A stretch of 64,000 nt of DNA from Acidobacteriota bacterium (GCA_965205505.1 CBDBHB010000007.1:384001-448000); one strand, 5' to 3'. Positions 1 to 64,000 are shown, counted from the stretch's first letter. Notes: generated by a model not told the origin, from the sequence alone. Translations and numbers: made by a program.

Positions 1-186
1 ACGGAGCGCCTGATACAGAGCTCCGGTGGTGGGCTTCAGCTTGCCGCGCGACCGCGCCTCGATCTCCTTGCCGATGGCATAGCCGTGTGCGGCCTTGTCG
101 GCCAACGCCAGCAGCACGTGGAACGAGAGGTTGCTGAGCGGAATCAGTGACTCCGCCGACTGCTCTGCGGTGGCGCTACCTTGCAC
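1..186 (-). CDS. PadR-family transcriptional regulator (runs off the window edge)
   Basis: Manual translation: LSNLSFHVLLALADKAAHGYAIGKEIEARSRGKLKPTTGALYQALR, a typical PadR HGY...G.LY..L motif; probable GTG start at 186. Confidence 0.8.
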   Translation of the reverse strand, partial: MQGSATAEQSAESLIPLSNLSFHVLLALADKAAHGYAIGKEIEARSRGKLKPTTGALYQALR

Positions 187-377
187 GGAAAGGATCGCTC
201 CAGGAGGCTCGCCGGCGCGGCAACATTGGCCGCACACGCGAGAGAAATGAGGTATCGAAGACTAGAGTGACAACAACTATAGTTGTCAACAGGCTACCTT
301 GCAACACCAAAGGTTGCGGAGGCGGCTCGGTAGACCTCGGGCACTCGCCCCTGGTTCGCCAGCGCACGCCGCCGGGC

Positions 378-1988
378 TCACCGCTCCTCGCTGGTCGCCG
401 TCGCCTCGCGGATCTCGGTCAGGTCGGCCAGATCAACATCTGCGTTAGCCCAGTTGTCACGCAGCTGTGCGTACGCTGCCGCGGCGCGGGCGCTCTCACC
501 GACCGCCTCGGCCGCACGTGCCAGACCCAACAAGGTGACCGCCCGACCGGGCGTACGCTCCAAAGCGCGATCGTAGTGCGCGACCGCCGCGCCGGGGTCT
601 CCGGACTCACGCAACACGTCCGCCAGCAACTCGTGGGCCGGCTTCACCGGCACGGGTGGCCCGAAGGCGAACGGCTGCTCGTCTTCGATCGCTGTCGCCT
701 CCTCGAGCTGCTTGATGGCACCGTTGGTATCTCCCGCATCCAGCGCCAGCAACGCGCGTATCTCCAGCTCGACGATACGGCTCGGGGCATTGCGTCCCCG
801 CCAATCGCCCGCCTCGGAGCTGCCCAGCATTGCAGACACATCGCGAAGCGCCGCCTCCGCGGCGCCGCGATCCCCGCGCGCCAGTGCGGCAACCAGCTGA
901 GCGTACTGGTGGCTTGCGCGCGTGGCACCGTCAACATCGAGGTCGCTGGCGATAGCGGCCAGATCATCCCCGCCAGCGGCAACGATGTGCGCCGCGCGCA
1001 TCGCGCCTAGAACACGGCGCATTCCCGGGCTCTCACCGTCGGTCCCCAGTTCGGCGACGAAGCCGTCGATAAGGGCGCGCGCAGCGTTGTAGCGACCCTG
1101 CTGCAGGAACGCATAGTGCTCCCACAAGCGCGCGTGGTAGCCGCGAGCCGCTTTGCTGAGGCCCTTGCGCTGCTGGCGCCGCACCGAGGCCTGCCAGGAT
1201 TCCTCGTTCAAGCCGGCAACCTCGTCCCACATGCCCAGCGCCACGAAGATGTGCGTCGGCATGTGCAGGGCGTGACCGGCGCGTTGCGCCACCTCGGAGT
1301 ACAGCCGCGCCGCGCGCAACCCCAGCGGCGCATGGGTCGGATCATCGTAGGAGTGGATCAGGTAGTGGAGCGCCCCCGGATGATCAGGGTTGGTCGCGTA
1401 GACCTCCTCCACTACCGCGGCGGCCTTCATGTAACGCGTGATATCGCGACCGTCGTGACAGGTGCCGAGGATCGACAGCGCGTAGAAGGCGCGCGCATCG
1501 GCATCGTCCGGATACTTGCGCATGAGTTGTTGCATGGCGTCGCTGTACGCGTAGTCACGCTCACGCTTGTCGCCGTTGCCGTACATCACTTCGATCGTGT
1601 GCAGGTAGTCGCGCTCGCGCTCGGTGCCGGCCTTGGCGTAGCGCGCCTCAGCCGTCGCGCCGAGCGTCGCCAGTGCGGCACGCGCGGCGTCCCGATCTTG
1701 CTGCTGCCAGATCGGGTGGTTGTGAGTCTGAGCCTCGCCCCAATAGGCCATGGCGAAGTCAGGATCGATCTCATGCGCTGCCTGGAACGCCTCGCGAGCG
1801 TCTTCGTATTCGAAGCTGTGCAACAGCAGCAGCCCGCGTATGAACATGTCCTGGGCTTCCGGCGCGCCCGAGTTGGCGAACGCCAGCTCACCCAGGCCTT
1901 GTTCTTGGCCCCTTGCAATGCCCGGCGCTATAGCGGCAACGAGCAACAGGATAAGGGGCGTGACGATCCGCGATGTGATGTGTCGCAT
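378..1988 (-). CDS. Secreted tetratricopeptide-repeat protein
   Basis: Signal peptide after MRHITS; DPDFAMAYWG, PDHPGALHYLIH and GHALHMPTHIF motifs of a widespread TPR family. Confidence 0.75.
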   Translation of the reverse strand: MRHITSRIVTPLILLLVAAIAPGIARGQEQGLGELAFANSGAPEAQDMFIRGLLLLHSFEYEDAREAFQAAHEIDPDFAMAYWGEAQTHNHPIWQQQDRDAARAALATLGATAEARYAKAGTERERDYLHTIEVMYGNGDKRERDYAYSDAMQQLMRKYPDDADARAFYALSILGTCHDGRDITRYMKAAAVVEEVYATNPDHPGALHYLIHSYDDPTHAPLGLRAARLYSEVAQRAGHALHMPTHIFVALGMWDEVAGLNEESWQASVRRQQRKGLSKAARGYHARLWEHYAFLQQGRYNAARALIDGFVAELGTDGESPGMRRVLGAMRAAHIVAAGGDDLAAIASDLDVDGATRASHQYAQLVAALARGDRGAAEAALRDVSAMLGSSEAGDWRGRNAPSRIVELEIRALLALDAGDTNGAIKQLEEATAIEDEQPFAFGPPVPVKPAHELLADVLRESGDPGAAVAHYDRALERTPGRAVTLLGLARAAEAVGESARAAAAYAQLRDNWANADVDLADLTEIREATATSEER

Positions 1989-2125
1989 GGGTCCTCCAGA
2001 AGATCCCTTGGGGTCCGCTAACGGTGCGTGCAAGGTACCCACAATAGTCCAGGCGCGCGGCGCGCTCCACGGCGTCGGGACCCATCCGGCCAATTTGCGC
2101 CGCGCACGCGTTGTCGAGCAGGGTG

Positions 2126-3082
2126 CTACAGGACAAGCCTGCCGACGTAGACGGCGTAACCGGCAAGCAGCAGCGCACCTTCCCAGCGCACCATGGCCCG
2201 GTGCAAACCCAGACCGAGCGTCATGGCAACGCTGAACACCAGCACCACCGGAATATCGAAGCTGACGATCTCGTCGGCGACCGGGAGCGGCCGAATCATT
2301 GCCCCGACGCCCAGCGCGCCGAGCAGATTGAAGATATTGCTGCCGACGATATTGCCCACCAGCACGTCGGTCTCACCGCGCATCGCGGCCACTACCGAGG
2401 TCGCCAGCTCCGGCAGCGACGTCCCCAGCGCCACCACGCTCACCGAGATCACGAACTCGCTGACGCCGAACGCACGCGCCAGCTGCAGCGCCGAGCCGAC
2501 CAGCAGATGGGCGCCGACAACGAGACCGACGAGCCCGGCCACGACTCGGCCACATTCCACCCCCAGGTGGACCTGCGGGGCTGAGCCGGAAGCTATTCCG
2601 GCGCGCTCGCGCTCCGCTGTGGTGGGCGCGAGCTCGGTCTCGCCGCGCGCCCAGCGCAGCGTCAGCCAGGTGAATCCCAGCAAGGCGCCGAGCAGCCCGA
2701 CGCCGGCCAACCGACCGATCTCACCGGTGCTCGCCAGCAGGTAAACGAGCACCGTGACTGCGAGCATGATTGGCATCTCGCGCCGTAACACTCGCGTGTG
2801 CACCGGAATCGGGCGCAGCAGCGCCGTGATCCCCAGAATCAATCCGATGTTGGCGATGTTGCTGCCGAAGACGTTGCCAAGAACTATGTCGGTGTTACCG
2901 CGCCAGGCCGCCACACCGCCGGCCACCATCTCCGGCATCGACGTACCGAAAGCCACCACGGTGAGACCGATGGCCAGCGAGGAGATTCGCAGTGATAGAG
3001 CGATCCGCGACGATCCTCGAACGAGCCACTCCGCACCCCAGTAGAGGGCAACCAGACCGAGGGCGAGAGAGAGAAAGGTCAT
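2126..3082 (-). CDS. Calcium/sodium (cation:Ca2+) antiporter, YrbG-like
   Basis: Two alpha-repeats GTSMPE/GTSLPE and GNVFGSNIAN/GNIVGSNIFN; about 10 TM segments. Confidence 0.92.
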   Translation of the reverse strand: MTFLSLALGLVALYWGAEWLVRGSSRIALSLRISSLAIGLTVVAFGTSMPEMVAGGVAAWRGNTDIVLGNVFGSNIANIGLILGITALLRPIPVHTRVLRREMPIMLAVTVLVYLLASTGEIGRLAGVGLLGALLGFTWLTLRWARGETELAPTTAERERAGIASGSAPQVHLGVECGRVVAGLVGLVVGAHLLVGSALQLARAFGVSEFVISVSVVALGTSLPELATSVVAAMRGETDVLVGNIVGSNIFNLLGALGVGAMIRPLPVADEIVSFDIPVVLVFSVAMTLGLGLHRAMVRWEGALLLAGYAVYVGRLVL

Positions 3083-3116
3083 ACAGGCTCAGAGTCGGTG
3101 GGAGCGCCCGCATAGC

Positions 3117-3152
3117 CTAGCAGGCTGCCACACTTCCACCACGGCCTGCTAG
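3117..3152. repeat. CTAG-flanked mini inverted-repeat element (IS-end or MITE relic)
   Basis: CTAGCAGGCTG...CGGCCTGCTAG; the right part recurs with 24/25 identity at 18282-18306. Confidence 0.55.
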
Positions 3153-3177
3153 CAGCCGCGCCCAGGCATTCGATGCT

Positions 3178-3615
3178 TCAGGATGCGAAAGGATCCAGCG
3201 CGCGGACTCCCGAGAACTTCCCGAAATCGGTGTCGTTGGAATACAGCACCGGCACACCGTGCTCCAACAGCAGGGCGACGAGATGTGCGTCGGGCGTCAG
3301 GTTGCCGCGTACAACGACCCCGCGCGTGACCTCGCCGTAGCACTCCCAGAATCGTTCGCCTTCGCCCAGGACGCGCACGTTGGGCAGTGACAGCAGCGAC
3401 TCCACGTTGGCGACCGCCGCCGCCGGTGTCAGGGGGTTTGCGAAGATACGGGTGTGGGTGGCGATGCGCAGATAGCTCATCAGCGTCGGCCAACCGAGGC
3501 AGAAGAGCTCGGCGCCACCTACCCGCTGGCGCAAGAACTCCGCTGCCCGCTGGTGAAACGGCGAGCCGGTGTCGGATGCGTACAGCAGGATGTTGGCGTC
3601 GACGGCAAAGCTCAC
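3178..3615 (-). CDS. vapC: VapC PIN-domain toxin
   Basis: VDANILLYA...DAHLVALLLEHG...SNDTDF PIN motifs; GTG start overlaps the antitoxin stop (GTGA). Confidence 0.9.
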   Translation of the reverse strand: MSFAVDANILLYASDTGSPFHQRAAEFLRQRVGGAELFCLGWPTLMSYLRIATHTRIFANPLTPAAAVANVESLLSLPNVRVLGEGERFWECYGEVTRGVVVRGNLTPDAHLVALLLEHGVPVLYSNDTDFGKFSGVRALDPFAS

Positions 3616-3848
3616 GAATCGTTGTCGAGAGCGGCGTGCAGCGCGTCCTTGTCGCCGATGTCGACGAGCGCACGCATGTCTTGCACCGTCCACTGCAGCT
3701 CGCGCACAACAGAATTGCTGGTGCGCCCCGCGAGCGCCACGCTCAAAAGATCCGATACGAGCCGTCCAAGTGACTTACCTTCGGCACGCTGCAACCTCTT
3801 GATCTCCTGTAACACCGGCGTGTCGATATCCACCGTGGTCCTTGCCAT
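3612..3848 (-). CDS. vapB: VapB-type antitoxin (RHH/CopG-like)
   Basis: MARTTVDID...GKSLGRLVSDLL; 78 aa immediately upstream of the PIN toxin. Confidence 0.85.
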   Translation of the reverse strand: MARTTVDIDTPVLQEIKRLQRAEGKSLGRLVSDLLSVALAGRTSNSVVRELQWTVQDMRALVDIGDKDALHAALDNDS

Positions 3849-3935
3849 GCATCAGATACTAGCAAATTATTCATCAGATGACAGTACTATTCGATGCCGA
3901 TTGGTGGGCGCCGACTTCGGTACGATAAGAAGGTT

Positions 3936-5234
3936 ATGAGCTCGATGATTCCGGCGCCAGCGAAGCTTCTCAGGATTCTCATCCTCGCAGCGCTGCCATT
4001 CGCTGTCCCGGGCGCGGTGCTGGCTCAGAGCAACGCGGAAAGCGTTGACGCTGCAGGGCACCGCGATGGTCCGAAGCGCCCCCTACGGATCGCCGGCGAG
4101 CAGGAAGAACCCGACGAGGACCCGAACGACATCCGCGTGTTCTGGCACGACGGCCTGCGCATGGAAACCGCCGACAAGCGGTTTCAGCTCCAGATCGGCG
4201 GACGCGTTCACCTCGACACCGCGTTCTTCGCCGACGAGAACGCCTTCGGCGGCCGTTTCGGCAAGCTCGAGAACACCACCGAGGTGCGGCGCGGGAGGCT
4301 ACACCTTCTGGGCTACATGTACGGCAGCGTAGATTACAAGTTCGAGCTCGACTTCGCCGGCGGCCAGGCCGAAGTCAGGGACATGTACCTCGGCGTGCGG
4401 AATCTTCCGATGACGTTGCGCCTCGGCCACCAGAAGGAGCCGTGGAGCATCGAGGCGCAGACCAGCAGCCGTTTCATCACCTTCATGGAGCGCTCGCTGG
4501 CGATCGTCTTCTCACCCGACCGCAACTTCGGAGTACGGGTGGAGAAGGTCACGGGCGGGCGCACCAGCTGGTCGGCCGGGGTGTTCCGCGAGACCGACGG
4601 CTTCGCCGCAGCGGTGGGAGACAACTACAACCTCAGCGGACGTGTCACCCATGCGCCGATCCTGCAGGACGACGGGCGCCAGCTCCTGCACCTGGGAGTC
4701 GCCTATACGCACAAGCTCGTCGACGGTGCTTTGACGCTCGACCTGCGTCCGGACGTGCACACAGCTCCGAAGCTCGTGCAGCTCGTGGTCCCGGCAACCT
4801 CGGCCGACTACCTGCAGGGCGAGGTATCCGCCAACGTCGGCTCCCTCGGGCTACAGGGTGAGTACGTGCAAGCGTGGTTGAAATCGGTCGAGCGCAACGA
4901 CCCATCGCTCAACGGCTGGTACCTGCAGGGAAGCTACTTCATCACCGGGGAGTCCCGACCTTACACAGGAACTCTGTTCGGCCGGCTGAACCCAAATCAC
5001 AACTTCCTGGACGGCGGCTCCGGAGCCTGGGAGATCGCGGCGCGCTACGCTCGCGCCAATCTGAGCGAGGGCACAGAAACGGGGCTCGGTGTGCTCGCAG
5101 CGTTCACCGCCGGACTCAACTGGTACTGGAACCCCAACGTCCGATTGATGTTCAACTACACGCGTGCCGATGTCACGGACCTGGGCACTGACCCGACATC
5201 GATCTACCAGTGGCGAGTAGCGTTCGACCTCTAG
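3936..5234 (+). CDS. OprO/OprP-family phosphate-selective porin
   Basis: RRGRL, G.QKEP.S.E..TSS...TFMERS, WEIAARY, GLNWYWNPN; signal peptide; RBS before ATG at 3936. Confidence 0.88.
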   Translation: MSSMIPAPAKLLRILILAALPFAVPGAVLAQSNAESVDAAGHRDGPKRPLRIAGEQEEPDEDPNDIRVFWHDGLRMETADKRFQLQIGGRVHLDTAFFADENAFGGRFGKLENTTEVRRGRLHLLGYMYGSVDYKFELDFAGGQAEVRDMYLGVRNLPMTLRLGHQKEPWSIEAQTSSRFITFMERSLAIVFSPDRNFGVRVEKVTGGRTSWSAGVFRETDGFAAAVGDNYNLSGRVTHAPILQDDGRQLLHLGVAYTHKLVDGALTLDLRPDVHTAPKLVQLVVPATSADYLQGEVSANVGSLGLQGEYVQAWLKSVERNDPSLNGWYLQGSYFITGESRPYTGTLFGRLNPNHNFLDGGSGAWEIAARYARANLSEGTETGLGVLAAFTAGLNWYWNPNVRLMFNYTRADVTDLGTDPTSIYQWRVAFDL

Positions 5235-5251
5235 CAGGCCTCGCTAGCGCG

Positions 5252-6259
5252 TCAGAAAATCGCCGCGAATCGACCAACGAACCAGTACGCCGCGACGATG
5301 CCGATCGCGTACGGCGGCAGCGCTGCGGCCCAACGTGGCCGCTGTACGTAGCGGCGCGCGGCAAGCCTCGCGAGCGCCAACATCAGGCCGACGAACAGCA
5401 GTTGCCCGATCTCGACGCCGATGTTAAAGAACAGCAGAGCGATGGGAACGTCGCCCGCCGGTAGTCCCAGCTCGGTCAGAGCGCCCGCAAACCCGAGTCC
5501 GTGTAGTAACCCGAAGCCGAAGGCAGCGATCCACGGGTAGCGCACCGTGAGGGTGTGATCGCCGCGGGTCGCGTGCACCAGTTCAGCAGCGACAAACACG
5601 ATGCTGAGAGCGATGGTGGACTCCACCGCGCTCGGCGGGACGCGCACGAAGCCGAGCGTAGCCAGTCCAAGCGTGATGCTGTGAGCGACGGTGAACGCGG
5701 TGATGGTCTTCACCAGCAGCCATCGACTCTCCACCAGGAGCAGCAGGGCGAGCACGAACAGCAGGTGATCGATGCCGGCGAGAATATGCGCGATCCCGAG
5801 CCTCGCGTACGTCTGTGCCACCTCCAGGGTCGAGGGCTCCGCGGTAACAACCAGCGATGGGGATCGAGCTCGTAGCATCGATGTCCGAACCGCGCCAGTA
5901 GCGGCTTCGATCCGCACCAGGACCTCTGCGTTGGTGTTTGCAAGGCCATCGACCTCCACCACCCCGCCCTCCAGCCCGCCATCGCACTCGACCGTCCAGC
6001 GGCCAACTCGCGCGATGGCCGTACGCGTGACTCGTGGCTCGCTCGTGGCACGGCAATTCTCGGGAAAGACGGGGGTGAGTCCCAGCGCAAGATCCGGGGT
6101 CGGCACCTTCCACAGCACACTGTATGCACCCGGCGCGGTCTCCCGGATCTGGAGAAACTCCGGCCACAGCTCGTGCGCCAGCGCCGGCGCGGCTGTGCCG
6201 AGCAATGTAATCAGCACACCGAGCGCTACGCCCCCGGCGACGACAGCTCGCCACCTCAC
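5252..6259 (-). CDS. HupE/UreJ-family membrane protein
   Basis: GIAHILAGIDHLLF, TAFTVAHSITL, FGLLHGLGFA, FNIGVEIGQ. Confidence 0.9.
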   Translation of the reverse strand: MRWRAVVAGGVALGVLITLLGTAAPALAHELWPEFLQIRETAPGAYSVLWKVPTPDLALGLTPVFPENCRATSEPRVTRTAIARVGRWTVECDGGLEGGVVEVDGLANTNAEVLVRIEAATGAVRTSMLRARSPSLVVTAEPSTLEVAQTYARLGIAHILAGIDHLLFVLALLLLVESRWLLVKTITAFTVAHSITLGLATLGFVRVPPSAVESTIALSIVFVAAELVHATRGDHTLTVRYPWIAAFGFGLLHGLGFAGALTELGLPAGDVPIALLFFNIGVEIGQLLFVGLMLALARLAARRYVQRPRWAAALPPYAIGIVAAYWFVGRFAAIF

Positions 6260-6729
6260 TACTGTGCTGCTTCCGGCGCGCTCGACTCAGTGAGCAAGCG
6301 GTCCAGCCGCTCGTCTTCAATTGTCACGTTGTAGCGATCCAGGAGAGCCGCATACGCAGCGTCATCGCCGGGCTGAGATTGATCGCCTAAATCCTCGAGG
6401 ATGAACTGCATTCTTTGCGCCAGCCGACGACGGATCACCGAGTCTTCTTGGTCCAAGCCCAATGCCAGCCCTTCGAGATAGAGCACCTCGATGCGGACAT
6501 AAGCGCGGAGCTGGCCGAGCAGCTCCGCCTCGGTGGGAGGTCGCTGCCACTGCTGCTCCCAGATGTCCGCGAGCCGCTGGATGTCGTCCGCGGTAACAAC
6601 AACGCTGTCACCCTGGTCTGCGCGGTCGTTGCCGAACAGCGCCACTAGCAAGAATAGCGCCGTGCCAGCGAGCAGAAAGTGCACCAGCGGCTCGCGCAGC
6701 AAGGTGGCGCGCGGCGACGGTTCGCTCAC
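6259..6729 (-). CDS. Shortened PPIase (rotamase)-like partner of HupE/UreJ
   Basis: LREPLVHFLLAG...W.RPPT..EL...EVLY.EG.ALGLD..D.VIRRRLAQ N-terminus; the central PPIase region appears absent. Confidence 0.65.
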   Translation of the reverse strand: MSEPSPRATLLREPLVHFLLAGTALFLLVALFGNDRADQGDSVVVTADDIQRLADIWEQQWQRPPTEAELLGQLRAYVRIEVLYLEGLALGLDQEDSVIRRRLAQRMQFILEDLGDQSQPGDDAAYAALLDRYNVTIEDERLDRLLTESSAPEAAQ

Positions 6730-6957
6730 CAGCGGCGACCCTGCGCCGATCCAGCAATGCTCGGTTTTGTCACGTTGCCCTCTGTGCGGTGCTCGAGTGC
6801 GGTCAGAAGCTGAAGCGCGCTCCGAAGATGTCCGCGCGTGACGATGTGCCAGGCGAAGCGCGCTGCTCCCGCGCCGGTCTCGTAGTCGTTTGGGAAGATA
6901 CAACGATACCCGAGACCGCGATCAACGATACGGGAAAGCACGTAGCCCGAGGCACGG

Positions 6958-7275
6958 TTGCGTGAGCGTCTGCCGGAGGCCCGATTCGTCGATCTTCTCG
7001 ACCAGGCGACGTATCGTGAGCTGAGTGCTCGGCCCGAGCGGCTCGTGAGGGCGTGGAGTCCGCAGGAACGGAGCCGGGCCGTCGAAGTGAAGAATACTCG
7101 GCGGATCCGACCGGAGGATTTGCGCTCGCTTCGCGCGTTCAAGACAAATTATTCCGAGGCTGAGCTATTGCTCTTGTATCGCGGTACCGAGCGCCGCAGG
7201 ATCGGCGACGTGCTCTGCCTGCCGGTCGACGAGTTCCTCGTCGAGCTCTCGCCTTCGGCCTCGCTGCCCGGATGA
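6958..7275 (+). pseudogene. AAA+ ATPase/DUF4143 protein remnant (N- and C-terminal pieces fused)
   Basis: N-terminal FVDLLD...RPERL joined directly to the C-terminal AVEVK...DLRSL..F...LLLYRG PD-(D/E)XK tail. Confidence 0.6.
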
Positions 7276-7346
7276 GTCAATCCGTCTCCTCTTGAATACA
7301 AACGCAGCACTCGATCCCCTGACCCTCTCGCCGAGCTGGTGACGAT

Positions 7347-8291
7347 ATGGCCAACCAGCACACACGGATTAGCTGCTCGACAAACTTGCGGAGCCTGGGT
7401 GTCTTCATCGCGCTTCTGCTGGCTGCGCCGGTGATCGAGGCCCAGGAGACGGTGGAGGAGCGTTTCTCGGCGTCCGCTCCGCTGAGTGCTGCCGTGGCGG
7501 AGCAACGCCGGTGGGCGGGTCCCGGCGGAACCGACCTGCCCTTCACGACCGAGGACGAGATCCTGGACTTTCTCCGCACTGCGGAGGTCGTCGGGACGGA
7601 AGATATCGACGTCGGCGTGACCCGCCCGGTCCAGGTAACGCTGGAGAAAGATGGGGTGCGCGCCCGCGCGATCTTTCACGACGTCGATGTCGAGGTGCGG
7701 AACCAGCGCATCGGAGAGCAATTCTACTTTTCGTTTCACGACAGCTACCGCGCTCAATGCGCCGCCTACGCGTTGGCCCGCCTTCTGGGACTCAGAAACG
7801 TCCCCCCCACGGTCTGTCGGGCTATTAGGCGGCGCTACGGCAGCTTGCAGCTCTGGATAGAAGGGGCGCTGACGGAGGGAGCGCGCGCGGAACAGAAGCT
7901 GCGCCCCCCGGACTTCCGGCGCTGGACCTTGCAGCTCAATACGATTCGTCTGTTCGATGCGCTGCTGTTCAATGATGACCGTAACGCGGGAAACATCCTC
8001 ATCGATCCGGAATGGGTGTTGTGGATGATCGATCACACGCGGGCCTTCCAGCAGATCGAGAAGCTGCTGAACGTCGACGGGGTCATCCTCTGCGAACGGG
8101 ACCTGTGGCAACGGCTGCAGACACTCGGCGACAGCGTCATCGAAGACAGTCTGAGCGAGTTCTTCGAGGGATCGGAGATCAGAGCTTTGCTGAAGCGGCG
8201 AGAGTTACTGGTAGCGCGAATCCAAGGGCTGATCGATGCGCACGGTGAAGACCGGATCCTGTTCTCCTGGGACGACCTTGCACTACGCTGA
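7347..8291 (+). CDS. Exported PI3/4-kinase/HipA-like fold protein (paralog 1)
   Basis: Signal peptide; AAY.LARLLGL..VPPTV, GSLQLW, FDALLFNDDRNAGNIL, WMIDH. Confidence 0.7.
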   Translation: MANQHTRISCSTNLRSLGVFIALLLAAPVIEAQETVEERFSASAPLSAAVAEQRRWAGPGGTDLPFTTEDEILDFLRTAEVVGTEDIDVGVTRPVQVTLEKDGVRARAIFHDVDVEVRNQRIGEQFYFSFHDSYRAQCAAYALARLLGLRNVPPTVCRAIRRRYGSLQLWIEGALTEGARAEQKLRPPDFRRWTLQLNTIRLFDALLFNDDRNAGNILIDPEWVLWMIDHTRAFQQIEKLLNVDGVILCERDLWQRLQTLGDSVIEDSLSEFFEGSEIRALLKRRELLVARIQGLIDAHGEDRILFSWDDLALR

Positions 8292-8365
8292 GTCTCCTAG
8301 ACCTGTAACAGAGGTTCCTCGCGTATTGCTGGGTCAACGCCTGCGTGGTCTAGGCTATCCGCATC

Positions 8366-10705
8366 ATGCTTTCCAACGACGTCTGCCACGTCGGCCGCCG
8401 CGCCGGCGTTGGAATTGTTCTTCTCGTCTGCGTCGCGTGCGGTCCGAGCGCGGCGCCGGGACCACCCGAGGACGCCACGACGCTGCGAACCGAGGCCCCA
8501 GCGACCTTCGCCGGACGGGCTCGTTGCGCCGGGTGTCACGCACGTGAGACCGAGCTGTGGACCGCGTCGCACCACGATCGTGCGATGCAACAGGCCACCG
8601 AGGCCACCGTGCTCGGCGATTTCGAAAACGCCACGTTCACACACGACGGTACGGTGACGCGCTTCTCGCGTGGCACGGGTACCTACTCCGTGCAGACCGT
8701 CGGGCCGAGCGGCGAGGTATCCGACTACCCGGTGGCTTTCACGTTCGGCGTCGAGCCGCTGCAGCAGTACCTCCTCGAGCTCCCTGGCGGACGTTACCAG
8801 GCGCTCGGAGTGGCCTGGGACACTCGGGCCGAGAACCAAGGTGGCCAGCGTTGGTTCGACCTCTACCCCGAGCAGGTGCTCGAGCCAGGCGATCCACTGC
8901 ACTGGACGGGAGTCAACCAGAACTGGAACCGGATGTGCGCCGAGTGCCACTCCACCAACCTCGAGAAGCGGTATCGACCCGCCGAGCGGCGCTATGAGAC
9001 CACCTTCTCAGAGATGGATGTGTCCTGCGAGGCGTGCCACGGGCCAGCGTCTCGGCATGTCGCTTGGGCCGAAGAGGGCTCCGATGTCGCGGGCCTGGAC
9101 GCCGCCGCGATGCTGCTGGTGGTGGACCTGAGCAACGGCAACCCGACGTGGAACATCGACGCGGCAACCGGGCTGGCCACTCGCACCCCGCCGCGCGACT
9201 CCCAGCCGGAGGTCGAGGCGTGCGGTCGATGCCACGCCCGACGCGGCGCTCTGACCGACGAGTACGAGTTCGGAGCGCCCCTCGCCGACACCCACCGAGT
9301 CGCGTTGCTGGAAGACGGCCTCTATCACGCCGACGGGCAGATCCTCGGCGAGGTGTTCGTCTACGGGTCGTTCGTGCAGAGCCGCATGTACGAGGCCGGC
9401 GTTACCTGCAGCGACTGTCACGAGCCCCACAGCTCGCGGGTCTACGCGCGGGGCAACGCCTTGTGCAACCAGTGTCATCTGGCGGCAACGTTCGACACGC
9501 TTGAGCACCACTTCCACGAGACCGGCACCGAGGCCGCCGCGTGTGTTTCCTGTCACATGCCGGCCCGCACCTACATGGTGGTCGACCCGCGACGAGACCA
9601 CAGCTTCCGCGTTCCACGACCGGACCAGAGCGTGGCGTTCGGTGTTCCCAGCGCGTGTGACTCGTGCCACGCCAGTGAAGGTGCGGAGTGGGCGTCTGCG
9701 GCGATCCGGCGATGGTACGGCAACGACCGGACGCGCGGCCCGGACTGGGTGGAGGCGATCTCCCGGGCGCGCTCTGGCCATCGGGAGTCGGAGCCACGCT
9801 TGCTCGAGGTGGCGGGCAACCCGGACAACCCGGCGATCGTGCGGGCAACCGCCTTCGACCTATTGGCCCGGTATCTGACACAGACGTCCTTTTTCGCCGT
9901 CCAAGGTGCGCTTCGCGACCCCGAGCCGCTCGTGCGCCGAGCCGCGATCGGGGCGCTGGCAGGCACTGACCCCCGTGCCGCCGCCGGCGTGTTGGCACCG
10001 ATGTTGAGAGACCCGAACTTGTCCACACGACTTGCAGCCGCCCATGCATTGGGGCCGCTCCCCGCGGATGCGATCCCGCCGGAGTACAGGTCGGCGCTGC
10101 AGCAGACGCTCGCCGAGTACGAGCGCACCCAGCTGTTCCACGCCGACGGCCCGGAGGGACAGAGCAACCTGGGCTGGCTGGCTCTGGTGCGCGGCGACAG
10201 CTCGGAATCGGAGCGCCATTATCGGCGGGCTCTCGAGATCGACCGGACGTTCGCTCCCGCCCATCTCAATCTCGCCGACTTGTACCGAGCTCAGAGACGT
10301 GACGGGGCGGCCGAGCGCGTCCTGCGTGACGCGATCGAACGACTTCCCGATGAGGCAACCCTGCATCACAGCCTCGGGTTGACCCTGGTCCGCCGGCAAC
10401 GCCTGGCGGAAGCTCTGGAGCCCCTGCGACGCGCCGCCGAGCTGGCGCCGGCGGTGGCGCGCTATGCCTACGTACTTGGCGTAGGCGTACACTCCGCCGG
10501 CGATATTGACGGCGCGCTTCGCGTGCTGGGCGAGGCGCACCTGCAGTTTCCGGTCGATCGCGACATCCTGGTCGCTCTGGCGACCTTCGCGCGTGACGCA
10601 GGCAACACGGACCGGGCGATCGACTACGCGCTTCGACTGCGCGCTCTGGCGCCCCGGGATCCTCAAGTGCTCGAGCTTGTACGTAGCCTCGAGGAGCCGC
10701 GGTAA
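8366..10705 (+). CDS. Multiheme (8 CxxCH) cytochrome c with HEAT and TPR repeats
   Basis: CAGCH, CAECH, CEACH, CGRCH, CSDCH, CNQCH, CVSCH, CDSCH; DPEPLVRRAA HEAT-like repeats; C-terminal TPRs. Confidence 0.9.
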   Translation: MLSNDVCHVGRRAGVGIVLLVCVACGPSAAPGPPEDATTLRTEAPATFAGRARCAGCHARETELWTASHHDRAMQQATEATVLGDFENATFTHDGTVTRFSRGTGTYSVQTVGPSGEVSDYPVAFTFGVEPLQQYLLELPGGRYQALGVAWDTRAENQGGQRWFDLYPEQVLEPGDPLHWTGVNQNWNRMCAECHSTNLEKRYRPAERRYETTFSEMDVSCEACHGPASRHVAWAEEGSDVAGLDAAAMLLVVDLSNGNPTWNIDAATGLATRTPPRDSQPEVEACGRCHARRGALTDEYEFGAPLADTHRVALLEDGLYHADGQILGEVFVYGSFVQSRMYEAGVTCSDCHEPHSSRVYARGNALCNQCHLAATFDTLEHHFHETGTEAAACVSCHMPARTYMVVDPRRDHSFRVPRPDQSVAFGVPSACDSCHASEGAEWASAAIRRWYGNDRTRGPDWVEAISRARSGHRESEPRLLEVAGNPDNPAIVRATAFDLLARYLTQTSFFAVQGALRDPEPLVRRAAIGALAGTDPRAAAGVLAPMLRDPNLSTRLAAAHALGPLPADAIPPEYRSALQQTLAEYERTQLFHADGPEGQSNLGWLALVRGDSSESERHYRRALEIDRTFAPAHLNLADLYRAQRRDGAAERVLRDAIERLPDEATLHHSLGLTLVRRQRLAEALEPLRRAAELAPAVARYAYVLGVGVHSAGDIDGALRVLGEAHLQFPVDRDILVALATFARDAGNTDRAIDYALRLRALAPRDPQVLELVRSLEEPR

Positions 10706-10789
10706 CGAGATTGGCCGGCGCCGCTTCGTGCTGGTCGACCGACCATCATCTCGCTCTGACTCGTGTGCCGCTCGGCATCCCCGAGTAGC

Positions 10790-11030
10790 AGGCTGCCAGC
10801 GGGTCTTCACCGGGTACTGCCGTACCTGCGTATCCGGGGTGAGGATCACGAGGTTCTGCACGAGCGCTTGGCACACCAGCATTCGCGACCAGCGTGGGCT
10901 GCTCGCCTGGTGGGGAACCGAGATCGAATGCGCTTCCGCCGTAGCGCGTCTGGAACGGGACCGGCATCTGCTTCCCGAGGACGCGTCAACGGCGTTTGCG
11001 CGACTCGATCGCCTGCGGCTCGGCTGGACG
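10790..11030. pseudogene. Two opposed PIN/VapC fragments joined back to back
   Basis: Minus strand: MLVCQALVQNLVILTPD..RQY (VapC C-terminus). Plus strand: AWWGTEIECASAVARLERD (internal piece of a different VapC). Confidence 0.55.
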
Positions 11031-11143
11031 GCTCGGGCGCGCGGCGGAGCGGGAAGGCTTTCCCGTCATGGGTCGAGATGACCTGGCGGGCTGAAACGCC
11101 CCTTGAACTGGACGCACGGACAAATCGCTGGCTACCTCGGCTT

Positions 11144-11347
11144 CTAGCTTCGGTACGGGTCGTTGCGGCTGGATTTGGCTTCCTGCAGCGTGCGGAAGCG
11201 CTTGACTCCCGCCTTCCAGGGCCTACGCCCGGGCAGGCTTCGGTAGAAAGCCAGCATCTGCGCCACGACTCGCAAGTTCTCAGGATCGTCGGCTCTTCTC
11301 CACGGCCTCGGCATGTCCTCGATCGAGCGATAACGAGTGACCGACAT
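11144..11347 (-). CDS. Small hypothetical protein, partner of the nucleotidyltransferase
   Basis: 67 aa MSVTRYRSIEDM...GVKRFRTLQEA; translationally coupled to the upstream NTase fragment. Confidence 0.55.
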   Translation of the reverse strand: MSVTRYRSIEDMPRPWRRADDPENLRVVAQMLAFYRSLPGRRPWKAGVKRFRTLQEAKSSRNDPYRS

Positions 11348-11349
11348 CC

Positions 11350-11607
11350 TTATTCCTCCCGGAACCCGAATCTTTCGGCAAGTACTTCCGCGTCGAAGCG
11401 ATCGATAGGACGCATTGTGTCTTTCTTCATTTGCCAGAGGGTACGAGGAGTAACGACCCGCACGGGCACCCCGTCACAGTCCCGTTCCTCGATGACAAGG
11501 TCCTCGTAGCGAAAAGCATCCCCCAAGCGCGTAAGAATGTCGAGGCCGAATCCGTCGCTGTTCATCCAAAGTGTGTCGCGCTCGTTCCGGTTACCGACGT
11601 AGGACAC
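11350..11607 (-). pseudogene. Nucleotidyltransferase-family C-terminal fragment
   Basis: LDILTRLG...GVPVRV.TP..L..MKK.T.R..D..D; the N-terminal catalytic part is missing. Confidence 0.55.
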
Positions 11608-11828
11608 GCAGTATACGACCTGCCGGGCAGCCGATGACCGCGAACCACACAGTGAGGTTCGCGTGCTACGAGCAACCGGCTAGAAGCCACTCAAACCGCG
11701 GCGGGTCGCTACGCGTCTAAGCAATGTACGCGGCGACCGCAGAGCACGCCGGTCGGCGGCCCCCTCTCTTGCTTCCTCGCTAAAGCCGTGCTGACCGCGC
11801 GCGTTACCCTGGGTCCCTCTGGAGAAGC

Positions 11829-14492
11829 ATGCAAAGCGGCGAATCCCTCGGTCCCTATCGCATCATCGAGCCGCTCGGAGCGGGCGCCATGGGCGAAGTA
11901 TGGCTTGCCGAGGACACCCGCCTGCACCGCCGGGTGGCGGTCAAGGTGCTGCCCGACGAGTTCGCCCGCGACCCGGATCGACTCGAGCGGTTCGAGCTGG
12001 AGGCGCGCGCCGCGGCGGCCCTGAACCATCCGCACATCGCCGCCGTGTACGACGTCGGACGTGAGCACGGGACGCACTTCATGGTTCAGGAGTTCCTCGA
12101 CGGCCGGTCGCTCGGCGACAGCCTGGCGGAGGGGTCGCTGCCGATGGCGCGCGTCTTGGCGATCGTGGAGGAGGTGGCCAGAGGGCTGGCGGTGGCGCAT
12201 GCGGCCGGGATCGTGCACCGGGACATCAAGCCCGACAATCTGTTCCTGACCCGCGATGGACACGCGAAGATCCTCGACTTCGGCCTCGCCAAGGCGTCGC
12301 CGCCGAGCCGCAGCGGCTCCGGCTCGAGCGCGTCGAATTTCTCGCGGACCCCCACCTCGCCCACCCCGACCGGCGAGCGCATGGTCGGCAGCGTGGGCTA
12401 TATGTCGCCGGAGCAGGTCGAGGGCGGGCAGGTCGACGCGCGGACCGACCTCTTCTCCTTGGGCTGCGTGCTCTACGAGATGCTGGCGGGGGCACACCCG
12501 TTCAAGGGGCGTAGCGTGCACCAGACCATCGACCAGGTGCTCCACGACGATCCCTCACCGCTGGCCGATCGAGTGCCTGAGGCACCCATCCGGCTGCAGT
12601 GGATCGTAGACAAGTGTCTCGCCAAAGAGCCGGAGGAGCGTTACCAGGGCGCCGAGGAACTGGCGGTCGACCTGCGCGCCGCGGCGCGCGACGTCAAGGC
12701 CGGCGTGCGCGGGCGGGGCGCCGTGAGCGGCGACGGCTGGAGCCTGTCACCCGTCTGGGGCGCGCTGGCGCTGCTCGCCACTGCCGCCCTTGCCGGATGG
12801 GCGGGCATGCTCGTGAGCGGCGACGTGCCGACGGCGGAGCCGCTGTCACGGTACTTCGTGAACGTCCCACCCGGACTCCAGCTGGCGCTGTCCGACATGC
12901 GCCCGGTGGCGCTATCGGCCGACGGCTCCAAGCTCGCCTACGTGGCGCTGCACGGCGGGACCACGCAGATCTACGTGCGCGACCGCGGCCGCTTCGAGGC
13001 GACGCCCGTTGTCGGCACCGAGACGGGTAGCAATCCATTTTTTTCGCCCGACGGCCGCTGGCTCGGGTTCTTCTCCGGCGGCAAGCTCCGCAAGGTGGCC
13101 CTGGCGGGCGGCGCCCCGATCACGCTGGCCGATACCAGCTTTCAGCCGCGCGGCGCCAGCTGGGGCAGCGACGGCAGCATCGTCTTTGCCAGCAGCGGCG
13201 GCACCGCGCTGGAACGGGTCGCCGCCGACGGCGGGCCGGTCGAGCCGATCACTACACTCGACGCGGCAGCCGGAGAGACCGGACATCGGTGGCCTCAGAT
13301 GCTCCCGGGCGCGGAGGCCGTGCTCTTCGCGGTCGTTGGCGCTGACGACGCGCCGTCCGACTCGGCGACCATCGCGGTGATGCGGCTGAGCGACGGCACG
13401 GTGACACCGCTGCTCGAGGGGACCGCGCCGAGCTATCTGCCCACCGGTCACATTCTCTTCGCGCGCGCCGGCTCCCTGCTCGCGGCGCCGTTCGATCCGC
13501 AGACGCTGCAGCTCACCGGTCCGGCGGTGCTCGTCGTCGAGGGAGTGGCGATGCGCCCCATCTCAGGTGTCGCCTACTACACCGTCTCGGGGTCGGGAAC
13601 GCTCGCCTACGTGTCCGGGCTGGGCGTCGCCTCGCGCGCGCTCGTCTGGGTCGACCGGGACGGAGGCGAGACCGTGATGTCGACCGAACGGCGCGCGTTC
13701 GAAACGCCACGACTGTCGCCAGATGGACGCCGCGTCGCCGTCACCATCCAGCCCGAGGGAGGGAATCCCGATGTCTGGGTGTTCGACATCGACCGCGGCA
13801 CAACGACGCGCCTCACGTATGACGGCATGAACGGGTTCCCGGTCTGGGCCCCCGACGGTCGGCGCATCGCCTTCACCTCGAACCGGGCCGGTGGTTTCGA
13901 TCTCTACTGGAAGCTCGCCGACGGCAGCGTCGAGGCGGAGCTACTGCATCGCAGCGGCAACCCGCTGTTCCCCGACTCGTTCTCGAGTGATGGCGCGGCG
14001 CTCGCCTACACGGAGGACAACCCGGAGACCGCGTCCGATCTGTGGGCGCTGCAGATCGGTGTCACAGCCATGCCAATCGTGCAGTTGCCGTTCACCGAGA
14101 GCGGCGGCGCCTTCTCGCCCGCCGGCAGCTGGCTGGCCTATGTCTCCGATGAGTCCGGTCGTGACGAGATCTTCGTTCGCGGCTATCCCGACGGCGGTTG
14201 CTGGCAGGTGTCGACCGACGGCGGCACGGAGCCCGTCTGGTCGGGCAACGGCCGCGAGCTCTTCTACCGTAGCGGCGACCGGATGATGGCTGTCGACGTG
14301 TCGGGTCGTAGCGAGCTGCTGATAGGAACGCCAACCGCGCTGTTCTCCGGACCCTACTCGGTCGGCGCGGGCTCCGCGAACTACGCCGTGCACGGGGATG
14401 GCCGCCGTTTCCTGATGATCCGGAGCGAGGCAGCGAGCGCACCGACGCTCGTGAACGTCGTCACAAACTGGTCCCTCAAGCTAGCGTCCTGA
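11829..14492 (+). CDS. Hanks-type Ser/Thr protein kinase with TM segment and TolB-like PD40 beta-propeller
   Basis: GAGAMGEV, VAVK, HRDIKPDN, DFG, YMSPE; repeated FSPDG/WAPDG. Confidence 0.95.
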   Translation: MQSGESLGPYRIIEPLGAGAMGEVWLAEDTRLHRRVAVKVLPDEFARDPDRLERFELEARAAAALNHPHIAAVYDVGREHGTHFMVQEFLDGRSLGDSLAEGSLPMARVLAIVEEVARGLAVAHAAGIVHRDIKPDNLFLTRDGHAKILDFGLAKASPPSRSGSGSSASNFSRTPTSPTPTGERMVGSVGYMSPEQVEGGQVDARTDLFSLGCVLYEMLAGAHPFKGRSVHQTIDQVLHDDPSPLADRVPEAPIRLQWIVDKCLAKEPEERYQGAEELAVDLRAAARDVKAGVRGRGAVSGDGWSLSPVWGALALLATAALAGWAGMLVSGDVPTAEPLSRYFVNVPPGLQLALSDMRPVALSADGSKLAYVALHGGTTQIYVRDRGRFEATPVVGTETGSNPFFSPDGRWLGFFSGGKLRKVALAGGAPITLADTSFQPRGASWGSDGSIVFASSGGTALERVAADGGPVEPITTLDAAAGETGHRWPQMLPGAEAVLFAVVGADDAPSDSATIAVMRLSDGTVTPLLEGTAPSYLPTGHILFARAGSLLAAPFDPQTLQLTGPAVLVVEGVAMRPISGVAYYTVSGSGTLAYVSGLGVASRALVWVDRDGGETVMSTERRAFETPRLSPDGRRVAVTIQPEGGNPDVWVFDIDRGTTTRLTYDGMNGFPVWAPDGRRIAFTSNRAGGFDLYWKLADGSVEAELLHRSGNPLFPDSFSSDGAALAYTEDNPETASDLWALQIGVTAMPIVQLPFTESGGAFSPAGSWLAYVSDESGRDEIFVRGYPDGGCWQVSTDGGTEPVWSGNGRELFYRSGDRMMAVDVSGRSELLIGTPTALFSGPYSVGAGSANYAVHGDGRRFLMIRSEAASAPTLVNVVTNWSLKLAS

Positions 14493-14520
14493 GTCAGGAC
14501 CTCGGCACGCCGAGAGATCG

Positions 14521-15864
14521 TCAGATCCCCGCCCGCTCGATCAGGGCCTGGGCCTCGCGGCCGGCGTCGCGGCGGATCTCCTCCTCATCCCACAATGCCA
14601 AGCGACCCTCCGCGACCACTTGCTCACCGGCAAGCCACACGGCGCGGATATCGGCGCTTCGACAACAGTACACCAGCGTTGACAGCGCATCGGGGGCCGG
14701 CGTCGCATGAGTGCCCTCAAGGCTTATGAGCACGACGTTGGCCGTGGATCCCGGTACCAGGGAGCCCATCTCGGCTCCCCAACCGAGCGCCTCCGCACCG
14801 CGATGCGTGGCCATGTCAAGAAGCGTCGAAGCAGACATGGCGAGGGGGCCGTGAACGGACTTCTGCAGCATCGTTGCCAGGCGCATCTCGCGGAACATGT
14901 CGAGCGTGTTGTTGCATGCGGCACCGTCGGCACCGAGGCTCACCGATATCCCACGCTCTATCAGCAGCGGTACCGGAGCGATCCCGGAGCCCAGCATGCA
15001 GTTGCTGCCGGGACAGTGCAGCACGTGTGTACCGGTACGTGCCAGCGTCTCGACCTCGTCTTCGTCCACCCATATGCAGTGGGCTAATCCGACGTGCGCA
15101 CCCGCCAGCCCGTTGTCGGCGAGATAGTGGATGTTGCGCCGCCCTGTCCGTTGCTCGACAAGCGCCACCTCGTCGCGGTTCTCCGACGCGTGTGTATGCA
15201 CGCGCCAGCCGCCGGTCGCAGCCAGTAGACCCACTTCTCTCATACACGCGTCCGTGCAGCTCACGGCGAAGCGCGGGGCGAGGCATATTCGGATGCGTCC
15301 GTGAGCCGTTCCGTCCCACAATTCAACCAAATCGACGGCTTCGCGTAGCGCGGTCTCGGTGGGCTGCAGCAGCTCCGGCGGACAGGTTCCGGGGTCGTCC
15401 ATAAGGCACTTGCCGGTAACCGCAAACATCCCCGATTCGGCCAGTACTTCGATGACGGCACCCGTGTGGTGTACCGATTCCATCGTCTGTATCGCCGTGG
15501 TGCCGCTCAGCAGCAACTCGGCGACCCCCAGGCGAGCGCTGGCGCGCATCGATTGCGGGGTATGCGCCGCCTCGAGCGGCCAGATGCGCTCGCGCAACCA
15601 GGTCATCAAGGGCAGCTCATCAGCGATGCCGCGAAAGAGCGTCTGGCAGAGATGCACGTGCGTCTGCACGAATCCCGGCAGCACGGCGCACCCACTGGCG
15701 TAAATGACGCGGGCTCCCTCGGGCGGATCATCGACTACGCCCAGGCGGGTAATCCGGCCGGCCTCCATCAGCAGATCCCCGGACTCGGCACGAACGCCGA
15801 GATCGCCGTCGGGGAGGATCAAGGTGCCGCCGCGAATCAGCGTGGCGTAGGGTCCGCTGCTCAC
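14521..15864 (-). CDS. Amidohydrolase (5'-deoxyadenosine/MTA-SAH deaminase-like)
   Basis: PGFVQTHVH, HTHASE, AHCIW, HCPGSN, LGADG. Confidence 0.88.
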   Translation of the reverse strand: MSSGPYATLIRGGTLILPDGDLGVRAESGDLLMEAGRITRLGVVDDPPEGARVIYASGCAVLPGFVQTHVHLCQTLFRGIADELPLMTWLRERIWPLEAAHTPQSMRASARLGVAELLLSGTTAIQTMESVHHTGAVIEVLAESGMFAVTGKCLMDDPGTCPPELLQPTETALREAVDLVELWDGTAHGRIRICLAPRFAVSCTDACMREVGLLAATGGWRVHTHASENRDEVALVEQRTGRRNIHYLADNGLAGAHVGLAHCIWVDEDEVETLARTGTHVLHCPGSNCMLGSGIAPVPLLIERGISVSLGADGAACNNTLDMFREMRLATMLQKSVHGPLAMSASTLLDMATHRGAEALGWGAEMGSLVPGSTANVVLISLEGTHATPAPDALSTLVYCCRSADIRAVWLAGEQVVAEGRLALWDEEEIRRDAGREAQALIERAGI

Positions 15865-15902
15865 CGCCTGGCTCCTGTGTGACTGGCCACTCGAATGACG
15901 GG

Positions 15903-16718
15903 CTACCGAGCGATAGCTGCCTCGAGCCTGGCAACCACGTGGCTGATCTCGAACATCGATTCGGGGTCATCCGCCGACGCGTCGAGTTGCATGACATACT
16001 CCGCAAGGGGGGAGTCGTCGGCCACGGCGAACAGGACGGCGCGGAACGAAGAGGTTGCGGCGCCAACGCCAGGTGCATCGTCAACCTGATTCGCAGGGTG
16101 ACGCTCGATCTCGACACGGTATCGTGCCCGGCTTGCCTCCTGTGCCGAGGCCAGCTCGAGCGAACGGAAGATCGCCGATCGCAGCTGGCGCGCTACCGAC
16201 GTCAACTCGCTGTCGTCCTGATACCCGTCGTCGTCGGCTCCGAGCTCGACCACCACCACACCCGGTGCCGCGAGCCGGCGTGTCAGGTCCGCGGGTTCGT
16301 CCGAGTAGTGCCGCAGCTCTTTAAACAGCTGCTCGACCTGACGTCGATCATAGCCGGCCTGGACGGCGGCGATCCCGTGCGTCCAGGCAGCCGCGAAGTC
16401 GGCCAGCTGCCACCCCACGGTGGCGATGAGATAGTGCAGCTCCGCATTGCCGGGGTTGAGCTCCGCGGCACGGAGGAACGAGGCTTTGGCCCCGAGATCG
16501 TCGCCGAGCTGTACCTGTGTGCGGCCCAACTGATAGTAGGCAGGCCAGTACCGATCGTCGCGGGCGAGGATCGCTTCAATATCGATCAGGGCATTGATCG
16601 CGTCGCCCTGTTCGAGCTTGGATACCGCCATTCGCAGCCGCGTGTCGAGCTCGGATTGCGCCTGAGCAGGCGCCACCGCCACGACCACGAGCAAGCCGAT
16701 CAAGAGTCTCGATCGCAT
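15903..16718 (-). CDS. Secreted TPR protein
   Basis: Signal peptide MRSRLL...AQA; TPR-like AYYQLG...AAELNP. Confidence 0.7.
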   Translation of the reverse strand: MRSRLLIGLLVVVAVAPAQAQSELDTRLRMAVSKLEQGDAINALIDIEAILARDDRYWPAYYQLGRTQVQLGDDLGAKASFLRAAELNPGNAELHYLIATVGWQLADFAAAWTHGIAAVQAGYDRRQVEQLFKELRHYSDEPADLTRRLAAPGVVVVELGADDDGYQDDSELTSVARQLRSAIFRSLELASAQEASRARYRVEIERHPANQVDDAPGVGAATSSFRAVLFAVADDSPLAEYVMQLDASADDPESMFEISHVVARLEAAIAR

Positions 16719-16856
16719 CGAACCCACCCCCGCTGAGCCTAAGCTTAGCAGGGCCGGGCAGACTACCGGCGGTTGGGGCGCAGCACATGCTGGCGCGTTT
16801 TGCCGCCCCAAAACCGCGATGCTATGCTTGCCGACTCGGTCCGAGCTTTTTCAAGT

Positions 16857-16930
16857 GCGCCCCTAGCTCAATTGGACAGAGCGTCTGGCTACGGACCAGG
16901 AGGTTGGAGGTTCGAGTCCTCCGGGGCGCG
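16857..16930 (+). tRNA. tRNA-Arg(ACG)
   Basis: Cloverleaf with GCGCCCC/GGGGCGC acceptor stem, anticodon loop CTACGGA, T-arm GGAGG-TTCGAGT-CCTCC; CCA not encoded. Confidence 0.97.
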
Positions 16931-16977
16931 CTTCGTTTTTCTGGCAGACCGGCGGGAAGTGTGATGGTCTGCTCCGT

Positions 16978-17460
16978 ATGACGCGTCTCCTCGAGATCGA
17001 CGCGTGGATGCGCCTGGCGATCGCCCAGGCGAACCAGGCGTCAGAAGAAAGCGAGGTGCCGGTCGGCGCGGTCCTGCTACGAGGCGACGAGCCGGTCGCG
17101 GTCGGTCACAACCGCACCGAGCAGCTCGACGACCCCTCGGCGCACGCCGAGATCCTGGCGTTGCGGGAGGCCGGTCGCATCGCCGGTGATTGGCGCCTCG
17201 ACGGCTCGACCCTGGTGGTAACGCTGGAACCCTGTCCTATGTGTCTGGGGGCGATCATCATGGCGCGCGTAGAACGCCTTATCTACGGTGCACGGGACCC
17301 GCGTTACGGGGCCTGCGGCTCGGCGATCGAGCTTCCCGACCCGGCTCTGGCGCCGCATCTACGCGAGGTGCGGCACGCGACGCATCCCGATGAGTGTGGC
17401 GAGATCCTGCGCACGTTCTTCCGGAAGCTACGCGACGGCTCAGGCGGCGACACGGCCTAG
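16978..17460 (+). CDS. tadA: tRNA-specific adenosine-34 deaminase
   Basis: EVPVGA, AHAE, TLEPCPMC.GA, YGARDP. Confidence 0.9.
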   Translation: MTRLLEIDAWMRLAIAQANQASEESEVPVGAVLLRGDEPVAVGHNRTEQLDDPSAHAEILALREAGRIAGDWRLDGSTLVVTLEPCPMCLGAIIMARVERLIYGARDPRYGACGSAIELPDPALAPHLREVRHATHPDECGEILRTFFRKLRDGSGGDTA

Positions 17461-17464
17461 CAGG

Positions 17465-18073
17465 CTACTGTCCCGAGCCTCCCGCTTCCTCGCCCGGGCC
17501 GGTGATCAGGAACAGGTCGTCGGTAGTGCCGCCGCGGCCATCCGGCCCATCCGACGTCAGGGTGTACTCGTCTTCCTGCATCCGGTAACGCAGGCCGTTA
17601 CCCCACCCGTCGATGAAGCCTGTATCCGGGGGCGAGTAATAATCGGGAACGAGCTCACGCAGGCCCACCAGGTCCTCGAGCCGCGGATACGCTCCGGTCT
17701 CGGCACGGAAAACCGCCAGCGCATCGGAGACCTCCTGCATGAGCGCCAGCGAGTTGCCGATGGAGTGCAGCTGATCGGTGGTGTAGGTATTGCCGCCCAT
17801 CTCGGCCCCGTCGACCATCCACGCCGACTCGCCGGCCACCAGCAGCAGCGTTACATCGGAGCCGGCGTAGTCCGCCCTGGCGCGCACGCTGCTGTCGGCT
17901 CGCTCGATGTCGCGCACCTCGACCTGGCCGGCGGCACGCGGAAAGGTGGTGTCTAGCAATGCCTCGATCTCATCAGCCGTCGGCGTGTCCAACTCTGCCG
18001 GCGCGCATCCTAACGTGACAATCGTCAGCAGCACGGGGAGGAATCGACGGGCGCGACGCGGACGATCGAGCAT
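17465..18073 (-). CDS. Lipoprotein with GspG-like (T2SS pseudopilin) C-terminal domain
   Basis: Lipobox TLGC; DGWGN..RY...YTLTSDGPDG.GGT.DD; no prepilin GFTLIE motif. Confidence 0.6.
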   Translation of the reverse strand: MLDRPRRARRFLPVLLTIVTLGCAPAELDTPTADEIEALLDTTFPRAAGQVEVRDIERADSSVRARADYAGSDVTLLLVAGESAWMVDGAEMGGNTYTTDQLHSIGNSLALMQEVSDALAVFRAETGAYPRLEDLVGLRELVPDYYSPPDTGFIDGWGNGLRYRMQEDEYTLTSDGPDGRGGTTDDLFLITGPGEEAGGSGQ

Positions 18074-18312
18074 GCGGTCTCTTTAGCCAAGGTCTGGAGT
18101 CGTTACCGGGCGTCGTCGCCGCGGCTCGGCGGTATTGTACGCCGGTGATGCGGCCGACCCTACCCTCCGGGCGACAGGGGGTTGCGCGCGCATGCTGCGT
18201 CGTTCCTCGTCAACGATGCGGTAACCATCGCCTCCTCCTCTCTCCTTGCCTCCACTTCGCAAGACCCTGTCGCCAGACCCACCACACTTTCACCACGGCC
18301 TGCTAGTCCGAC

Positions 18313-19212
18313 TTAGAACGTCATCACCACCGAGCCGATGATCAACCGGTCGCTGCGGCCGACGATGTATGGCGCCGGGGGGTTGCCCGGAATGCTATCG
18401 ATGATCAGGACCGGCGGTACGTTGTCGGTGCGCAGGATGCCGCTGATACGCAACGCGAAGAGCTCGCTCATATGCGCGGTGATCGCGGCGCGGCCGTTGA
18501 AACGGTAATCGGTGCTGTGCTGCAGGTTGGTGAGAAACTCACCGCCGACGCTGAACTCGGAGGTGGAGGAAAGCCCCATCTTGATGTCGAGGCCTAGACG
18601 ACCCACCACATAGTTGTCCAGTGGTGCGGAAACCTGAGTCTCACGCGTCAGGCCGACGCCCGCCTCGCCCACGACTGTGGCGCGGGCGTTCTCGATGAAA
18701 CGAACGCCCAGACCCGCGTGGCCCGTCAGCCGGTTGTCGATCCCGGCAGCGCGGTCGCGAAACCAGTCGCCGCCGAGGAACCAGAAGACGTTGCCGACGA
18801 AGTTCTGTCGGTACTTGAGGCCGAACTCGTAGCGCCGCGCCGTCGTCTCGCTGGTCAGGGTTTCGCGCACTGTACCGTTCGGGCGATTCACCAGCTCGCG
18901 TCGCGTGGAGGTCAAGCGGTAGACTTCTCCAAAGACGATGATCTCGGAGTAGTCTCCGTTGATGATGAGCCGGTCGGTGAACGCCAGCGTCGTGCCGGCG
19001 CTGTTTCCGGAGGCACTGACCAATGCGAGCTGTGCCTCGTTCGTCCAAGCCTTACTCGGCGGCGCGACGCCCAAATCTTGGGCCTCTGCCGGTATGGAGA
19101 AGACGAATGCGCCGAGGAGACAGAGCGCTGCTGCACGTTGCCAACGCGAGTCGAACATTCCCACCCCGATCTGTCGCGCCACGCCAGCCTGCCCCCGCTG
19201 CTGGCGTCGCAA
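18313..19212 (-). CDS. DUF481-family outer-membrane beta-barrel protein
   Basis: ASGNS, alternating beta strands, C-terminal Phe; likely start near 19158. Confidence 0.7.
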   Translation of the reverse strand: MRRQQRGQAGVARQIGVGMFDSRWQRAAALCLLGAFVFSIPAEAQDLGVAPPSKAWTNEAQLALVSASGNSAGTTLAFTDRLIINGDYSEIIVFGEVYRLTSTRRELVNRPNGTVRETLTSETTARRYEFGLKYRQNFVGNVFWFLGGDWFRDRAAGIDNRLTGHAGLGVRFIENARATVVGEAGVGLTRETQVSAPLDNYVVGRLGLDIKMGLSSTSEFSVGGEFLTNLQHSTDYRFNGRAAITAHMSELFALRISGILRTDNVPPVLIIDSIPGNPPAPYIVGRSDRLIIGSVVMTF

Positions 19213-19333
19213 GTGTATTCGACCGCCCCGTTTCTCCTAATCAGGTTAGTAAGGCGAAGGAGCGCTGTCCAGACGCATACGCTGTCTCCGACGGTGAATC
19301 TTCGCGCGGCGGAGTGCTGCCGTAGGCTTCGCT

Positions 19334-20314
19334 GTGCACTTCCAGCCAGCTGGTAGGGCACCCACCGGTGCCGCAACGAATAGAATCGTCGTCGCACTCG
19401 CGCCGCGTCGAGCGCGTCCTGCGGAGCCTCTTGTCTTGTCGCTTCAGATCGGCACTCTTCTCTGTTTGCTGACCATTCCGTTCGCCGCGGTGAACTCGTT
19501 GCACCATGCGCTGGCCCGCCGTCCGGTGCCCAACCGACGGCGCATTCATGCAGTGAACTTGCTCGTCGCCATCGGCTTCTTCGGGTTGGCCAACGTCGCG
19601 CAGGCCAACCCCGGCAATTCGGGCAGCTCGCTCGTCTTCGCGCGCCTGTGGCTGCCGATCGTCTATTTCTGGTGGGCCTACTCCTGGGCCGGGCACACGC
19701 TGCACCTCTTTCACCCACCGGAGTTCTCTTACGACCGGCCGCTGATCGACCTGGAACAGCGGCTGTTCGGCAATCCCAGCCTGTGGCTGGCGCGCGGCCG
19801 CCCGGCGTGGCTCAACGAGCTGATGCATATCTCCTACTGGCTATACCTGTTCTTTACCCCAGTGCTCGGCATCGCGCTGTACGCGGCAGGCGATTTCCAG
19901 CGCTTCGAGGCCATGGGACTGGCCGTGTGTCTGGGCTACGTGATTTGTTATTCGGCCTATCCCTGGATGCCGCTCTGGGGGCCACGCTGGGCTCTGGTTT
20001 CGGAGGGCCTGCTTCCCGAGGCCGAACGGCTGCTGCCGGGACACCTGATCACCGGTTGGACGAACCGGATCATGTGGAGCTCGACTGCGCACAAAGGGGG
20101 GGCGATGCCCAGCGCCCACAGCTCTACCTGCCTGGTTTTCATGGTTTGGTGTTGGCGGATCTGGGGGGTGAGTGGCGCCCTCGCGGGCGGCGTGATCGGC
20201 GGCCTGATGTTCGTGAGCACGGTGTACGGTCGCTACCACTATGTGGTTGACGTGCTCGCCGGAGTAGCCGTTGGCCTGGTGTCGCTCGGCCTGGCAGATC
20301 TGCTCACGCGATAG
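19334..20314 (+). CDS. PAP2/inositol-phosphorylceramide-synthase-like membrane phosphatase/transferase
   Basis: GP.W, AMPSAHS, STVYGRYHYVVD. Confidence 0.82.
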   Translation: MHFQPAGRAPTGAATNRIVVALAPRRARPAEPLVLSLQIGTLLCLLTIPFAAVNSLHHALARRPVPNRRRIHAVNLLVAIGFFGLANVAQANPGNSGSSLVFARLWLPIVYFWWAYSWAGHTLHLFHPPEFSYDRPLIDLEQRLFGNPSLWLARGRPAWLNELMHISYWLYLFFTPVLGIALYAAGDFQRFEAMGLAVCLGYVICYSAYPWMPLWGPRWALVSEGLLPEAERLLPGHLITGWTNRIMWSSTAHKGGAMPSAHSSTCLVFMVWCWRIWGVSGALAGGVIGGLMFVSTVYGRYHYVVDVLAGVAVGLVSLGLADLLTR

Positions 20315-20731
20315 CTACAGCGTCGCGAGCAGCAACAAAAAGAGCGCCGTGTTGATCGCGTGGCTGGTGAAGCACAACGTACAGCGGACACCGAGCACGT
20401 AGATCAGCGAATAAGACAGATACGCAGCCAGCACGACGGTGGCGGCCGCAACGGCCAGGTAGCCGTACACCCACGGTCGTTGCAGGGCGGCGCCGTCCGA
20501 CACACCGATGAGCAGCGCCAGGTAGTACACCTGTCCCAACAACGAGTTGGGCACACCGAATACCCGCGCCTGCGGGGTGAACACCACCAGCGTGCAGGTG
20601 CCCTCGTCGAGTCGACAAAACGGCGGGATCCACTGCGAATCAGGCCGCATCCAGCGGAACGCTACCGCGGTGAAGTAAGTGGAGACCAGCAGGCCAGTCA
20701 GCGCCATTACCAGGAACAGTGATTCGATCAT
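20315..20731 (-). CDS. Vitamin K epoxide reductase (VKOR) family protein
   Basis: Loop cysteines C.....C..V..., FGVPNS.LG, CTLC active site. Confidence 0.85.
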   Translation of the reverse strand: MIESLFLVMALTGLLVSTYFTAVAFRWMRPDSQWIPPFCRLDEGTCTLVVFTPQARVFGVPNSLLGQVYYLALLIGVSDGAALQRPWVYGYLAVAAATVVLAAYLSYSLIYVLGVRCTLCFTSHAINTALFLLLLATL

Positions 20732-21464
20732 CGCTGCGCTCAGCCTAGTATTGATGAGGACAGAACGTCCCAGCGCAGGGGAGGGTTGCTTGAGATTATC
20801 TACGCCAGACCGTTGGCTACTTGCTGCTACGATCGCAGCGGTCCTGAGCCTCGGATCGTGCGCGCCGGCGCCAACCGGCACGGTCCGGCTGGTTGACGGC
20901 AACACGGTCGAATTTCCGGCTACCGTGCAATCGAGCGCTTTTGCTCAAGGAGACACCGCCGGCTACCACCTCGTGGTATGGCGCGGTGGGCGAGCCACCG
21001 ACCACGCGCTCTTTGTCGCCAGCGTAGGTGACATTCAAGTCATCGACGCTCTCGAGTCGCTCGGCGCCGCGCCCGGCGATGCACTCTCCATCGACACCTG
21101 GGAGCAACGCCACGACACCGAGGCAGCGGCTCCCGATCGAACGATCGAGGGTCCGAGGGTCGAGCTGGAGTTCTTGCTGCCGGGATCCGAGCAGCCACTA
21201 GCGCTCGACGAGTTCCTCGACGATTCCGGAGATCGCGGTTTCGACATGCGCTTCGGCGGCCATCGCGGCAATATCGATGCGTGGCACTCCGGCTGCGTCG
21301 TATGCCTCTATTCGTGCCCGGGCAGCAAAGTAGGCAACGCGCGTTATACGGTGCGCGACTTCGTCGCCGGTGGGCCGCATTTTACGGTGCGCCCGGGCAT
21401 ATTGCCCGCCGACGGAACGGAGGTTACGGTCCGACTACGGTTGGTCGAAGGGGGGGTCTCATGA
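20679..21464 (+). CDS. YdjY-domain (lipo)protein
   Basis: Lipobox-like LGSC; F.MRFGG...SGCVVCLYSC; true start probably near 20789. Confidence 0.7.
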   Translation: METSRPVSAITRNSDSIIAALSLVLMRTERPSAGEGCLRLSTPDRWLLAATIAAVLSLGSCAPAPTGTVRLVDGNTVEFPATVQSSAFAQGDTAGYHLVVWRGGRATDHALFVASVGDIQVIDALESLGAAPGDALSIDTWEQRHDTEAAAPDRTIEGPRVELEFLLPGSEQPLALDEFLDDSGDRGFDMRFGGHRGNIDAWHSGCVVCLYSCPGSKVGNARYTVRDFVAGGPHFTVRPGILPADGTEVTVRLRLVEGGVS

Positions 21465-21491
21465 AGGTACTGCCCAGCCTGGCGGTCTACG

Positions 21492-22268
21492 TCAACGTTG
21501 TTGCATCCGATGCACCGCTTGCGCCACGAGCGCACGCGGCGCGCAGCGAACCGACAACGCCATCAGGCGATTCTTGAGCCCGGGTATGAACACCCTGCGC
21601 CCACGCCACAGCGCCGCATAGCCGGCGGCGGCGACCGTTGCCGCATCGGGAACGCCCGCCGGCACCGGAAGTTCGTCGCGCCCATGCAACACGGCGCGAA
21701 ACTCGGTCAGCGTAGGACCGGGGCAGAAAGCACTCACGACGATGCCTGCGTCACGTACCTCCTCGGCGATCGCCTCGCTGAAGTGGAGGACGAAGGCCTT
21801 GGTCGCAAAGTAGACGCTCATCAGTGGCCCGGGCTGGAAAGCCGCCGTCGAAGCCACGTTCATGATCCAGCCCCGGCGACGTTGACGCATCGTCGGTAGG
21901 AACAGGCCGGTAAGTCCGACAAGGGCGCTAACGTTCACCTGGATCATCTCCAGCTGGCGATCGAGATCCGTGTCGGCGAAGCTTCCCGAGCACCCGAACC
22001 CGGCGTTGTTGACAAGGACATCGATCTGCAGGCCGCGTTGCTGAACACTCTCGTGCAACGCCCGCGCCGCGCCAGCCGCGGCCAGGTCCGCGGCGATCAC
22101 AGCCACCTCCACATCATGGGCATCAGACAGCTCGGCAGCCAGCTGCCGGAGCCGGTCCTGGCGCCGTGCGGTGAGCACCAGGTCGTGGCCGTCGGCGGCA
22201 AACAGTTTGGCCAGCTCGAAACCGATGCCGCTGGAGGCGCCGGTAACGAGCGCCGTGATCTTGCCCAT
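21492..22268 (-). CDS. Short-chain dehydrogenase/reductase
   Basis: TGASSGIG, NNAG, YFATK. Confidence 0.93.
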   Translation of the reverse strand: MGKITALVTGASSGIGFELAKLFAADGHDLVLTARRQDRLRQLAAELSDAHDVEVAVIAADLAAAGAARALHESVQQRGLQIDVLVNNAGFGCSGSFADTDLDRQLEMIQVNVSALVGLTGLFLPTMRQRRRGWIMNVASTAAFQPGPLMSVYFATKAFVLHFSEAIAEEVRDAGIVVSAFCPGPTLTEFRAVLHGRDELPVPAGVPDAATVAAAGYAALWRGRRVFIPGLKNRLMALSVRCAPRALVAQAVHRMQQR

Positions 22269-22392
22269 CGTCGTCTTCTCCCTCGCCGAGGTTGTTCTGG
22301 ACGATCACGCTTCGCTTCGGTTCCGGGATTCCCGCGATCTGCTCGCCTATAATCCGGGCGGGCGCGAGCGTACAAACCCTGGGGAGCTCAGC

Positions 22393-24501
22393 ATGATCCG
22401 ACAACGCCGCATTGCTCTCGTGATCGCGTGCGCGATCACCGCCGTAGTTTCTATCAGCAGCGATGGCAGCGCCCAGTTTGGCACTCGCGCTGTCAGCCTG
22501 ACCGACTACTACGAGCTCGTCGGCGTGAGCAGCCCTGCGATGGCGCCCGACGGAAGCTCGGTGGCGTTCGTTCGAACTGTGGCCGTGGAGGCGGAAAATA
22601 CACGGCGGGCCGAGCTCTGGCTGGCGGATTCACGCGACGTGATCCCGCCCCGGCGACTTGCCAGCGCCGCGTTCGACGCCAGCAATCCGATCTGGAGCCC
22701 CGACGGACGGCTGCTCGCATTCACCTCCGGACGCGGGGTCACGCAGGAGATACCGGGCAGTATCTGGTTCCTCGACTTGCAACAGGGTGGCGAAGCGTTT
22801 CAGATCGAGGGCGTCGAGGGCAGCCCGGTCTTTAGCCCAGACGGACGCTGGATCGCATATACGCGAGCTACACCGCCAACCGGCGAGGCGGCGGCGCGCA
22901 CGTGCTCCGGACGTGGAAGCTATGAACAAGATGCCGAGCTCGAGCAGCTGTTGCGAGATCGCTTCAATGGTCTGATCTACGACTGGCTCCAGTACCGGTT
23001 CGACCGCCGCGGCTACCTCCCCGACCCGGCCGATCCGCTTGCGTCACCGCCGCGCGAGCTGTACCTCGTTCCGCGCGCCGGCGGGCCGCCGCGCCAGCTG
23101 ACCCAGCTGGGCTTCGATGTCGGCGACGTAGCGTGGCACCCGGACAACGAGCGGCTCGTCTTCTCTGCCGACGAGCATCAGCGTGACGAGTTCACCTACC
23201 CGCGGCACGACCTCTGGGCGGTCGATTTCGCCGGCAGTATCGAACGACTCACCGACGACGGATTCGTCAACAGTCGGCCGCGGTGGAGCTCCAACGGTTC
23301 GACGGTGGTCTATCGGGGCGTCGAGGGGCTCGACGCAGTCATCGAAGCAGAGCGCGGCCGCGGAGCACCAACCGACCTGTACGCGCTCGACGTCGCCGGC
23401 GGTGTAGCCCGCAACCTCACGGCGTCTTGGGACCTCCGACCCCGCGCCCATGAAGTGAGTGCCGACGGCACGGTGCGCTTTAGCGGCGGGACCGGCGGCC
23501 AAAACCATCTCTTCTCCGTGCCGGTTGCCGGCGGCGCCATTCGGCAGCTCACGGACGGTCGCCGGTGGCTCGCGGGCGTGAGCTTCGGCGCTGATCCGCG
23601 CACCTTCGCCTACACCTCCACCACGAGCACGTCGCCGGCGGAGCTCTACGTGACGCGGCCAGACAGCGGTGAGACCCAGCTCACCCGGTTCAACCAGCTG
23701 CTGGTCGCGAACACGATGCCAAGGGTCGCCCGCCCGATCGAGTACCCCAGCAACGACGGCACGTTGATCGAAGGTTGGGTCATCCTGCCGCCGGGATATG
23801 CACCGGATGAAGGCCCCTACCCGCTGATCCTGAACATCCATGGCGGGCCGCACGGCGCCTTCGGCGAGCGCTACTCGTTGGAGTTTCAGCTCTGGGCGAA
23901 GGAGGGGTTCGTGGTGCTCTACACGAACCCGCGCGGGTCCAGCGGATATGGCGAGGACTTTCTGTGGGCTACTTGGGGCGGTTGGGGCGGCTTGGACTAC
24001 GAAGACGTGATGTCGGGCGTCGACTACGCGCTGCAGAACTTCGCCATCGACGAGGAGCGTCTGGGGGTGTCCGGCTACTCTTATGGCGGCTTTCTGACCA
24101 ACTGGATCATCACCCAGACCGACCGCTTCGCAGCGGCGATTTCCGGCGCCGGGATCTCCAACTGGCTCAGCGACTATGGAACCGCCGACATTCCGCGCAC
24201 CAAGGAGTCGGAGTTCTACGGACCGCCCTGGAAGCCGCGCAGCGGCGATCTACTGTGGGAGCAATCGCCCATCAAGCACGCCGATGGCATCTCGACTCCG
24301 ACCTTGATCATTCACGGCGAGAGCGACTATCGCGTGCCGATCGAACAGGGTGAGCAGATGTATACGGCGCTACGCAAACAGAGGGTGCCGGCGAGGATGG
24401 TTCGCTATCCCGACTCCTACCACGGTGGCTGGCGTCCCTGGGACATGGTGCACCGGTACTCCGAGGAGCTGACTTGGTGGAACAAGCACCTGGGCAACTA
24501 G
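22393..24501 (+). CDS. S9 (prolyl oligopeptidase/acylaminoacyl peptidase) family peptidase
   Basis: Signal peptide, WSPDG propeller repeats, IHGGP, GYSYGG, HGESDYRV, H near the C-terminus. Confidence 0.93.
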   Translation: MIRQRRIALVIACAITAVVSISSDGSAQFGTRAVSLTDYYELVGVSSPAMAPDGSSVAFVRTVAVEAENTRRAELWLADSRDVIPPRRLASAAFDASNPIWSPDGRLLAFTSGRGVTQEIPGSIWFLDLQQGGEAFQIEGVEGSPVFSPDGRWIAYTRATPPTGEAAARTCSGRGSYEQDAELEQLLRDRFNGLIYDWLQYRFDRRGYLPDPADPLASPPRELYLVPRAGGPPRQLTQLGFDVGDVAWHPDNERLVFSADEHQRDEFTYPRHDLWAVDFAGSIERLTDDGFVNSRPRWSSNGSTVVYRGVEGLDAVIEAERGRGAPTDLYALDVAGGVARNLTASWDLRPRAHEVSADGTVRFSGGTGGQNHLFSVPVAGGAIRQLTDGRRWLAGVSFGADPRTFAYTSTTSTSPAELYVTRPDSGETQLTRFNQLLVANTMPRVARPIEYPSNDGTLIEGWVILPPGYAPDEGPYPLILNIHGGPHGAFGERYSLEFQLWAKEGFVVLYTNPRGSSGYGEDFLWATWGGWGGLDYEDVMSGVDYALQNFAIDEERLGVSGYSYGGFLTNWIITQTDRFAAAISGAGISNWLSDYGTADIPRTKESEFYGPPWKPRSGDLLWEQSPIKHADGISTPTLIIHGESDYRVPIEQGEQMYTALRKQRVPARMVRYPDSYHGGWRPWDMVHRYSEELTWWNKHLGN

Positions 24502-24509
24502 CAGTCCGT

Positions 24510-25454
24510 GTGGCGGTCTCGCTCGCCGTGGCGACGGTGAGCCTCTCGCCGAGCCCCTTCGCTCTTCCAGCCGCTGCGAGCCCGCGACCCACGACGGTCG
24601 TCCAGCCCATTGCCACACTTGGCGGGGCTCCAACGGCTCAGTTGCCACCGCGCCTGCTTACTGACGCCGACGGAGCGCCGCTGCCGTTCGAGTCGGACGC
24701 CGACGTGTTGGAGTTCCTGCGCTCCGCCGAAATTGTCTCGCAGAAACGCTACGACGAGGGCGGGCGGCCGATCGCCTTCAATGACGCCGACGAGTTCGGC
24801 TGCGGAACCTATCTAGTTCGCCTTCGGCTGGGCGCCGTGGAGCTCGATGCGGTCTTCCGCAGCATCGAAGATCGTCTCGGGGTGGCACGCTTCGTGGATG
24901 GGAGCACCGAGGTTCACTTCCGCGACAGCGGCCTTTTCGAGTGCGCCGCGTACGAGCTGAGCACCCTGCTCGGGTTGCACCAGGTGCCGCCGGCGGTGCG
25001 CAGACAGATCGGCCCGGTCGAGGGTAGCCTGCAGATCGTCATCCCGACATCGTTCAACGAGTCGGATCGGGTAACGCGCCGTCTCACCGACCCCTCGTCG
25101 CAACGTTGGAACAAGCAGCTCGCGACGATGTACACGTTCGACGCGCTCATCGCCAATGCCGACCGCAACCGCAGCAACCTGCTGTACGACCCGAGCTGGC
25201 GGGTGTGGCTCACCGATCACTCGCGCGCATTTCGGGTATCCACGCGCCTCGATGAAGCGCCGCTGCAGGCGATCGAGCGTACCTTCTGGACCAGCATGCG
25301 CGCGGTTACAGCGGAGGCGATCAGCGACGCGGTGAGCGACTACCTGAGCGACAGCGAGCTGACCGCGCTTCTCGAGCGTCGCGACCGTCTGGTAGCGCAC
25401 TTCCAGTCGCTGACCGAGCAACGCGGCGAGCAGATGGTGGTGTTCGGCTACTGA
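24510..25454 (+). CDS. Exported PI3/4-kinase/HipA-like fold protein (paralog 2)
   Basis: LPFESD..VLEFLR.AE, ECAAYELSTLLGL..VPP, GSLQ, FDALIANADRNRSN, WLTDH; collinear with 7347-8291. Confidence 0.7.
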   Translation: MAVSLAVATVSLSPSPFALPAAASPRPTTVVQPIATLGGAPTAQLPPRLLTDADGAPLPFESDADVLEFLRSAEIVSQKRYDEGGRPIAFNDADEFGCGTYLVRLRLGAVELDAVFRSIEDRLGVARFVDGSTEVHFRDSGLFECAAYELSTLLGLHQVPPAVRRQIGPVEGSLQIVIPTSFNESDRVTRRLTDPSSQRWNKQLATMYTFDALIANADRNRSNLLYDPSWRVWLTDHSRAFRVSTRLDEAPLQAIERTFWTSMRAVTAEAISDAVSDYLSDSELTALLERRDRLVAHFQSLTEQRGEQMVVFGY

Positions 25455-25572
25455 CCCGGTTGGGGGGCTAAGAGGTTGCTTGGGGTGCTTTGCTGCCCGG
25501 CCCCGGGGCGTGGATGCGGGGCACGAGAACGAGAGCCCCGATGCTATCCTAGGCGCGCTCGACGGCCAGCTC

Positions 25573-25667
25573 GGAGGGGTAGCGAAGTCCGGCCGTAACG
25601 CGCTCGACTCGAAATCGAGTTGTCGGCGTAAAAACCCGGCACGTGGGTTCGAATCCCACCCCCTCCG
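25573..25667 (+). tRNA. tRNA-Ser(CGA), left boundary of the mobile region
   Basis: GGAGGGG/CCCCTCC acceptor stem, CTCGA-CTCGAAA-TCGAG anticodon arm, long variable arm, GTGGG-TTCGAAT-CCCAC. Confidence 0.96.
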
Positions 25668-25953
25668 CTCTCCATTTTCTTTAAGTCGCTGCAATGAAAC
25701 AAGATGCCAATACAGGATCTCGAGGTGCATACAATTACAGCCACAATACCAGACAAGAACGCACGGGTACCAGAGATCCCGTTCGGGAACGGCTGGAGCG
25801 TGGTCATGCCGGACACCAGGCCGCGATGAGAATCCTAGCGACCATCCTGCGGCGGGTTGGTCTCGGCGCTGGCCATCGCGGCTGCCTACGCGCTACCGGC
25901 GCCTACGCAACCTAGAGCACCAGCACCCAGAGCTCACTCGCGGCCTGTGCGAC

Positions 25954-27759
25954 GTGCTGCCCCGGAAGGTGCTGGCGCGGCTGCCGAGCTTTCCGCATCC
26001 GTGGCCGGAGGATCTCGCCGCGGAGCTGACGCCGGAGCTGGTAGCCGAAGCGCTGCTCCAGCTGGTGCCGCACGTCGGCTGCGATACCGCGTCGGCCTCC
26101 AGGTTCTTTCAGACGATCCGCGACAGTCGCGGCCATTGGAACAAGGAAGTGTCCTGGCACCGTGGGCTCGTGATCTTGCCGCCGCTCGCCGCGGCTCACT
26201 GGTTGCACCAGCTGGTGCTCGGCGCGCCGTTGCAGGATGCGCGTGGGCACGTTCGTCATCTGGTGATCGACTACGACGGGCCACGGCACCTCTGCGATCC
26301 GGAGACGCGACACGAAGCGCTGTGCGAGATTCGCACCGCTGGCGTGCCCGTGTGGTTCGCCACGCGGCCGAGTTGCAACCGCGAGCAATCGATGCACGTA
26401 TACGTGCTGCTGGATCAGCCAATGCCGGCGGAGGCGGCGGCCGAGCACGTGCGGCGTCTGTTGCGCGCCAAGCCGGGGGCGCCACCGGGGCAGTGGTACG
26501 AGATCCTGGTGGGTGCTTGTCGTCTGCCGGCCGGTCTTGACGCCGCCCGGCTCGACCCCGCCACCGGTGCCGAGCTTAAGGAATCGCCTAGCGAGCAGCT
26601 GCGCGCGATTCTCCAGCTGCGCGGCAACTGTGACCGGCTCCGGGTGCGCAAGCGTCCAATTCGTGTCCCGGGGATGGTGCAGGACACGCGTGGATCCTTC
26701 GCCGCAGGTCCGGGTGCGGAGACCTGCCTAAATCGGGCACCATCGCCGCTGGAGGCGATCGCAGCCGCAGCCGAGGCACGCGCCGAGCGCTACGAGCTCG
26801 CGGAGGCCGCGGGCGGTGAGCGTCCGCGCTTCGGATCCGTCGGGCCACTACCGTGGGACGAGCCGCGCGAGATCGGACAGCTGCTGCGCTCCGGATCGGT
26901 GGACCCGGGTCGCCGGAACGCACTGGCGCGGGCTGTGGGTCATTACGCACACGCTGCGGGCCTCGACGAGCACCAAGTTCTCGAGGCCTTCGACGCGATC
27001 ACGTTCCAGGGCGCCACGTGGACCGAGCTGCGCGGCTGGCGAGCCGACTGCACGAGATCCTACGGCCGCGGCGCCGAGTTGCTGCGCAACCCCGCCGCGA
27101 CCGAGGCCATGATGCCGATGCCTCACAAGCTCCGCGAGATCGCCACAGCCGCGCTCGAGCAGCTGCCTGACGACGTGCGCTCCCGCCTCGAGGCCGACGC
27201 GGCCGAGATCCCACACCGGGCACTGCGGCGCGCGTTCCTGCGCGCCGTCGGCTATACGCTTGCCCGGTGCCGGCACGGGCGACCTGACGTGCCAGCCTTG
27301 ACGTTGCGCGCGTTGGTCGGTACGCCGCGCTGGTGCGCGCCAGCGATCGACCGCGCCGTGCTCCTCGGCTGGCTCCGGATCGAACGCGAAGCCGATCGCC
27401 TCGAGCACCGCTGCCGGCGCTTTGCACCAGGTCCTCGAGCCAATGCTCCGGCTGCCGAGCCTGCGCGCGGGTGCATCATCGAGTTCCCCATGCAGCACAG
27501 GAGCATCGTCCCGAAGGGGGTACGGACCGACAGGAGTACTCCCTCACGCACGGTCCGCGGTCCGACAGGGGTACTCCCCACGCACGGTCCGACAGGGGTA
27601 CTCTCCACGCACGGTCCGACAGGGGAAACGCTGCCGACACGCCTGCCGGGGACAAAGCGATCGCGGGCCGCCGAGCGCCGCCCGAACAACTGCTGCGACC
27701 GCCTACCGGCGCAGGCGAGTCGAACGGTCGGGACCCCTATCGGGTTCACGAAAAAGTAG
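25954..27759 (+). CDS. Putative replication protein: AEP primase-like + PriCT-like + winged-helix tail (start uncertain)
   Basis: LVIDYD (motif I), SMHVYV (motif II), E....CRLP; PGRRNALARAV PriCT-like; C-terminal AIDRAV.LGWLRI..R.RRF wHTH-like. Confidence 0.6.
   Translation: MLPRKVLARLPSFPHPWPEDLAAELTPELVAEALLQLVPHVGCDTASASRFFQTIRDSRGHWNKEVSWHRGLVILPPLAAAHWLHQLVLGAPLQDARGHVRHLVIDYDGPRHLCDPETRHEALCEIRTAGVPVWFATRPSCNREQSMHVYVLLDQPMPAEAAAEHVRRLLRAKPGAPPGQWYEILVGACRLPAGLDAARLDPATGAELKESPSEQLRAILQLRGNCDRLRVRKRPIRVPGMVQDTRGSFAAGPGAETCLNRAPSPLEAIAAAAEARAERYELAEAAGGERPRFGSVGPLPWDEPREIGQLLRSGSVDPGRRNALARAVGHYAHAAGLDEHQVLEAFDAITFQGATWTELRGWRADCTRSYGRGAELLRNPAATEAMMPMPHKLREIATAALEQLPDDVRSRLEADAAEIPHRALRRAFLRAVGYTLARCRHGRPDVPALTLRALVGTPRWCAPAIDRAVLLGWLRIEREADRLEHRCRRFAPGPRANAPAAEPARGCIIEFPMQHRSIVPKGVRTDRSTPSRTVRGPTGVLPTHGPTGVLSTHGPTGETLPTRLPGTKRSRAAERRPNNCCDRLPAQASRTVGTPIGFTKK
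27523..27626 (+). repeat. 27-bp iteron-like direct repeats (3 full copies plus partials)
   Basis: CGGWCCGACAGGRGTACTCYCCACGCA-like units at 27523 (28 bp), 27558 and 27585, partial at 27612; palindromic core GGRGTACTCC. Confidence 0.85.
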
Positions 27760-27792
27760 CTGCGCACAATTCGCGCATAAAATGACCGGCAA

Positions 27793-28030
27793 ATGAAAAT
27801 CGAGCCCAAAGTTATCCGCCGCCTACGATGGAACCGCCGCTATCGACGATGGCGCGCCGGAATCCTCCGGAACGAGCCGTTATGCCGTTCCTGCGCTGAA
27901 GCGGGATTTACGGTCGCAGCGGAGCACATCGACCACATCGAGGCCGTCCACCTGGCGCCTGAGCGCTTCTGGGACCGCGAGACAACATCCGGCCGATCTG
28001 CCGGGACGGCCACATCGGCCGCATCACGAA
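27793..28030 (+). pseudogene. Phage packaging-type HNH endonuclease, copy 1 (frameshifted)
   Basis: WRAGILRNEPLCRSC...IDHIE...FWDR, then frameshift to NIRPICRDGH. Confidence 0.75.
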
Positions 28031-28156
28031 CGGTAATCCTCGTCTCGACCGATCAGGCACGCGACGCCGTAGTTTCCGCGCATCTCCCATCGCGGGGGAG
28101 CGCATGAAAGGGGCCAGATTCTCGGTCGTTTCGCCCGCTTCGTCAGATAGGGCAGC

Positions 28157-28728
28157 GTGAATAACCCTTGGGTTAACCTGCCACGGAGATACCCTCCGTT
28201 TGTTCTCCCACAGGAATATCGCCTTATTCGTGCGTTCAACGACGAGGTACGAACCGCAGATCATCACATCCGTACGGAGCTTCTGCCTGAGCCGTACCTT
28301 GGCTGCCCGGACGCCCCAGTCGTCCTGCTCGGCCTAAATCCTGGGTTCTCAGAGCACGATGCTCCTTTCTATGCGGTTCCTCATGTCCGTGCCGTCTGGG
28401 AGAAGAACCTCCTTCACGAGTCGATGGAATTCCCGTTCTATCTCCTGAATCCAGGTCTTCCACAGGGCGTCGGCGGTCCCCGGTGGTGGCGGAAGAAGCT
28501 CAACCAGCCACTCAAGATTGCTGGTGACAGGCTCACAGCAAGCAGTTTCTTTTGCATCGAGTATTTTCCTTACCACTCGAGGCGATACAGGCCCCTAGGG
28601 ACAACGCTGCCTTCCCAGGAGTACTCCTTCTGGTTGCTCCGCCGGGCGATGAAGAGGAATGCTTTGGTAATCGTGACCCGCTCCCGCAAGATCTGGGAGG
28701 AAGCGGTTCCTGAACTACGCCGATACCC
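28157..28728 (+). pseudogene. Uracil-DNA-glycosylase-like hypothetical protein, 3' truncated
   Basis: PEPYLG.PDA.VVLLGLNPG and IEYFPYHS motifs; lower GC; reads into unrelated sequence after about 28728. Confidence 0.55.
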
Positions 28729-28796
28729 CGCGGCGCCGTACGTGTCGCCGAAGCAGGCCGGGTCGGTCGCTAGCGTCACCAGCGCCGGAACCGCCA

Positions 28797-29339
28797 TCAG
28801 TGCACCGCGCCGTCGCCACCGTCGGGTTTCCGGTGCCGAGCCTCGGCCGCCGCCCACGTATCGGCGAACTGCTCCACAGCGTCACGCTGTGCCTCCGTTG
28901 CCGAGGATGCCGCAAGCGCTTGTTCGAGTCGTGCGCACGCCTGCATGTAGCGGGGTAGATCAGCCGGCGTCAGCTCGTCGGGGCTCATGCTCCGCAGCCG
29001 CTGTGCCACCAGCGCACGCGCATCGTCGAGCACTCCGCCCCATGCCTCCATGCGCTCCGTCCGAGTGTTCACCGTACGATCCAACACGCTCCGATCCACC
29101 GCCGCATCCCATTGGGCGGCGCGCTCGCGCCACGAGAACCGCCTCGCCCAGCCTATCCACGTCGGCCGCCGCGCCGAGATCGCCGCCCCTGCCTCCGTGT
29201 CCGAGAGATCCACCGAGCGCGGCGCGGGCAAGTCCCGGTACAGCAGCCACGCCGCGAACGCCTTGGCTGTTTCTGCTGGCTGGCGGTCCCAGAGCTTCAT
29301 GCGACGAGCGTACTCCAAGCGATCCGAAACCGTGCCCAT
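28797..29339 (-). CDS. Phage protein, terminase-small-subunit-like
   Basis: WDRQPAETAKAFAAW..YRDL...RS...W...F.W.ERAAQWD family motif; coupled downstream ORF MAVPA...DPACF is cut off. Confidence 0.5.
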   Translation of the reverse strand: MGTVSDRLEYARRMKLWDRQPAETAKAFAAWLLYRDLPAPRSVDLSDTEAGAAISARRPTWIGWARRFSWRERAAQWDAAVDRSVLDRTVNTRTERMEAWGGVLDDARALVAQRLRSMSPDELTPADLPRYMQACARLEQALAASSATEAQRDAVEQFADTWAAAEARHRKPDGGDGAVH

Positions 29340-29662
29340 CCCTCGCGCGCGAGAAGACTTCGGGGTTGATTCTAAAGCGCCGCCCACCGTCGCCACGCTG
29401 CGTCCCAATCTCGCCGACAAGACCGCGCGGATTCTCGGCAACCGTCGAGCGTTCGTTCATCAACGCGAGCGTCCCAATCTGTCGCGCGGAGCGCCCATTC
29501 ATGGCGCTTCGCCCATCGGCTCCATGATCCCGGATCAGAGGTGACGGGCGTCGCGCCTGGAGGAATGCGACGACAATCACGTACTTGGCACGGGGTGGAC
29601 ACCGCTAAAGAGCTTCTCGCGCGGCTTCGCCGCAAGCTGCTGCGACCGGACGAGCCGGACGA

Positions 29663-29845
29663 GTGAGCCGCCGATACTTGATAAGCCGCGCCCCGCTGGC
29701 GAAGGCGCTCAGGCGATCGGCGGATGAGATTCGAAGGTGGCAAGAGGCGGGGATGTCGGTCGTCACCAAGGGCCGCAGGGGATTCTCTGGCGCACGTTGG
29801 GGCAAGGTTGCCGACGTGGCGGCCGCCCGTGCCGAGCGCGATTGA
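29663..29845 (+). CDS. Small Nu1/MerR-like HTH DNA-binding protein
   Basis: LAKAL.RS.DEIRRWQEAGMSVVTKGRRG resembles lambda Nu1 IQNWQEQGMPVLRGGGKG. Confidence 0.5.
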   Translation: MSRRYLISRAPLAKALRRSADEIRRWQEAGMSVVTKGRRGFSGARWGKVADVAAARAERD

Positions 29846-30224
29846 CTCGCGCTGCCTGCGAGCACTTCGCCGATCAGGCCGTCACCAAGCGCGGCCACCG
29901 AATCGAGACCCCTTGAGATCCCGATAGCATCGCCACGCGGCGCGTGCGGGCTCACACTCCTCGCGTTTGTCTTTCACCGACGTCACACCATAGACGAGCT
30001 TTCGCGTCGCTCTTGAGGTCGTGCTCAGACTGGTGCGATCGCGCACCAGAGATCAAAACCCGCAAACTAGTTGTCGCGATGAGCTGATCCCGTTAGCGGG
30101 AATAGCTGAGCGAGACACGTAGGGCAACAGGACGAAACGGACGGCGCCGAACTACAGATCATTCATGCAGCGCTGCCAGTCCTGGGGATGCTCGTACTAC
30201 TCGGATGGCTCCCGCCAGCGGAGC

Positions 30225-31388
30225 TCATGCACGCTTACCTTGAGCCCGATCGCGCCACGATCCTACGTGGGCAGCCGGGTCGAGGATCGATCGGATTCGC
30301 GGTTGCTTCGATAGCGCCTTGGTCACCAAGCAGAGGTGGTATATCGCCCTATTGTCGGGATGGCGCGCCGCCTCCCACTCGTTCGCCGTCAACTCGACCG
30401 TAGTGATTGTCTTCCCCGAGGTCGCCTTGACCTCGATGAGCTTCTCGCGGCCGTCGGGATAGTACGAAGTGATGTCCCAGCCGGGGTACTCGTTGATCTC
30501 CTCTAGCCGCCGCACTCGCTTCGCTAGATCGGGGCGACCGGCTTGTTCGAGCTGGTCTCGCTCGTACCTGAGCACATGTGCCTCGCCAGCATCTCCTACC
30601 TTCTTGGATTGCTGGCTGCGCCGTGGCTTGGACGACTTGGTGCTGTCGCCACTCCCGCGCTTATCCGCCGGCGGCAACGGAGTGAACTCCTCGAAGCTGA
30701 TGGTCGGGGCCTCTTCGATCGCGGGCGCGGCGCTTTCAGCGAGCCTCGCCGGGTCGGGGACCAGATCGTTCGAGATCAGCTCCTCGTAGAGCCTCAGCAT
30801 GCGACGCAAGTCGGCGGCAAGGCTCTCCGATGTTGGCAGGTCAGCAAGACGGTATCTCTGGTGTGCGATCGACCCCTGCTCATAGAGCGCGTGCAACTTG
30901 TGCCGCCGGCGATCAGTGGCCAGATCCAGGGGCCCGATGTCGAATCCCCAGCTCGGTAGATCGACCACCTTCGCAACGAATTCACGTGCCCATCGCAGCC
31001 GGTCGTAGCAACTTGTCGAGCTGCCAAAGAGCTGCTGAAACACGGTGACGCCGATCGCTGCGGATAAATAGAGGTGCTGCAGATCAATAGAGAACAGATA
31101 GACCGGGTAAAGCCCGTGGGTCGCGCTGTCGGTGACCCGTAGATCAAAGGAGGCCACCCACGGGGCCGCCGTGACATTGCCGGCTCCGGTCGAGCCTTCG
31201 ACTTTGAAGCGAGGAGCCGCGTCCCCGAGGAGTTCCGTCAGCGCATGGGGGATATCCTTGAGCACGAGCTGGTAGGCTCGGTGGTTACTGTCCACTTTGG
31301 CGGGCTTGCCGGACGCTCGATTGTCCCGATAGGAGGGCCAGGACTCGACGACCTCGGAGAACAGCGCTCCAAGATCTGCCACCGTCAC
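30225..31388 (-). CDS. DUF3578 (McrB-N-like) + DUF3883 PD-(D/E)XK nuclease, putative modification-dependent restriction enzyme
   Basis: GSTGAGN.T.APWV..FD.RVT.SATHGLYPVYLFS; G.AGE..V..YE, GWDITS, IEVKAT, LTANEW. Confidence 0.8.
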   Translation of the reverse strand: MTVADLGALFSEVVESWPSYRDNRASGKPAKVDSNHRAYQLVLKDIPHALTELLGDAAPRFKVEGSTGAGNVTAAPWVASFDLRVTDSATHGLYPVYLFSIDLQHLYLSAAIGVTVFQQLFGSSTSCYDRLRWAREFVAKVVDLPSWGFDIGPLDLATDRRRHKLHALYEQGSIAHQRYRLADLPTSESLAADLRRMLRLYEELISNDLVPDPARLAESAAPAIEEAPTISFEEFTPLPPADKRGSGDSTKSSKPRRSQQSKKVGDAGEAHVLRYERDQLEQAGRPDLAKRVRRLEEINEYPGWDITSYYPDGREKLIEVKATSGKTITTVELTANEWEAARHPDNRAIYHLCLVTKALSKQPRIRSILDPAAHVGSWRDRAQGKRA

Positions 31389-31803
31389 GCCTCTGAGGGA
31401 GGTCTCGTCATACTCGATGACCTCGCCGGCTGGCTGGCCGGGGCTCGGTTCGCACGCTCTTCCGGCCAGATTGCTGTGAATTTACTTTCAACGGTTGTCT
31501 TGGTGATGCCCGGCCAGCCTGAAGGCGCTAAGGAGGGCGTGGAGCGGCTGGCCAGCGGAGCGGGAGGGCTAGTGCGACCTGTCACGATCCTTGAGCCGAT
31601 CTATTTGCTCGCAATCCTCGTAAACATCGTACCGCTGCATGTCGTTTATTTCCGCTGAGAAGGGCAGAATACGCCGAAACGTCAGCGTGGTTCAAAAGCG
31701 CTCGAAACGGATTTGAAGTTCGCGGAAGGAGCACTCGGATAACCCGGAAGCCACCGCCTGTTGCACAGCTGCCCTGAGGCGGGCATCGAGGGTTAGTATC
31801 GAG

Positions 31804-31960
31804 CTACTCACACTCGTCCTTGAGGACGATCCGTCCGTAGCCGTAGGCGGACAACTTGACGTACATGCCGCCGAGCATGACCTGCGCCGCGATCTGGCCC
31901 CGCTCGGCGGCCAACTGATACCAGCGCATGGCTTCGGCAGCGTGCTGGGCGGACGCCCCG
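31804..31960 (-). pseudogene. Sel1-repeat fragment
   Basis: AEAMRWYQLAAERGQIAAQVMLGGMY. Confidence 0.6.
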
Positions 31961-32171
31961 CCCAGCTTCGTTCCTGCCGCCGGGAACGGCTCGCCATTGC
32001 GATGATCGATGCAGCGGGCTGACACGGTTGGCGGGTGGTCTCGACGACGGAATTCGCGACCGTTTTGTTAACTATTTGTTAACTTTCGCCGTCGAAACGG
32101 CGGAAATGGACCGAGACGAAATGCCCCGTCCCCATCGGTATCTTCTTATTTTGAAAGAGGTTAAACCGAAG

Positions 32172-32226
32172 TACCCAAGGAGGGACTTGAACCCTCACGG
32201 GCTTGCACCCACTAGGTCCTGAACCT
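32172..32226 (-). other. 3' part of tRNA-Leu(CAG): att-site duplication
   Basis: AGGTTCAGGACCTAG-TGGGTGCAAGCCC-GTGAGGG-TTCAAGT-CCCTC-CTTGGGTA; D-arm and 5' acceptor strand missing; adjacent GTTAACAAA direct repeats at about 32065-32085. Confidence 0.8.
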
Positions 32227-32282
32227 GAGTTCATGCTCTGCGGCGGCTTGACAAACCTGGGAAGCAGCACGATAGGCTGCTA

Positions 32283-33473
32283 GTGAACTCCACCCGAAGC
32301 TGCCGATCTCCCCGGAGTCCACCCGTGCCGAAGAGCCTACCAACAGTCACGCCACGGATCGTGTTGCCAGCCCTCGGGGTGTTGATCGGTGTCCTCGGAC
32401 CCGCCTTCCTGCTCTCCGATCCGGGGACGATCGCCGGCCTCCGTGAAACGTTTCTGACCCGGCAGCCGGAACCCATCGTGGCAACGTTGCGGTCGAGTGC
32501 AAGCGCCGGCTGTGGCAAGGCACCGCCGACGCAACCCGGCGCCACAGAGACGCTGACGTTGACCTACGATGGCCTCGAACGCACGTACAACGTGCATCTG
32601 CCGCCGAGCTACAAGCCTAGCAAGCGCCACAGCCTCGTGCTGGCCTTTCACGGCTACAGCAGCAGCGCCAGGGTTGCAGAGCACGGAACCGGTATGAGCC
32701 TGCATGCCGATGCCAAGGGGTACATCGCCGTGTACCCGGAATCGACGCGCTTCCGTGTCGGTGGATCTCGGCGGATCTCGTCGTGGAACGACGGCGCATG
32801 CGCCAGTTCCCCGGGTCCCGAGGGACCGACCTGTACCGCTGACTCGTTCCAATATCCGTTTCCCGATGAATGCGGTCCGGCTCGATGTAACTGGTGCAAT
32901 TGTGTCGACGATGTCGGTTTCGTCGCTGCCATGCTCGACGAAATCGAGAATGCCTACTGCATCAATACGCGTCGGATCTACGCGACCGGCTTGAGCAACG
33001 GCGGCATGTTCGTACAACGGATGGCATGCGACCTAGCGGACCGCTTCGCTGCCGTATCCCCGTCGCACGGACAGCTACACGTCGGGTTCAACTGTGCGCC
33101 GTCCGAGCCCATGTCGATGATGAGCGTGTGGGGCAAGCGCGACCGGATCGTACCCGGCGCTGGTGAGGTCAGCTCCGACGGATATCTGTACACGCCGGTG
33201 GCCGAGGTGACGGAGATCTTCGCCGGTCCTGAGTCACAGAGATGCGATGTGACCGACACAGCCTACAGAAGCCCGGCCGATGGCGTTCGGGGGTGGGCCT
33301 GTACACAGCGCGCCAACTGCGCCCGCAGGCGTCAGGTGGTGGCGTGTTCCTGGAACGGTGGCCATCGCTGGCCGGTATACGACGCCGGTGTGTACTTCGG
33401 GCTCGATACCGTCTGGCGTTTCTTCAAGAAGAACCGCAAACCGCCGGAAAAGCTCCCCGCCGCTCGCCGGTAG
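32283..33473 (+). CDS. Alpha/beta hydrolase, PHB depolymerase/LpqC-like esterase
   Basis: LVLAFHG, DDVGF, YATGLSNGG, GGHRWP. Confidence 0.85.
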   Translation: MNSTRSCRSPRSPPVPKSLPTVTPRIVLPALGVLIGVLGPAFLLSDPGTIAGLRETFLTRQPEPIVATLRSSASAGCGKAPPTQPGATETLTLTYDGLERTYNVHLPPSYKPSKRHSLVLAFHGYSSSARVAEHGTGMSLHADAKGYIAVYPESTRFRVGGSRRISSWNDGACASSPGPEGPTCTADSFQYPFPDECGPARCNWCNCVDDVGFVAAMLDEIENAYCINTRRIYATGLSNGGMFVQRMACDLADRFAAVSPSHGQLHVGFNCAPSEPMSMMSVWGKRDRIVPGAGEVSSDGYLYTPVAEVTEIFAGPESQRCDVTDTAYRSPADGVRGWACTQRANCARRRQVVACSWNGGHRWPVYDAGVYFGLDTVWRFFKKNRKPPEKLPAARR

Positions 33474-33524
33474 CATCTCCACTCGAGCATCTGTTGCCAG
33501 TTGTACTGCCCAACGCGGTGCCGC

Positions 33525-33711
33525 TGTTTCGAAGGTCGAGTGTCCGGGCACTCGCTGCGGGTCGGCTCGGCACAGTCACTCGCCGCCGCTGGTGCTGGCC
33601 TGGTCGAAATGCAGGCTGGCCGGGTGGCTCTCGCCGACCATGCCGGCTCGCTACGCACGCGGCGAGCTTGCCGCTCGAGGTGCAGTGGCTAGGCTGCGCT
33701 ACGGAGCCTAG
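33525..33711 (+). pseudogene. Tyrosine recombinase (Cre-like) C-terminal fragment, frameshifted
   Basis: SGHSLRVGSAQSL...AGR/W.S..MPARY. Confidence 0.7.
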
Positions 33712-33800
33712 TAGACGGGCTCTCGACAGGTACTTTGGCCTACGCCGCCGGATGCCGTGCGGTCATCGTCAAGTGACGTCGGAAGCTCGCTGAGCTGAGC

Positions 33801-34620
33801 CAGAGGTGGACCCCGAAATTCGGACAGCTTGCTAAGGTGGAATCCAGACCAAGGAGAAGGAGTCTGGAATGCCACGGAAGAGACGAAGCTACACGGTCTC
33901 TCGCAAGCGGGTGCGCCGCCTGATGCGGCTGCTGCGGTTGCAAGCTATCTTCCAGCGGCCCTGGACGTCTCAGCCGCACCCGGAGCACAGGATCTATCCC
34001 TACCTGCTGGGCGATCTGCAGATCACGCGACCGAACCACGTTTGGTGTGCGGATGTGACCTACATCCCGCTGCAGCGAGGTTTTCTGTACCTGGTTGCGG
34101 TGATGGACTGGGCGAGACGCAAGGTGCTGTCCTGGCGCCTGTCCAACACGCTCGATGCGAGCTTCTGCGTCGAGGCCTTGCAAGAGGCTCTCGAGCGCTA
34201 CGGTGCGCCCGAGATCTTCAACACTGATCAGGGTAGCCAATTCACCAGCGTCGATTTCACCGACGCGCTCAAGGAGGCCGGCATTCGGATCTCCATGGAC
34301 GGCAAGGGCCGCTGGATGGACAACGTCTTCATCGAGCGGCTATGGCGATCACTGGAATACGAGCAAGTCTATCTGTCAGAGTACGCGACTGGCTCCGAGG
34401 CTCGGGCCGGGATCGGCTGCTGGATGGACTTCTACAACGAGCGCCGACCGCACTCGTCGCTCGACGACCGGACGCCCGAGGAGGCGTACACTGACGACGG
34501 GGCTGAAAGGAGCCTGGGGCTACGCCCCGTCTCCTGTCAGCCCAAGGCAGCCTGAATCATGAACCCGGATTCCACCTTAGCTGTGACCCAAACCTGTCCA
34601 AAGGATGGGGTCCACCTCTG
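33801..34620 (+). mobile_element. IS3-family element with internal deletion (OrfA start fused to OrfB)
   Basis: Terminal IRs CAGAGGTGGACCCC / GGGGTCCACCTCTG; DDE ORF 33869-34555; near-identical to 52753-54055 minus about 480 bp. Confidence 0.9.
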
Positions 34621-34719
34621 ACTGCCGCTTTTGAGCCAGGTTGCCGACCCCAACGACTAAGGCAGCTCACTGTGCAGACAGGAACTCCTGGACCGTACGC
34701 GACGCCTGTTCCTGCCTGC

Positions 34720-36325
34720 CCTCTCTGCCAACGTGGGGTGAGACGATGGAAGTTGGATAATTACTGACCCACGGGGCGGCTCGGAGTGGCACAGATGTTG
34801 GAGTTGGAGAATAACGGAACAGGTAAGCAGGTCGTTGGATCTGCGGCGGAGGGACGCGTAGGCGACCGGAGACGCAGATCCAACGATCGCGCCTCGAAGA
34901 TACCGGATCCGGAACTGGTGGAACGCCCGCGTCGGCGCAAGTTCAGCGCCGAGTACAAGCTTCGCGTTGTGGGCGAAGCGGATCGATGCACCAAGGCCGG
35001 CGAGGTCGGCTCGCTGTTGCGCCGCGAAGGGCTGTACTCGTCGCATCTGTCGGAGTGGCGCAAGCAACGTGACGCCGGGGCGCTGGTGGCGCTCACCAAG
35101 AAGCGAGGTCGACCGGCGACGGATCCCCGAGACGCGAAGATCGCCAACCTGCGCGGCCGCCTCGAGCGCACCGAGGCGGAACTCGAGAAAGCACGGCGGG
35201 TGATCCAAGTGTAGGGAAACGTCTCCGCGCTTCTGGGGGATCTGCTCGATCCCAGGGGCGCGAACGGGAGTACCAAGAAATGATCGAGCAGACCGTCCAG
35301 GAGCTCACGCCCATCATCGGGACGCGCCCAGCATGCCGGTCTCTGGGAGTGTCGCCAGCAACGATGTATCGACGACGTCGGCCACCCGTGCCAACAGTGA
35401 GCCGTCCTGGAGCGAAGCCTGCCAGGGCACTCTCGGACACGGAGCGCGAGCAGGTGCTGGCCGAGCTGCACAGCGAGCGGTTCCAGGACTGTGCGCCAGC
35501 CCAGGTATGGGCGACGCTGTTGGACGAGGGCCGCTACCTGGCCTCGGAGCGCACGATGTACAGAATCCTCGCCGCCGAGGGCGAGGGACGGGAGCGACGC
35601 AACCAGCTCGTTCATCCACCTTACTACAAGCCCGAGTTGCTGGCTGAACAACCCAACGACTTGTGGAGCTGGGACATCTCGAAACTGCTGGGGCCCAGCA
35701 AGTGGACCTACTTGTACCTGTACGTAGTGCTGGACGTGTTCAGCCGCTACGTAGTCGGGTGGAGCGTGCAACACCGCGAGAGCGGTCCTCTCGCCGAGCA
35801 GCTCATCGGCCAGGCCATCGAGTAACAGCGGATCACGCCTGGCCAACTCACCCTGCATGCTGACCGCGGCAGCTCGATGAGGTCCAAGCCCGTTGCCTTC
35901 CTGCTCGCTGATCTGGGCGTCACCAAGACGCACTCAAGGCCGTATACGTCATCGGATAATCCGTACTCGGAGGCTCACTTCAGGACGCTCAAGTACCGGC
36001 CGGAGTTCCCGGCGCGGTTCGACTCCATCCAGCAGGCTCGCAGCTTCTGCCGCGCCTTCTTCCATTGGTATAACCACTGCCACCGTCACTCCGGCATCGG
36101 CCTGGTGACTCCAGCGACCATGCACCACGGCCTCGCCCAGGCGGTCCAGCACAAGCGCGCCGAAGTTCTTCTGGCGGCCTTCCGCGCGCGGCCCGAGCGC
36201 TTCGTCAGCAGCGTGCCTCAACCACCGCCGGTGCCCACCGTGGCCTGGATCAACAAACCCGCCAGCATGGAGAATGCTCACTAATTTACGAAACCCACCG
36301 TCTCATCCGCGTTGACAGGCACCGC
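34720..36325 (+). mobile_element. IS3-like element, inactivated by nonsense codons in OrfA and OrfB
   Basis: OrfA PDPELVERPRRRKFSAEYK; OrfB WSWDI, HADRG, DNPYSEA split by TAA at 35823; imperfect IRs CTGYCAACG..TGAGAC. Confidence 0.85.
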
Positions 36326-36475
36326 TGTCGGGCGGGTAGCCGTGCCTGCGCAGGATCCGCTTAACCAGTATGCGGAGGTTGCGCGCGTACGTTCTCCCGC
36401 AGCGTCCAGTCGATCGTGACGTCGCCGCGCACGGTCTGCACCAGCTTGCGGGCAATACTGCGCAGAATCTCGTCA
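36326..36475 (-). pseudogene. Type I restriction enzyme HsdR C-terminal (DUF3387) fragment
   Basis: [48 protein letters not shown]. Confidence 0.75.
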
Positions 36476-37123
36476 GTCACCTCGCTGTGTTGAGCCAACT
36501 ATGACCTCGAGCCTTCTCGCAATCCTGCGATCGGAACGACCCCGATGCTCGCGGCGGCTCTTGCGGTCGAGTGAGGGGCAACAGCGCAACGGATTTTCGC
36601 AGATTGCGCTTCCATTAACCGAGCCCTCAGGCGAAGGACTGGGGCCCCACCCTTTGCTTTCGGCTCTGCTGTCGGTTTCTCTAGCTGCTGCTGTCTCGCT
36701 GCTGTGTCTTCTGCTTAGGCCTTTTCATTAGTCTTCCGTTTCCTACCGCGGTCTCGGCGGCAGTAGCGCTAGGCCGCGCTGGCGCGACCCTTCTATCCTA
36801 ATTCGGCCGAAGCCCCCAATGCCTCTGGAAAGCTCCCTGTGGCTACCTGTAACGCGATCCGAAACACGGTAGGGGGGAATTTCTGTCGAATACAGATCGG
36901 TCCTTTAGGATCGATCCTGCAGACAGCAAGAGTTCGCACATTCCGTACAATATTCGCCACGATTGCGCCGAGCGAGAGCGAACGGTACCTTTCCCCCGGG
37001 GCCGGGGAACAGCGGGAGGGACGCGAAGAGCCCGCCCGCGTGGGAACAATGCCCGGCCATCCTACCGGTCACTCTATAGAATACGCCCCTCCACTCTGAG
37101 GACCAACTGAGGAACTCGCGCCG

Positions 37124-37495
37124 ATGAAGATCGCTTACGTTTTCGCCACATCAGGCCACACAGCCAGCTACAAGCTCGGGCAGATGATCCTTCCGCAGCT
37201 GGAGCAGGATGCCCACGGCGTCGATGTCGTGGGGATGATGTTCTTCGACGACAACACGTATCTGCTGCGGCAGGGCGATCCAATGGGAGAGCGTCTCTCG
37301 CGGGTCGCGCGGGAGAATGGGATTCTGCTTATGATGTGCGACACCTGCGCTGTCGAGCGCGGACTGGCTGCAGGCGAGACTTGGCCCGGCACGTGCGAGC
37401 CTCTGGGAACGGTCGAGGGAGTCCGTGTCGGTTGCTTTCCCGACCTGTACGAATGCCTGGCCGGCAACCCTCCTGACCAGGTGATCACGCTGTAA
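37124..37495 (+). CDS. SaoD/DsrE-family sulfur-relay protein
   Basis: MILPQLE...HG.DVVGMMFFDDN...CD.CA.ERG...GCFPDLY...PDQVITL. Confidence 0.8.
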   Translation: MKIAYVFATSGHTASYKLGQMILPQLEQDAHGVDVVGMMFFDDNTYLLRQGDPMGERLSRVARENGILLMMCDTCAVERGLAAGETWPGTCEPLGTVEGVRVGCFPDLYECLAGNPPDQVITL

Positions 37496-37944
37496 CCGGT
37501 CGCGGAATGCCCTTCGAGGGCCAGCCCGGGACCATCGCGGGCGCTTCCTCTATCGGAGCCGGCCTCCGCACTCGCGGGACGCTCCCTAGAAAGCGCTGCG
37601 GCTGCCCGGTCCACGGCGCGCTCGCGAAGACACCGAAAGCCCTCGCCTCGTGCTTGCTGTGCAACTCGAACGGATCCGTGACGCTACGGTAGGCCTCGAC
37701 CGCGCCCGTCCCGAACTCGATGTGCTTCCAGGCTCAGGCGTCGTCGTCGGTGAAGCCCGGAGTCCCGAAAGTCTCCTGGGTGAGCAGGGCCACAAGGCCC
37801 ATGCCGCCCCACCGCTGGACGGCTTGACCGTTACGCAAGGCCGTGTAATCGACCTGGTGCAAATCCTGGCCACTGCCGGAGCAGGAGGGCCGGAGGGGCG
37901 AGTCGAGCATTAGCCTCCTGGTTCGTAGTTTGCACCGAGGAACG

Positions 37945-38379
37945 TCACCAGTCGCGCCGCCCACACCCGGAACACGAGAGAGTCGCGTGCCGCCCGGCCA
38001 CGTAGTTCGTGACCTCTAGGGTGTAGTAGCTTGCCCCTGTCGAGTTGTTCGTGGGAATCCGGATATCGAAAGTAGCTTGGCCTCTGTCGGGGACTGGACC
38101 GTAGCTATCAGCATCCTCAGCAAGCAGCACGCCTGCTGCGCTGTAGACTTTCGCCCGAACTTTCGAAAGAGGGTTAATCGTCCTTCTCGACGTGTTCTGC
38201 ACCGTCCCACCGATGAAGTCGAGCACGAAGCTCGACACCCTGGTGATGTCGAACACCGTGACCTCGGTGCCATCGGTGCTGGGGGCGGTGCTCGGGGTGG
38301 AGCGGCAGGAGACGCAGTACAGGATGGCTGCGGTGACACTTACGCGGATCGCCGACCGCCTAATCAGCAGTTGCCGGGC
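37945..38379 (-). pseudogene. FxLYD-like Ig-fold protein, 5' end interrupted by IS
   Basis: GTVQNTS...V.AKVYSAAG.LL...GQATF. Confidence 0.45.
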
Positions 38380-39640
38380 TGACCTGACCCCGCGGTTAGT
38401 ACCACGTCGTATCTCAGTAACACGGTGCCGACAAGGGGTTGTTGAAGCCGGCGGAGCGTAGCGGAGCCGGGTTCAACAACAGCGCCTTAGGGGCCGGTGG
38501 TCGATAGCCCAGCGAGCTGTGCGGTCGAACTCGGTTGTACTGCTGCCGCCACCTCTCGATCAGAACCCGTGCCTGCTTGAGCGTGTAGAAGATCTCCCGG
38601 TCCAGCAGTTCGTCGCGGAGCTTGCCGTTGAAGCTCTCCACGTAACCGTTGTCCCACGGCGAGCCCGGCTCGATCAACAGCGTGCCCACGCCGAGTCGGC
38701 GCAGCCAGTCGCGAACGGCCGCGGCAGTGAACTCAGGTCCGTTATCCGACCTGATGTGATCGGGTATTGCCCCGGTGCACGAACAGCCACCCGAGCCGCT
38801 CGAGCACTTGCTCGGAGTTGAGCTTGCGCGCCACGTCGATCGCCAGGCTCTCGCGGGTGTACTCGTCCACGATCGTCAACATCCTCATGGACCGGCCATC
38901 GTGCGTCCGGTCATGGATGAAGTCATACGCCCACACGTGGTTCTTGCGCTCCGGTCGCAGCCGGATACACGAGCCATCGTTGAACCAGAGCCGGGCTCGT
39001 TTGGGCTGCCTCTTCGGCGCTTTCAGGCCTTCGCTACGCCAGATCCGCTGCACTCGTTTGTGGTTCACGAGCCCGCCCTCCATGCGCATCAACGCCGTCA
39101 CCCTCCGGTACCCATAACGTCCATACTCCCGAGCTAACTCCACGATCCTGTCCCTCACCAGTTGCTCGTCGTCCGCCGGCCTCGGCACCTATCGCGGTGT
39201 CCTCCTGGGCTGCCTGAGCACCCGGCAGGATCGTCTTTCGGTTACGCCCAGCTGCCGTCGTACGTGAGCTACCGCCTCGCGCCGACGTGCTGGGCTCAGA
39301 AGTTTCCCTCCGCGTCCTCCTGGAGGATCGCCAGGTCGAGCTCCTTGTCCGCCACCAGCTTCTTGAGCCGGGAGTTGTCCTTCTCGAGCTGTTTGAGCTT
39401 CCGCGCCTGGTTCAGCTTCAGCCCGCCGTACTCGCGCCGCCACCGGTAGTAGGTGTGCTCGGTGATCGCTAGCTTGCGACAGGCATCCTTGACCGTCGCG
39501 CCTCGCGCCAGCTCCACTTAACCCTCCCGGAGCTTGCGCACGATCTGCTCGGCGCTGTGCCTCTTGACCGGCATTCTGACCTCCCTTTCTGGTCCCAGAT
39601 CGTGTGATTACATCTGGACCCGTTTTCGGGGGTCAGGTCA
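38380..39640 (-). mobile_element. IS3 family (IS407-like) element, frameshifted/nonsense
   Basis: IRs TGACCTGACCCC at both ends; OrfA 39296-39574; OrfB VWAYDF...IEPGSPWDNGYVESFN broken. Confidence 0.9.
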
Positions 39641-40011
39641 GAGGACGCGAGTGCTGATCTCACCCAACGGATCGGGGTCTATGTGGTGGCTGTGGCACTG
39701 CCCGTCTTTTCCGACAGTCTGGACGTCATCCCAGTCGTCGGTGCATGGGTCAATTCAGTGCTTGACGGTGTTGCGACCGCCCTGCAGGGCATGGCCGTCG
39801 CGTACGTACTGATGCAGGCCAAGGCCGTCCACGGTCGCCTCCGGGGCCTCCTGCGAGCACGCACCGCGCAGTCTGCGCATAGCTGCGCATACCTGAGTAT
39901 TATTGTCCACAGGGGGGGCATCGAAAGTCAGGGCCGCCTCGCGCCCGGTACATTTGTAAACAAACGAATCTGCGCGAAATTTCCCACACGATTCCCACAG
40001 CGATCCGACAC

Positions 40012-40320
40012 GTGCCGATCGAGCCAGAAAGCCTCCGCCGCGCGCGCTGGAACCAGCGGTATCGCCGGTGGCGCGCCGGGATCCTCCGGAGCGAGCCGCT
40101 GTGCCGTCCCTGCGCCGAAGCGGGCATCACGGTCGCCGCCGAGCACATCGACCACATCGAGCCTGTGCACCTGGCGCCGGAGCGCTTCTGGGACCGCACC
40201 AACATCCAGCCATTGTGCCGAGACTGCCACGAGCGCAAGCACCGCGCGGCAAGGGTCGCGCATTTGCCCAATTTAAAATGTCCCTTAGCCCAAATAATTA
40301 CCATTCCACAACTCGTGTGA
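40012..40320 (+). CDS. Phage packaging-type HNH endonuclease, copy 2 (motifs intact)
   Basis: EPLCRPC...IDHIEP...NIQPLCRDCHERK. Confidence 0.85.
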   Translation: MPIEPESLRRARWNQRYRRWRAGILRSEPLCRPCAEAGITVAAEHIDHIEPVHLAPERFWDRTNIQPLCRDCHERKHRAARVAHLPNLKCPLAQIITIPQLV

Positions 40321-40372
40321 GACACGCTTATCCTAGTAGGCGATTAAATAGGCAACTATTCCTGTTCGCAGA

Positions 40373-40790
40373 TTGGGGACCATGCAGCCCCTTCCGCCGC
40401 TTGAATGTCTGCGCTTCTTCGAAGCCGCGGCCCGCCGCGAGAGCTTCGCCAAGGCGGCTGAGGAGCTCCACGTCACATCCTCGGCCGTTGCGCACCGCAT
40501 CAAGGACGGAAGGCCCGGCGGCCCGGTCGACCTGCATGACTGGCCCCTGCTGTATGATCTCGGACATGACTGGCCCCTGCTGTATGATCTCGGATGGGAC
40601 GCTGACTGGCCGTACTGGTTCGCGCGCCAGGGCCAGCCGTCGCCGGACCTCTCGCGGGCGTCGGGCTTCCGCCTCTACAGCATGGTGGTCGACGCCGCAT
40701 TGGAGGGCATGGGGACGGCTATCGGACGCTCGGCGGTGATCGCGCGGGAGATGGAACGGGGCGCGCACCAGCGCCCTGGAGTAGACGTAA
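40373..40790 (+). pseudogene. GcvA/LysR regulator with large internal deletion and a 30-bp tandem duplication
   Basis: LPPLECLRFFEAAAR.ESF.KAAEEL.VT.SAV fused to HDWPLLYDLG x2 (40535-40594). Confidence 0.75.
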
Positions 40791-41230
40791 TGAGTCGCCA
40801 CCTTGTGTGCAGCGCCCTCGTGGTCGCCACACTCACCCTCGCGGTGTGCAGTTCGGCCTGTGTTCAGACACAGAATGAACACAGGCCAGCCGCACAAGCC
40901 CTCGCAGACCTCCGCGCCAGCGCCGAGGCGGGCGACGCCGAGGCGGTCGCTTGGTACCGCCGCGCCGCCGAGCAGGGCCACACGCGCGCGCAGTACAACC
41001 TCGGGGGCATGTACGGCCAGGGCCTCGGCGTGCCACCGGATGCCGTCGAGGCCCACATGTGGTTGACCATCGCCGCCTCTCGGTCAACCGGCGCGGAGCG
41101 TGAGCTAATCGTGACGGCGTCGCGCCGCCGTCGCCGTGCGGATGACGCCGACAGACTTGCGCGAGGCGGAACGCCGCGCGCAGGCGTGGCACGCGGCGCA
41201 CCAGGGCATGAGGAACCGTACCGCGCCGCC
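40790..41230 (+). pseudogene. Sel1-repeat protein, degraded
   Basis: AVAWYRRAAEQGH..AQYNLG.MY.QG.GVP.D.VEA.MW; frameshift to MTP....EAERRA. Confidence 0.7.
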
Positions 41231-41362
41231 GAGCGACACGGGACGCGAGAGCTTGATTATCGCTCTCGCTTCTGAAATGGGCGGGGGACGACGTTCTTCG
41301 GCCAGCCGCACAGCTGCGGAGGCACGAAGTAGGGCAGCCTGCCTACAGGGAGAATTGTTGCG

Positions 41363-44182
41363 ATGACAGAGAGGCACGCGTATATGGACAGTACAGCATG
41401 GCATTCGCCGAGGCGGCTTCTTGTGACGGCGGCAGTGCTAGTCGTCCTGACACCGGCATCAGGCGCCGCGAGCATGCAGGCCCCTGAGCTGTCGGGCACA
41501 GTCACCGACACGACGGGCCGCGCGCTGCTCGGCGTCGCCGTGGAGGCGCGACCCGCGGGGGTTGCTGGTCCGGTTCAAGCCGCCTCAACCGACAGTACTG
41601 GCATGTTCACGCTGAGTGAACTTGAGCCTGGTGCCTACGACGTGACGTTCACGCGGCCCGGGTTCCGGGAGGTCATGCGTGCCGGGGTGGAGGTCGGGGC
41701 TGGTGCCGCGACCATTCTCGATGTCCAAATGGCGGTCGAGATTGAGGAGTACGTCGTGGTCGTGGGGAGCCGCGCTCAGCCGCGGTCGGTAACTGAATCG
41801 TCGGTCCCGATTGACGTCATCCCGTCCCAAGATATCGTCAACCAGGGCTCGACGACGCTCGATTATCAGCTGCGGACGCTGGTTCCTTCGTTCAACGTCG
41901 CCACGCACCCGATCAGCGACGCAGCAACGCTCGTAAGGCCGGTTAGTCTGCGCAATCTCGCGCACGACCATACGCTGGTGCTAGTCAACGGCAAGCGTCG
42001 TCACCGCTCGTCGGTTATCGCCTGGTTTGCTGGTGTGACGGATGGGTCGCAGGGGCCGGACATCTCGACGTTTCCGTCGATCGCCCTGCGGCAGGTGGAG
42101 GTGCTGCGCGACGGCGCGACGGCGCAGTACGGCTCGGACGCTATCGCGGGCGTGGTGAACTTCCTGCTCAAGGATGCCCGGGGGGCGGGCAGCCTCGCGT
42201 TGCACACTGGCACCTATCGGGCGGGCGACGGCGATGCGTACAGCATCGCGGGCAACGTTGGGCGGCCGCTTGGCGACACGGGATTCGTCAACCTCAGCTT
42301 CGAGTACGGTAACGCCGACCCGACGAACCGCAGCGTACAGCGCGCCGACGCGGCGGCGCTGGTTGCGGCCGGCAACACGGCCGTCGCTGAGCCCGCCCAG
42401 ATCTGGGGCAACCCGACGGTCGAGGACGACCTGAAGTTGTTCGGCAACTTCGGCCACCCGTTCTCCAACGGGTTGACGTTCTACGGCCACGCCAACTACG
42501 CCCGGAAGAAGGTGACGGAAGGATTCTATTTCCGGAATCCCAACAACCGGGTCAACGTCTATAGCCTCGACGACGGCGAGACGCTGCTGATTGGCGACGT
42601 ACTGGACGCGCAGGACGGCATCATCGACGGATCCGCAAACTGTCCCACGGTGCGCATTACTGACAACGTGCCGGATCCGGTGGCCTTGGCACAGGTGTTC
42701 GCCGATCCGCAGTGCTTCTCGTTCCAGGAGATCGCCCCAGGGGGCTTCACACCGCAGTTCGGCGGAGTAGTGCACGACATGTCGGTGGTGGCCGGCCTGC
42801 GGCGGACCGCGGAGAGCGGCCTGACCTGGGATGCCAGCGCCAGCTACGGCGTGCACGAGTCGGATTTCTTCTTCCGGAACACTGTGAACGCTTCACTCGG
42901 CCCGGACACACCACGCGAGTTTGATCCCGGTCTTTATCGGCAGGAGGACACAAATCTCAATTTTGATGTTTCCTATCCTGTCACGGAGCGGGTCAACATC
43001 GCGGCCGGCGCGGAGTGGCGCAACGAGCGCTTCACGATCGGCGCTGGCGGCCGTCCGTCGTGGGAGGTCGGACCGTACGCGGCGCAAGGCTTCGTCTCTG
43101 GCTCGAACGGTTTTCCTGGCTTTCCCGACTACACGGCCGGGGCTTGGCGTCGCAGCAACTTCGCGGTTTACGGTGACCTCGAAGTGCGGGGTGAGCGGTG
43201 GACGGTCGGCGGCGCCCTCCGATTCGAGCACTTCGACATCTTCGGCGCTACGACGAACGGCAAGTTGTCGGCCCGCTATGGGCTGAGCGACGCGGTTTCA
43301 ATTCGCGGCGGCATCAGCACCGGGTTCCGTGCGCCGACGCCCGGCCAGCAGAACACGCTTAACGTGCAGACGACCATCGATCCGGAAACGCTGCAGCTGG
43401 TCGACAGCGCCAACGTGCCATCCACGTTCCGGGCAGCGCAGCTGCGGGGCGGCCAGCCACTCGAACCAGAGACCTCACTGAACCTGACCGCCGGGCTGGC
43501 AGTCGACACTGGCCCGTTCACGCTGACTGTCGATTACTTCCGCGTGACCGTCGACAACCGCCTGGCCTTGTCGCAGACGTTCACCCTTGCCGACGATGAG
43601 CGCGCGATCCTTCTGGAGGAAGGGATCGCGTCGGCGGGCACCTTGAAGTTCTTCCGGTTCTTCATCAACGACTTCTCGAGCCAGACGCAGGGAGTGGACC
43701 TCGTGTCGACCTACACACCCCGCGCGTTCCGCGGCAACACGGTGTTCAGCGTCGCGCTGAACTATACACACACGGCACTGACGGAAGAGGCGGACTTGCT
43801 CACCCCCGGTGACGTGCTCGGCCTAGAACGCGGGGTGCCGAAGCTCCGCTGGAACGTTGCTGTCAAACAGCGGGTGGGGAAGGTGGGTCTGATGGGCCGC
43901 CTGCAATACTATGGCGCCTGGGTCGATCACTTCGACGCGCGGTTCGTGCGCGGCGCCGACGCGCCGATTTTGGACGGTCGCTACATTTTCGATCTCGAGG
44001 CGAGCATGCCGATCACCCGCGGCGTGACGTTGGCCATCGGTGGCCAGAACGTCTTCGATACCTTCTCGCAGCGGATGGACCTGTTCGCCGATATTTTCGG
44101 CCTGCCGTATAGCCAGTTCACACCGTGGGGCTTGAGTGGCGGATACTACTATGGCCGCCTCAACTACAGCTGGGGTGGCTAA
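41363..44182 (+). CDS. TonB-dependent receptor with N-terminal carboxypeptidase-regulatory-like domain
   Basis: VVVGSR, LVLVNGKR, EVLRDGA.AQYGSDAIAGVVN, TGFRAP, L.PETS. Confidence 0.93.
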   Translation: MTERHAYMDSTAWHSPRRLLVTAAVLVVLTPASGAASMQAPELSGTVTDTTGRALLGVAVEARPAGVAGPVQAASTDSTGMFTLSELEPGAYDVTFTRPGFREVMRAGVEVGAGAATILDVQMAVEIEEYVVVVGSRAQPRSVTESSVPIDVIPSQDIVNQGSTTLDYQLRTLVPSFNVATHPISDAATLVRPVSLRNLAHDHTLVLVNGKRRHRSSVIAWFAGVTDGSQGPDISTFPSIALRQVEVLRDGATAQYGSDAIAGVVNFLLKDARGAGSLALHTGTYRAGDGDAYSIAGNVGRPLGDTGFVNLSFEYGNADPTNRSVQRADAAALVAAGNTAVAEPAQIWGNPTVEDDLKLFGNFGHPFSNGLTFYGHANYARKKVTEGFYFRNPNNRVNVYSLDDGETLLIGDVLDAQDGIIDGSANCPTVRITDNVPDPVALAQVFADPQCFSFQEIAPGGFTPQFGGVVHDMSVVAGLRRTAESGLTWDASASYGVHESDFFFRNTVNASLGPDTPREFDPGLYRQEDTNLNFDVSYPVTERVNIAAGAEWRNERFTIGAGGRPSWEVGPYAAQGFVSGSNGFPGFPDYTAGAWRRSNFAVYGDLEVRGERWTVGGALRFEHFDIFGATTNGKLSARYGLSDAVSIRGGISTGFRAPTPGQQNTLNVQTTIDPETLQLVDSANVPSTFRAAQLRGGQPLEPETSLNLTAGLAVDTGPFTLTVDYFRVTVDNRLALSQTFTLADDERAILLEEGIASAGTLKFFRFFINDFSSQTQGVDLVSTYTPRAFRGNTVFSVALNYTHTALTEEADLLTPGDVLGLERGVPKLRWNVAVKQRVGKVGLMGRLQYYGAWVDHFDARFVRGADAPILDGRYIFDLEASMPITRGVTLAIGGQNVFDTFSQRMDLFADIFGLPYSQFTPWGLSGGYYYGRLNYSWGG

Positions 44183-44624
44183 GCTGCTTCCGGACAGGTT
44201 TGGAGGGCCAGACCTATCCTCCGGTCGGCCGCGGCACGCGGTCAGAACCCGCCTCGTCGACGTGGAGCAAGGGGAGTTGCCGAGTCCGAGTCAATCACCG
44301 TACACATGCTGTGCCGATTTAAAGAGCGTGCCCGTCAAGGCGAAGGTGCGGCAGTGAAATCGCGATTCCGCGTCCCGATCGCGGCGCGGACGGGTTGCCA
44401 TGTAAAGCGAATGGTGCGACGTGCCGGAAGGCATGCTATGTGCACGTCGGAACCGTGGGATAGTCGGGACACTAAAAAACGGGGAAAGTCGGGGACGCCG
44501 CGGCCACCTCACTAAAAAATCTGCTCAGCAAAGCAAATAAGCCTACATTGAGGCGCGAATTCAGCGGATTCTGTGCGCTCAGGACCGTGCCCCATGCTCT
44601 CAGGTGCACGAGGAGGATTGGAGG

Positions 44625-46715
44625 ATGAGGATCTTGTCGCCCCTGCGTCCGCTGATGGCGCCGTTGTTGTCCGCGGCTTTATTGGCGCCGCTTCTCAGCA
44701 CGACGGCGCGCGCGGCACCGATACGAGATCCGGCCCAGCAGGAGCAGGAAGAGCAGCAGCAGGAGCAGCAGACGACCAACATCCAAGAGGTCGTCGTTGT
44801 AACGGCGTCGCGCACCGAGGAGCTGTTGCTGGAGGCACCGACTGCGATCACCGTTATCGCCGCCGACGACATCGCGCTGAGCGCGGCGCAGAACTACGCT
44901 GACCTGATGCGCGGTGTGCCTGGACTGAACGTCATCCAGACGAGCGCTCGGGATGTCAGCATGTCGTCGCGCTCGTCCACCAACACACTGGATGCATCCC
45001 AGTTGGTGCTCATCGACGGGCGGACCGTGTACCTGGACTTCTTCGGGTTCGTCGCCTGGGACCTGTTGCCGCTGGATTTCTCCGAGATCGAGCAGATCGA
45101 GGTGATTCGCGGTCCGGGATCGGCGGTCTGGGGAGCCAACGCTCTTAGCGGCGTAGTGAACATCATCACCAAGTCCCCGAGGCAGTACGGCAACGCATTC
45201 CGGGTGCGCATGGGTGGCGGTGAGCGCGGCACTGGATTCGCCTCGATCACCTATTCGGGCATACGCGGCAAAACATCATTTCGGGTGACCGGGGCCTATT
45301 CAACTCAGGATCCGTGGGACCGACCGGGTCCGTTGCCCAACGGCATCTCGCGGGATACGTTTTCGAATCAGGGCTCCCGACAACCGAAGTTCGACTCCCG
45401 TGTCGATGTTGACACGGGAGTCGACTCGTACTTGTCGCTTTCCGCCGGTGTCGCCGGCACGGGCGGCACGATCCACTCCGGCATTGGCCCATTTTCGATC
45501 TTCGACGGCATGACCTTCTCGTACGCGCGTGCCGATTACAACTGGCGGCTGTGGAACTTTCGGGCCTACGCTAACTTCGTCGACGGCGACTCCCTCAACA
45601 TACTGAACGGACTGCCGTTCAATTTCAGGACCCAGACCTACGATTTCTCGGTTACGAACACGTCGCTCCTCGGGGATCATGCAGTCACCTACGGTGGAAA
45701 CTATCGCAAGCTGAGTTTCGACCTGTCGATTGCCCCGGGGGAGGACAACCGTACCGAGGGAGGGAGCTTCGCCACCTTCGATCTCGATATCAATGACTAC
45801 GTGACGATCAACGCCGGAGTTCGAGTCGACTACTTTGATGTCATCGACGGCGCGGTGACCTCGCCGCGCGGGGCGATTCTGTTTCACCCGGCCGGATCAT
45901 CAAACCACGTGATCCGCGCCGGCTTCGGTCGTGCCTTCCGCGTTCCCTCGCTGGTCAATAGCTACCTCGAGGTGGAGATCTTCAACGCCGTCAACGTGGG
46001 CCCACCGATCGGGCAGATCGTCTTTCCGACCACTGTCGTGGGGAATCCCGAACTGGTCGAGGAGCGGCTGGATCAGTTCGAGATCGGCTACCGCGGCTCG
46101 GTGGCGAACGGCAAATTGTCCTGGGACATCGCTGCCTACCGCACCGAGACCAAGGACAGCATCGACTTCTACACCAGCGAGACGTATACGGCCTTCAACC
46201 CACCTCCAGACTGGTCGCTGCCGACGTTCCTGTTGCCGCCCTTCGGTCCCGTGGCGCTGCCGGCGCTGTTCACCTACCGCAACATCGGCGAGATCGTCAA
46301 CAAGGGCTTCGAGGTCAGCTTACGATACCTTCCGATGGCGCGCAATACGGTGATGGCCAACTACTCGTATCAGGCCGAGCGCGAGGTCAAGGGCATCCCT
46401 GAGCAGGACATCGGGATCTCGCCAGAGCACCGCTTCAACGTCTCGTACAACGGCTGGAGCGGCAATCTGTACTACGGCGCTTCCGTCAATCACGTCGGCG
46501 AGGCTTACTGGACGGATGTCCTAGACTCCCGCTTCTGGGGCACCACCGAGGCCTACACGACGCTCGACACGACGCTCGGCTACATGTTCCTCGACGGCAC
46601 GGCAGAGGCTTCAGTGCGCGCTACGAACCTCACCGATGTCGGCGTGCTGCAGCACATCTATGGCGACATCATTGGTCGGCGCGTGGTGTTTGAGCTGTCG
46701 GTCAGCATCAGATAG
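44625..46715 (+). CDS. TonB-dependent receptor
   Basis: VVVTASR, LVLIDGR, IEVIRGPGSAVWGANA.SGVVN, RAFR.PS. Confidence 0.93.
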   Translation: MRILSPLRPLMAPLLSAALLAPLLSTTARAAPIRDPAQQEQEEQQQEQQTTNIQEVVVVTASRTEELLLEAPTAITVIAADDIALSAAQNYADLMRGVPGLNVIQTSARDVSMSSRSSTNTLDASQLVLIDGRTVYLDFFGFVAWDLLPLDFSEIEQIEVIRGPGSAVWGANALSGVVNIITKSPRQYGNAFRVRMGGGERGTGFASITYSGIRGKTSFRVTGAYSTQDPWDRPGPLPNGISRDTFSNQGSRQPKFDSRVDVDTGVDSYLSLSAGVAGTGGTIHSGIGPFSIFDGMTFSYARADYNWRLWNFRAYANFVDGDSLNILNGLPFNFRTQTYDFSVTNTSLLGDHAVTYGGNYRKLSFDLSIAPGEDNRTEGGSFATFDLDINDYVTINAGVRVDYFDVIDGAVTSPRGAILFHPAGSSNHVIRAGFGRAFRVPSLVNSYLEVEIFNAVNVGPPIGQIVFPTTVVGNPELVEERLDQFEIGYRGSVANGKLSWDIAAYRTETKDSIDFYTSETYTAFNPPPDWSLPTFLLPPFGPVALPALFTYRNIGEIVNKGFEVSLRYLPMARNTVMANYSYQAEREVKGIPEQDIGISPEHRFNVSYNGWSGNLYYGASVNHVGEAYWTDVLDSRFWGTTEAYTTLDTTLGYMFLDGTAEASVRATNLTDVGVLQHIYGDIIGRRVVFELSVSIR

Positions 46716-46910
46716 TGACGGCATGGTCCGACTCACCAGTCGGGCTCGGGGATCACCTCGCCCGCTACCGATCTGGACGATCGGTGGTACGGGATTGGCC
46801 TGTCATGCTAGCGATGCTACACTCGGCGCCGCACCACAGAAATGGGCGAGGCTAGGGTTCCTCGTGGCGTAGGACTGAGAACCCCGCCGCTGAACCAGGA
46901 GTGAACGTTT

Positions 46911-47909
46911 ATGCGCAAGGCAAGTGTTGTGTTCACCGTAGCCGTTCCGACGATCGCCGTAGCCGCGCTTGTGATCGCGGGGCTCGACGTTCGCCCGTTG
47001 AGGGCAGGTGACCACTTCGACTCGCCCAGCGTCCTCAAGGACGGCCGCACTGACATCGGCGATGTCTACATCTTCCCGGCCCAGAAGAAGAAGAGAGAAA
47101 CGACGCTGATCATGACCGTGGCCCCGCTCGCGGGCCTATTGAGCCCGGCGGAGTTCAACGACGAGGCCCACTACATCTTCAACTTCGACAACGACGGAGA
47201 CTTCAAGGTCGACCGCCAGTGGGCGGTGGCCTTCGATGGTGACAACATGCAGGTCAGCCTCGATGGCGTAGAGATGGGCTCAGGCTCATATGGGCGGCGG
47301 CCAATCCGGCTCGACGGTGGCGGTCGGGCGAATGCAGGGATGTTCGACGATCCCTTCTACTTTGATCTGCTGGCGGCGCAGAACGGGCTGGCGTTCTGTC
47401 CGGGGGGTATGGGTTTCGATTTCTTCTCCAACGCCAACGTGATGGCGATCATCCTTGACATACCGAACGGCAGCGTCGGGCTAGATGTGCTGCCCGGGGT
47501 GAACTTCTGGGGCTCAGTGCAGATAGGTAACAAGCAGATCGACCGCATGGGCCGTCCGTTCATCAACCTGTTTTTGGTGGGGCCATTGAAAAAGAACCAG
47601 AACGCCTTCAACAAGAACAAGAGGCCCCACAACGACCCCAAGAGGTTCGGCACGGTGGTCAACAACAACGTGATGGCGCTCGGCGCCGACGAAGCGACCG
47701 CCGCGGTGCTGGTGGCCGCGCTGCTGCCCGACGTGATGCAGTACAGCCGGCAGGCAGAGAGTATGTTCCCGAACGGCCGCGGGCTCGCTGACGACGTTGC
47801 CAACATCACCCTGGCGTTGTTGACCAGCAACCCGGCAGCGACCGACTGCGTCGACGGCAACGACGGGGAGTTCTCCAAGAAGTTCCCGTACCTCGCCGCC
47901 GCCCACTGA
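46911..47909 (+). CDS. DUF4331-domain secreted protein
   Basis: DHFDSP, DIGDVY.F, DDPFYFD, QIDRMGRP, FPNGR.LADD, FPYLA. Confidence 0.85.
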   Translation: MRKASVVFTVAVPTIAVAALVIAGLDVRPLRAGDHFDSPSVLKDGRTDIGDVYIFPAQKKKRETTLIMTVAPLAGLLSPAEFNDEAHYIFNFDNDGDFKVDRQWAVAFDGDNMQVSLDGVEMGSGSYGRRPIRLDGGGRANAGMFDDPFYFDLLAAQNGLAFCPGGMGFDFFSNANVMAIILDIPNGSVGLDVLPGVNFWGSVQIGNKQIDRMGRPFINLFLVGPLKKNQNAFNKNKRPHNDPKRFGTVVNNNVMALGADEATAAVLVAALLPDVMQYSRQAESMFPNGRGLADDVANITLALLTSNPAATDCVDGNDGEFSKKFPYLAAAH

Positions 47910-47946
47910 CCGGGCGAGATGAAAGCCGACGATCGACGCATCCGGA

Positions 47947-48385
47947 TCAGGCAGCCAACCCGCACAGGTGCGGATTAGCTGCATGCGTGTCAGGGAAGCG
48001 TAGCTGGTCCCGGACTTCGTCGGGAGCGGAAACGATGTGATTGTCCACTAGCTGTGGAGCCCGCGTCCTGGCGCCGACTGCCCCGCTACGGGTGAGCCGC
48101 AGCACTCGAAGAGACTCGACCTTGCGCGCTTTGCTCTTCGGTGTGCTGGTTCGTCTGCCTTCCACAACAGCTCGCGCGGCTGCCTCCGCCTCGGAGGTAT
48201 CGCTCTTGCCCCTGCTGCGACAGAGCAGAGCGATCAGGCCGGGCGACCTCGAAGACTTCGATCCCTACCTCTGACAGATGCCGAGTCACGCCAGCACCAT
48301 AGCTGCCAGTTCCCTCGACACCGACCTGGCATACATCGCCAAAGCCGCGCATCCAGCGTAGTAGCGCACGATTGCCGCATCGAGG
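47947..48385 (-). pseudogene. IS110-family transposase fragment
   Basis: VGVEGTGSYGAG..R.L...V.EV.RPDR; frameshift to SD..AEAAARA...PKS. Confidence 0.8.
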
Positions 48386-48962
48386 ACCGGGAGACGGGCG
48401 CCATGATAGCGAGCCATCGGCTCGGACCCCCGTCGAGCGCACGGCCTGGCGCCGGTCCTGGTGATCGCTGACGAGCCGCCACAGTGGCGTCAACGCGGCT
48501 AGCGCATGCACGCCGCGCTGGTCACCGCGCTCGGCAAGCATGCCGTGAGCAAGTTCATGGCGATCGGTACCTGCCCCGACGACTCGCACCACTGATTCTC
48601 GCGCATACTGCGCGGCGGGTGCGGGATCTACAACCAGATGCACGCCGCGGCCGACGGGAGCTCGGACTATCACCCAGAGGTCGATACGGAAGGCGAACCC
48701 GGCGCTGAGGCGCAGCCGACGCTGGCCAAGGTCATTGAACGCGAGAAAAACCTCGCGCGAATCGGTGGTCCGGACCTCGACTGCTGGCGGACGTACCGGC
48801 TCAACCGCGGCACTCCGGTGCTCGGCGATCGCGAGAAGATCGTGAGCCTCGACGACTGGAACGCATGCGTGTACGAGCGTCGAGATCTCCCGAAAAGACC
48901 GGGCCTGTGGCCATCGGGTTCGACCTGGGCGGGTCCGTGAGCATGAGTTTCTTCGCGGCGTA
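48379..48962 (+). pseudogene. Terminase large subunit (cos-type) internal fragment
   Basis: GSDPRRAHGLAPVLVIADEP (Walker B), IGT, YRLN, WNAC, then IGFDLGGSVSM (nuclease Asp); stops and frameshifts. Confidence 0.6.
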
Positions 48963-49352
48963 CCTGCATGACTGGCCCCTGCTGTATGATCTCGGATGGG
49001 ACATCGACTGGCCGTACTGGTCACGACACCGGCATGAGTCAGCACTCGCTCGCCGCCAAGTAGCGTGCCCTAAGCTGCGGTGAGCTCTCCGTCGGGCCTG
49101 TACCACCGGGCCCACCACCACCACCGGACGCGCGAGCTCGTGCGCTCTCGTGCGTTTCGTCGCTCTCGGGCCCATGCTCACGCGGCACACCACTCGATCG
49201 CGATAAATACCACGGGCTCAACATCTTACGGGGGGGGCATCAAGTGAATGACCGCGCTCAGGTGTAGACCGCGCCAGCCGTCGCGTTTGTAAGCAAAACG
49301 ATTTGGCAGGCATAAAATGTCTACTCAAATGAGAATCCAACGCGAATCTCCG

Positions 49353-49433
49353 ATGGACCCCGAAGTCATCCGGCGCATGCGCTCGACGAAGCGCTACCAG
49401 CGGTGGCGTGCCGACATCCTCCGGAACGAGCCC
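49353..49433 (+). pseudogene. Packaging-type HNH, copy 3 (N-terminal 27 codons only)
   Basis: MDPEVIRRMRSTKRYQRWRADILRNEP, homologous to copies 1 and 2. Confidence 0.7.
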
Positions 49434-49975
49434 GGGCACCGAAAGCCGAGATGTTGAGGTGATCGAGGAACGTGAAGTTGACGTCGGCGCCGATCACCGT
49501 GTTCGTGGCGCCGTCCGGTCCCTCGACGTTGGTCACCAGCGCGCCGACAGACGATCGCTCGAGGACATCCTGTCGCCAGCGCAGGGCCGTGTAGTTGCGC
49601 CCCTCGCCGAGATCGGAGTCGCCCGTCTGCACGTTCAGCAACCCGATGTTGCCGCTGCCCACCTTGCCGGTCATCTTGACGCCGAAGTCGATCGGTAGTG
49701 GCTCGCCGAACTCCGACAGCCCGATGTTGCGCGAGTGGAACAATTGAAGCACCGGCCCATCGAAGCCGCCGGACTGCTGCCCGAAGCTGAAGTTGTTGGC
49801 CCCCTCCAGGAAGAAGTCGCGTTTCTCGGGGAAAAACAGGTCGAAGCGTGTCAGGTTGACGCGTTGCTCGTCGAGCTCGACCTGGGCGAAGTCGGTGTTG
49901 TAGGTCAAATCGGCGGTCAGGTTCGAGGTGAGCTGGATCTTGAGATCGTCGATGCCGAGCTGCTCGTCGATGCCG
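49434..49975 (-). pseudogene. DUF5916 outer-membrane protein internal fragment
   Basis: TYNTDFAQVE.D...NLTRFDLFFPEKRDFFLEG, FHSR.IG. Confidence 0.8.
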
Positions 49976-49984
49976 CCGCCTCCC

Positions 49985-50132
49985 AGGCCTCCAAGACTCG
50001 CTCACGGGGCCCGCGGATTGCCCAACGGGCCAGGTACTCGGCGAGCGGGGGCGGAGTGTAGTAACCGCCCCTGAGCTTCTGCCCCTGAGCTGGAGTCTTG
50101 CCCTTAAATCGCGATTGTACCAGCGTCGTCAT
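49985..50132 (-). pseudogene. N6 DNA methyltransferase N-terminal fragment
   Basis: QKLRGGYYTPPPLA.YL..WAI.....VLE, truncated before motif I. Confidence 0.7.
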
Positions 50133-50208
50133 CGGATGCCCACCGTCACCTAATGCGGATTCCTGAGTCTACCCTGAGCGGGAGCCCTCTGCGGAATCGT
50201 GGCTGCCT

Positions 50209-51479
50209 TGACCTGCCCCCCAATAATCGGGCCAGTTTGAGAGTTAGGAATTGAGGCTCTCAGGAAGGCTCGGGAAGGGGGAGAAATGGCCCGGAAGCGA
50301 TACACGGTAGAGCAGATCATCGCCAAGCTCAGGGAGGCAGAGATCGAGCTGGCGCAAGGAGCCAAGACGCCGGAAGCGTGCCGGAAGCTGGGCATCAGCG
50401 AGAACACGTAGTACCGGTGGCGTAAGGAGTACGGCGGCCTGAGGGTGGATCAGGCACGGCGACTCAAGGAGCTGGAGCGCGAGAACGGGCGGCTCAAGAA
50501 GCTGCTGGCGGAAACGATGCTCGACAACGCCATCCTCAAAGAGGTGTCGTCGGGAAACTTCTGAGCCCGGCGCGCCGGAGCCGGGCAGTGCGACACGCAC
50601 AGCAGTCGCAGGGGGTGTCGGAGAGGCGAGCCTGCCGAGTGCTGGGCCAGGTGCGCTCGACGCAGCAATATCGGCCCAAGGCGCCTGGAGACGAAACACC
50701 GCTGGTGAAGCGAATGACCGAACTGGCGACGCAGTACGGACGCTACGGGTACCGTCGGATCACGGCTCTGATGGAACGCGAAGGGTGGCGGGTGAACCAC
50801 AAGAGGATCGAACGGTTATGGCGTCGTGAAGGACTGAAGGTACCGAAAAAGCAGCCCAAGCGCGGACGCTTGTGGCTCAACGATGGATCGTGCGTGCGGC
50901 TGAGGCCGGAAAGGAAAGATCACGTGTGGGCCTATGACTTCGTGCACGAACGAACTCACGACGGGCGAGCGGTTCGTCTGCTGACGATCGTGGATGAGTA
51001 CACCAGGGAGTGCTTGGCCATCGATGTGGCGCGCAGGCTCAACTCCGAGAACGTGTTGGATCGACTCGCTGAGCTGTTCGTGAACCGTGGTGTTTCCGAC
51101 CACATCCGCTCCGACAACGGACCGGAGTTCACTTCTCGGGTAGTGCGTGGCTGGCTCGAGCGGGTCGGTGTGAAGACGTTGTTCATCGAGCCCGGCTCGC
51201 CGTGGGAAAACGGCTATGTGGAGAGCTTCAACGGCAAGCTACGCGACGAGCTGCTGAACGGGGAGATCTTCTACACGCTCAAGGAGGCGCAGAGCTTGGT
51301 GCAAGCCTGGCGCCGCAAATACAACCAGGTGCGGCCACACAGCTCGTTGGGCTATCGGCCGCCTGCACCGAAAGCGACGTTGTTGCAGCCGGCTACGCTC
51401 CGCTCCGCCGGCTGCAACAACCTCTTGCCAGCACCGATTCTATGAGTTACGAAGTGGCCTCAACACTTGGGGCAGGTCA
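50209..51479 (+). mobile_element. IS3 family (IS407-like) element; OrfA has a nonsense codon, OrfB is intact
   Basis: IRs TGACCTGCCCC / GGGGCAGGTCA; OrfA from 50287 with TAG near 50409; OrfB 50588-51445 with DDE motifs. Confidence 0.92.
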
Positions 51480-51880
51480 ATGGACACGAAGATCACCCCG
51501 TCCTCCCGGAGCAGTTCGCGCAGGAGCTTGAGGCGCGGGATCATCATGCAGCACCACTTGTCGTGGCGGGTCAGGTCGTCGCGGTCCACCACCCGGCCCA
51601 GCCAGTCCCGCATGAGGGGCGAATTCACGTTGTCGTTGTACGCCCAGCCCTCGTTGCCCGTGTTGTAGGGCGGATCGATGTAGATGCACTTCACCTTCCC
51701 GTGATAGGTCGGCAGCAGAGACTTCAGCGTGGCCAAGTTGTCGCCGTGGACGATCAGATTGTCGTGGAGGCTCGCCTTCTCGCTCGTCCCCTTCTCGCGC
51801 ACCGGCAGCAGCTCGTGGAAGGGCACGGCCAGGTGATGGTTCTCGACGAAGACCTTCCCCTTGAAGTGGAACCGTGGCAA
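51480..51880 (-). pseudogene. Type III Mod-like DNA methyltransferase, truncated by IS
   Basis: NLIVHGDNL..LK, YIDPPYNTG, HDKW.CMM.PRL, GVIFVSID, then the IS end. Confidence 0.85.
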
Positions 51881-52644
51881 GGAGCCCTCCTCTGGCGCGT
51901 CCAGGGTATCTCAAGCGCTCCGCCCGCTAGCATCGGACGGATGTTCACTCCCCAAACTAATGCCTCATCCCAGGGCCGCGCAGGTTGCGAGGCCATCGTC
52001 CGCGGCCGATGCCACTACAGGGACGGGCTGGCCCGCGGACGCGCCTCAACCCGGACTGGCGCCTGTTTCCACAACAAGGTGCTGGAGACCATCGGTCCTA
52101 TCGGGGGCCGGCTCACAGTATACGCCGCGCGGGGCACGCCCCGCTGCCCGGTGTTGTAGGGCGGGTCGATGCGGCGAGAGTAGGGAACCGCAAGGGCTGC
52201 TTCCTGACGAGCGCCGTTCGGTTCCAGGTGTAGGAAGATGCCCGGCGACATGCGGCGACGATTGGACTGCCCTCGAATCGACGGCAACTCGACCATCCGC
52301 GTTTGAGGCTCTCCGAGAGGCGATGGAGGCGCCGCTGGCGGAGGCCGATCCGCATCCGGGACTACGCTGGAACGCCCGGGACATCGCCGTTTTCCCCGTT
52401 GTTGACACCACCCGAATCGGGCTCCTCAATGTACGGGTATGGAGATTCTGACGGCCCAGATGTCCAAGCGTCGGCAGCCCGAGTTACCACCAGATTGCCT
52501 AGCTCTAACCCACTTGAACTAGATGAGTTACGCGCACTAGATGGCGGACGATCTTTCCTCCTCCTCCGACGTACGCGACACCGGCCCGACCGACCCTAGC
52601 TCGCACCCTCAACGGCTCCGCCTTCGACCGTTTGCGTTTTCTCT

Positions 52645-52750
52645 GGGAGAGTCCGTGCCGGACCCCGATCCTCTCGCCCCCCGGGGACCCGGCCGGCCCG
52701 TGGGGGGGGTGGGGGTGCGCGAGTGGTGGTCGGCGATTCGCCTCGACGAG
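52645..52750 (-). repeat. About 100-bp GC-rich element, diverged inverted copy of 60781-60885
   Basis: Shared CTCGTCGAGG...ACCCCCACCCCC..ACGGGCCGGCCGGGTCCCCGGGGG.GAGAG...CGGACTC. Confidence 0.75.
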
Positions 52751-52752
52751 AG

Positions 52753-54055
52753 GAGAGCTGGACCCCATCCTTTGGACAGGTTTGGGTCACAGCTAAGGTG
52801 GAATCCGGGTTCATGATTCAGGCTGCCTTGGGCTGACAGGAGACGGGGCGTAGCCCCAGGCTCCTTTCAGCCCCGTCGTCAGTGTACGCCTCCTCGGGCG
52901 TCCGGTCGTCGAGCGACGAGTGCGGTCGGCGCTCGTTGTAGAAGTCCATCCAGCAGCCGATCCCGGCCCGAGCCTCGGAGCCAGTCGCGTACTCTGACAG
53001 ATAGACTTGCTCGTATTTCAGTGATCGCCATAGCCGCTCGATGAAGACGTTGTCCATCCAGCGGCCCGTGCCGTCCATGGAGATCCGAATGCCGGCCTCC
53101 TTGAGCGCGTCGGTGAAGTCGACGCTGGTGAATTGGCTACCCTGATCAGTGTTGAAGATCTCGGGCGCATCGTAGCGCTCGAGAGCCTCTTGCAAGGCCT
53201 CGGCGCAGAAGCTCGCATCGAGCGTGTTGGACAGGCGCCAGGACAGCACCTTGCGGCTCGCCCAGTCCATCACCGCAACCAGGTACAGAAAACCTCGCTG
53301 CAGCGGGATGTAGGTCACATCCGCACACCAAACGTGGTTCGGTCGCGTGATCTGCAGATCGCCCAGCAGGTAGGGATAGATCCTGTGCTCCGGGTGCGGC
53401 TGAGACGTCCTGGGCCGCTGGAAGATAGCTTGCAACCGCAGCAGCCGCATCAGGCGGCGCACCCGCTTGCGAGAGACCGTGTAGCCCTGACGACGTAGCC
53501 AGCGTTTCATCTGACGGGAGCCGTAGAACGGCGTCTCCAAAAACTGCTCGTCGATCAACCGCATCAGGCGCAGGTTCAACGGACTCTCGCCCTTGCCCTC
53601 GTAGTAGAACGACGAGCGCGCGATCGACACCAAGCAGCACTGTCGCGCGATGCTGAGCCTTGCGTGGTCGCGATCAACCATCGCTACTCTCCGGCCGCGG
53701 CTCAACGACCGAAGACTTTGGATAAAAAATCCCGCTCGATGACGAGCTCTCCGATCTTCGCCCGCAGCTCCTTGATCTCCGCCTCCCGAGAGACCTCATC
53801 CCGCTCTTGCTTGCCCGAGAAGCCGGGCCAGTACCTTCTGCCGAGCCTTCTTCTTCCAGTTGGCGATCAGGTTCGGATGCACATCGTAGCGGGCTGCCAG
53901 CTCCGCCATCGTCGCTTCCTCCCGAAGCGCCTCCAAAGCGACCTTCGCCTTCAGCTCAGCAGGATAACTTCGTCTCTTCCGTGGCATTCCAGACTCCTTC
54001 TCCTTGGTCTGGATTCCACCTTAGCAAGCTGTCCGAATTTCGGGGTCCACCTCTG
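52753..54055 (-). mobile_element. IS3-family element, full-length copy; OrfA frameshifted
   Basis: Same IRs as 33801-34620; OrfA MPRKRRSYPAELKAKVALEA; OrfB 52818-53705 with VWCADVT and IERLWRSLKYE. Confidence 0.92.
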
Positions 54056-54228
54056 TATAGAGCGACAGCCGCAACGTAGAGCAGAGCGCAAGTACCGCCC
54101 GCCGCGGCGGCCAGCTCGTGGCGTACCGATGAGACTCCGGTCGCCAAGACCACGGCCTTGGACTGGACTTGTGCCGGCAAACGAGCGTCACTGTGGGTGC
54201 CTTCGGCCGACGGTTCCGGACCGAACAT

Positions 54229-54722
54229 ATGTGCACGAAAACCCAACCCGGCATGGCCCCACGCGGGGCCGATGAGATGGCCGCCCTTCAGGAGCGGATC
54301 GCGGCGCTTGGGGCGATACAGCTGCCCACGCTGCGTGATGAATGGTGGCGTCTTTACCAGACACTCCCGCCCCGGCGGCTCAGCCGCGATCTGCTGATCC
54401 GGGGCATCGCCTACAAGCTGCAGGAAAACGCCCACGGTGGCTTGAGCAAGGCCACCCAGCGCCGCCTTCGGACACTGGCCAAGACCTTCGCCCAGACCGG
54501 CCGTGTGGCCCCCGGGAGGGGTCCGCGGCTGCGCCCTGGCGCGCGGCTGGTGCGGCAGTGGCGCGGTCGAACCTACGTGGTCACCGTCACCGAAACTGGC
54601 TTCGAGTACACCGGTAAGCTGTATCGCTCCTTGAGCAGTATCGCCCGGCGTATCACCGGCGCCCATTGGTCCGGCCCCCGCTTCTTCGGCGTTCAGGGAG
54701 CGCCGCGCGCCAAGGGCTCGCC

Positions 54723-54726
<4 letters not shown>
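54229..54726 (+). CDS. DUF2924-domain protein
   Basis: LR.EW.RLY...P..LSRDLL.RGIAYKLQE..GGL; PGARLVRQW.G; SLS.IA..ITG.HWSGPRFFG (start uncertain). Confidence 0.88.
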
Positions 54727-56462
<1,736 letters not shown>

Positions 56463-56674
56463 TCTTTGAATGGGCACCGTCAACGGCCAAAAACCCGTAC
56501 CACCGCAAGGGGCTCGAGAGACATCGGCGCCGCAAGCTGGCGCCAGAGCGCACCGTGGTGTCTCTGTTGGCTTCAGGGGCAGCATCGAGTGCCGCTAAAG
56601 TCCTGAGAATAAAAGGGATATAGGCGGCGGTCTTGATAACTCCCGCAGTAATCTCAATGGCTCAAGTGGTAGGC

Positions 56675-57067
56675 GGAGGGCCGAGCATGAGAAGACCGGG
56701 TACGAACACCGGACGCCGGTGACCGCCGAAGCACTTGCCGCCCTGGAAGAGGCGCGAAAGAGGAATCCCGGAGTCGGGGACACTCCGGTGCTGCCCGCGC
56801 CGAGGGATCCCTCGACATGCCTGAGCCGCGCGCGGGCGGGCGTCTGGTGGGGCAAGGCCCAGAAGCTCGCGGGCCTGGAGCCCCGGCGTGGGAGAGGCTG
56901 GCACTCGCTGAGGCGGAAGTTCGCCTCGGACCTGATGGACCAGGCTCAAGGTGCTTTGCGAACTGGGGGGTTGGAAGACGGCCCAGACCGTGCTCCAGTG
57001 CTACCAGCGGGCGGACAAGACACAGCTCAGGCAGGCTCTGGAGAGCCGCCGGCGAGTTCGCGTCTAG
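56675..57067 (+). pseudogene. Tyrosine integrase C-terminal fragment
   Basis: EKTG...GWHSLRRKFA; frameshift to LGGWK...CYQ; followed by the GGCGGGAATC direct repeat (57077-57100), arm-site-like. Confidence 0.75.
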
Positions 57068-57159
57068 AGTACAATCGGCGGGAATCAAACGGCGGGAATC
57101 CGGTCTATCGAACCCGTAAGTACAATCACCACAGTCAGATGCGAACCCGTGAGCATCTG

Positions 57160-57783
57160 TTTGGTAGATAGATCCAGCCTGCGGAACGCCTCGTACTCCG
57201 TGCTCCAGGCGTTGGTCAGCCGGCAGATCGCCGACGGCGACAGGTCGCTCGCCTCCTGCCCCAGTAGGATCGGCAGCGCCTCCTTGAAGTCGCCCGTCGA
57301 CAAGCCCCTCAGGTACAGCACCGGCAACACCTCAGCCAACTTTGGCGAACGCCGCATGTACGGCGGCAGGATCCGACTGCTGAACCGCTGCCTGAGTCCC
57401 TGCTCGTCGAGCCGCTTATCGTTGATCCGCGGTGCAGCTACCTGGACCGTCCCGCACCCCAGCGTGATCTTGCGTGCCCAAGCTCGTCCGTTGCGTACTA
57501 CCTGCCGGCGGCCCGCTTCCTCTAGCTGCCCCGCGTAGCGCTGGACATACTCCTGAACCTCCCACTCCAGCGCCGCTGCCAGCATTTGCAGCGCCCCCTG
57601 CCGGGCGAGCTCATCCACGTCCAGCCTCAGCTGCTCTTCCGCACCTTCAGTCCTACCGATAATCTTGAGCACGGGTGGCGTCTCCTTCCCGGCCTCCATA
57701 GCCGGCTGCTGGTTGTTGAAATCCCCAGCGAAGGTTACGCCGCCTTTCTTTTCTCTCCCATCCACAACTTTCGGTTATATCTC
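57160..57783 (-). mobile_element. IS256-family element, 3' truncated
   Basis: RNG, PRI.D, F.S.ILP.YMR.SP, LYLRGLSTGDF..AL. Confidence 0.85.
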
Positions 57784-57914
57784 CGACCACGGTCGCGCTT
57801 CAGGCTAGCATTTACACACCTCCGCCTGAACTTTATCCAGGAACGCCGAAGTCTTAGGGGAGAGGGTCTCCATATTGTCGGTGAGCGCCCGGCGAGTAAA
57901 GCGCCCGTGCCAGG

Positions 57915-58439
57915 CTAACCGCCGGCTGCCGATCCCATCAGGCTGAGGAGCAGAACTGCCGGAATGATGAGGGCCAGCCACGCGACGAAACAGACGACTG
58001 CCGCGCGCCACGTGGTCGTGAAATCCAGCGCTTGACGCACGGCAATCACCATGGCGATCAACATCCACACCGAGACGACGCTGAGCACGATCGGACCGAT
58101 ACCGGGCAGGCCTCCGAAGATACGAAGTACACCGGGCGCCTGGGCGAATCCCAGCGTTCGCATCAGCTGGCCCATGTCTGCGTGCGTCTGCGATTCTGGC
58201 AACAGACGGGTGCCGATGAAATATGTCAAGAAGGCCCAGATGACCCACGACAGTAACGCGGCGACAATCGTACCGATGACTCCAATACCGAGGGTCGCGG
58301 CCCCGCTGCCCGCTGCTAGACTGGACAAGAGCACCACACCCATGGCTTGTCCTGTCGCGTGGCTGTCCGCCTCCACTTCCTCGTAAATCTGTACGTCGAG
58401 CTTCGCGACACCGATCATTCTTCTCGGAAAACTGGTCAC
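57915..58439 (-). CDS. Yip1-like membrane protein
   Basis: RMIG.AKLD...YEEVEAD..AT.QA; RTLGFAQAP; AVRQALD; 5 TM segments. Confidence 0.8.
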   Translation of the reverse strand: MTSFPRRMIGVAKLDVQIYEEVEADSHATGQAMGVVLLSSLAAGSGAATLGIGVIGTIVAALLSWVIWAFLTYFIGTRLLPESQTHADMGQLMRTLGFAQAPGVLRIFGGLPGIGPIVLSVVSVWMLIAMVIAVRQALDFTTTWRAAVVCFVAWLALIIPAVLLLSLMGSAAGG

Positions 58440-58946
58440 GGCAGAGACCTCCTCACGGCGCCCGTCGACATGATGGCCATCCTGGTGAGCGTGTGTGCCC
58501 GGATTTTCATTGTGGACCCGAGTGGGAACCCTTATACACCGAGCACCCGCCACGAAACCAACTAACCGTGTTTTTGATTGTGGCCGTTGAGTGGTTGCGG
58601 GGCGCTGACGACAGCGGCACAGGACTAAACTGTCCGAGCCTGCAGGTGCGCCGGTGGCGTGGACTGAGCTCGAGGGAGCCACCGAATGGGCTAGCAGGGA
58701 AGAACGGCTGAAGCGGTTCAGTTGGAAACCGGGCGACTTAGAGGTGCGTGACCCAACCCCGACTGTGCTTGCGAAGGCCAACCGCGTGCTTACGAGGTTG
58801 GTCGAGGAGTATCGGGTTGACGGTCCTCAGACCGAGTCAGCATAGAGGAAGGCCTCCCCACTTCCCCGTCCGGGATGGGCCTTTCTTTGTTTTCCTTCCT
58901 CACGATCCTGCAATCGGAACGACTAGGTGCCGGAGACGGTCCTACC

Positions 58947-59216
58947 TCAGCTCTGTTCGTCCTGATAGAAGGCTTCCTCTGCGGTGATTTCGTCCTGATA
59001 GAACACTTCCTCTGCGGTGACGTCCGAGGACCGGTCCTTGTCTGGCGGATCGGCTGCGGGAGTCGTGGTGGTGCTGCGGGCGCTCCGAGACACCGCGAAC
59101 AGAAGCGCAATGACCAACAGCAAGAAGAACGCGACCAACAGCGGAGATACCATCGTGTTTATCCTCCTAGGGGGGCGATCTTGGGCGAGGGTAGCACCGT
59201 CCATGGTGCTTTCCAT
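58947..59216 (-). CDS. Small single-TM protein with 11-aa tandem repeat
   Basis: Hydrophobic segment followed by TAEEVFYQDEI-TAEEAFYQDEQ (33-bp repeat). Confidence 0.4.
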   Translation of the reverse strand: MESTMDGATLAQDRPPRRINTMVSPLLVAFFLLLVIALLFAVSRSARSTTTTPAADPPDKDRSSDVTAEEVFYQDEITAEEAFYQDEQS

Positions 59217-59219
59217 CGG

Positions 59220-59414
59220 CTAGAGGTACCGCGCCACGGCCCCGCGTTCGGCGCTTGCACCGGCTGAGTAGTGAGCGACCATCCGGGCGGTCTTCCAGGC
59301 ACCGGCGAGCATGACCTCGGTAGTGGATGCTCCGCGGCCCGTCAGTTCCGATGCGAGCCCGACGCGCCCGGAGTGGGCGGTAAGTCGTGCCTCGATGCCG
59401 GCGGCTGCTGCTGC
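59220..59414 (-). pseudogene. Tyrosine recombinase (Cre-like) C-terminal fragment
   Basis: TAHSGRVG.ASEL..RGA...VMLAG.WKT..MV.HY. Confidence 0.75.
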
Positions 59415-59947
59415 GCTGATCGTCCCCGGCGCCGGGGACGAGCCCCGGCCGGACCCGAGCCTGATGCGGCTGCTCGTGCGCGCCTTCGGGATCCGTGATC
59501 GACTGGACCGCAACCCCGATCTCACGATCCAAAGGATCGCCGAGGCCGAGGGTGTGGTGGCCTCCTACGCCACCCGACTGCTGCGGTTGAGCTTCCTGGC
59601 GCCGGACATCGTCGCGGCCATCCTCGAAGGCCGCCCGCCGCTGGAGTTAACCGCCAACAAGCTCATGCGCGACACGCGACTGCCTCTGGAATGGACCGCG
59701 CAGCGGCAGCGTCTAGGGTTTCCGACCGCTTAGTCTTTGAATGGGCACCGTCAACGGCCAAAAACCCGTACCACCGCAAGGGGCTCGAGAGACATTGGCA
59801 CCGCAAGCTGGCGCCGGAGCGCACCGTGGTGTCTCTGTTGGCTTCAGGGGCAGCATCGAGTGCCGCTAAAGTCCTGAGAATCAAAGGGATATAGGCGGCG
59901 GTCTTGATAACTCCCGCAGTAATCTCAATGGCTCAAGTGGTAGGCGG
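59415..59947 (+). repeat. 533-bp near-identical direct duplication of 56144-56676 (recombinase 3' end plus downstream DNA)
   Basis: Base-by-base match with only a few substitutions. Confidence 0.95.
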
Positions 59948-59983
59948 TGCACCCAGTCTGGAGCGAACCTGTCTCTGCCCGAT

Positions 59984-60178
59984 TTCCCTGTTAAACAGGG
60001 AAAAACAGGGAATTTTATCGATTTAGCCCCAAATCGGCCCGATCGAGGTCTCTTAACCCACTGATATTATGGGGCTTAGGGACCGAATTCCCTACGCAAC
60101 GGAACAGGGAATTTTCTGGCGGCGAACAGGGAATTTCTGCGGCCGAACAGGGAAATCCGTGCGCCGGAACAGGGAAAT
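59984..60178 (+). repeat. AACAGGGAA repeat array at the serine-recombinase element end
   Basis: GAACAGGGAA at 60102, 60124, 60145 and 60167 (22/21/22-bp spacing), further copies at about 59993-60013 and inverted TTCCCT copies. Confidence 0.85.
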
Positions 60179-60884
60179 ACGATCGGGGGGCTCGGTGGTC
60201 GGTTGCCGTGCCTTCGGCCGACGCGAAGTTGACTGACGCCTCACTGGCTCACCGAGCTGCGGGAGCAGCTCGGGCGGTTGAAGCATGAGCGACCGAAGCG
60301 GCGTGCGATTCGGTGTCCACGTTTCCGCAGCGGGAGGCCTGAACCGGACCCCCGAGCGCGGTTGCGGGAGCGTTGAAGCGTGCGGCGCGCGATCCCGTCA
60401 CGCTCTGCTGCCTCAATGATCCGCCCTGCCGGGGCTGCGCCGCCGTGCTCGTGCAAGTATCCAGGTTGCAGTCGGACTCCCCCCGCTGAAACGCGTTCGG
60501 GTGCACGGCCGATCGAGTCCCCAAAGTGGGGCGCGAGCACCCTAAGATGGGGGGTTTCGTCGGCCGAAATCCCCCGCGCTGCAACGCGCGAGCCACCCGC
60601 GCCTCCTAAGATGGCTCATGCTGCCATCGCCGATCATGGACTTGTCGCCGACTTCGCCAAAGGTTCCGACCCCTTCGTCGGCCTGGTCGCCGCCGGCCAC
60701 TCAATAGCAGTGGCCTATGAGTCGCTGCACCCGGACGCAAGGCCCCGGGTCGGCGTTCACCTCCGCCTTCCCAGACGGACCCTCGTCGAGGGATCACCGG
60801 CCACTATCCCCTCGACCCCCACCCCCACGGGCCGGCCGGGTCCCCGGGGGTGAGAGATGTCCGGTTACAGTCGGACTCCCCCCG

Positions 60885-61446
60885 GCCTGAATCTGGATGA
60901 GTTCCAGAAATCACAGGCGGAGTCGAAACAGCATGATGCCGACAGCACAGTGAAGCTCCGTATCGCCGCAACCTGGATCTGGGCGCTAGCCCAGGTCCAG
61001 AACGATCCGGTGGGGGAGATTACATGGGAGGCTGTCAAGGTCTCAGGCACCGAGCCGCTGGCGGTACGGACTGCTAACAAGCTCCAGCAGCAGGAGCTGT
61101 TGATGCCTGCCATGGGTGGTGCGCGACTACGCATGGCGCTCGAGAGCGCCGGCCTGTGGGATGGCCGCAACCACGTCACCTTCGCGGAGCTCGCGGAGTG
61201 GTTTTCCCGCTATCTGTACCTGCCGCGCGTGCGGGACCGGGACACGCTGATCGAGGCCACAAGAGTGCCGGCCAGATTGCTGACGAGGTCATCAGCCATC
61301 TCGGTGCGTTGCCCGGGGCGAGAGTCAAGGTGGCCATGGAGATCCATGTCCAGATGCCGGAGGGTGCCGATGAGCACCTCGTGCGCACGGTCAAAGAAAA
61401 CGCCTCAACACTGAAGTTCGACCACGTGGCATTCGAGGACGAGTAG
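60885..61446 (+). pseudogene. DUF499-family ATPase C-terminal fragments
   Basis: LW..RNHV...L.EWF.RYLYLPR; IADEVISHL...V.V..EI....P.G.....VRTVKENA.TLKF. Confidence 0.75.
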
Positions 61447-61700
61447 TCCGGCTGCAGCTTTTGCAGTGCCCACGGGGTCCTCGCTGGTGGCGTAATCGCA
61501 TTGAGTCGCTTTAGGGATCCGTCGAAGTAGGACCGTTTTGTCTGCGCCAGTGACCTGCCCACCCGGCGGCCCAAACAACACTGAGTTCGGCGGTATCGGC
61601 GCCCGCCTCCCACGGGGGATTCTCCGAAAAGAGCGAACAGCTTTACCGTCGGGTGCAGGGGCCTGTTGGGCGGCGGGATTGGTCCGCCACGGATCCATGT

Positions 61701-62114
61701 TCATCTTGGCGATTCCTCGCACCCTCCCGTCGCAGAAGAGCCCGGTTTCGTGAACACGCGGACAAGCTGAGCCGCCTTGAGACCCTGACCCATCGGATAC
61801 TCGGTCCACGCGAGTGTCCCTGCCGCCGTATGAGCCGCGAGTAGTTGCTTGAGTAGCTTGCCGAGGACTATGCGCGGGATCTCGGCACGTCGGCCCGCAT
61901 ACCACTCGAACGGATCTCGTGCTCCCTTCGTCGCGTTGCAGCTTGAGCAGGCCATTACGAGGTTGTCGATTGTGTCGGGTCCTCCCTTGTCGCGCGGGAT
62001 GATGTGCTCCCACTGCAGGGAATCACTCTCGGTCCCGCAGTACGCGCAGCCACAAGAAGTGTCCTCGAGATCCTGGAAGCGGCGCTTGAACGCGGCGTCG
62101 AACAGCTCGCCCAC
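61701..62114 (-). pseudogene. HNH endonuclease (McrA-like), probably 5' truncated
   Basis: CAYCG...EHIIP..KGG.D...NLV.AC..CN..KG. Confidence 0.75.
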
Positions 62115-63422
62115 GCTACGGGGGCACCGGTGCGGCGCCGCTGACCGGCCCGCTGCCGAAGCGGGAGACCGTCAACGGCTGGAAGGAAGGCACCACGATC
62201 CCGGCCGAGTACTACCTGGACCCGCAGCACTTCGACGCCGACGAGGCGTTCGTGGCTGAGAACTTCTGGCAGTACACCGACCAGGCGAGCCGTATTCCGA
62301 ACCCGGGCAACTTCTACGTCTTCCAGTTCGGCCGCGCCGAGTCGATCCTGATCGTGCGCGGGCAGGACAACGAGATCCGCGGCTTCTACAACGTGTGTCG
62401 CCACCGCGGCTCGCGTCTGTGTCGCCACGATGCGGACTCGATTCCCTCGGACCCGCGTCTGTCGGTCAAGCAGCTCGGCCAGACGGGAAACTCTCCGGTG
62501 TTCCGGTGTCCGTACCACGCGTGGACCTATGACACCGAGGGCAGCCTCATCTATGCCTACGGCATGCAGGATGACTTCGATCCGGCCGACAACGGCCTGC
62601 TGCCGTGCCACACGCGAGTCGCGGCCGGGCAGGTGTTCGTCAACCTGTCGAAATCCGACACGCCACCGGACTTCGACGCCGCCGTGAGTCGCCTGCGCGG
62701 TATTGCCGACAAGTACAGCCTCGCCGAGCTGAAGGTCGGGGCGCGCGAGTACTACCCGATCAACGCCAACTGGAAGCTGGCGCTGGAGAACTTCAAGGAG
62801 TGCTACCACTGCGGGCCGGCCCACACGCCGCTGGTGACCACCCACAACTGGAGCAACGAGGTCACCCCAGAGCAGCGCGAAGAGCGTGCCGCGGCGGTCG
62901 CGGCATGGGTTCCAGAGAAGGCATGGCGCGACCGACGTCCGGCCGCGGGCATGGGTGGTCAGGGCATGGCAGACGGAGCCGGAGTACAGCTTCGGCGGGA
63001 TGCTCAATCCCGGCTACGTGACCGGCACGATCGACGGCAAGGCATCGTCGCTCCTGCTGCCCAACATCGATGGCTGGAACCACGAGACCAACGTGGTGAC
63101 GACGGCCGAGTCGACCGGCTACTGGCAGTGCTACGACGACCACGTCGCCGTGGCGCGGTTCAGGCCGCGGACGGAGAAGTTCACCGACTGCGAGATTGTC
63201 TGGCTCGTGCACCCGGATGCTCGCGAAGGCATCGACTTCGATCCCGAGCACGTCAAGGGGCTCTGGCACGTGACGATCCAGGAGGACATCTGGATCACCG
63301 ACAACAACCACGCCGGCATCGAGTCGGGCGCCTACTCAGCAGGTCGATACTCCAGCCACGAGGGCGGCTGCTCCGGTTTCATCAGCCGCTACATGAAGGA
63401 GATCGTCAAGGCGGGGGACTGA
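62115..63422 (+). pseudogene. Rieske non-heme iron oxygenase alpha subunit (GbcA/choline monooxygenase-like), frameshifted near 62975
   Basis: NVCRHRG, CPYHAWTY, NWKL..ENFKECYHC..AH; C-terminal half in another frame (62886-63422); no clear start. Confidence 0.8.
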
Positions 63423-63449
63423 CGCGCGTCCGCAACGTGTGCTAACGCG

Positions 63450-63788
63450 TCAGTAGACTCTGCCGCCGAGCGCAGCGCGCCGGCTCGTCGTCAACAGCGA
63501 CACCTTCTCAGGGTTCTCGTCGGAAGGAGCACCCAGGATCAGCACCTCCGACATGAACCCGGCGATGTTCTTCGGCTCGAAGTTGACGACGCAGAGCACT
63601 TGGAGGCCGAGCAATTCCTCCTCCGTGTAATTCGTCGCCTGTGCAACAGAGCGTTTGGAACCGATGTCTGAATCGCCGAAATCCACGGTGACCTTGTAGG
63701 AGGGATTGCGAGCCCGGGGAAACGGATCAACGGCAACGATCGTTCCGACGCGGATGTCGATCTTCATGAAGTCATCGAATGTCGCCAT
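63450..63788 (-). CDS. csaA: CsaA/tRNA-binding OB-fold protein
   Basis: FDDF.K.DIRVGTI, S.AQ.T, VVNF.PK.IAGFMSEVL.LG. Confidence 0.88.
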   Translation of the reverse strand: MATFDDFMKIDIRVGTIVAVDPFPRARNPSYKVTVDFGDSDIGSKRSVAQATNYTEEELLGLQVLCVVNFEPKNIAGFMSEVLILGAPSDENPEKVSLLTTSRRAALGGRVY

Positions 63789-63802
63789 GTGGCCCGTGTG
63801 TC

Positions 63803-64000
63803 CTACTCGCGACTACCGATCAACTGCGCGGTCGTCGTCGGCTTGAGGTACTTCTCCCACCACCCCAGCTCGGTCATCATGCGGTGCACGTTGTTCCAGG
63901 GGCCACGGATTCCGTGCGCCATCCCTTCGTAGATGACGAGCCTCGTGGGTACGCGCTGCTTCTTGAGCGACGTGTAGAGCTGGATGGCACCTTCGAGCGG
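63803..64000 (-). CDS. S9 peptidase C-terminus (partial, window edge)
   Basis: PLEGAIQLYTSLKKQRVPTRLVIYEGMAHGI...WWEKYL. Confidence 0.8.
   Translation of the reverse strand, partial: PLEGAIQLYTSLKKQRVPTRLVIYEGMAHGIRGPWNNVHRMMTELGWWEKYLKPTTTAQLIGSRE

Follow-up and report, generated by a model that had tools for sequence, protein, structure and literature searches.

The described elements closest to the locus studied here are phage satellites of the PICI (phage-inducible chromosomal island) type, for which we follow the definition given in the text of de Sousa et al. 2023 (PMC10085698), where HNH is also named as a component of capsid-forming PICIs (cfPICIs). That SatelliteFinder survey does not use the word Acidobacteriota in its main text, and our literature search found no phage satellite described in this phylum. 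Against this background we examined a tRNA-Ser locus of an uncultured soil-type Acidobacteriota bacterium, which lies within a 64,000-nucleotide stretch of DNA (the window). The locus resembles PICIs in being small, in the use of a tyrosine integrase for integration, in having a putative primase-replicase beside a candidate repeat-type origin and a TerS, and furthermore in the lack of capsid, tail and lysis genes and the presence of accessory defence genes. It differs from them in that integrase, att pair and a recognisable regulator are missing from the window copy, whose packaging genes are truncated, that no copy carries a recognised capsid-morphogenesis gene, and that the replication protein (Rep) is a single, probably helicase-less AEP-PriCT protein without sequence match to known families. 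The host phylum differs as well. With cfPICIs it shares HNH, TerS and TerL alongside integrase and a probable primase, yet capsid, portal, protease and head-tail genes are missing from every copy examined. With a probability of roughly 0.6, what remains at 25668-32226 is the left part, decayed and rearranged, of a small integrative element inserted at the 3' end of the tRNA-Ser gene, accompanied by scraps of phage packaging and anti-phage genes.

The features listed for this block in an initial annotation are present at or near the positions given there, as judged by ARAGORN/Rfam, Pfam, PHROG, NCBIfam and motif reading (Table 1). Its proposal that they form one element did not hold: the 6.5-kb block is a patchwork, not a single coherent element with the ends proposed. 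Intact within it is one 2.05-kb module (25660-27723: leader, 531-aa conserved ORF and 27-nt tandem repeats), which is the only stretch common to all five full-length copies (BLAST and alignment; loci A-D of the same genome, G000, and genome G118). Each piece downstream of the module has its own set of paralogues and its own identity level, ranging from 74 to 99.6%, and deletion joints visibly cut three of the genes short. Pfam and PHROG scans of 25668-32226 revealed neither integrase nor excisionase, and attR is absent from the window (three matches at up to two mismatches, 1.65 expected). As annotated, capsid and tail genes are not recognisable: none of the nine ORFs scanned against PHROGs belongs to such a family, bar one chance-level minor-tail match (E 0.025). 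Likewise, no capsid-morphogenesis (size-redirection) family was found among the ORFs scanned with Pfam and PHROG, a result that leaves aside unannotated small ORFs.

Table 1. Features of the tRNA-Ser locus in window coordinates.
Feature	Position	Strand	Evidence
tRNA-Ser(cga), integration target, attL side	25573..25668	+	ARAGORN; Rfam tRNA 55.8 bits
Non-coding leader of Rep module	25669..25953	+	alignment of copies A, B, C, G118
Rep ORF, conserved core 531 aa	25954..27546	+	coding signal, dN/dS, motifs, hhalign, Foldseek
AEP motif DYD (in LVIDYD)	aa 106-108, 26269-26277	+	read from sequence
AEP motif SMH (in SMHVYV)	aa 146-148, 26389-26397	+	read from sequence
PriCT-like motif GRRN	aa 319-322, 26908-26919	+	read from sequence
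27-nt tandem repeats, candidate iterons/origin	27523..27625	+	TRF, repeat finder
Right end of 2.05-kb module common to all copies	27626..27723	+	BLAST/alignment, loci A-D and G118
HNH endonuclease gene, truncated	27793..28107	+	phrog_2323 E 2.7e-13
Brig1-like (UDG-superfamily) glycosylase gene, cut	28157..28729	+	NCBIfam NF047634 E 2.9e-8
TerL stub, first 46 codons	28720..28857	-	tblastn of contig C5 TerL fragment, aa 1-46, 93%
TerS-like gene	28797..29441 (true start probably 29339)	-	phrog_6299 E 1.1e-10
60-aa HTH protein (Nu1- or excisionase-like)	29663..29845	+	weak TerS phrog_57 match, E 7.5e-4
MrcB_N + NOV_C protein	30225..31388	-	Pfam MrcB_N 1.5e-35, NOV_C 1.6e-14
Separate 2.4-kb segment	31501..33891	.	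99.6% identical to C9:256301-258691
tRNA-Leu-like 3' fragment in 2.4-kb segment	32170-32226	-	tRNA-Leu(cag) match
Esterase gene in 2.4-kb segment	32283-33473		
Tyrosine recombinase 3' remnant in 2.4-kb segment	33522-33705		
IS3-family element after 2.4-kb segment	from about 33800		

Integration at the tRNA-Ser gene, as first proposed, is borne out by the comparison of copies. Homology among them begins at the last bases of tRNA-Ser(cga); the window flank up to 25652 is 99-100% identical to C9:1-9518, and directly after it identity is 72-94%. Left ends of the module abut tRNA-Ser(cga) on G000 contigs C7 and C9 and in G118, where another left end abuts tRNA-Ser(gct), which gives four junctions on two different tRNA-Ser genes. 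Empty sites, with the tRNA followed directly by the conserved flank, are found in three of the five genomes of the genus (G069, G130 and G208). The conserved right flank of G000 sits on another contig, at C9:164598; in front of it lie a 12-nt tRNA-Ser repeat and an integrase of the P4 type (C9:164692; 443 aa; domains Arm-DNA-bind_3, Phage_int_M and Phage_integrase). This flank is the real, ancestral right flank of the tRNA-Ser site, and synteny suggests that the Rep module of the window was once linked to the displaced integrase, although other islands may have intervened. Copies A, B, C and G118 conserve the leader, which has a lower G+C content and probably holds the element-side att arm and a promoter.

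The Rep ORF is a real, conserved gene under purifying selection. This follows from a dN/dS of 0.31-0.55 in all ten pairs of the five copies (two shifted frames gave 0.95-2.05), from a coding GC pattern like that of neighbouring real genes (GC1/GC2/GC3 of 0.74/0.56/0.80), and from the absence of stops in all four G000 copies. The frame is open from 25480 to 27759, continuing through the repeats, and GTG at 25954 is the likely start. The family is without described relatives, in agreement with the earlier remark that no such family was known: Rep has no Pfam (to E 0.1), PHROG, NCBIfam, PADLOC or PDB sequence match, a search of IMG/VR yielded no relative, and only 7-8 close homologues were found among 1.8-5.8 billion proteins. 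It is confined to one Acidobacteriota genus (3 of 5 genomes, and 0 of 21 other genomes of the order searched). Mapping the neighbourhoods of the homologues, a check that the initial annotation had recommended, revealed no structural genes beside any of the five full-length copies. The defence neighbours differ from copy to copy; copy B, for instance, adjoins a DUF4365/Aga_REase-like gene.

In ColE2/pAL5000-type replicons, Rep initiates replication without a helicase, does the priming at its own origin and carries a DNA-binding tail, and archaeo-eukaryotic-type primases (AEPs) have DxD as catalytic motif I and SxH as motif II, at a usual spacing. The ORF had been annotated as an AEP-PriCT-wHTH Rep of this kind. 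In our view the most likely identity of the ORF is a replication protein that combines AEP and PriCT and lacks a helicase, for which several weak but agreeing lines of sequence and model comparison speak. Rep has DYD and SMH at the usual AEP spacing; for motif III there is no confident match after SMH, E184 and RLPAG (aa 190-194) being candidates only. No Walker A or other helicase motif occurs in the Rep sequence. Atlas features place Rep at 0.97 with AEP-TOTE clusters and its C-terminal half at 0.92 (PriCT); further clusters listed for Rep are those of RepB_primase, PriCT_1 and BT4734-like_N, and 8 of the 10 best family-bearing matches share a family or clan. With hhalign, 11 acidobacterial AEP-TOTE proteins gave a score of 29.1 (P 0.013), a weak result reached by 1 of 60 column shuffles, and DYD was set on DFD and SMH on GAH. 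Against 14 PriCT_1 proteins the score was 23.8 (P 0.0055; 0 of 60 shuffles), with GRRN set on EGRRN; the hhalign probabilities of both alignments are only 3-7%. Foldseek, likewise recommended at the outset, ranked AEP enzymes (CAPP Prim-Pol, LigD polymerase) in 8 of the top 10 places for the Rep domain model, but the best E value was 0.022 (CAPP Prim-Pol), no match reached E 0.001, and the two AlphaFold models are of low quality (mean pLDDT 46 and 47). A wide structural search returned generic ferredoxin-/RRM-like folds only (Z about 6), and the Pfam models AEP-TOTE (PF22548) and PriCT_1 (PF08708) match nowhere in G000. Altogether, Rep resembles the AEP-PriCT proteins (PF22548, PF08708, RepB_primase PF16793; structures 7nqe/7p9j of CRISPR-associated Prim-Pol) in DxD and SxH lying in register, in the G-RRN motif, in domain order and in its best, though weak, fold matches, and differs from them in reaching the detection threshold of no curated model and in being restricted to one genus. 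To the ColE2/pAL5000 Rep it would correspond, as that protein is generally described, as a helicase-less self-priming initiator with a DNA-binding tail, whereas its gene is chromosomal, lies at an att junction and belongs to no Pfam family (E up to 0.1). The helical tail is probably DNA-binding, and language-model leads hint that it is possibly a wHTH.

The iteron-like repeats were confirmed by TRF and a repeat finder as tandem repeats of period 27, with 2.5 copies at 97% plus a degenerate one, thus about 3.5 copies. Within the genome the 27-mer is found only in Rep modules. The copy number varies among copies and homologues; B and C have only about 1.5-2 units and D none recognisable, low numbers for an iteron origin.

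Downstream of the module, the packaging genes survive in pieces. The proposed packaging-type HNH gene is recognisable by its PHROG match but truncated after about residue 62: homology to its ~10 paralogues ends at about 28013-28018, the protein match covers only aa 1-62/66 (blastp), the end of the HNH domain is missing and Pfam finds no HNH match; an intact paralogue at 40012-40320 matches PF01844 over aa 31-78. The TerS-like ORF also has its PHROG match, but is inverted relative to Rep and HNH and attached to only 46 TerL codons; its paralogues are 94% identical on contig C5 and 62% at C7:707 kb. The segment 28729-29357 is a 96.5% DNA match to C5:74161-74789, and the C5 ORF corresponding to the TerL stub matches TerL phrog_2. 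At one joint, 28729/28730, both TerL and the UDG-like glycosylase are cut. The latter matches the model of Brig1, an anti-phage DNA glycosylase (PMC11078745), as expected from its annotation, but is cut at codon 192 of ~227; the ORF (28157-28800) then reads through into foreign sequence, so that roughly the last 35 residues are missing. Up to aa 191/192 it shares 99% identity with P0015, from which it diverges after that point (P0016 was also compared), and its 205 homologues have about 220 aa each. The Brig1 match (aa 37-144) reaches 33.5 bits, below the 230-bit equivalog cut-off, and the protein is thus a distant relative. The ORF annotated as a Nu1-like HTH exists, yet its sole PHROG match is weak and Pfam gives none; a paralogue lies at C7:164178-164368 (87.5%).

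The annotated DUF3578-DUF3883 nuclease gene was recovered with MrcB_N and NOV_C, which we take to be the current names of these domains. It appears intact, is present in a single copy in the genome, matches PDC-S36 (8.3e-24), TmtA and PD-T4-1 in PADLOC, and is a candidate for type IV restriction-like defence. The tRNA-Leu fragment that had been taken for the end of the block belongs to a separate segment. Over 44-57 nt it agrees with tRNA-Leu(cag) at 86-91%, and it is one of about 18 copies in the genome; its orientation places its own element to the right of it, not to the left.

Most likely, a tyrosine integrase once recombined the element, through its att site, with the terminal ~12-27 nt of tRNA-Ser genes. 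On the excised form, Rep would bind the 27-nt repeats and its AEP domain would make its own primer, before handing over to host helicase and polymerase, and the HNH/TerS(/TerL) module beside the origin would direct the DNA into helper-phage capsids. G000 has many IS elements and deletions, and rearrangement there has probably carried the integrase and attR of the window copy elsewhere. What the window retains of a PICI is a TerS, inverted and on a TerL stub, and a putative AEP-PriCT Rep with repeats and no helicase motif; integrase and att pair are missing, and the candidate for a regulator (AlpA/MerR/Stl) is the weakly assigned 60-aa HTH protein. The cycle of integration, replication and packaging is no longer possible for this copy, in which Rep and the MrcB_N-NOV_C defence gene may still be functional. 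It is highly improbable that the block is instead a working satellite, with integrase supplied in trans or replaced by homologous recombination and with TerS and Rep sufficing for hijacking. The frames of Rep and TerS are open and the same decayed arrangement is stable in 7 runs from 5 studies, with contigs that bridge 27861-29936 and 29922-32082, but integrase, excisionase and attR are absent, truncation has affected HNH and TerL, TerS runs opposite to Rep, and the two block ends are joined by none of the contigs listed, although rare forms could escape detection in contigs. Neither a helper phage nor a circular or packaged form was seen.

A better-preserved relative of the window copy is the sister copy D (C9:2214239-2222541), where integrase, regulator, an HTH_17 excisionase/AlpA-type gene, Rep, TerS and a TerL interrupted by one stop codon follow one another, with no capsid genes. 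As read from its genes, this is the canonical PICI order for integrase, excisionase, Rep and TerS, with TerL as an addition unlike PICIs, and it shows the plan of integration, replication and packaging outlined above. The earlier notion of a decayed satellite is partly supported: at the level of the family copy D, the tRNA-Ser junctions and the empty sites speak for it, the window block is a patchwork without integrase, excisionase and attR, and a truncated prophage would fit the evidence too. Copy D has a different integrase, a tRNA-Leu-like scar and no leader, so that Rep may be merely a shuffled module. Moreover, genome G039 has the nearest relatives of its TerS-TerL (48% identity), in two full prophages with long ORFs of structural size after them, and D could thus be a truncated prophage. 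A reading that we regard as rather unlikely is that an ordinary temperate phage left the remnant, with Rep as its replication initiator and HNH-TerS-TerL as the start of a normal late operon that has lost the portal, capsid and tail genes by deletion. HNH, TerS and TerL are indeed phage genes, here as fragments, in a genome with many IS elements and deletions. However, integrase to TerS in copy D takes only about 4.7 kb and 4 genes, and the usual early region of temperate phages is far less compact; structural genes adjoin none of the five full-length Rep copies, and Rep relatives are lacking from IMG/VR. Three marker families gave no resident full prophage in G000 (no portal, one partial capsid, one Terminase_6C). 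Quite improbable is a defence role, in which Rep would be an AEP of a TOTE conflict system or a CRISPR-associated Prim-Pol and the block simply an island of defence genes at a tRNA hot spot. Among the feature and fold leads, the best do point to AEP-TOTE and CAPP Prim-Pol, and the Brig1-like glycosylase and the MrcB_N-NOV_C nuclease are neighbours, as is the Aga_REase-like gene at copy B. Against this, the module has a fixed left end at the tRNA-Ser junctions and tandem repeats, like the replication module of a mobile element; Rep stands between excisionase and TerS in copy D, PADLOC and the Pfam AEP-TOTE model do not recognise it, and the defence neighbours are different at every copy.

In summary, the window copy is the decayed remnant of a probable new satellite-like family. 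More specifically, we tentatively put forward, as a possibility, that Rep marks an undescribed family of Acidobacteriota phage satellites of 7-12 kb that integrate at tRNA genes and have a single helicase-less AEP-PriCT initiator for replication at 27-nt iterons, and their own HNH, TerS and TerL. With packaging enzymes of their own and no capsid genes, they would be parasites on the capsids of siphophages resembling the prophages of G039; copy D would be one nonsense codon from intact, and the window copy a fossil that now serves as a landing pad for defence genes. Should this hold, phage satellites would extend to Acidobacteriota, a major soil phylum, and a new replication module would join those known, made up of one helicase-less AEP-PriCT protein to which current profiles are blind. 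The family would also explain why tools that look for known core genes overlook elements of this type. As for the window copy, it is a dead mosaic, useful for pointing to the family and for showing how the scars of tRNA-linked elements collect defence genes.

The source genome is assembled to 5.98 Mb in nine contigs at 96% completeness, with the window at C7:384001–448000, and related records carry titles as Acidobacteriota MAGs. G+C content stays at ~0.60–0.71 all along the window, and the block at 25668–32226 shows no compositional step. The initial annotation had described this block as a single satellite-like element, and all the features that it named are present in the sequence (see the table). 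The host gene immediately 5' of tRNA-Ser (24474–25454), which is kept in relatives, has weak matches to a HipA_2-like kinase (E 0.003) and to PADLOC PDC-M66A (2.3e-5).

Features of the block in window coordinates, paralogues of its pieces in the source genome, and parts of the sister Rep copy D (C9:2214239–2222541) in gene order
Feature	Position	Strand	Match or remark
tRNA-Ser(cga)	25573–25668
Rep frame	open 25480–27759		likely start GTG 25954
Tandem repeats	27523–27625		27-nt unit, ~3.5 copies
HNH ORF	27793–28107		phrog_2323, 2.7e-13
Brig1-like glycosylase ORF	28157–28800		NCBIfam Brig1 model, 2.9e-8, far under model cut-off
TerS ORF	28797–29441	minus	phrog_6299, 1.1e-10
60-aa ORF	29663–29845		TerS phrog_57, just 7.5e-4
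MrcB_N + NOV_C ORF	30225–31388	minus	Pfam; candidate defence models PDC-S36, TmtA and PD-T4-1 also match (PADLOC)
tRNA-Leu-like fragment	32170–32226	minus	T-arm and acceptor end resembling tRNA-Leu
Paralogues of HNH core	~10 places		74–86%
Paralogue of 28729–29357	C5		96.5%
Paralogue of 29403–29533	C8		91%
Paralogue of 29672–29861	C7:164 kb		87.5%
Paralogue of 31501–33891	C9:256 kb		99.6%
Copy D: tRNA-Leu-like fragment
Copy D: 394-aa integrase		minus	phrog_1, 7.8e-58
Copy D: 133-aa DNA-binding protein		minus
Copy D: 68-aa HTH_17 excisionase-type protein			Pfam, 2.2e-8
Copy D: Rep
Copy D: TerS			phrog_309, 4.1e-13
Copy D: TerL			phrog_38, 7.5e-69; one continuous frame, single TGA where relatives would be expected to have Trp
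Copy D: second recombinase, 334 aa

Read from GTG 25954, the long ORF Rep has GC1/GC2/GC3 values of 0.74/0.56/0.80, as in the flanking host genes. Five full-length copies exist, four in the source genome and one in the same-genus relative G118, and their dN/dS is 0.31–0.55 over 10 pairs compared with 0.95–2.05 in two other frames; by these values, Rep is a protein kept by moderate purifying selection. Three of the five genomes of a single genus carry it, against none among the 21 further genomes searched in the same order. Two large protein collections hold only eight and seven relatives, all at least 58% identical or fragments; the seven come from a full scan by HMMER across 1.84 billion representatives. 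Rep has no match in Pfam, PHROGs, NCBIfam, PADLOC or PDB sequences, nor does its alignment profile match the PDB; JGI metagenome contigs hold no Rep relative, and IMG/VR none of Rep or of TerS.

As to its nature, Rep carries DYD (aa 106), SMH (aa 146) and GRRN (aa 319) motifs and no Walker A motif. Its neighbours in language-model features are the AEP-TOTE (0.97), PriCT_1 (0.95), RepB_primase and BT4734-like_N clusters, while those of the C-terminal half are PriCT_1 (0.92) and then winged-helix regulators (0.82–0.89); a winged-helix tail is only a lead. The hhalign alignment with 11 acidobacterial AEP-TOTE proteins is weak (score 29.1, P 0.013) and pairs LVIDYD with LAVDFD and SMHVYV with GAHVWI, the real score being reached by one of 60 column shuffles (mean 18.0, sd 4.0). 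Also weak is the alignment of aa 256–531 with 14 PriCT_1 proteins (score 23.8, P 0.0055), which pairs PGRRNALARAVGHY with EGRRNAALASLAGA and whose score none of 60 shuffles reached (mean 13.4, sd 2.5). The AlphaFold models are poor (pLDDT 46 for the whole core, 47 for aa 60–249), their best-predicted part being a beta-alpha-beta-beta-alpha core around the DYD and SMH motifs. With the domain model, Foldseek placed AEP enzymes at eight of the first 10 ranks (CRISPR-associated Prim-Pol, E 0.022; LigD polymerase, E 0.05) but gave no match at E 0.001, and a wide structural search returned generic ferredoxin- or RRM-like folds only. Altogether, each of these lines (AEP-TOTE and PriCT_1 features, hhalign, Foldseek ranks) is weak, yet the methods are mutually consistent, and the initial guess at the protein architecture was a good one. 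We predict that Rep is an AEP-PriCT protein, with a probability of roughly 0.8. Our literature searches found no paper joining TOTE, archaeo-eukaryotic primase and conflict, and none joining PriCT, satellite, integrase and terminase.

The left end of the Rep module abuts tRNA-Ser(cga) on contigs C7 and C9 of the source genome and in G118, where a truncated module also abuts tRNA-Ser(gct); the last 27 nt of the two tRNA genes are identical. The two tRNA-Ser(cga) copies of the source genome have flanks that are 99–100% identical over 9.5 kb, whereas their modules are only 72–94% identical, which indicates replacement or independent entry, not slow divergence in place. Both the left ends at tRNA-Ser genes and this difference between flank and module speak for the module being part of a mobile element with site-specific integration. 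At the start of contig C9, the host genes that lie left of tRNA-Ser are repeated, followed by a variant Rep module (window 16157–27723 against C9:1–11570). The near-identical flanks may reflect a true duplication or else the merging of two strains during assembly; contig depths, not being copy numbers, do not distinguish the two. For copy B, on C9, the gene interrupted at its left flank was considered as a marker of the insertion site and rejected: that flank is itself a 341-bp fragment of a gene intact elsewhere, so no clean site can be defined. Lying 3' of copy B is a defence cargo, a 420-aa DUF4365 protein (positions 13545–14807 of extracted locus L051, C9:74245–75507; PADLOC Aga_REase-PNTD, 2.1e-22). 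At C8:546900–552150, adjoining tRNA-Leu(caa), translations read by eye suggest a P4-type integrase, an HTH protein like AlpA and a small ORF resembling a zinc-finger primase.

How far the element extends from tRNA-Ser is a different matter. By BLAST, only window 25660–27723 is common to four loci of the source genome and G118 (84–91% identity); homology starts in the last tRNA bases and stops ~100 nt past the repeats. The DNA downstream of the module differs at every copy, and each piece of the block has its own set of paralogues, so that the proposal of one element spanning 25668–32226 does not hold. Neither does its proposed end at a tRNA-Leu att fragment. As attR, this fragment was rejected because its orientation puts its element on its right and it has ~18 genomic copies, with an integrase adjoining at only one of 19 places checked; the DNA to its right holds an esterase gene and what is left of the 3' part of another recombinase. 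The fragment comprises a core of ~57 nt (32170–32226, ~18 copies) and a long form of 190 nt (32042–32232, at least four copies), and may be either a scar left by a family of elements or a small tRNA-derived repeat.

No integrase or excisionase family was detected in the block with Pfam and PHROGs, and the window holds no convincing second tRNA-Ser end (three loose matches against 1.65 expected). In the relatives G069, G130 and G208, a conserved flank directly follows tRNA-Ser. The same flank lies at C9:164598 in the source genome, running downward; before it stand the 3'-terminal 12 nt of tRNA-Ser and, 93 nt further in, a 443-aa P4-type integrase. Segments are common to the G118 island and the DNA beside this integrase. 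The displaced flank and the shared segments thus suggest an original island at tRNA-Ser that carried Rep next to the tRNA and the integrase at its opposite end, and that a later rearrangement would have divided. IS3-family copies abound in this region. In the window, copies or fragments occupy 33800–36300, 38700–39650, 50200–51480 and 52750–53950, and one 1.26-kb IS is present in more than 25 copies at ~99.7% identity across the source genome and G118, a sign of a recent IS burst. At 54169–56462, a 598-aa large serine recombinase (Resolvase and Recombinase domains) comes after a DUF2924 gene, and the pair probably makes up another element's integration module.

Several genes of the block are visibly truncated. 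The HNH ORF is similar to its paralogues over aa 1–62/66 only and lacks the domain end that intact copies (40012–40320; C9) keep. The source genome has ~10 HNH paralogues (27799–28013, 40012–40320 and ~8 others), conserved over the first ~230 nt and variable in flanks and C-termini; the copy at 40012–40320 is followed by a LysR-HTH/Sel1-repeat gene. The glycosylase-like ORF, which has ~205 homologues of ~220 aa, is 99% identical to one of them (P0015) through residue 191/192 and divergent beyond. The divergence point, nt 28729/28730, is the exact start of homology to a TerS-TerL segment of C5, and of TerL, on the opposite strand, only the first 46 codons remain; a single deletion or recombination joint therefore cut two convergent genes. 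The joint is unchanged in four runs, each of a different study, all of them assembled contigs, which can show neither excision nor circular forms and whose depths are not copy numbers; the block itself is present in seven runs of five studies. A TerS search in 11 genomes of the family found no intact source phage. At C5:68151–78024, type I restriction-modification-like genes (by eye) precede a TerS 94% identical to that of the window, a TerL fragment of 330 aa, pieces of IS elements and, where the contig ends, an HNH gene; here too, defence genes are mixed with remnants of packaging genes.

Copy D has a PICI-like order, with four of the five core components listed in PMC10085698 in sequence, and carries no capsid genes. 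Two features weigh against reading it simply as a satellite: its TerS-TerL share 48% identity with those of two full prophages in the genome G039, and it lacks the leader present at the tRNA-Ser copies. The two prophages (loci L075 and L076, at 482001–502000 and 3775001–3795000 of G039 contig C2) are 96.7–99.4% identical over ~9 kb; each has TerS-TerL followed by long structural-size ORFs, and one adjoins tRNA-Ala. With no portal hit, one partial capsid hit and one Terminase_6C hit, the source genome has no evident resident helper phage.

In summary, the window block is a fossil, in which one live replication module stands with broken packaging genes and defence genes and without means to move. 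Its family, which may or may not consist of true satellites, is probably new and restricted to one genus, a set of small integrative elements of PICI-like type.
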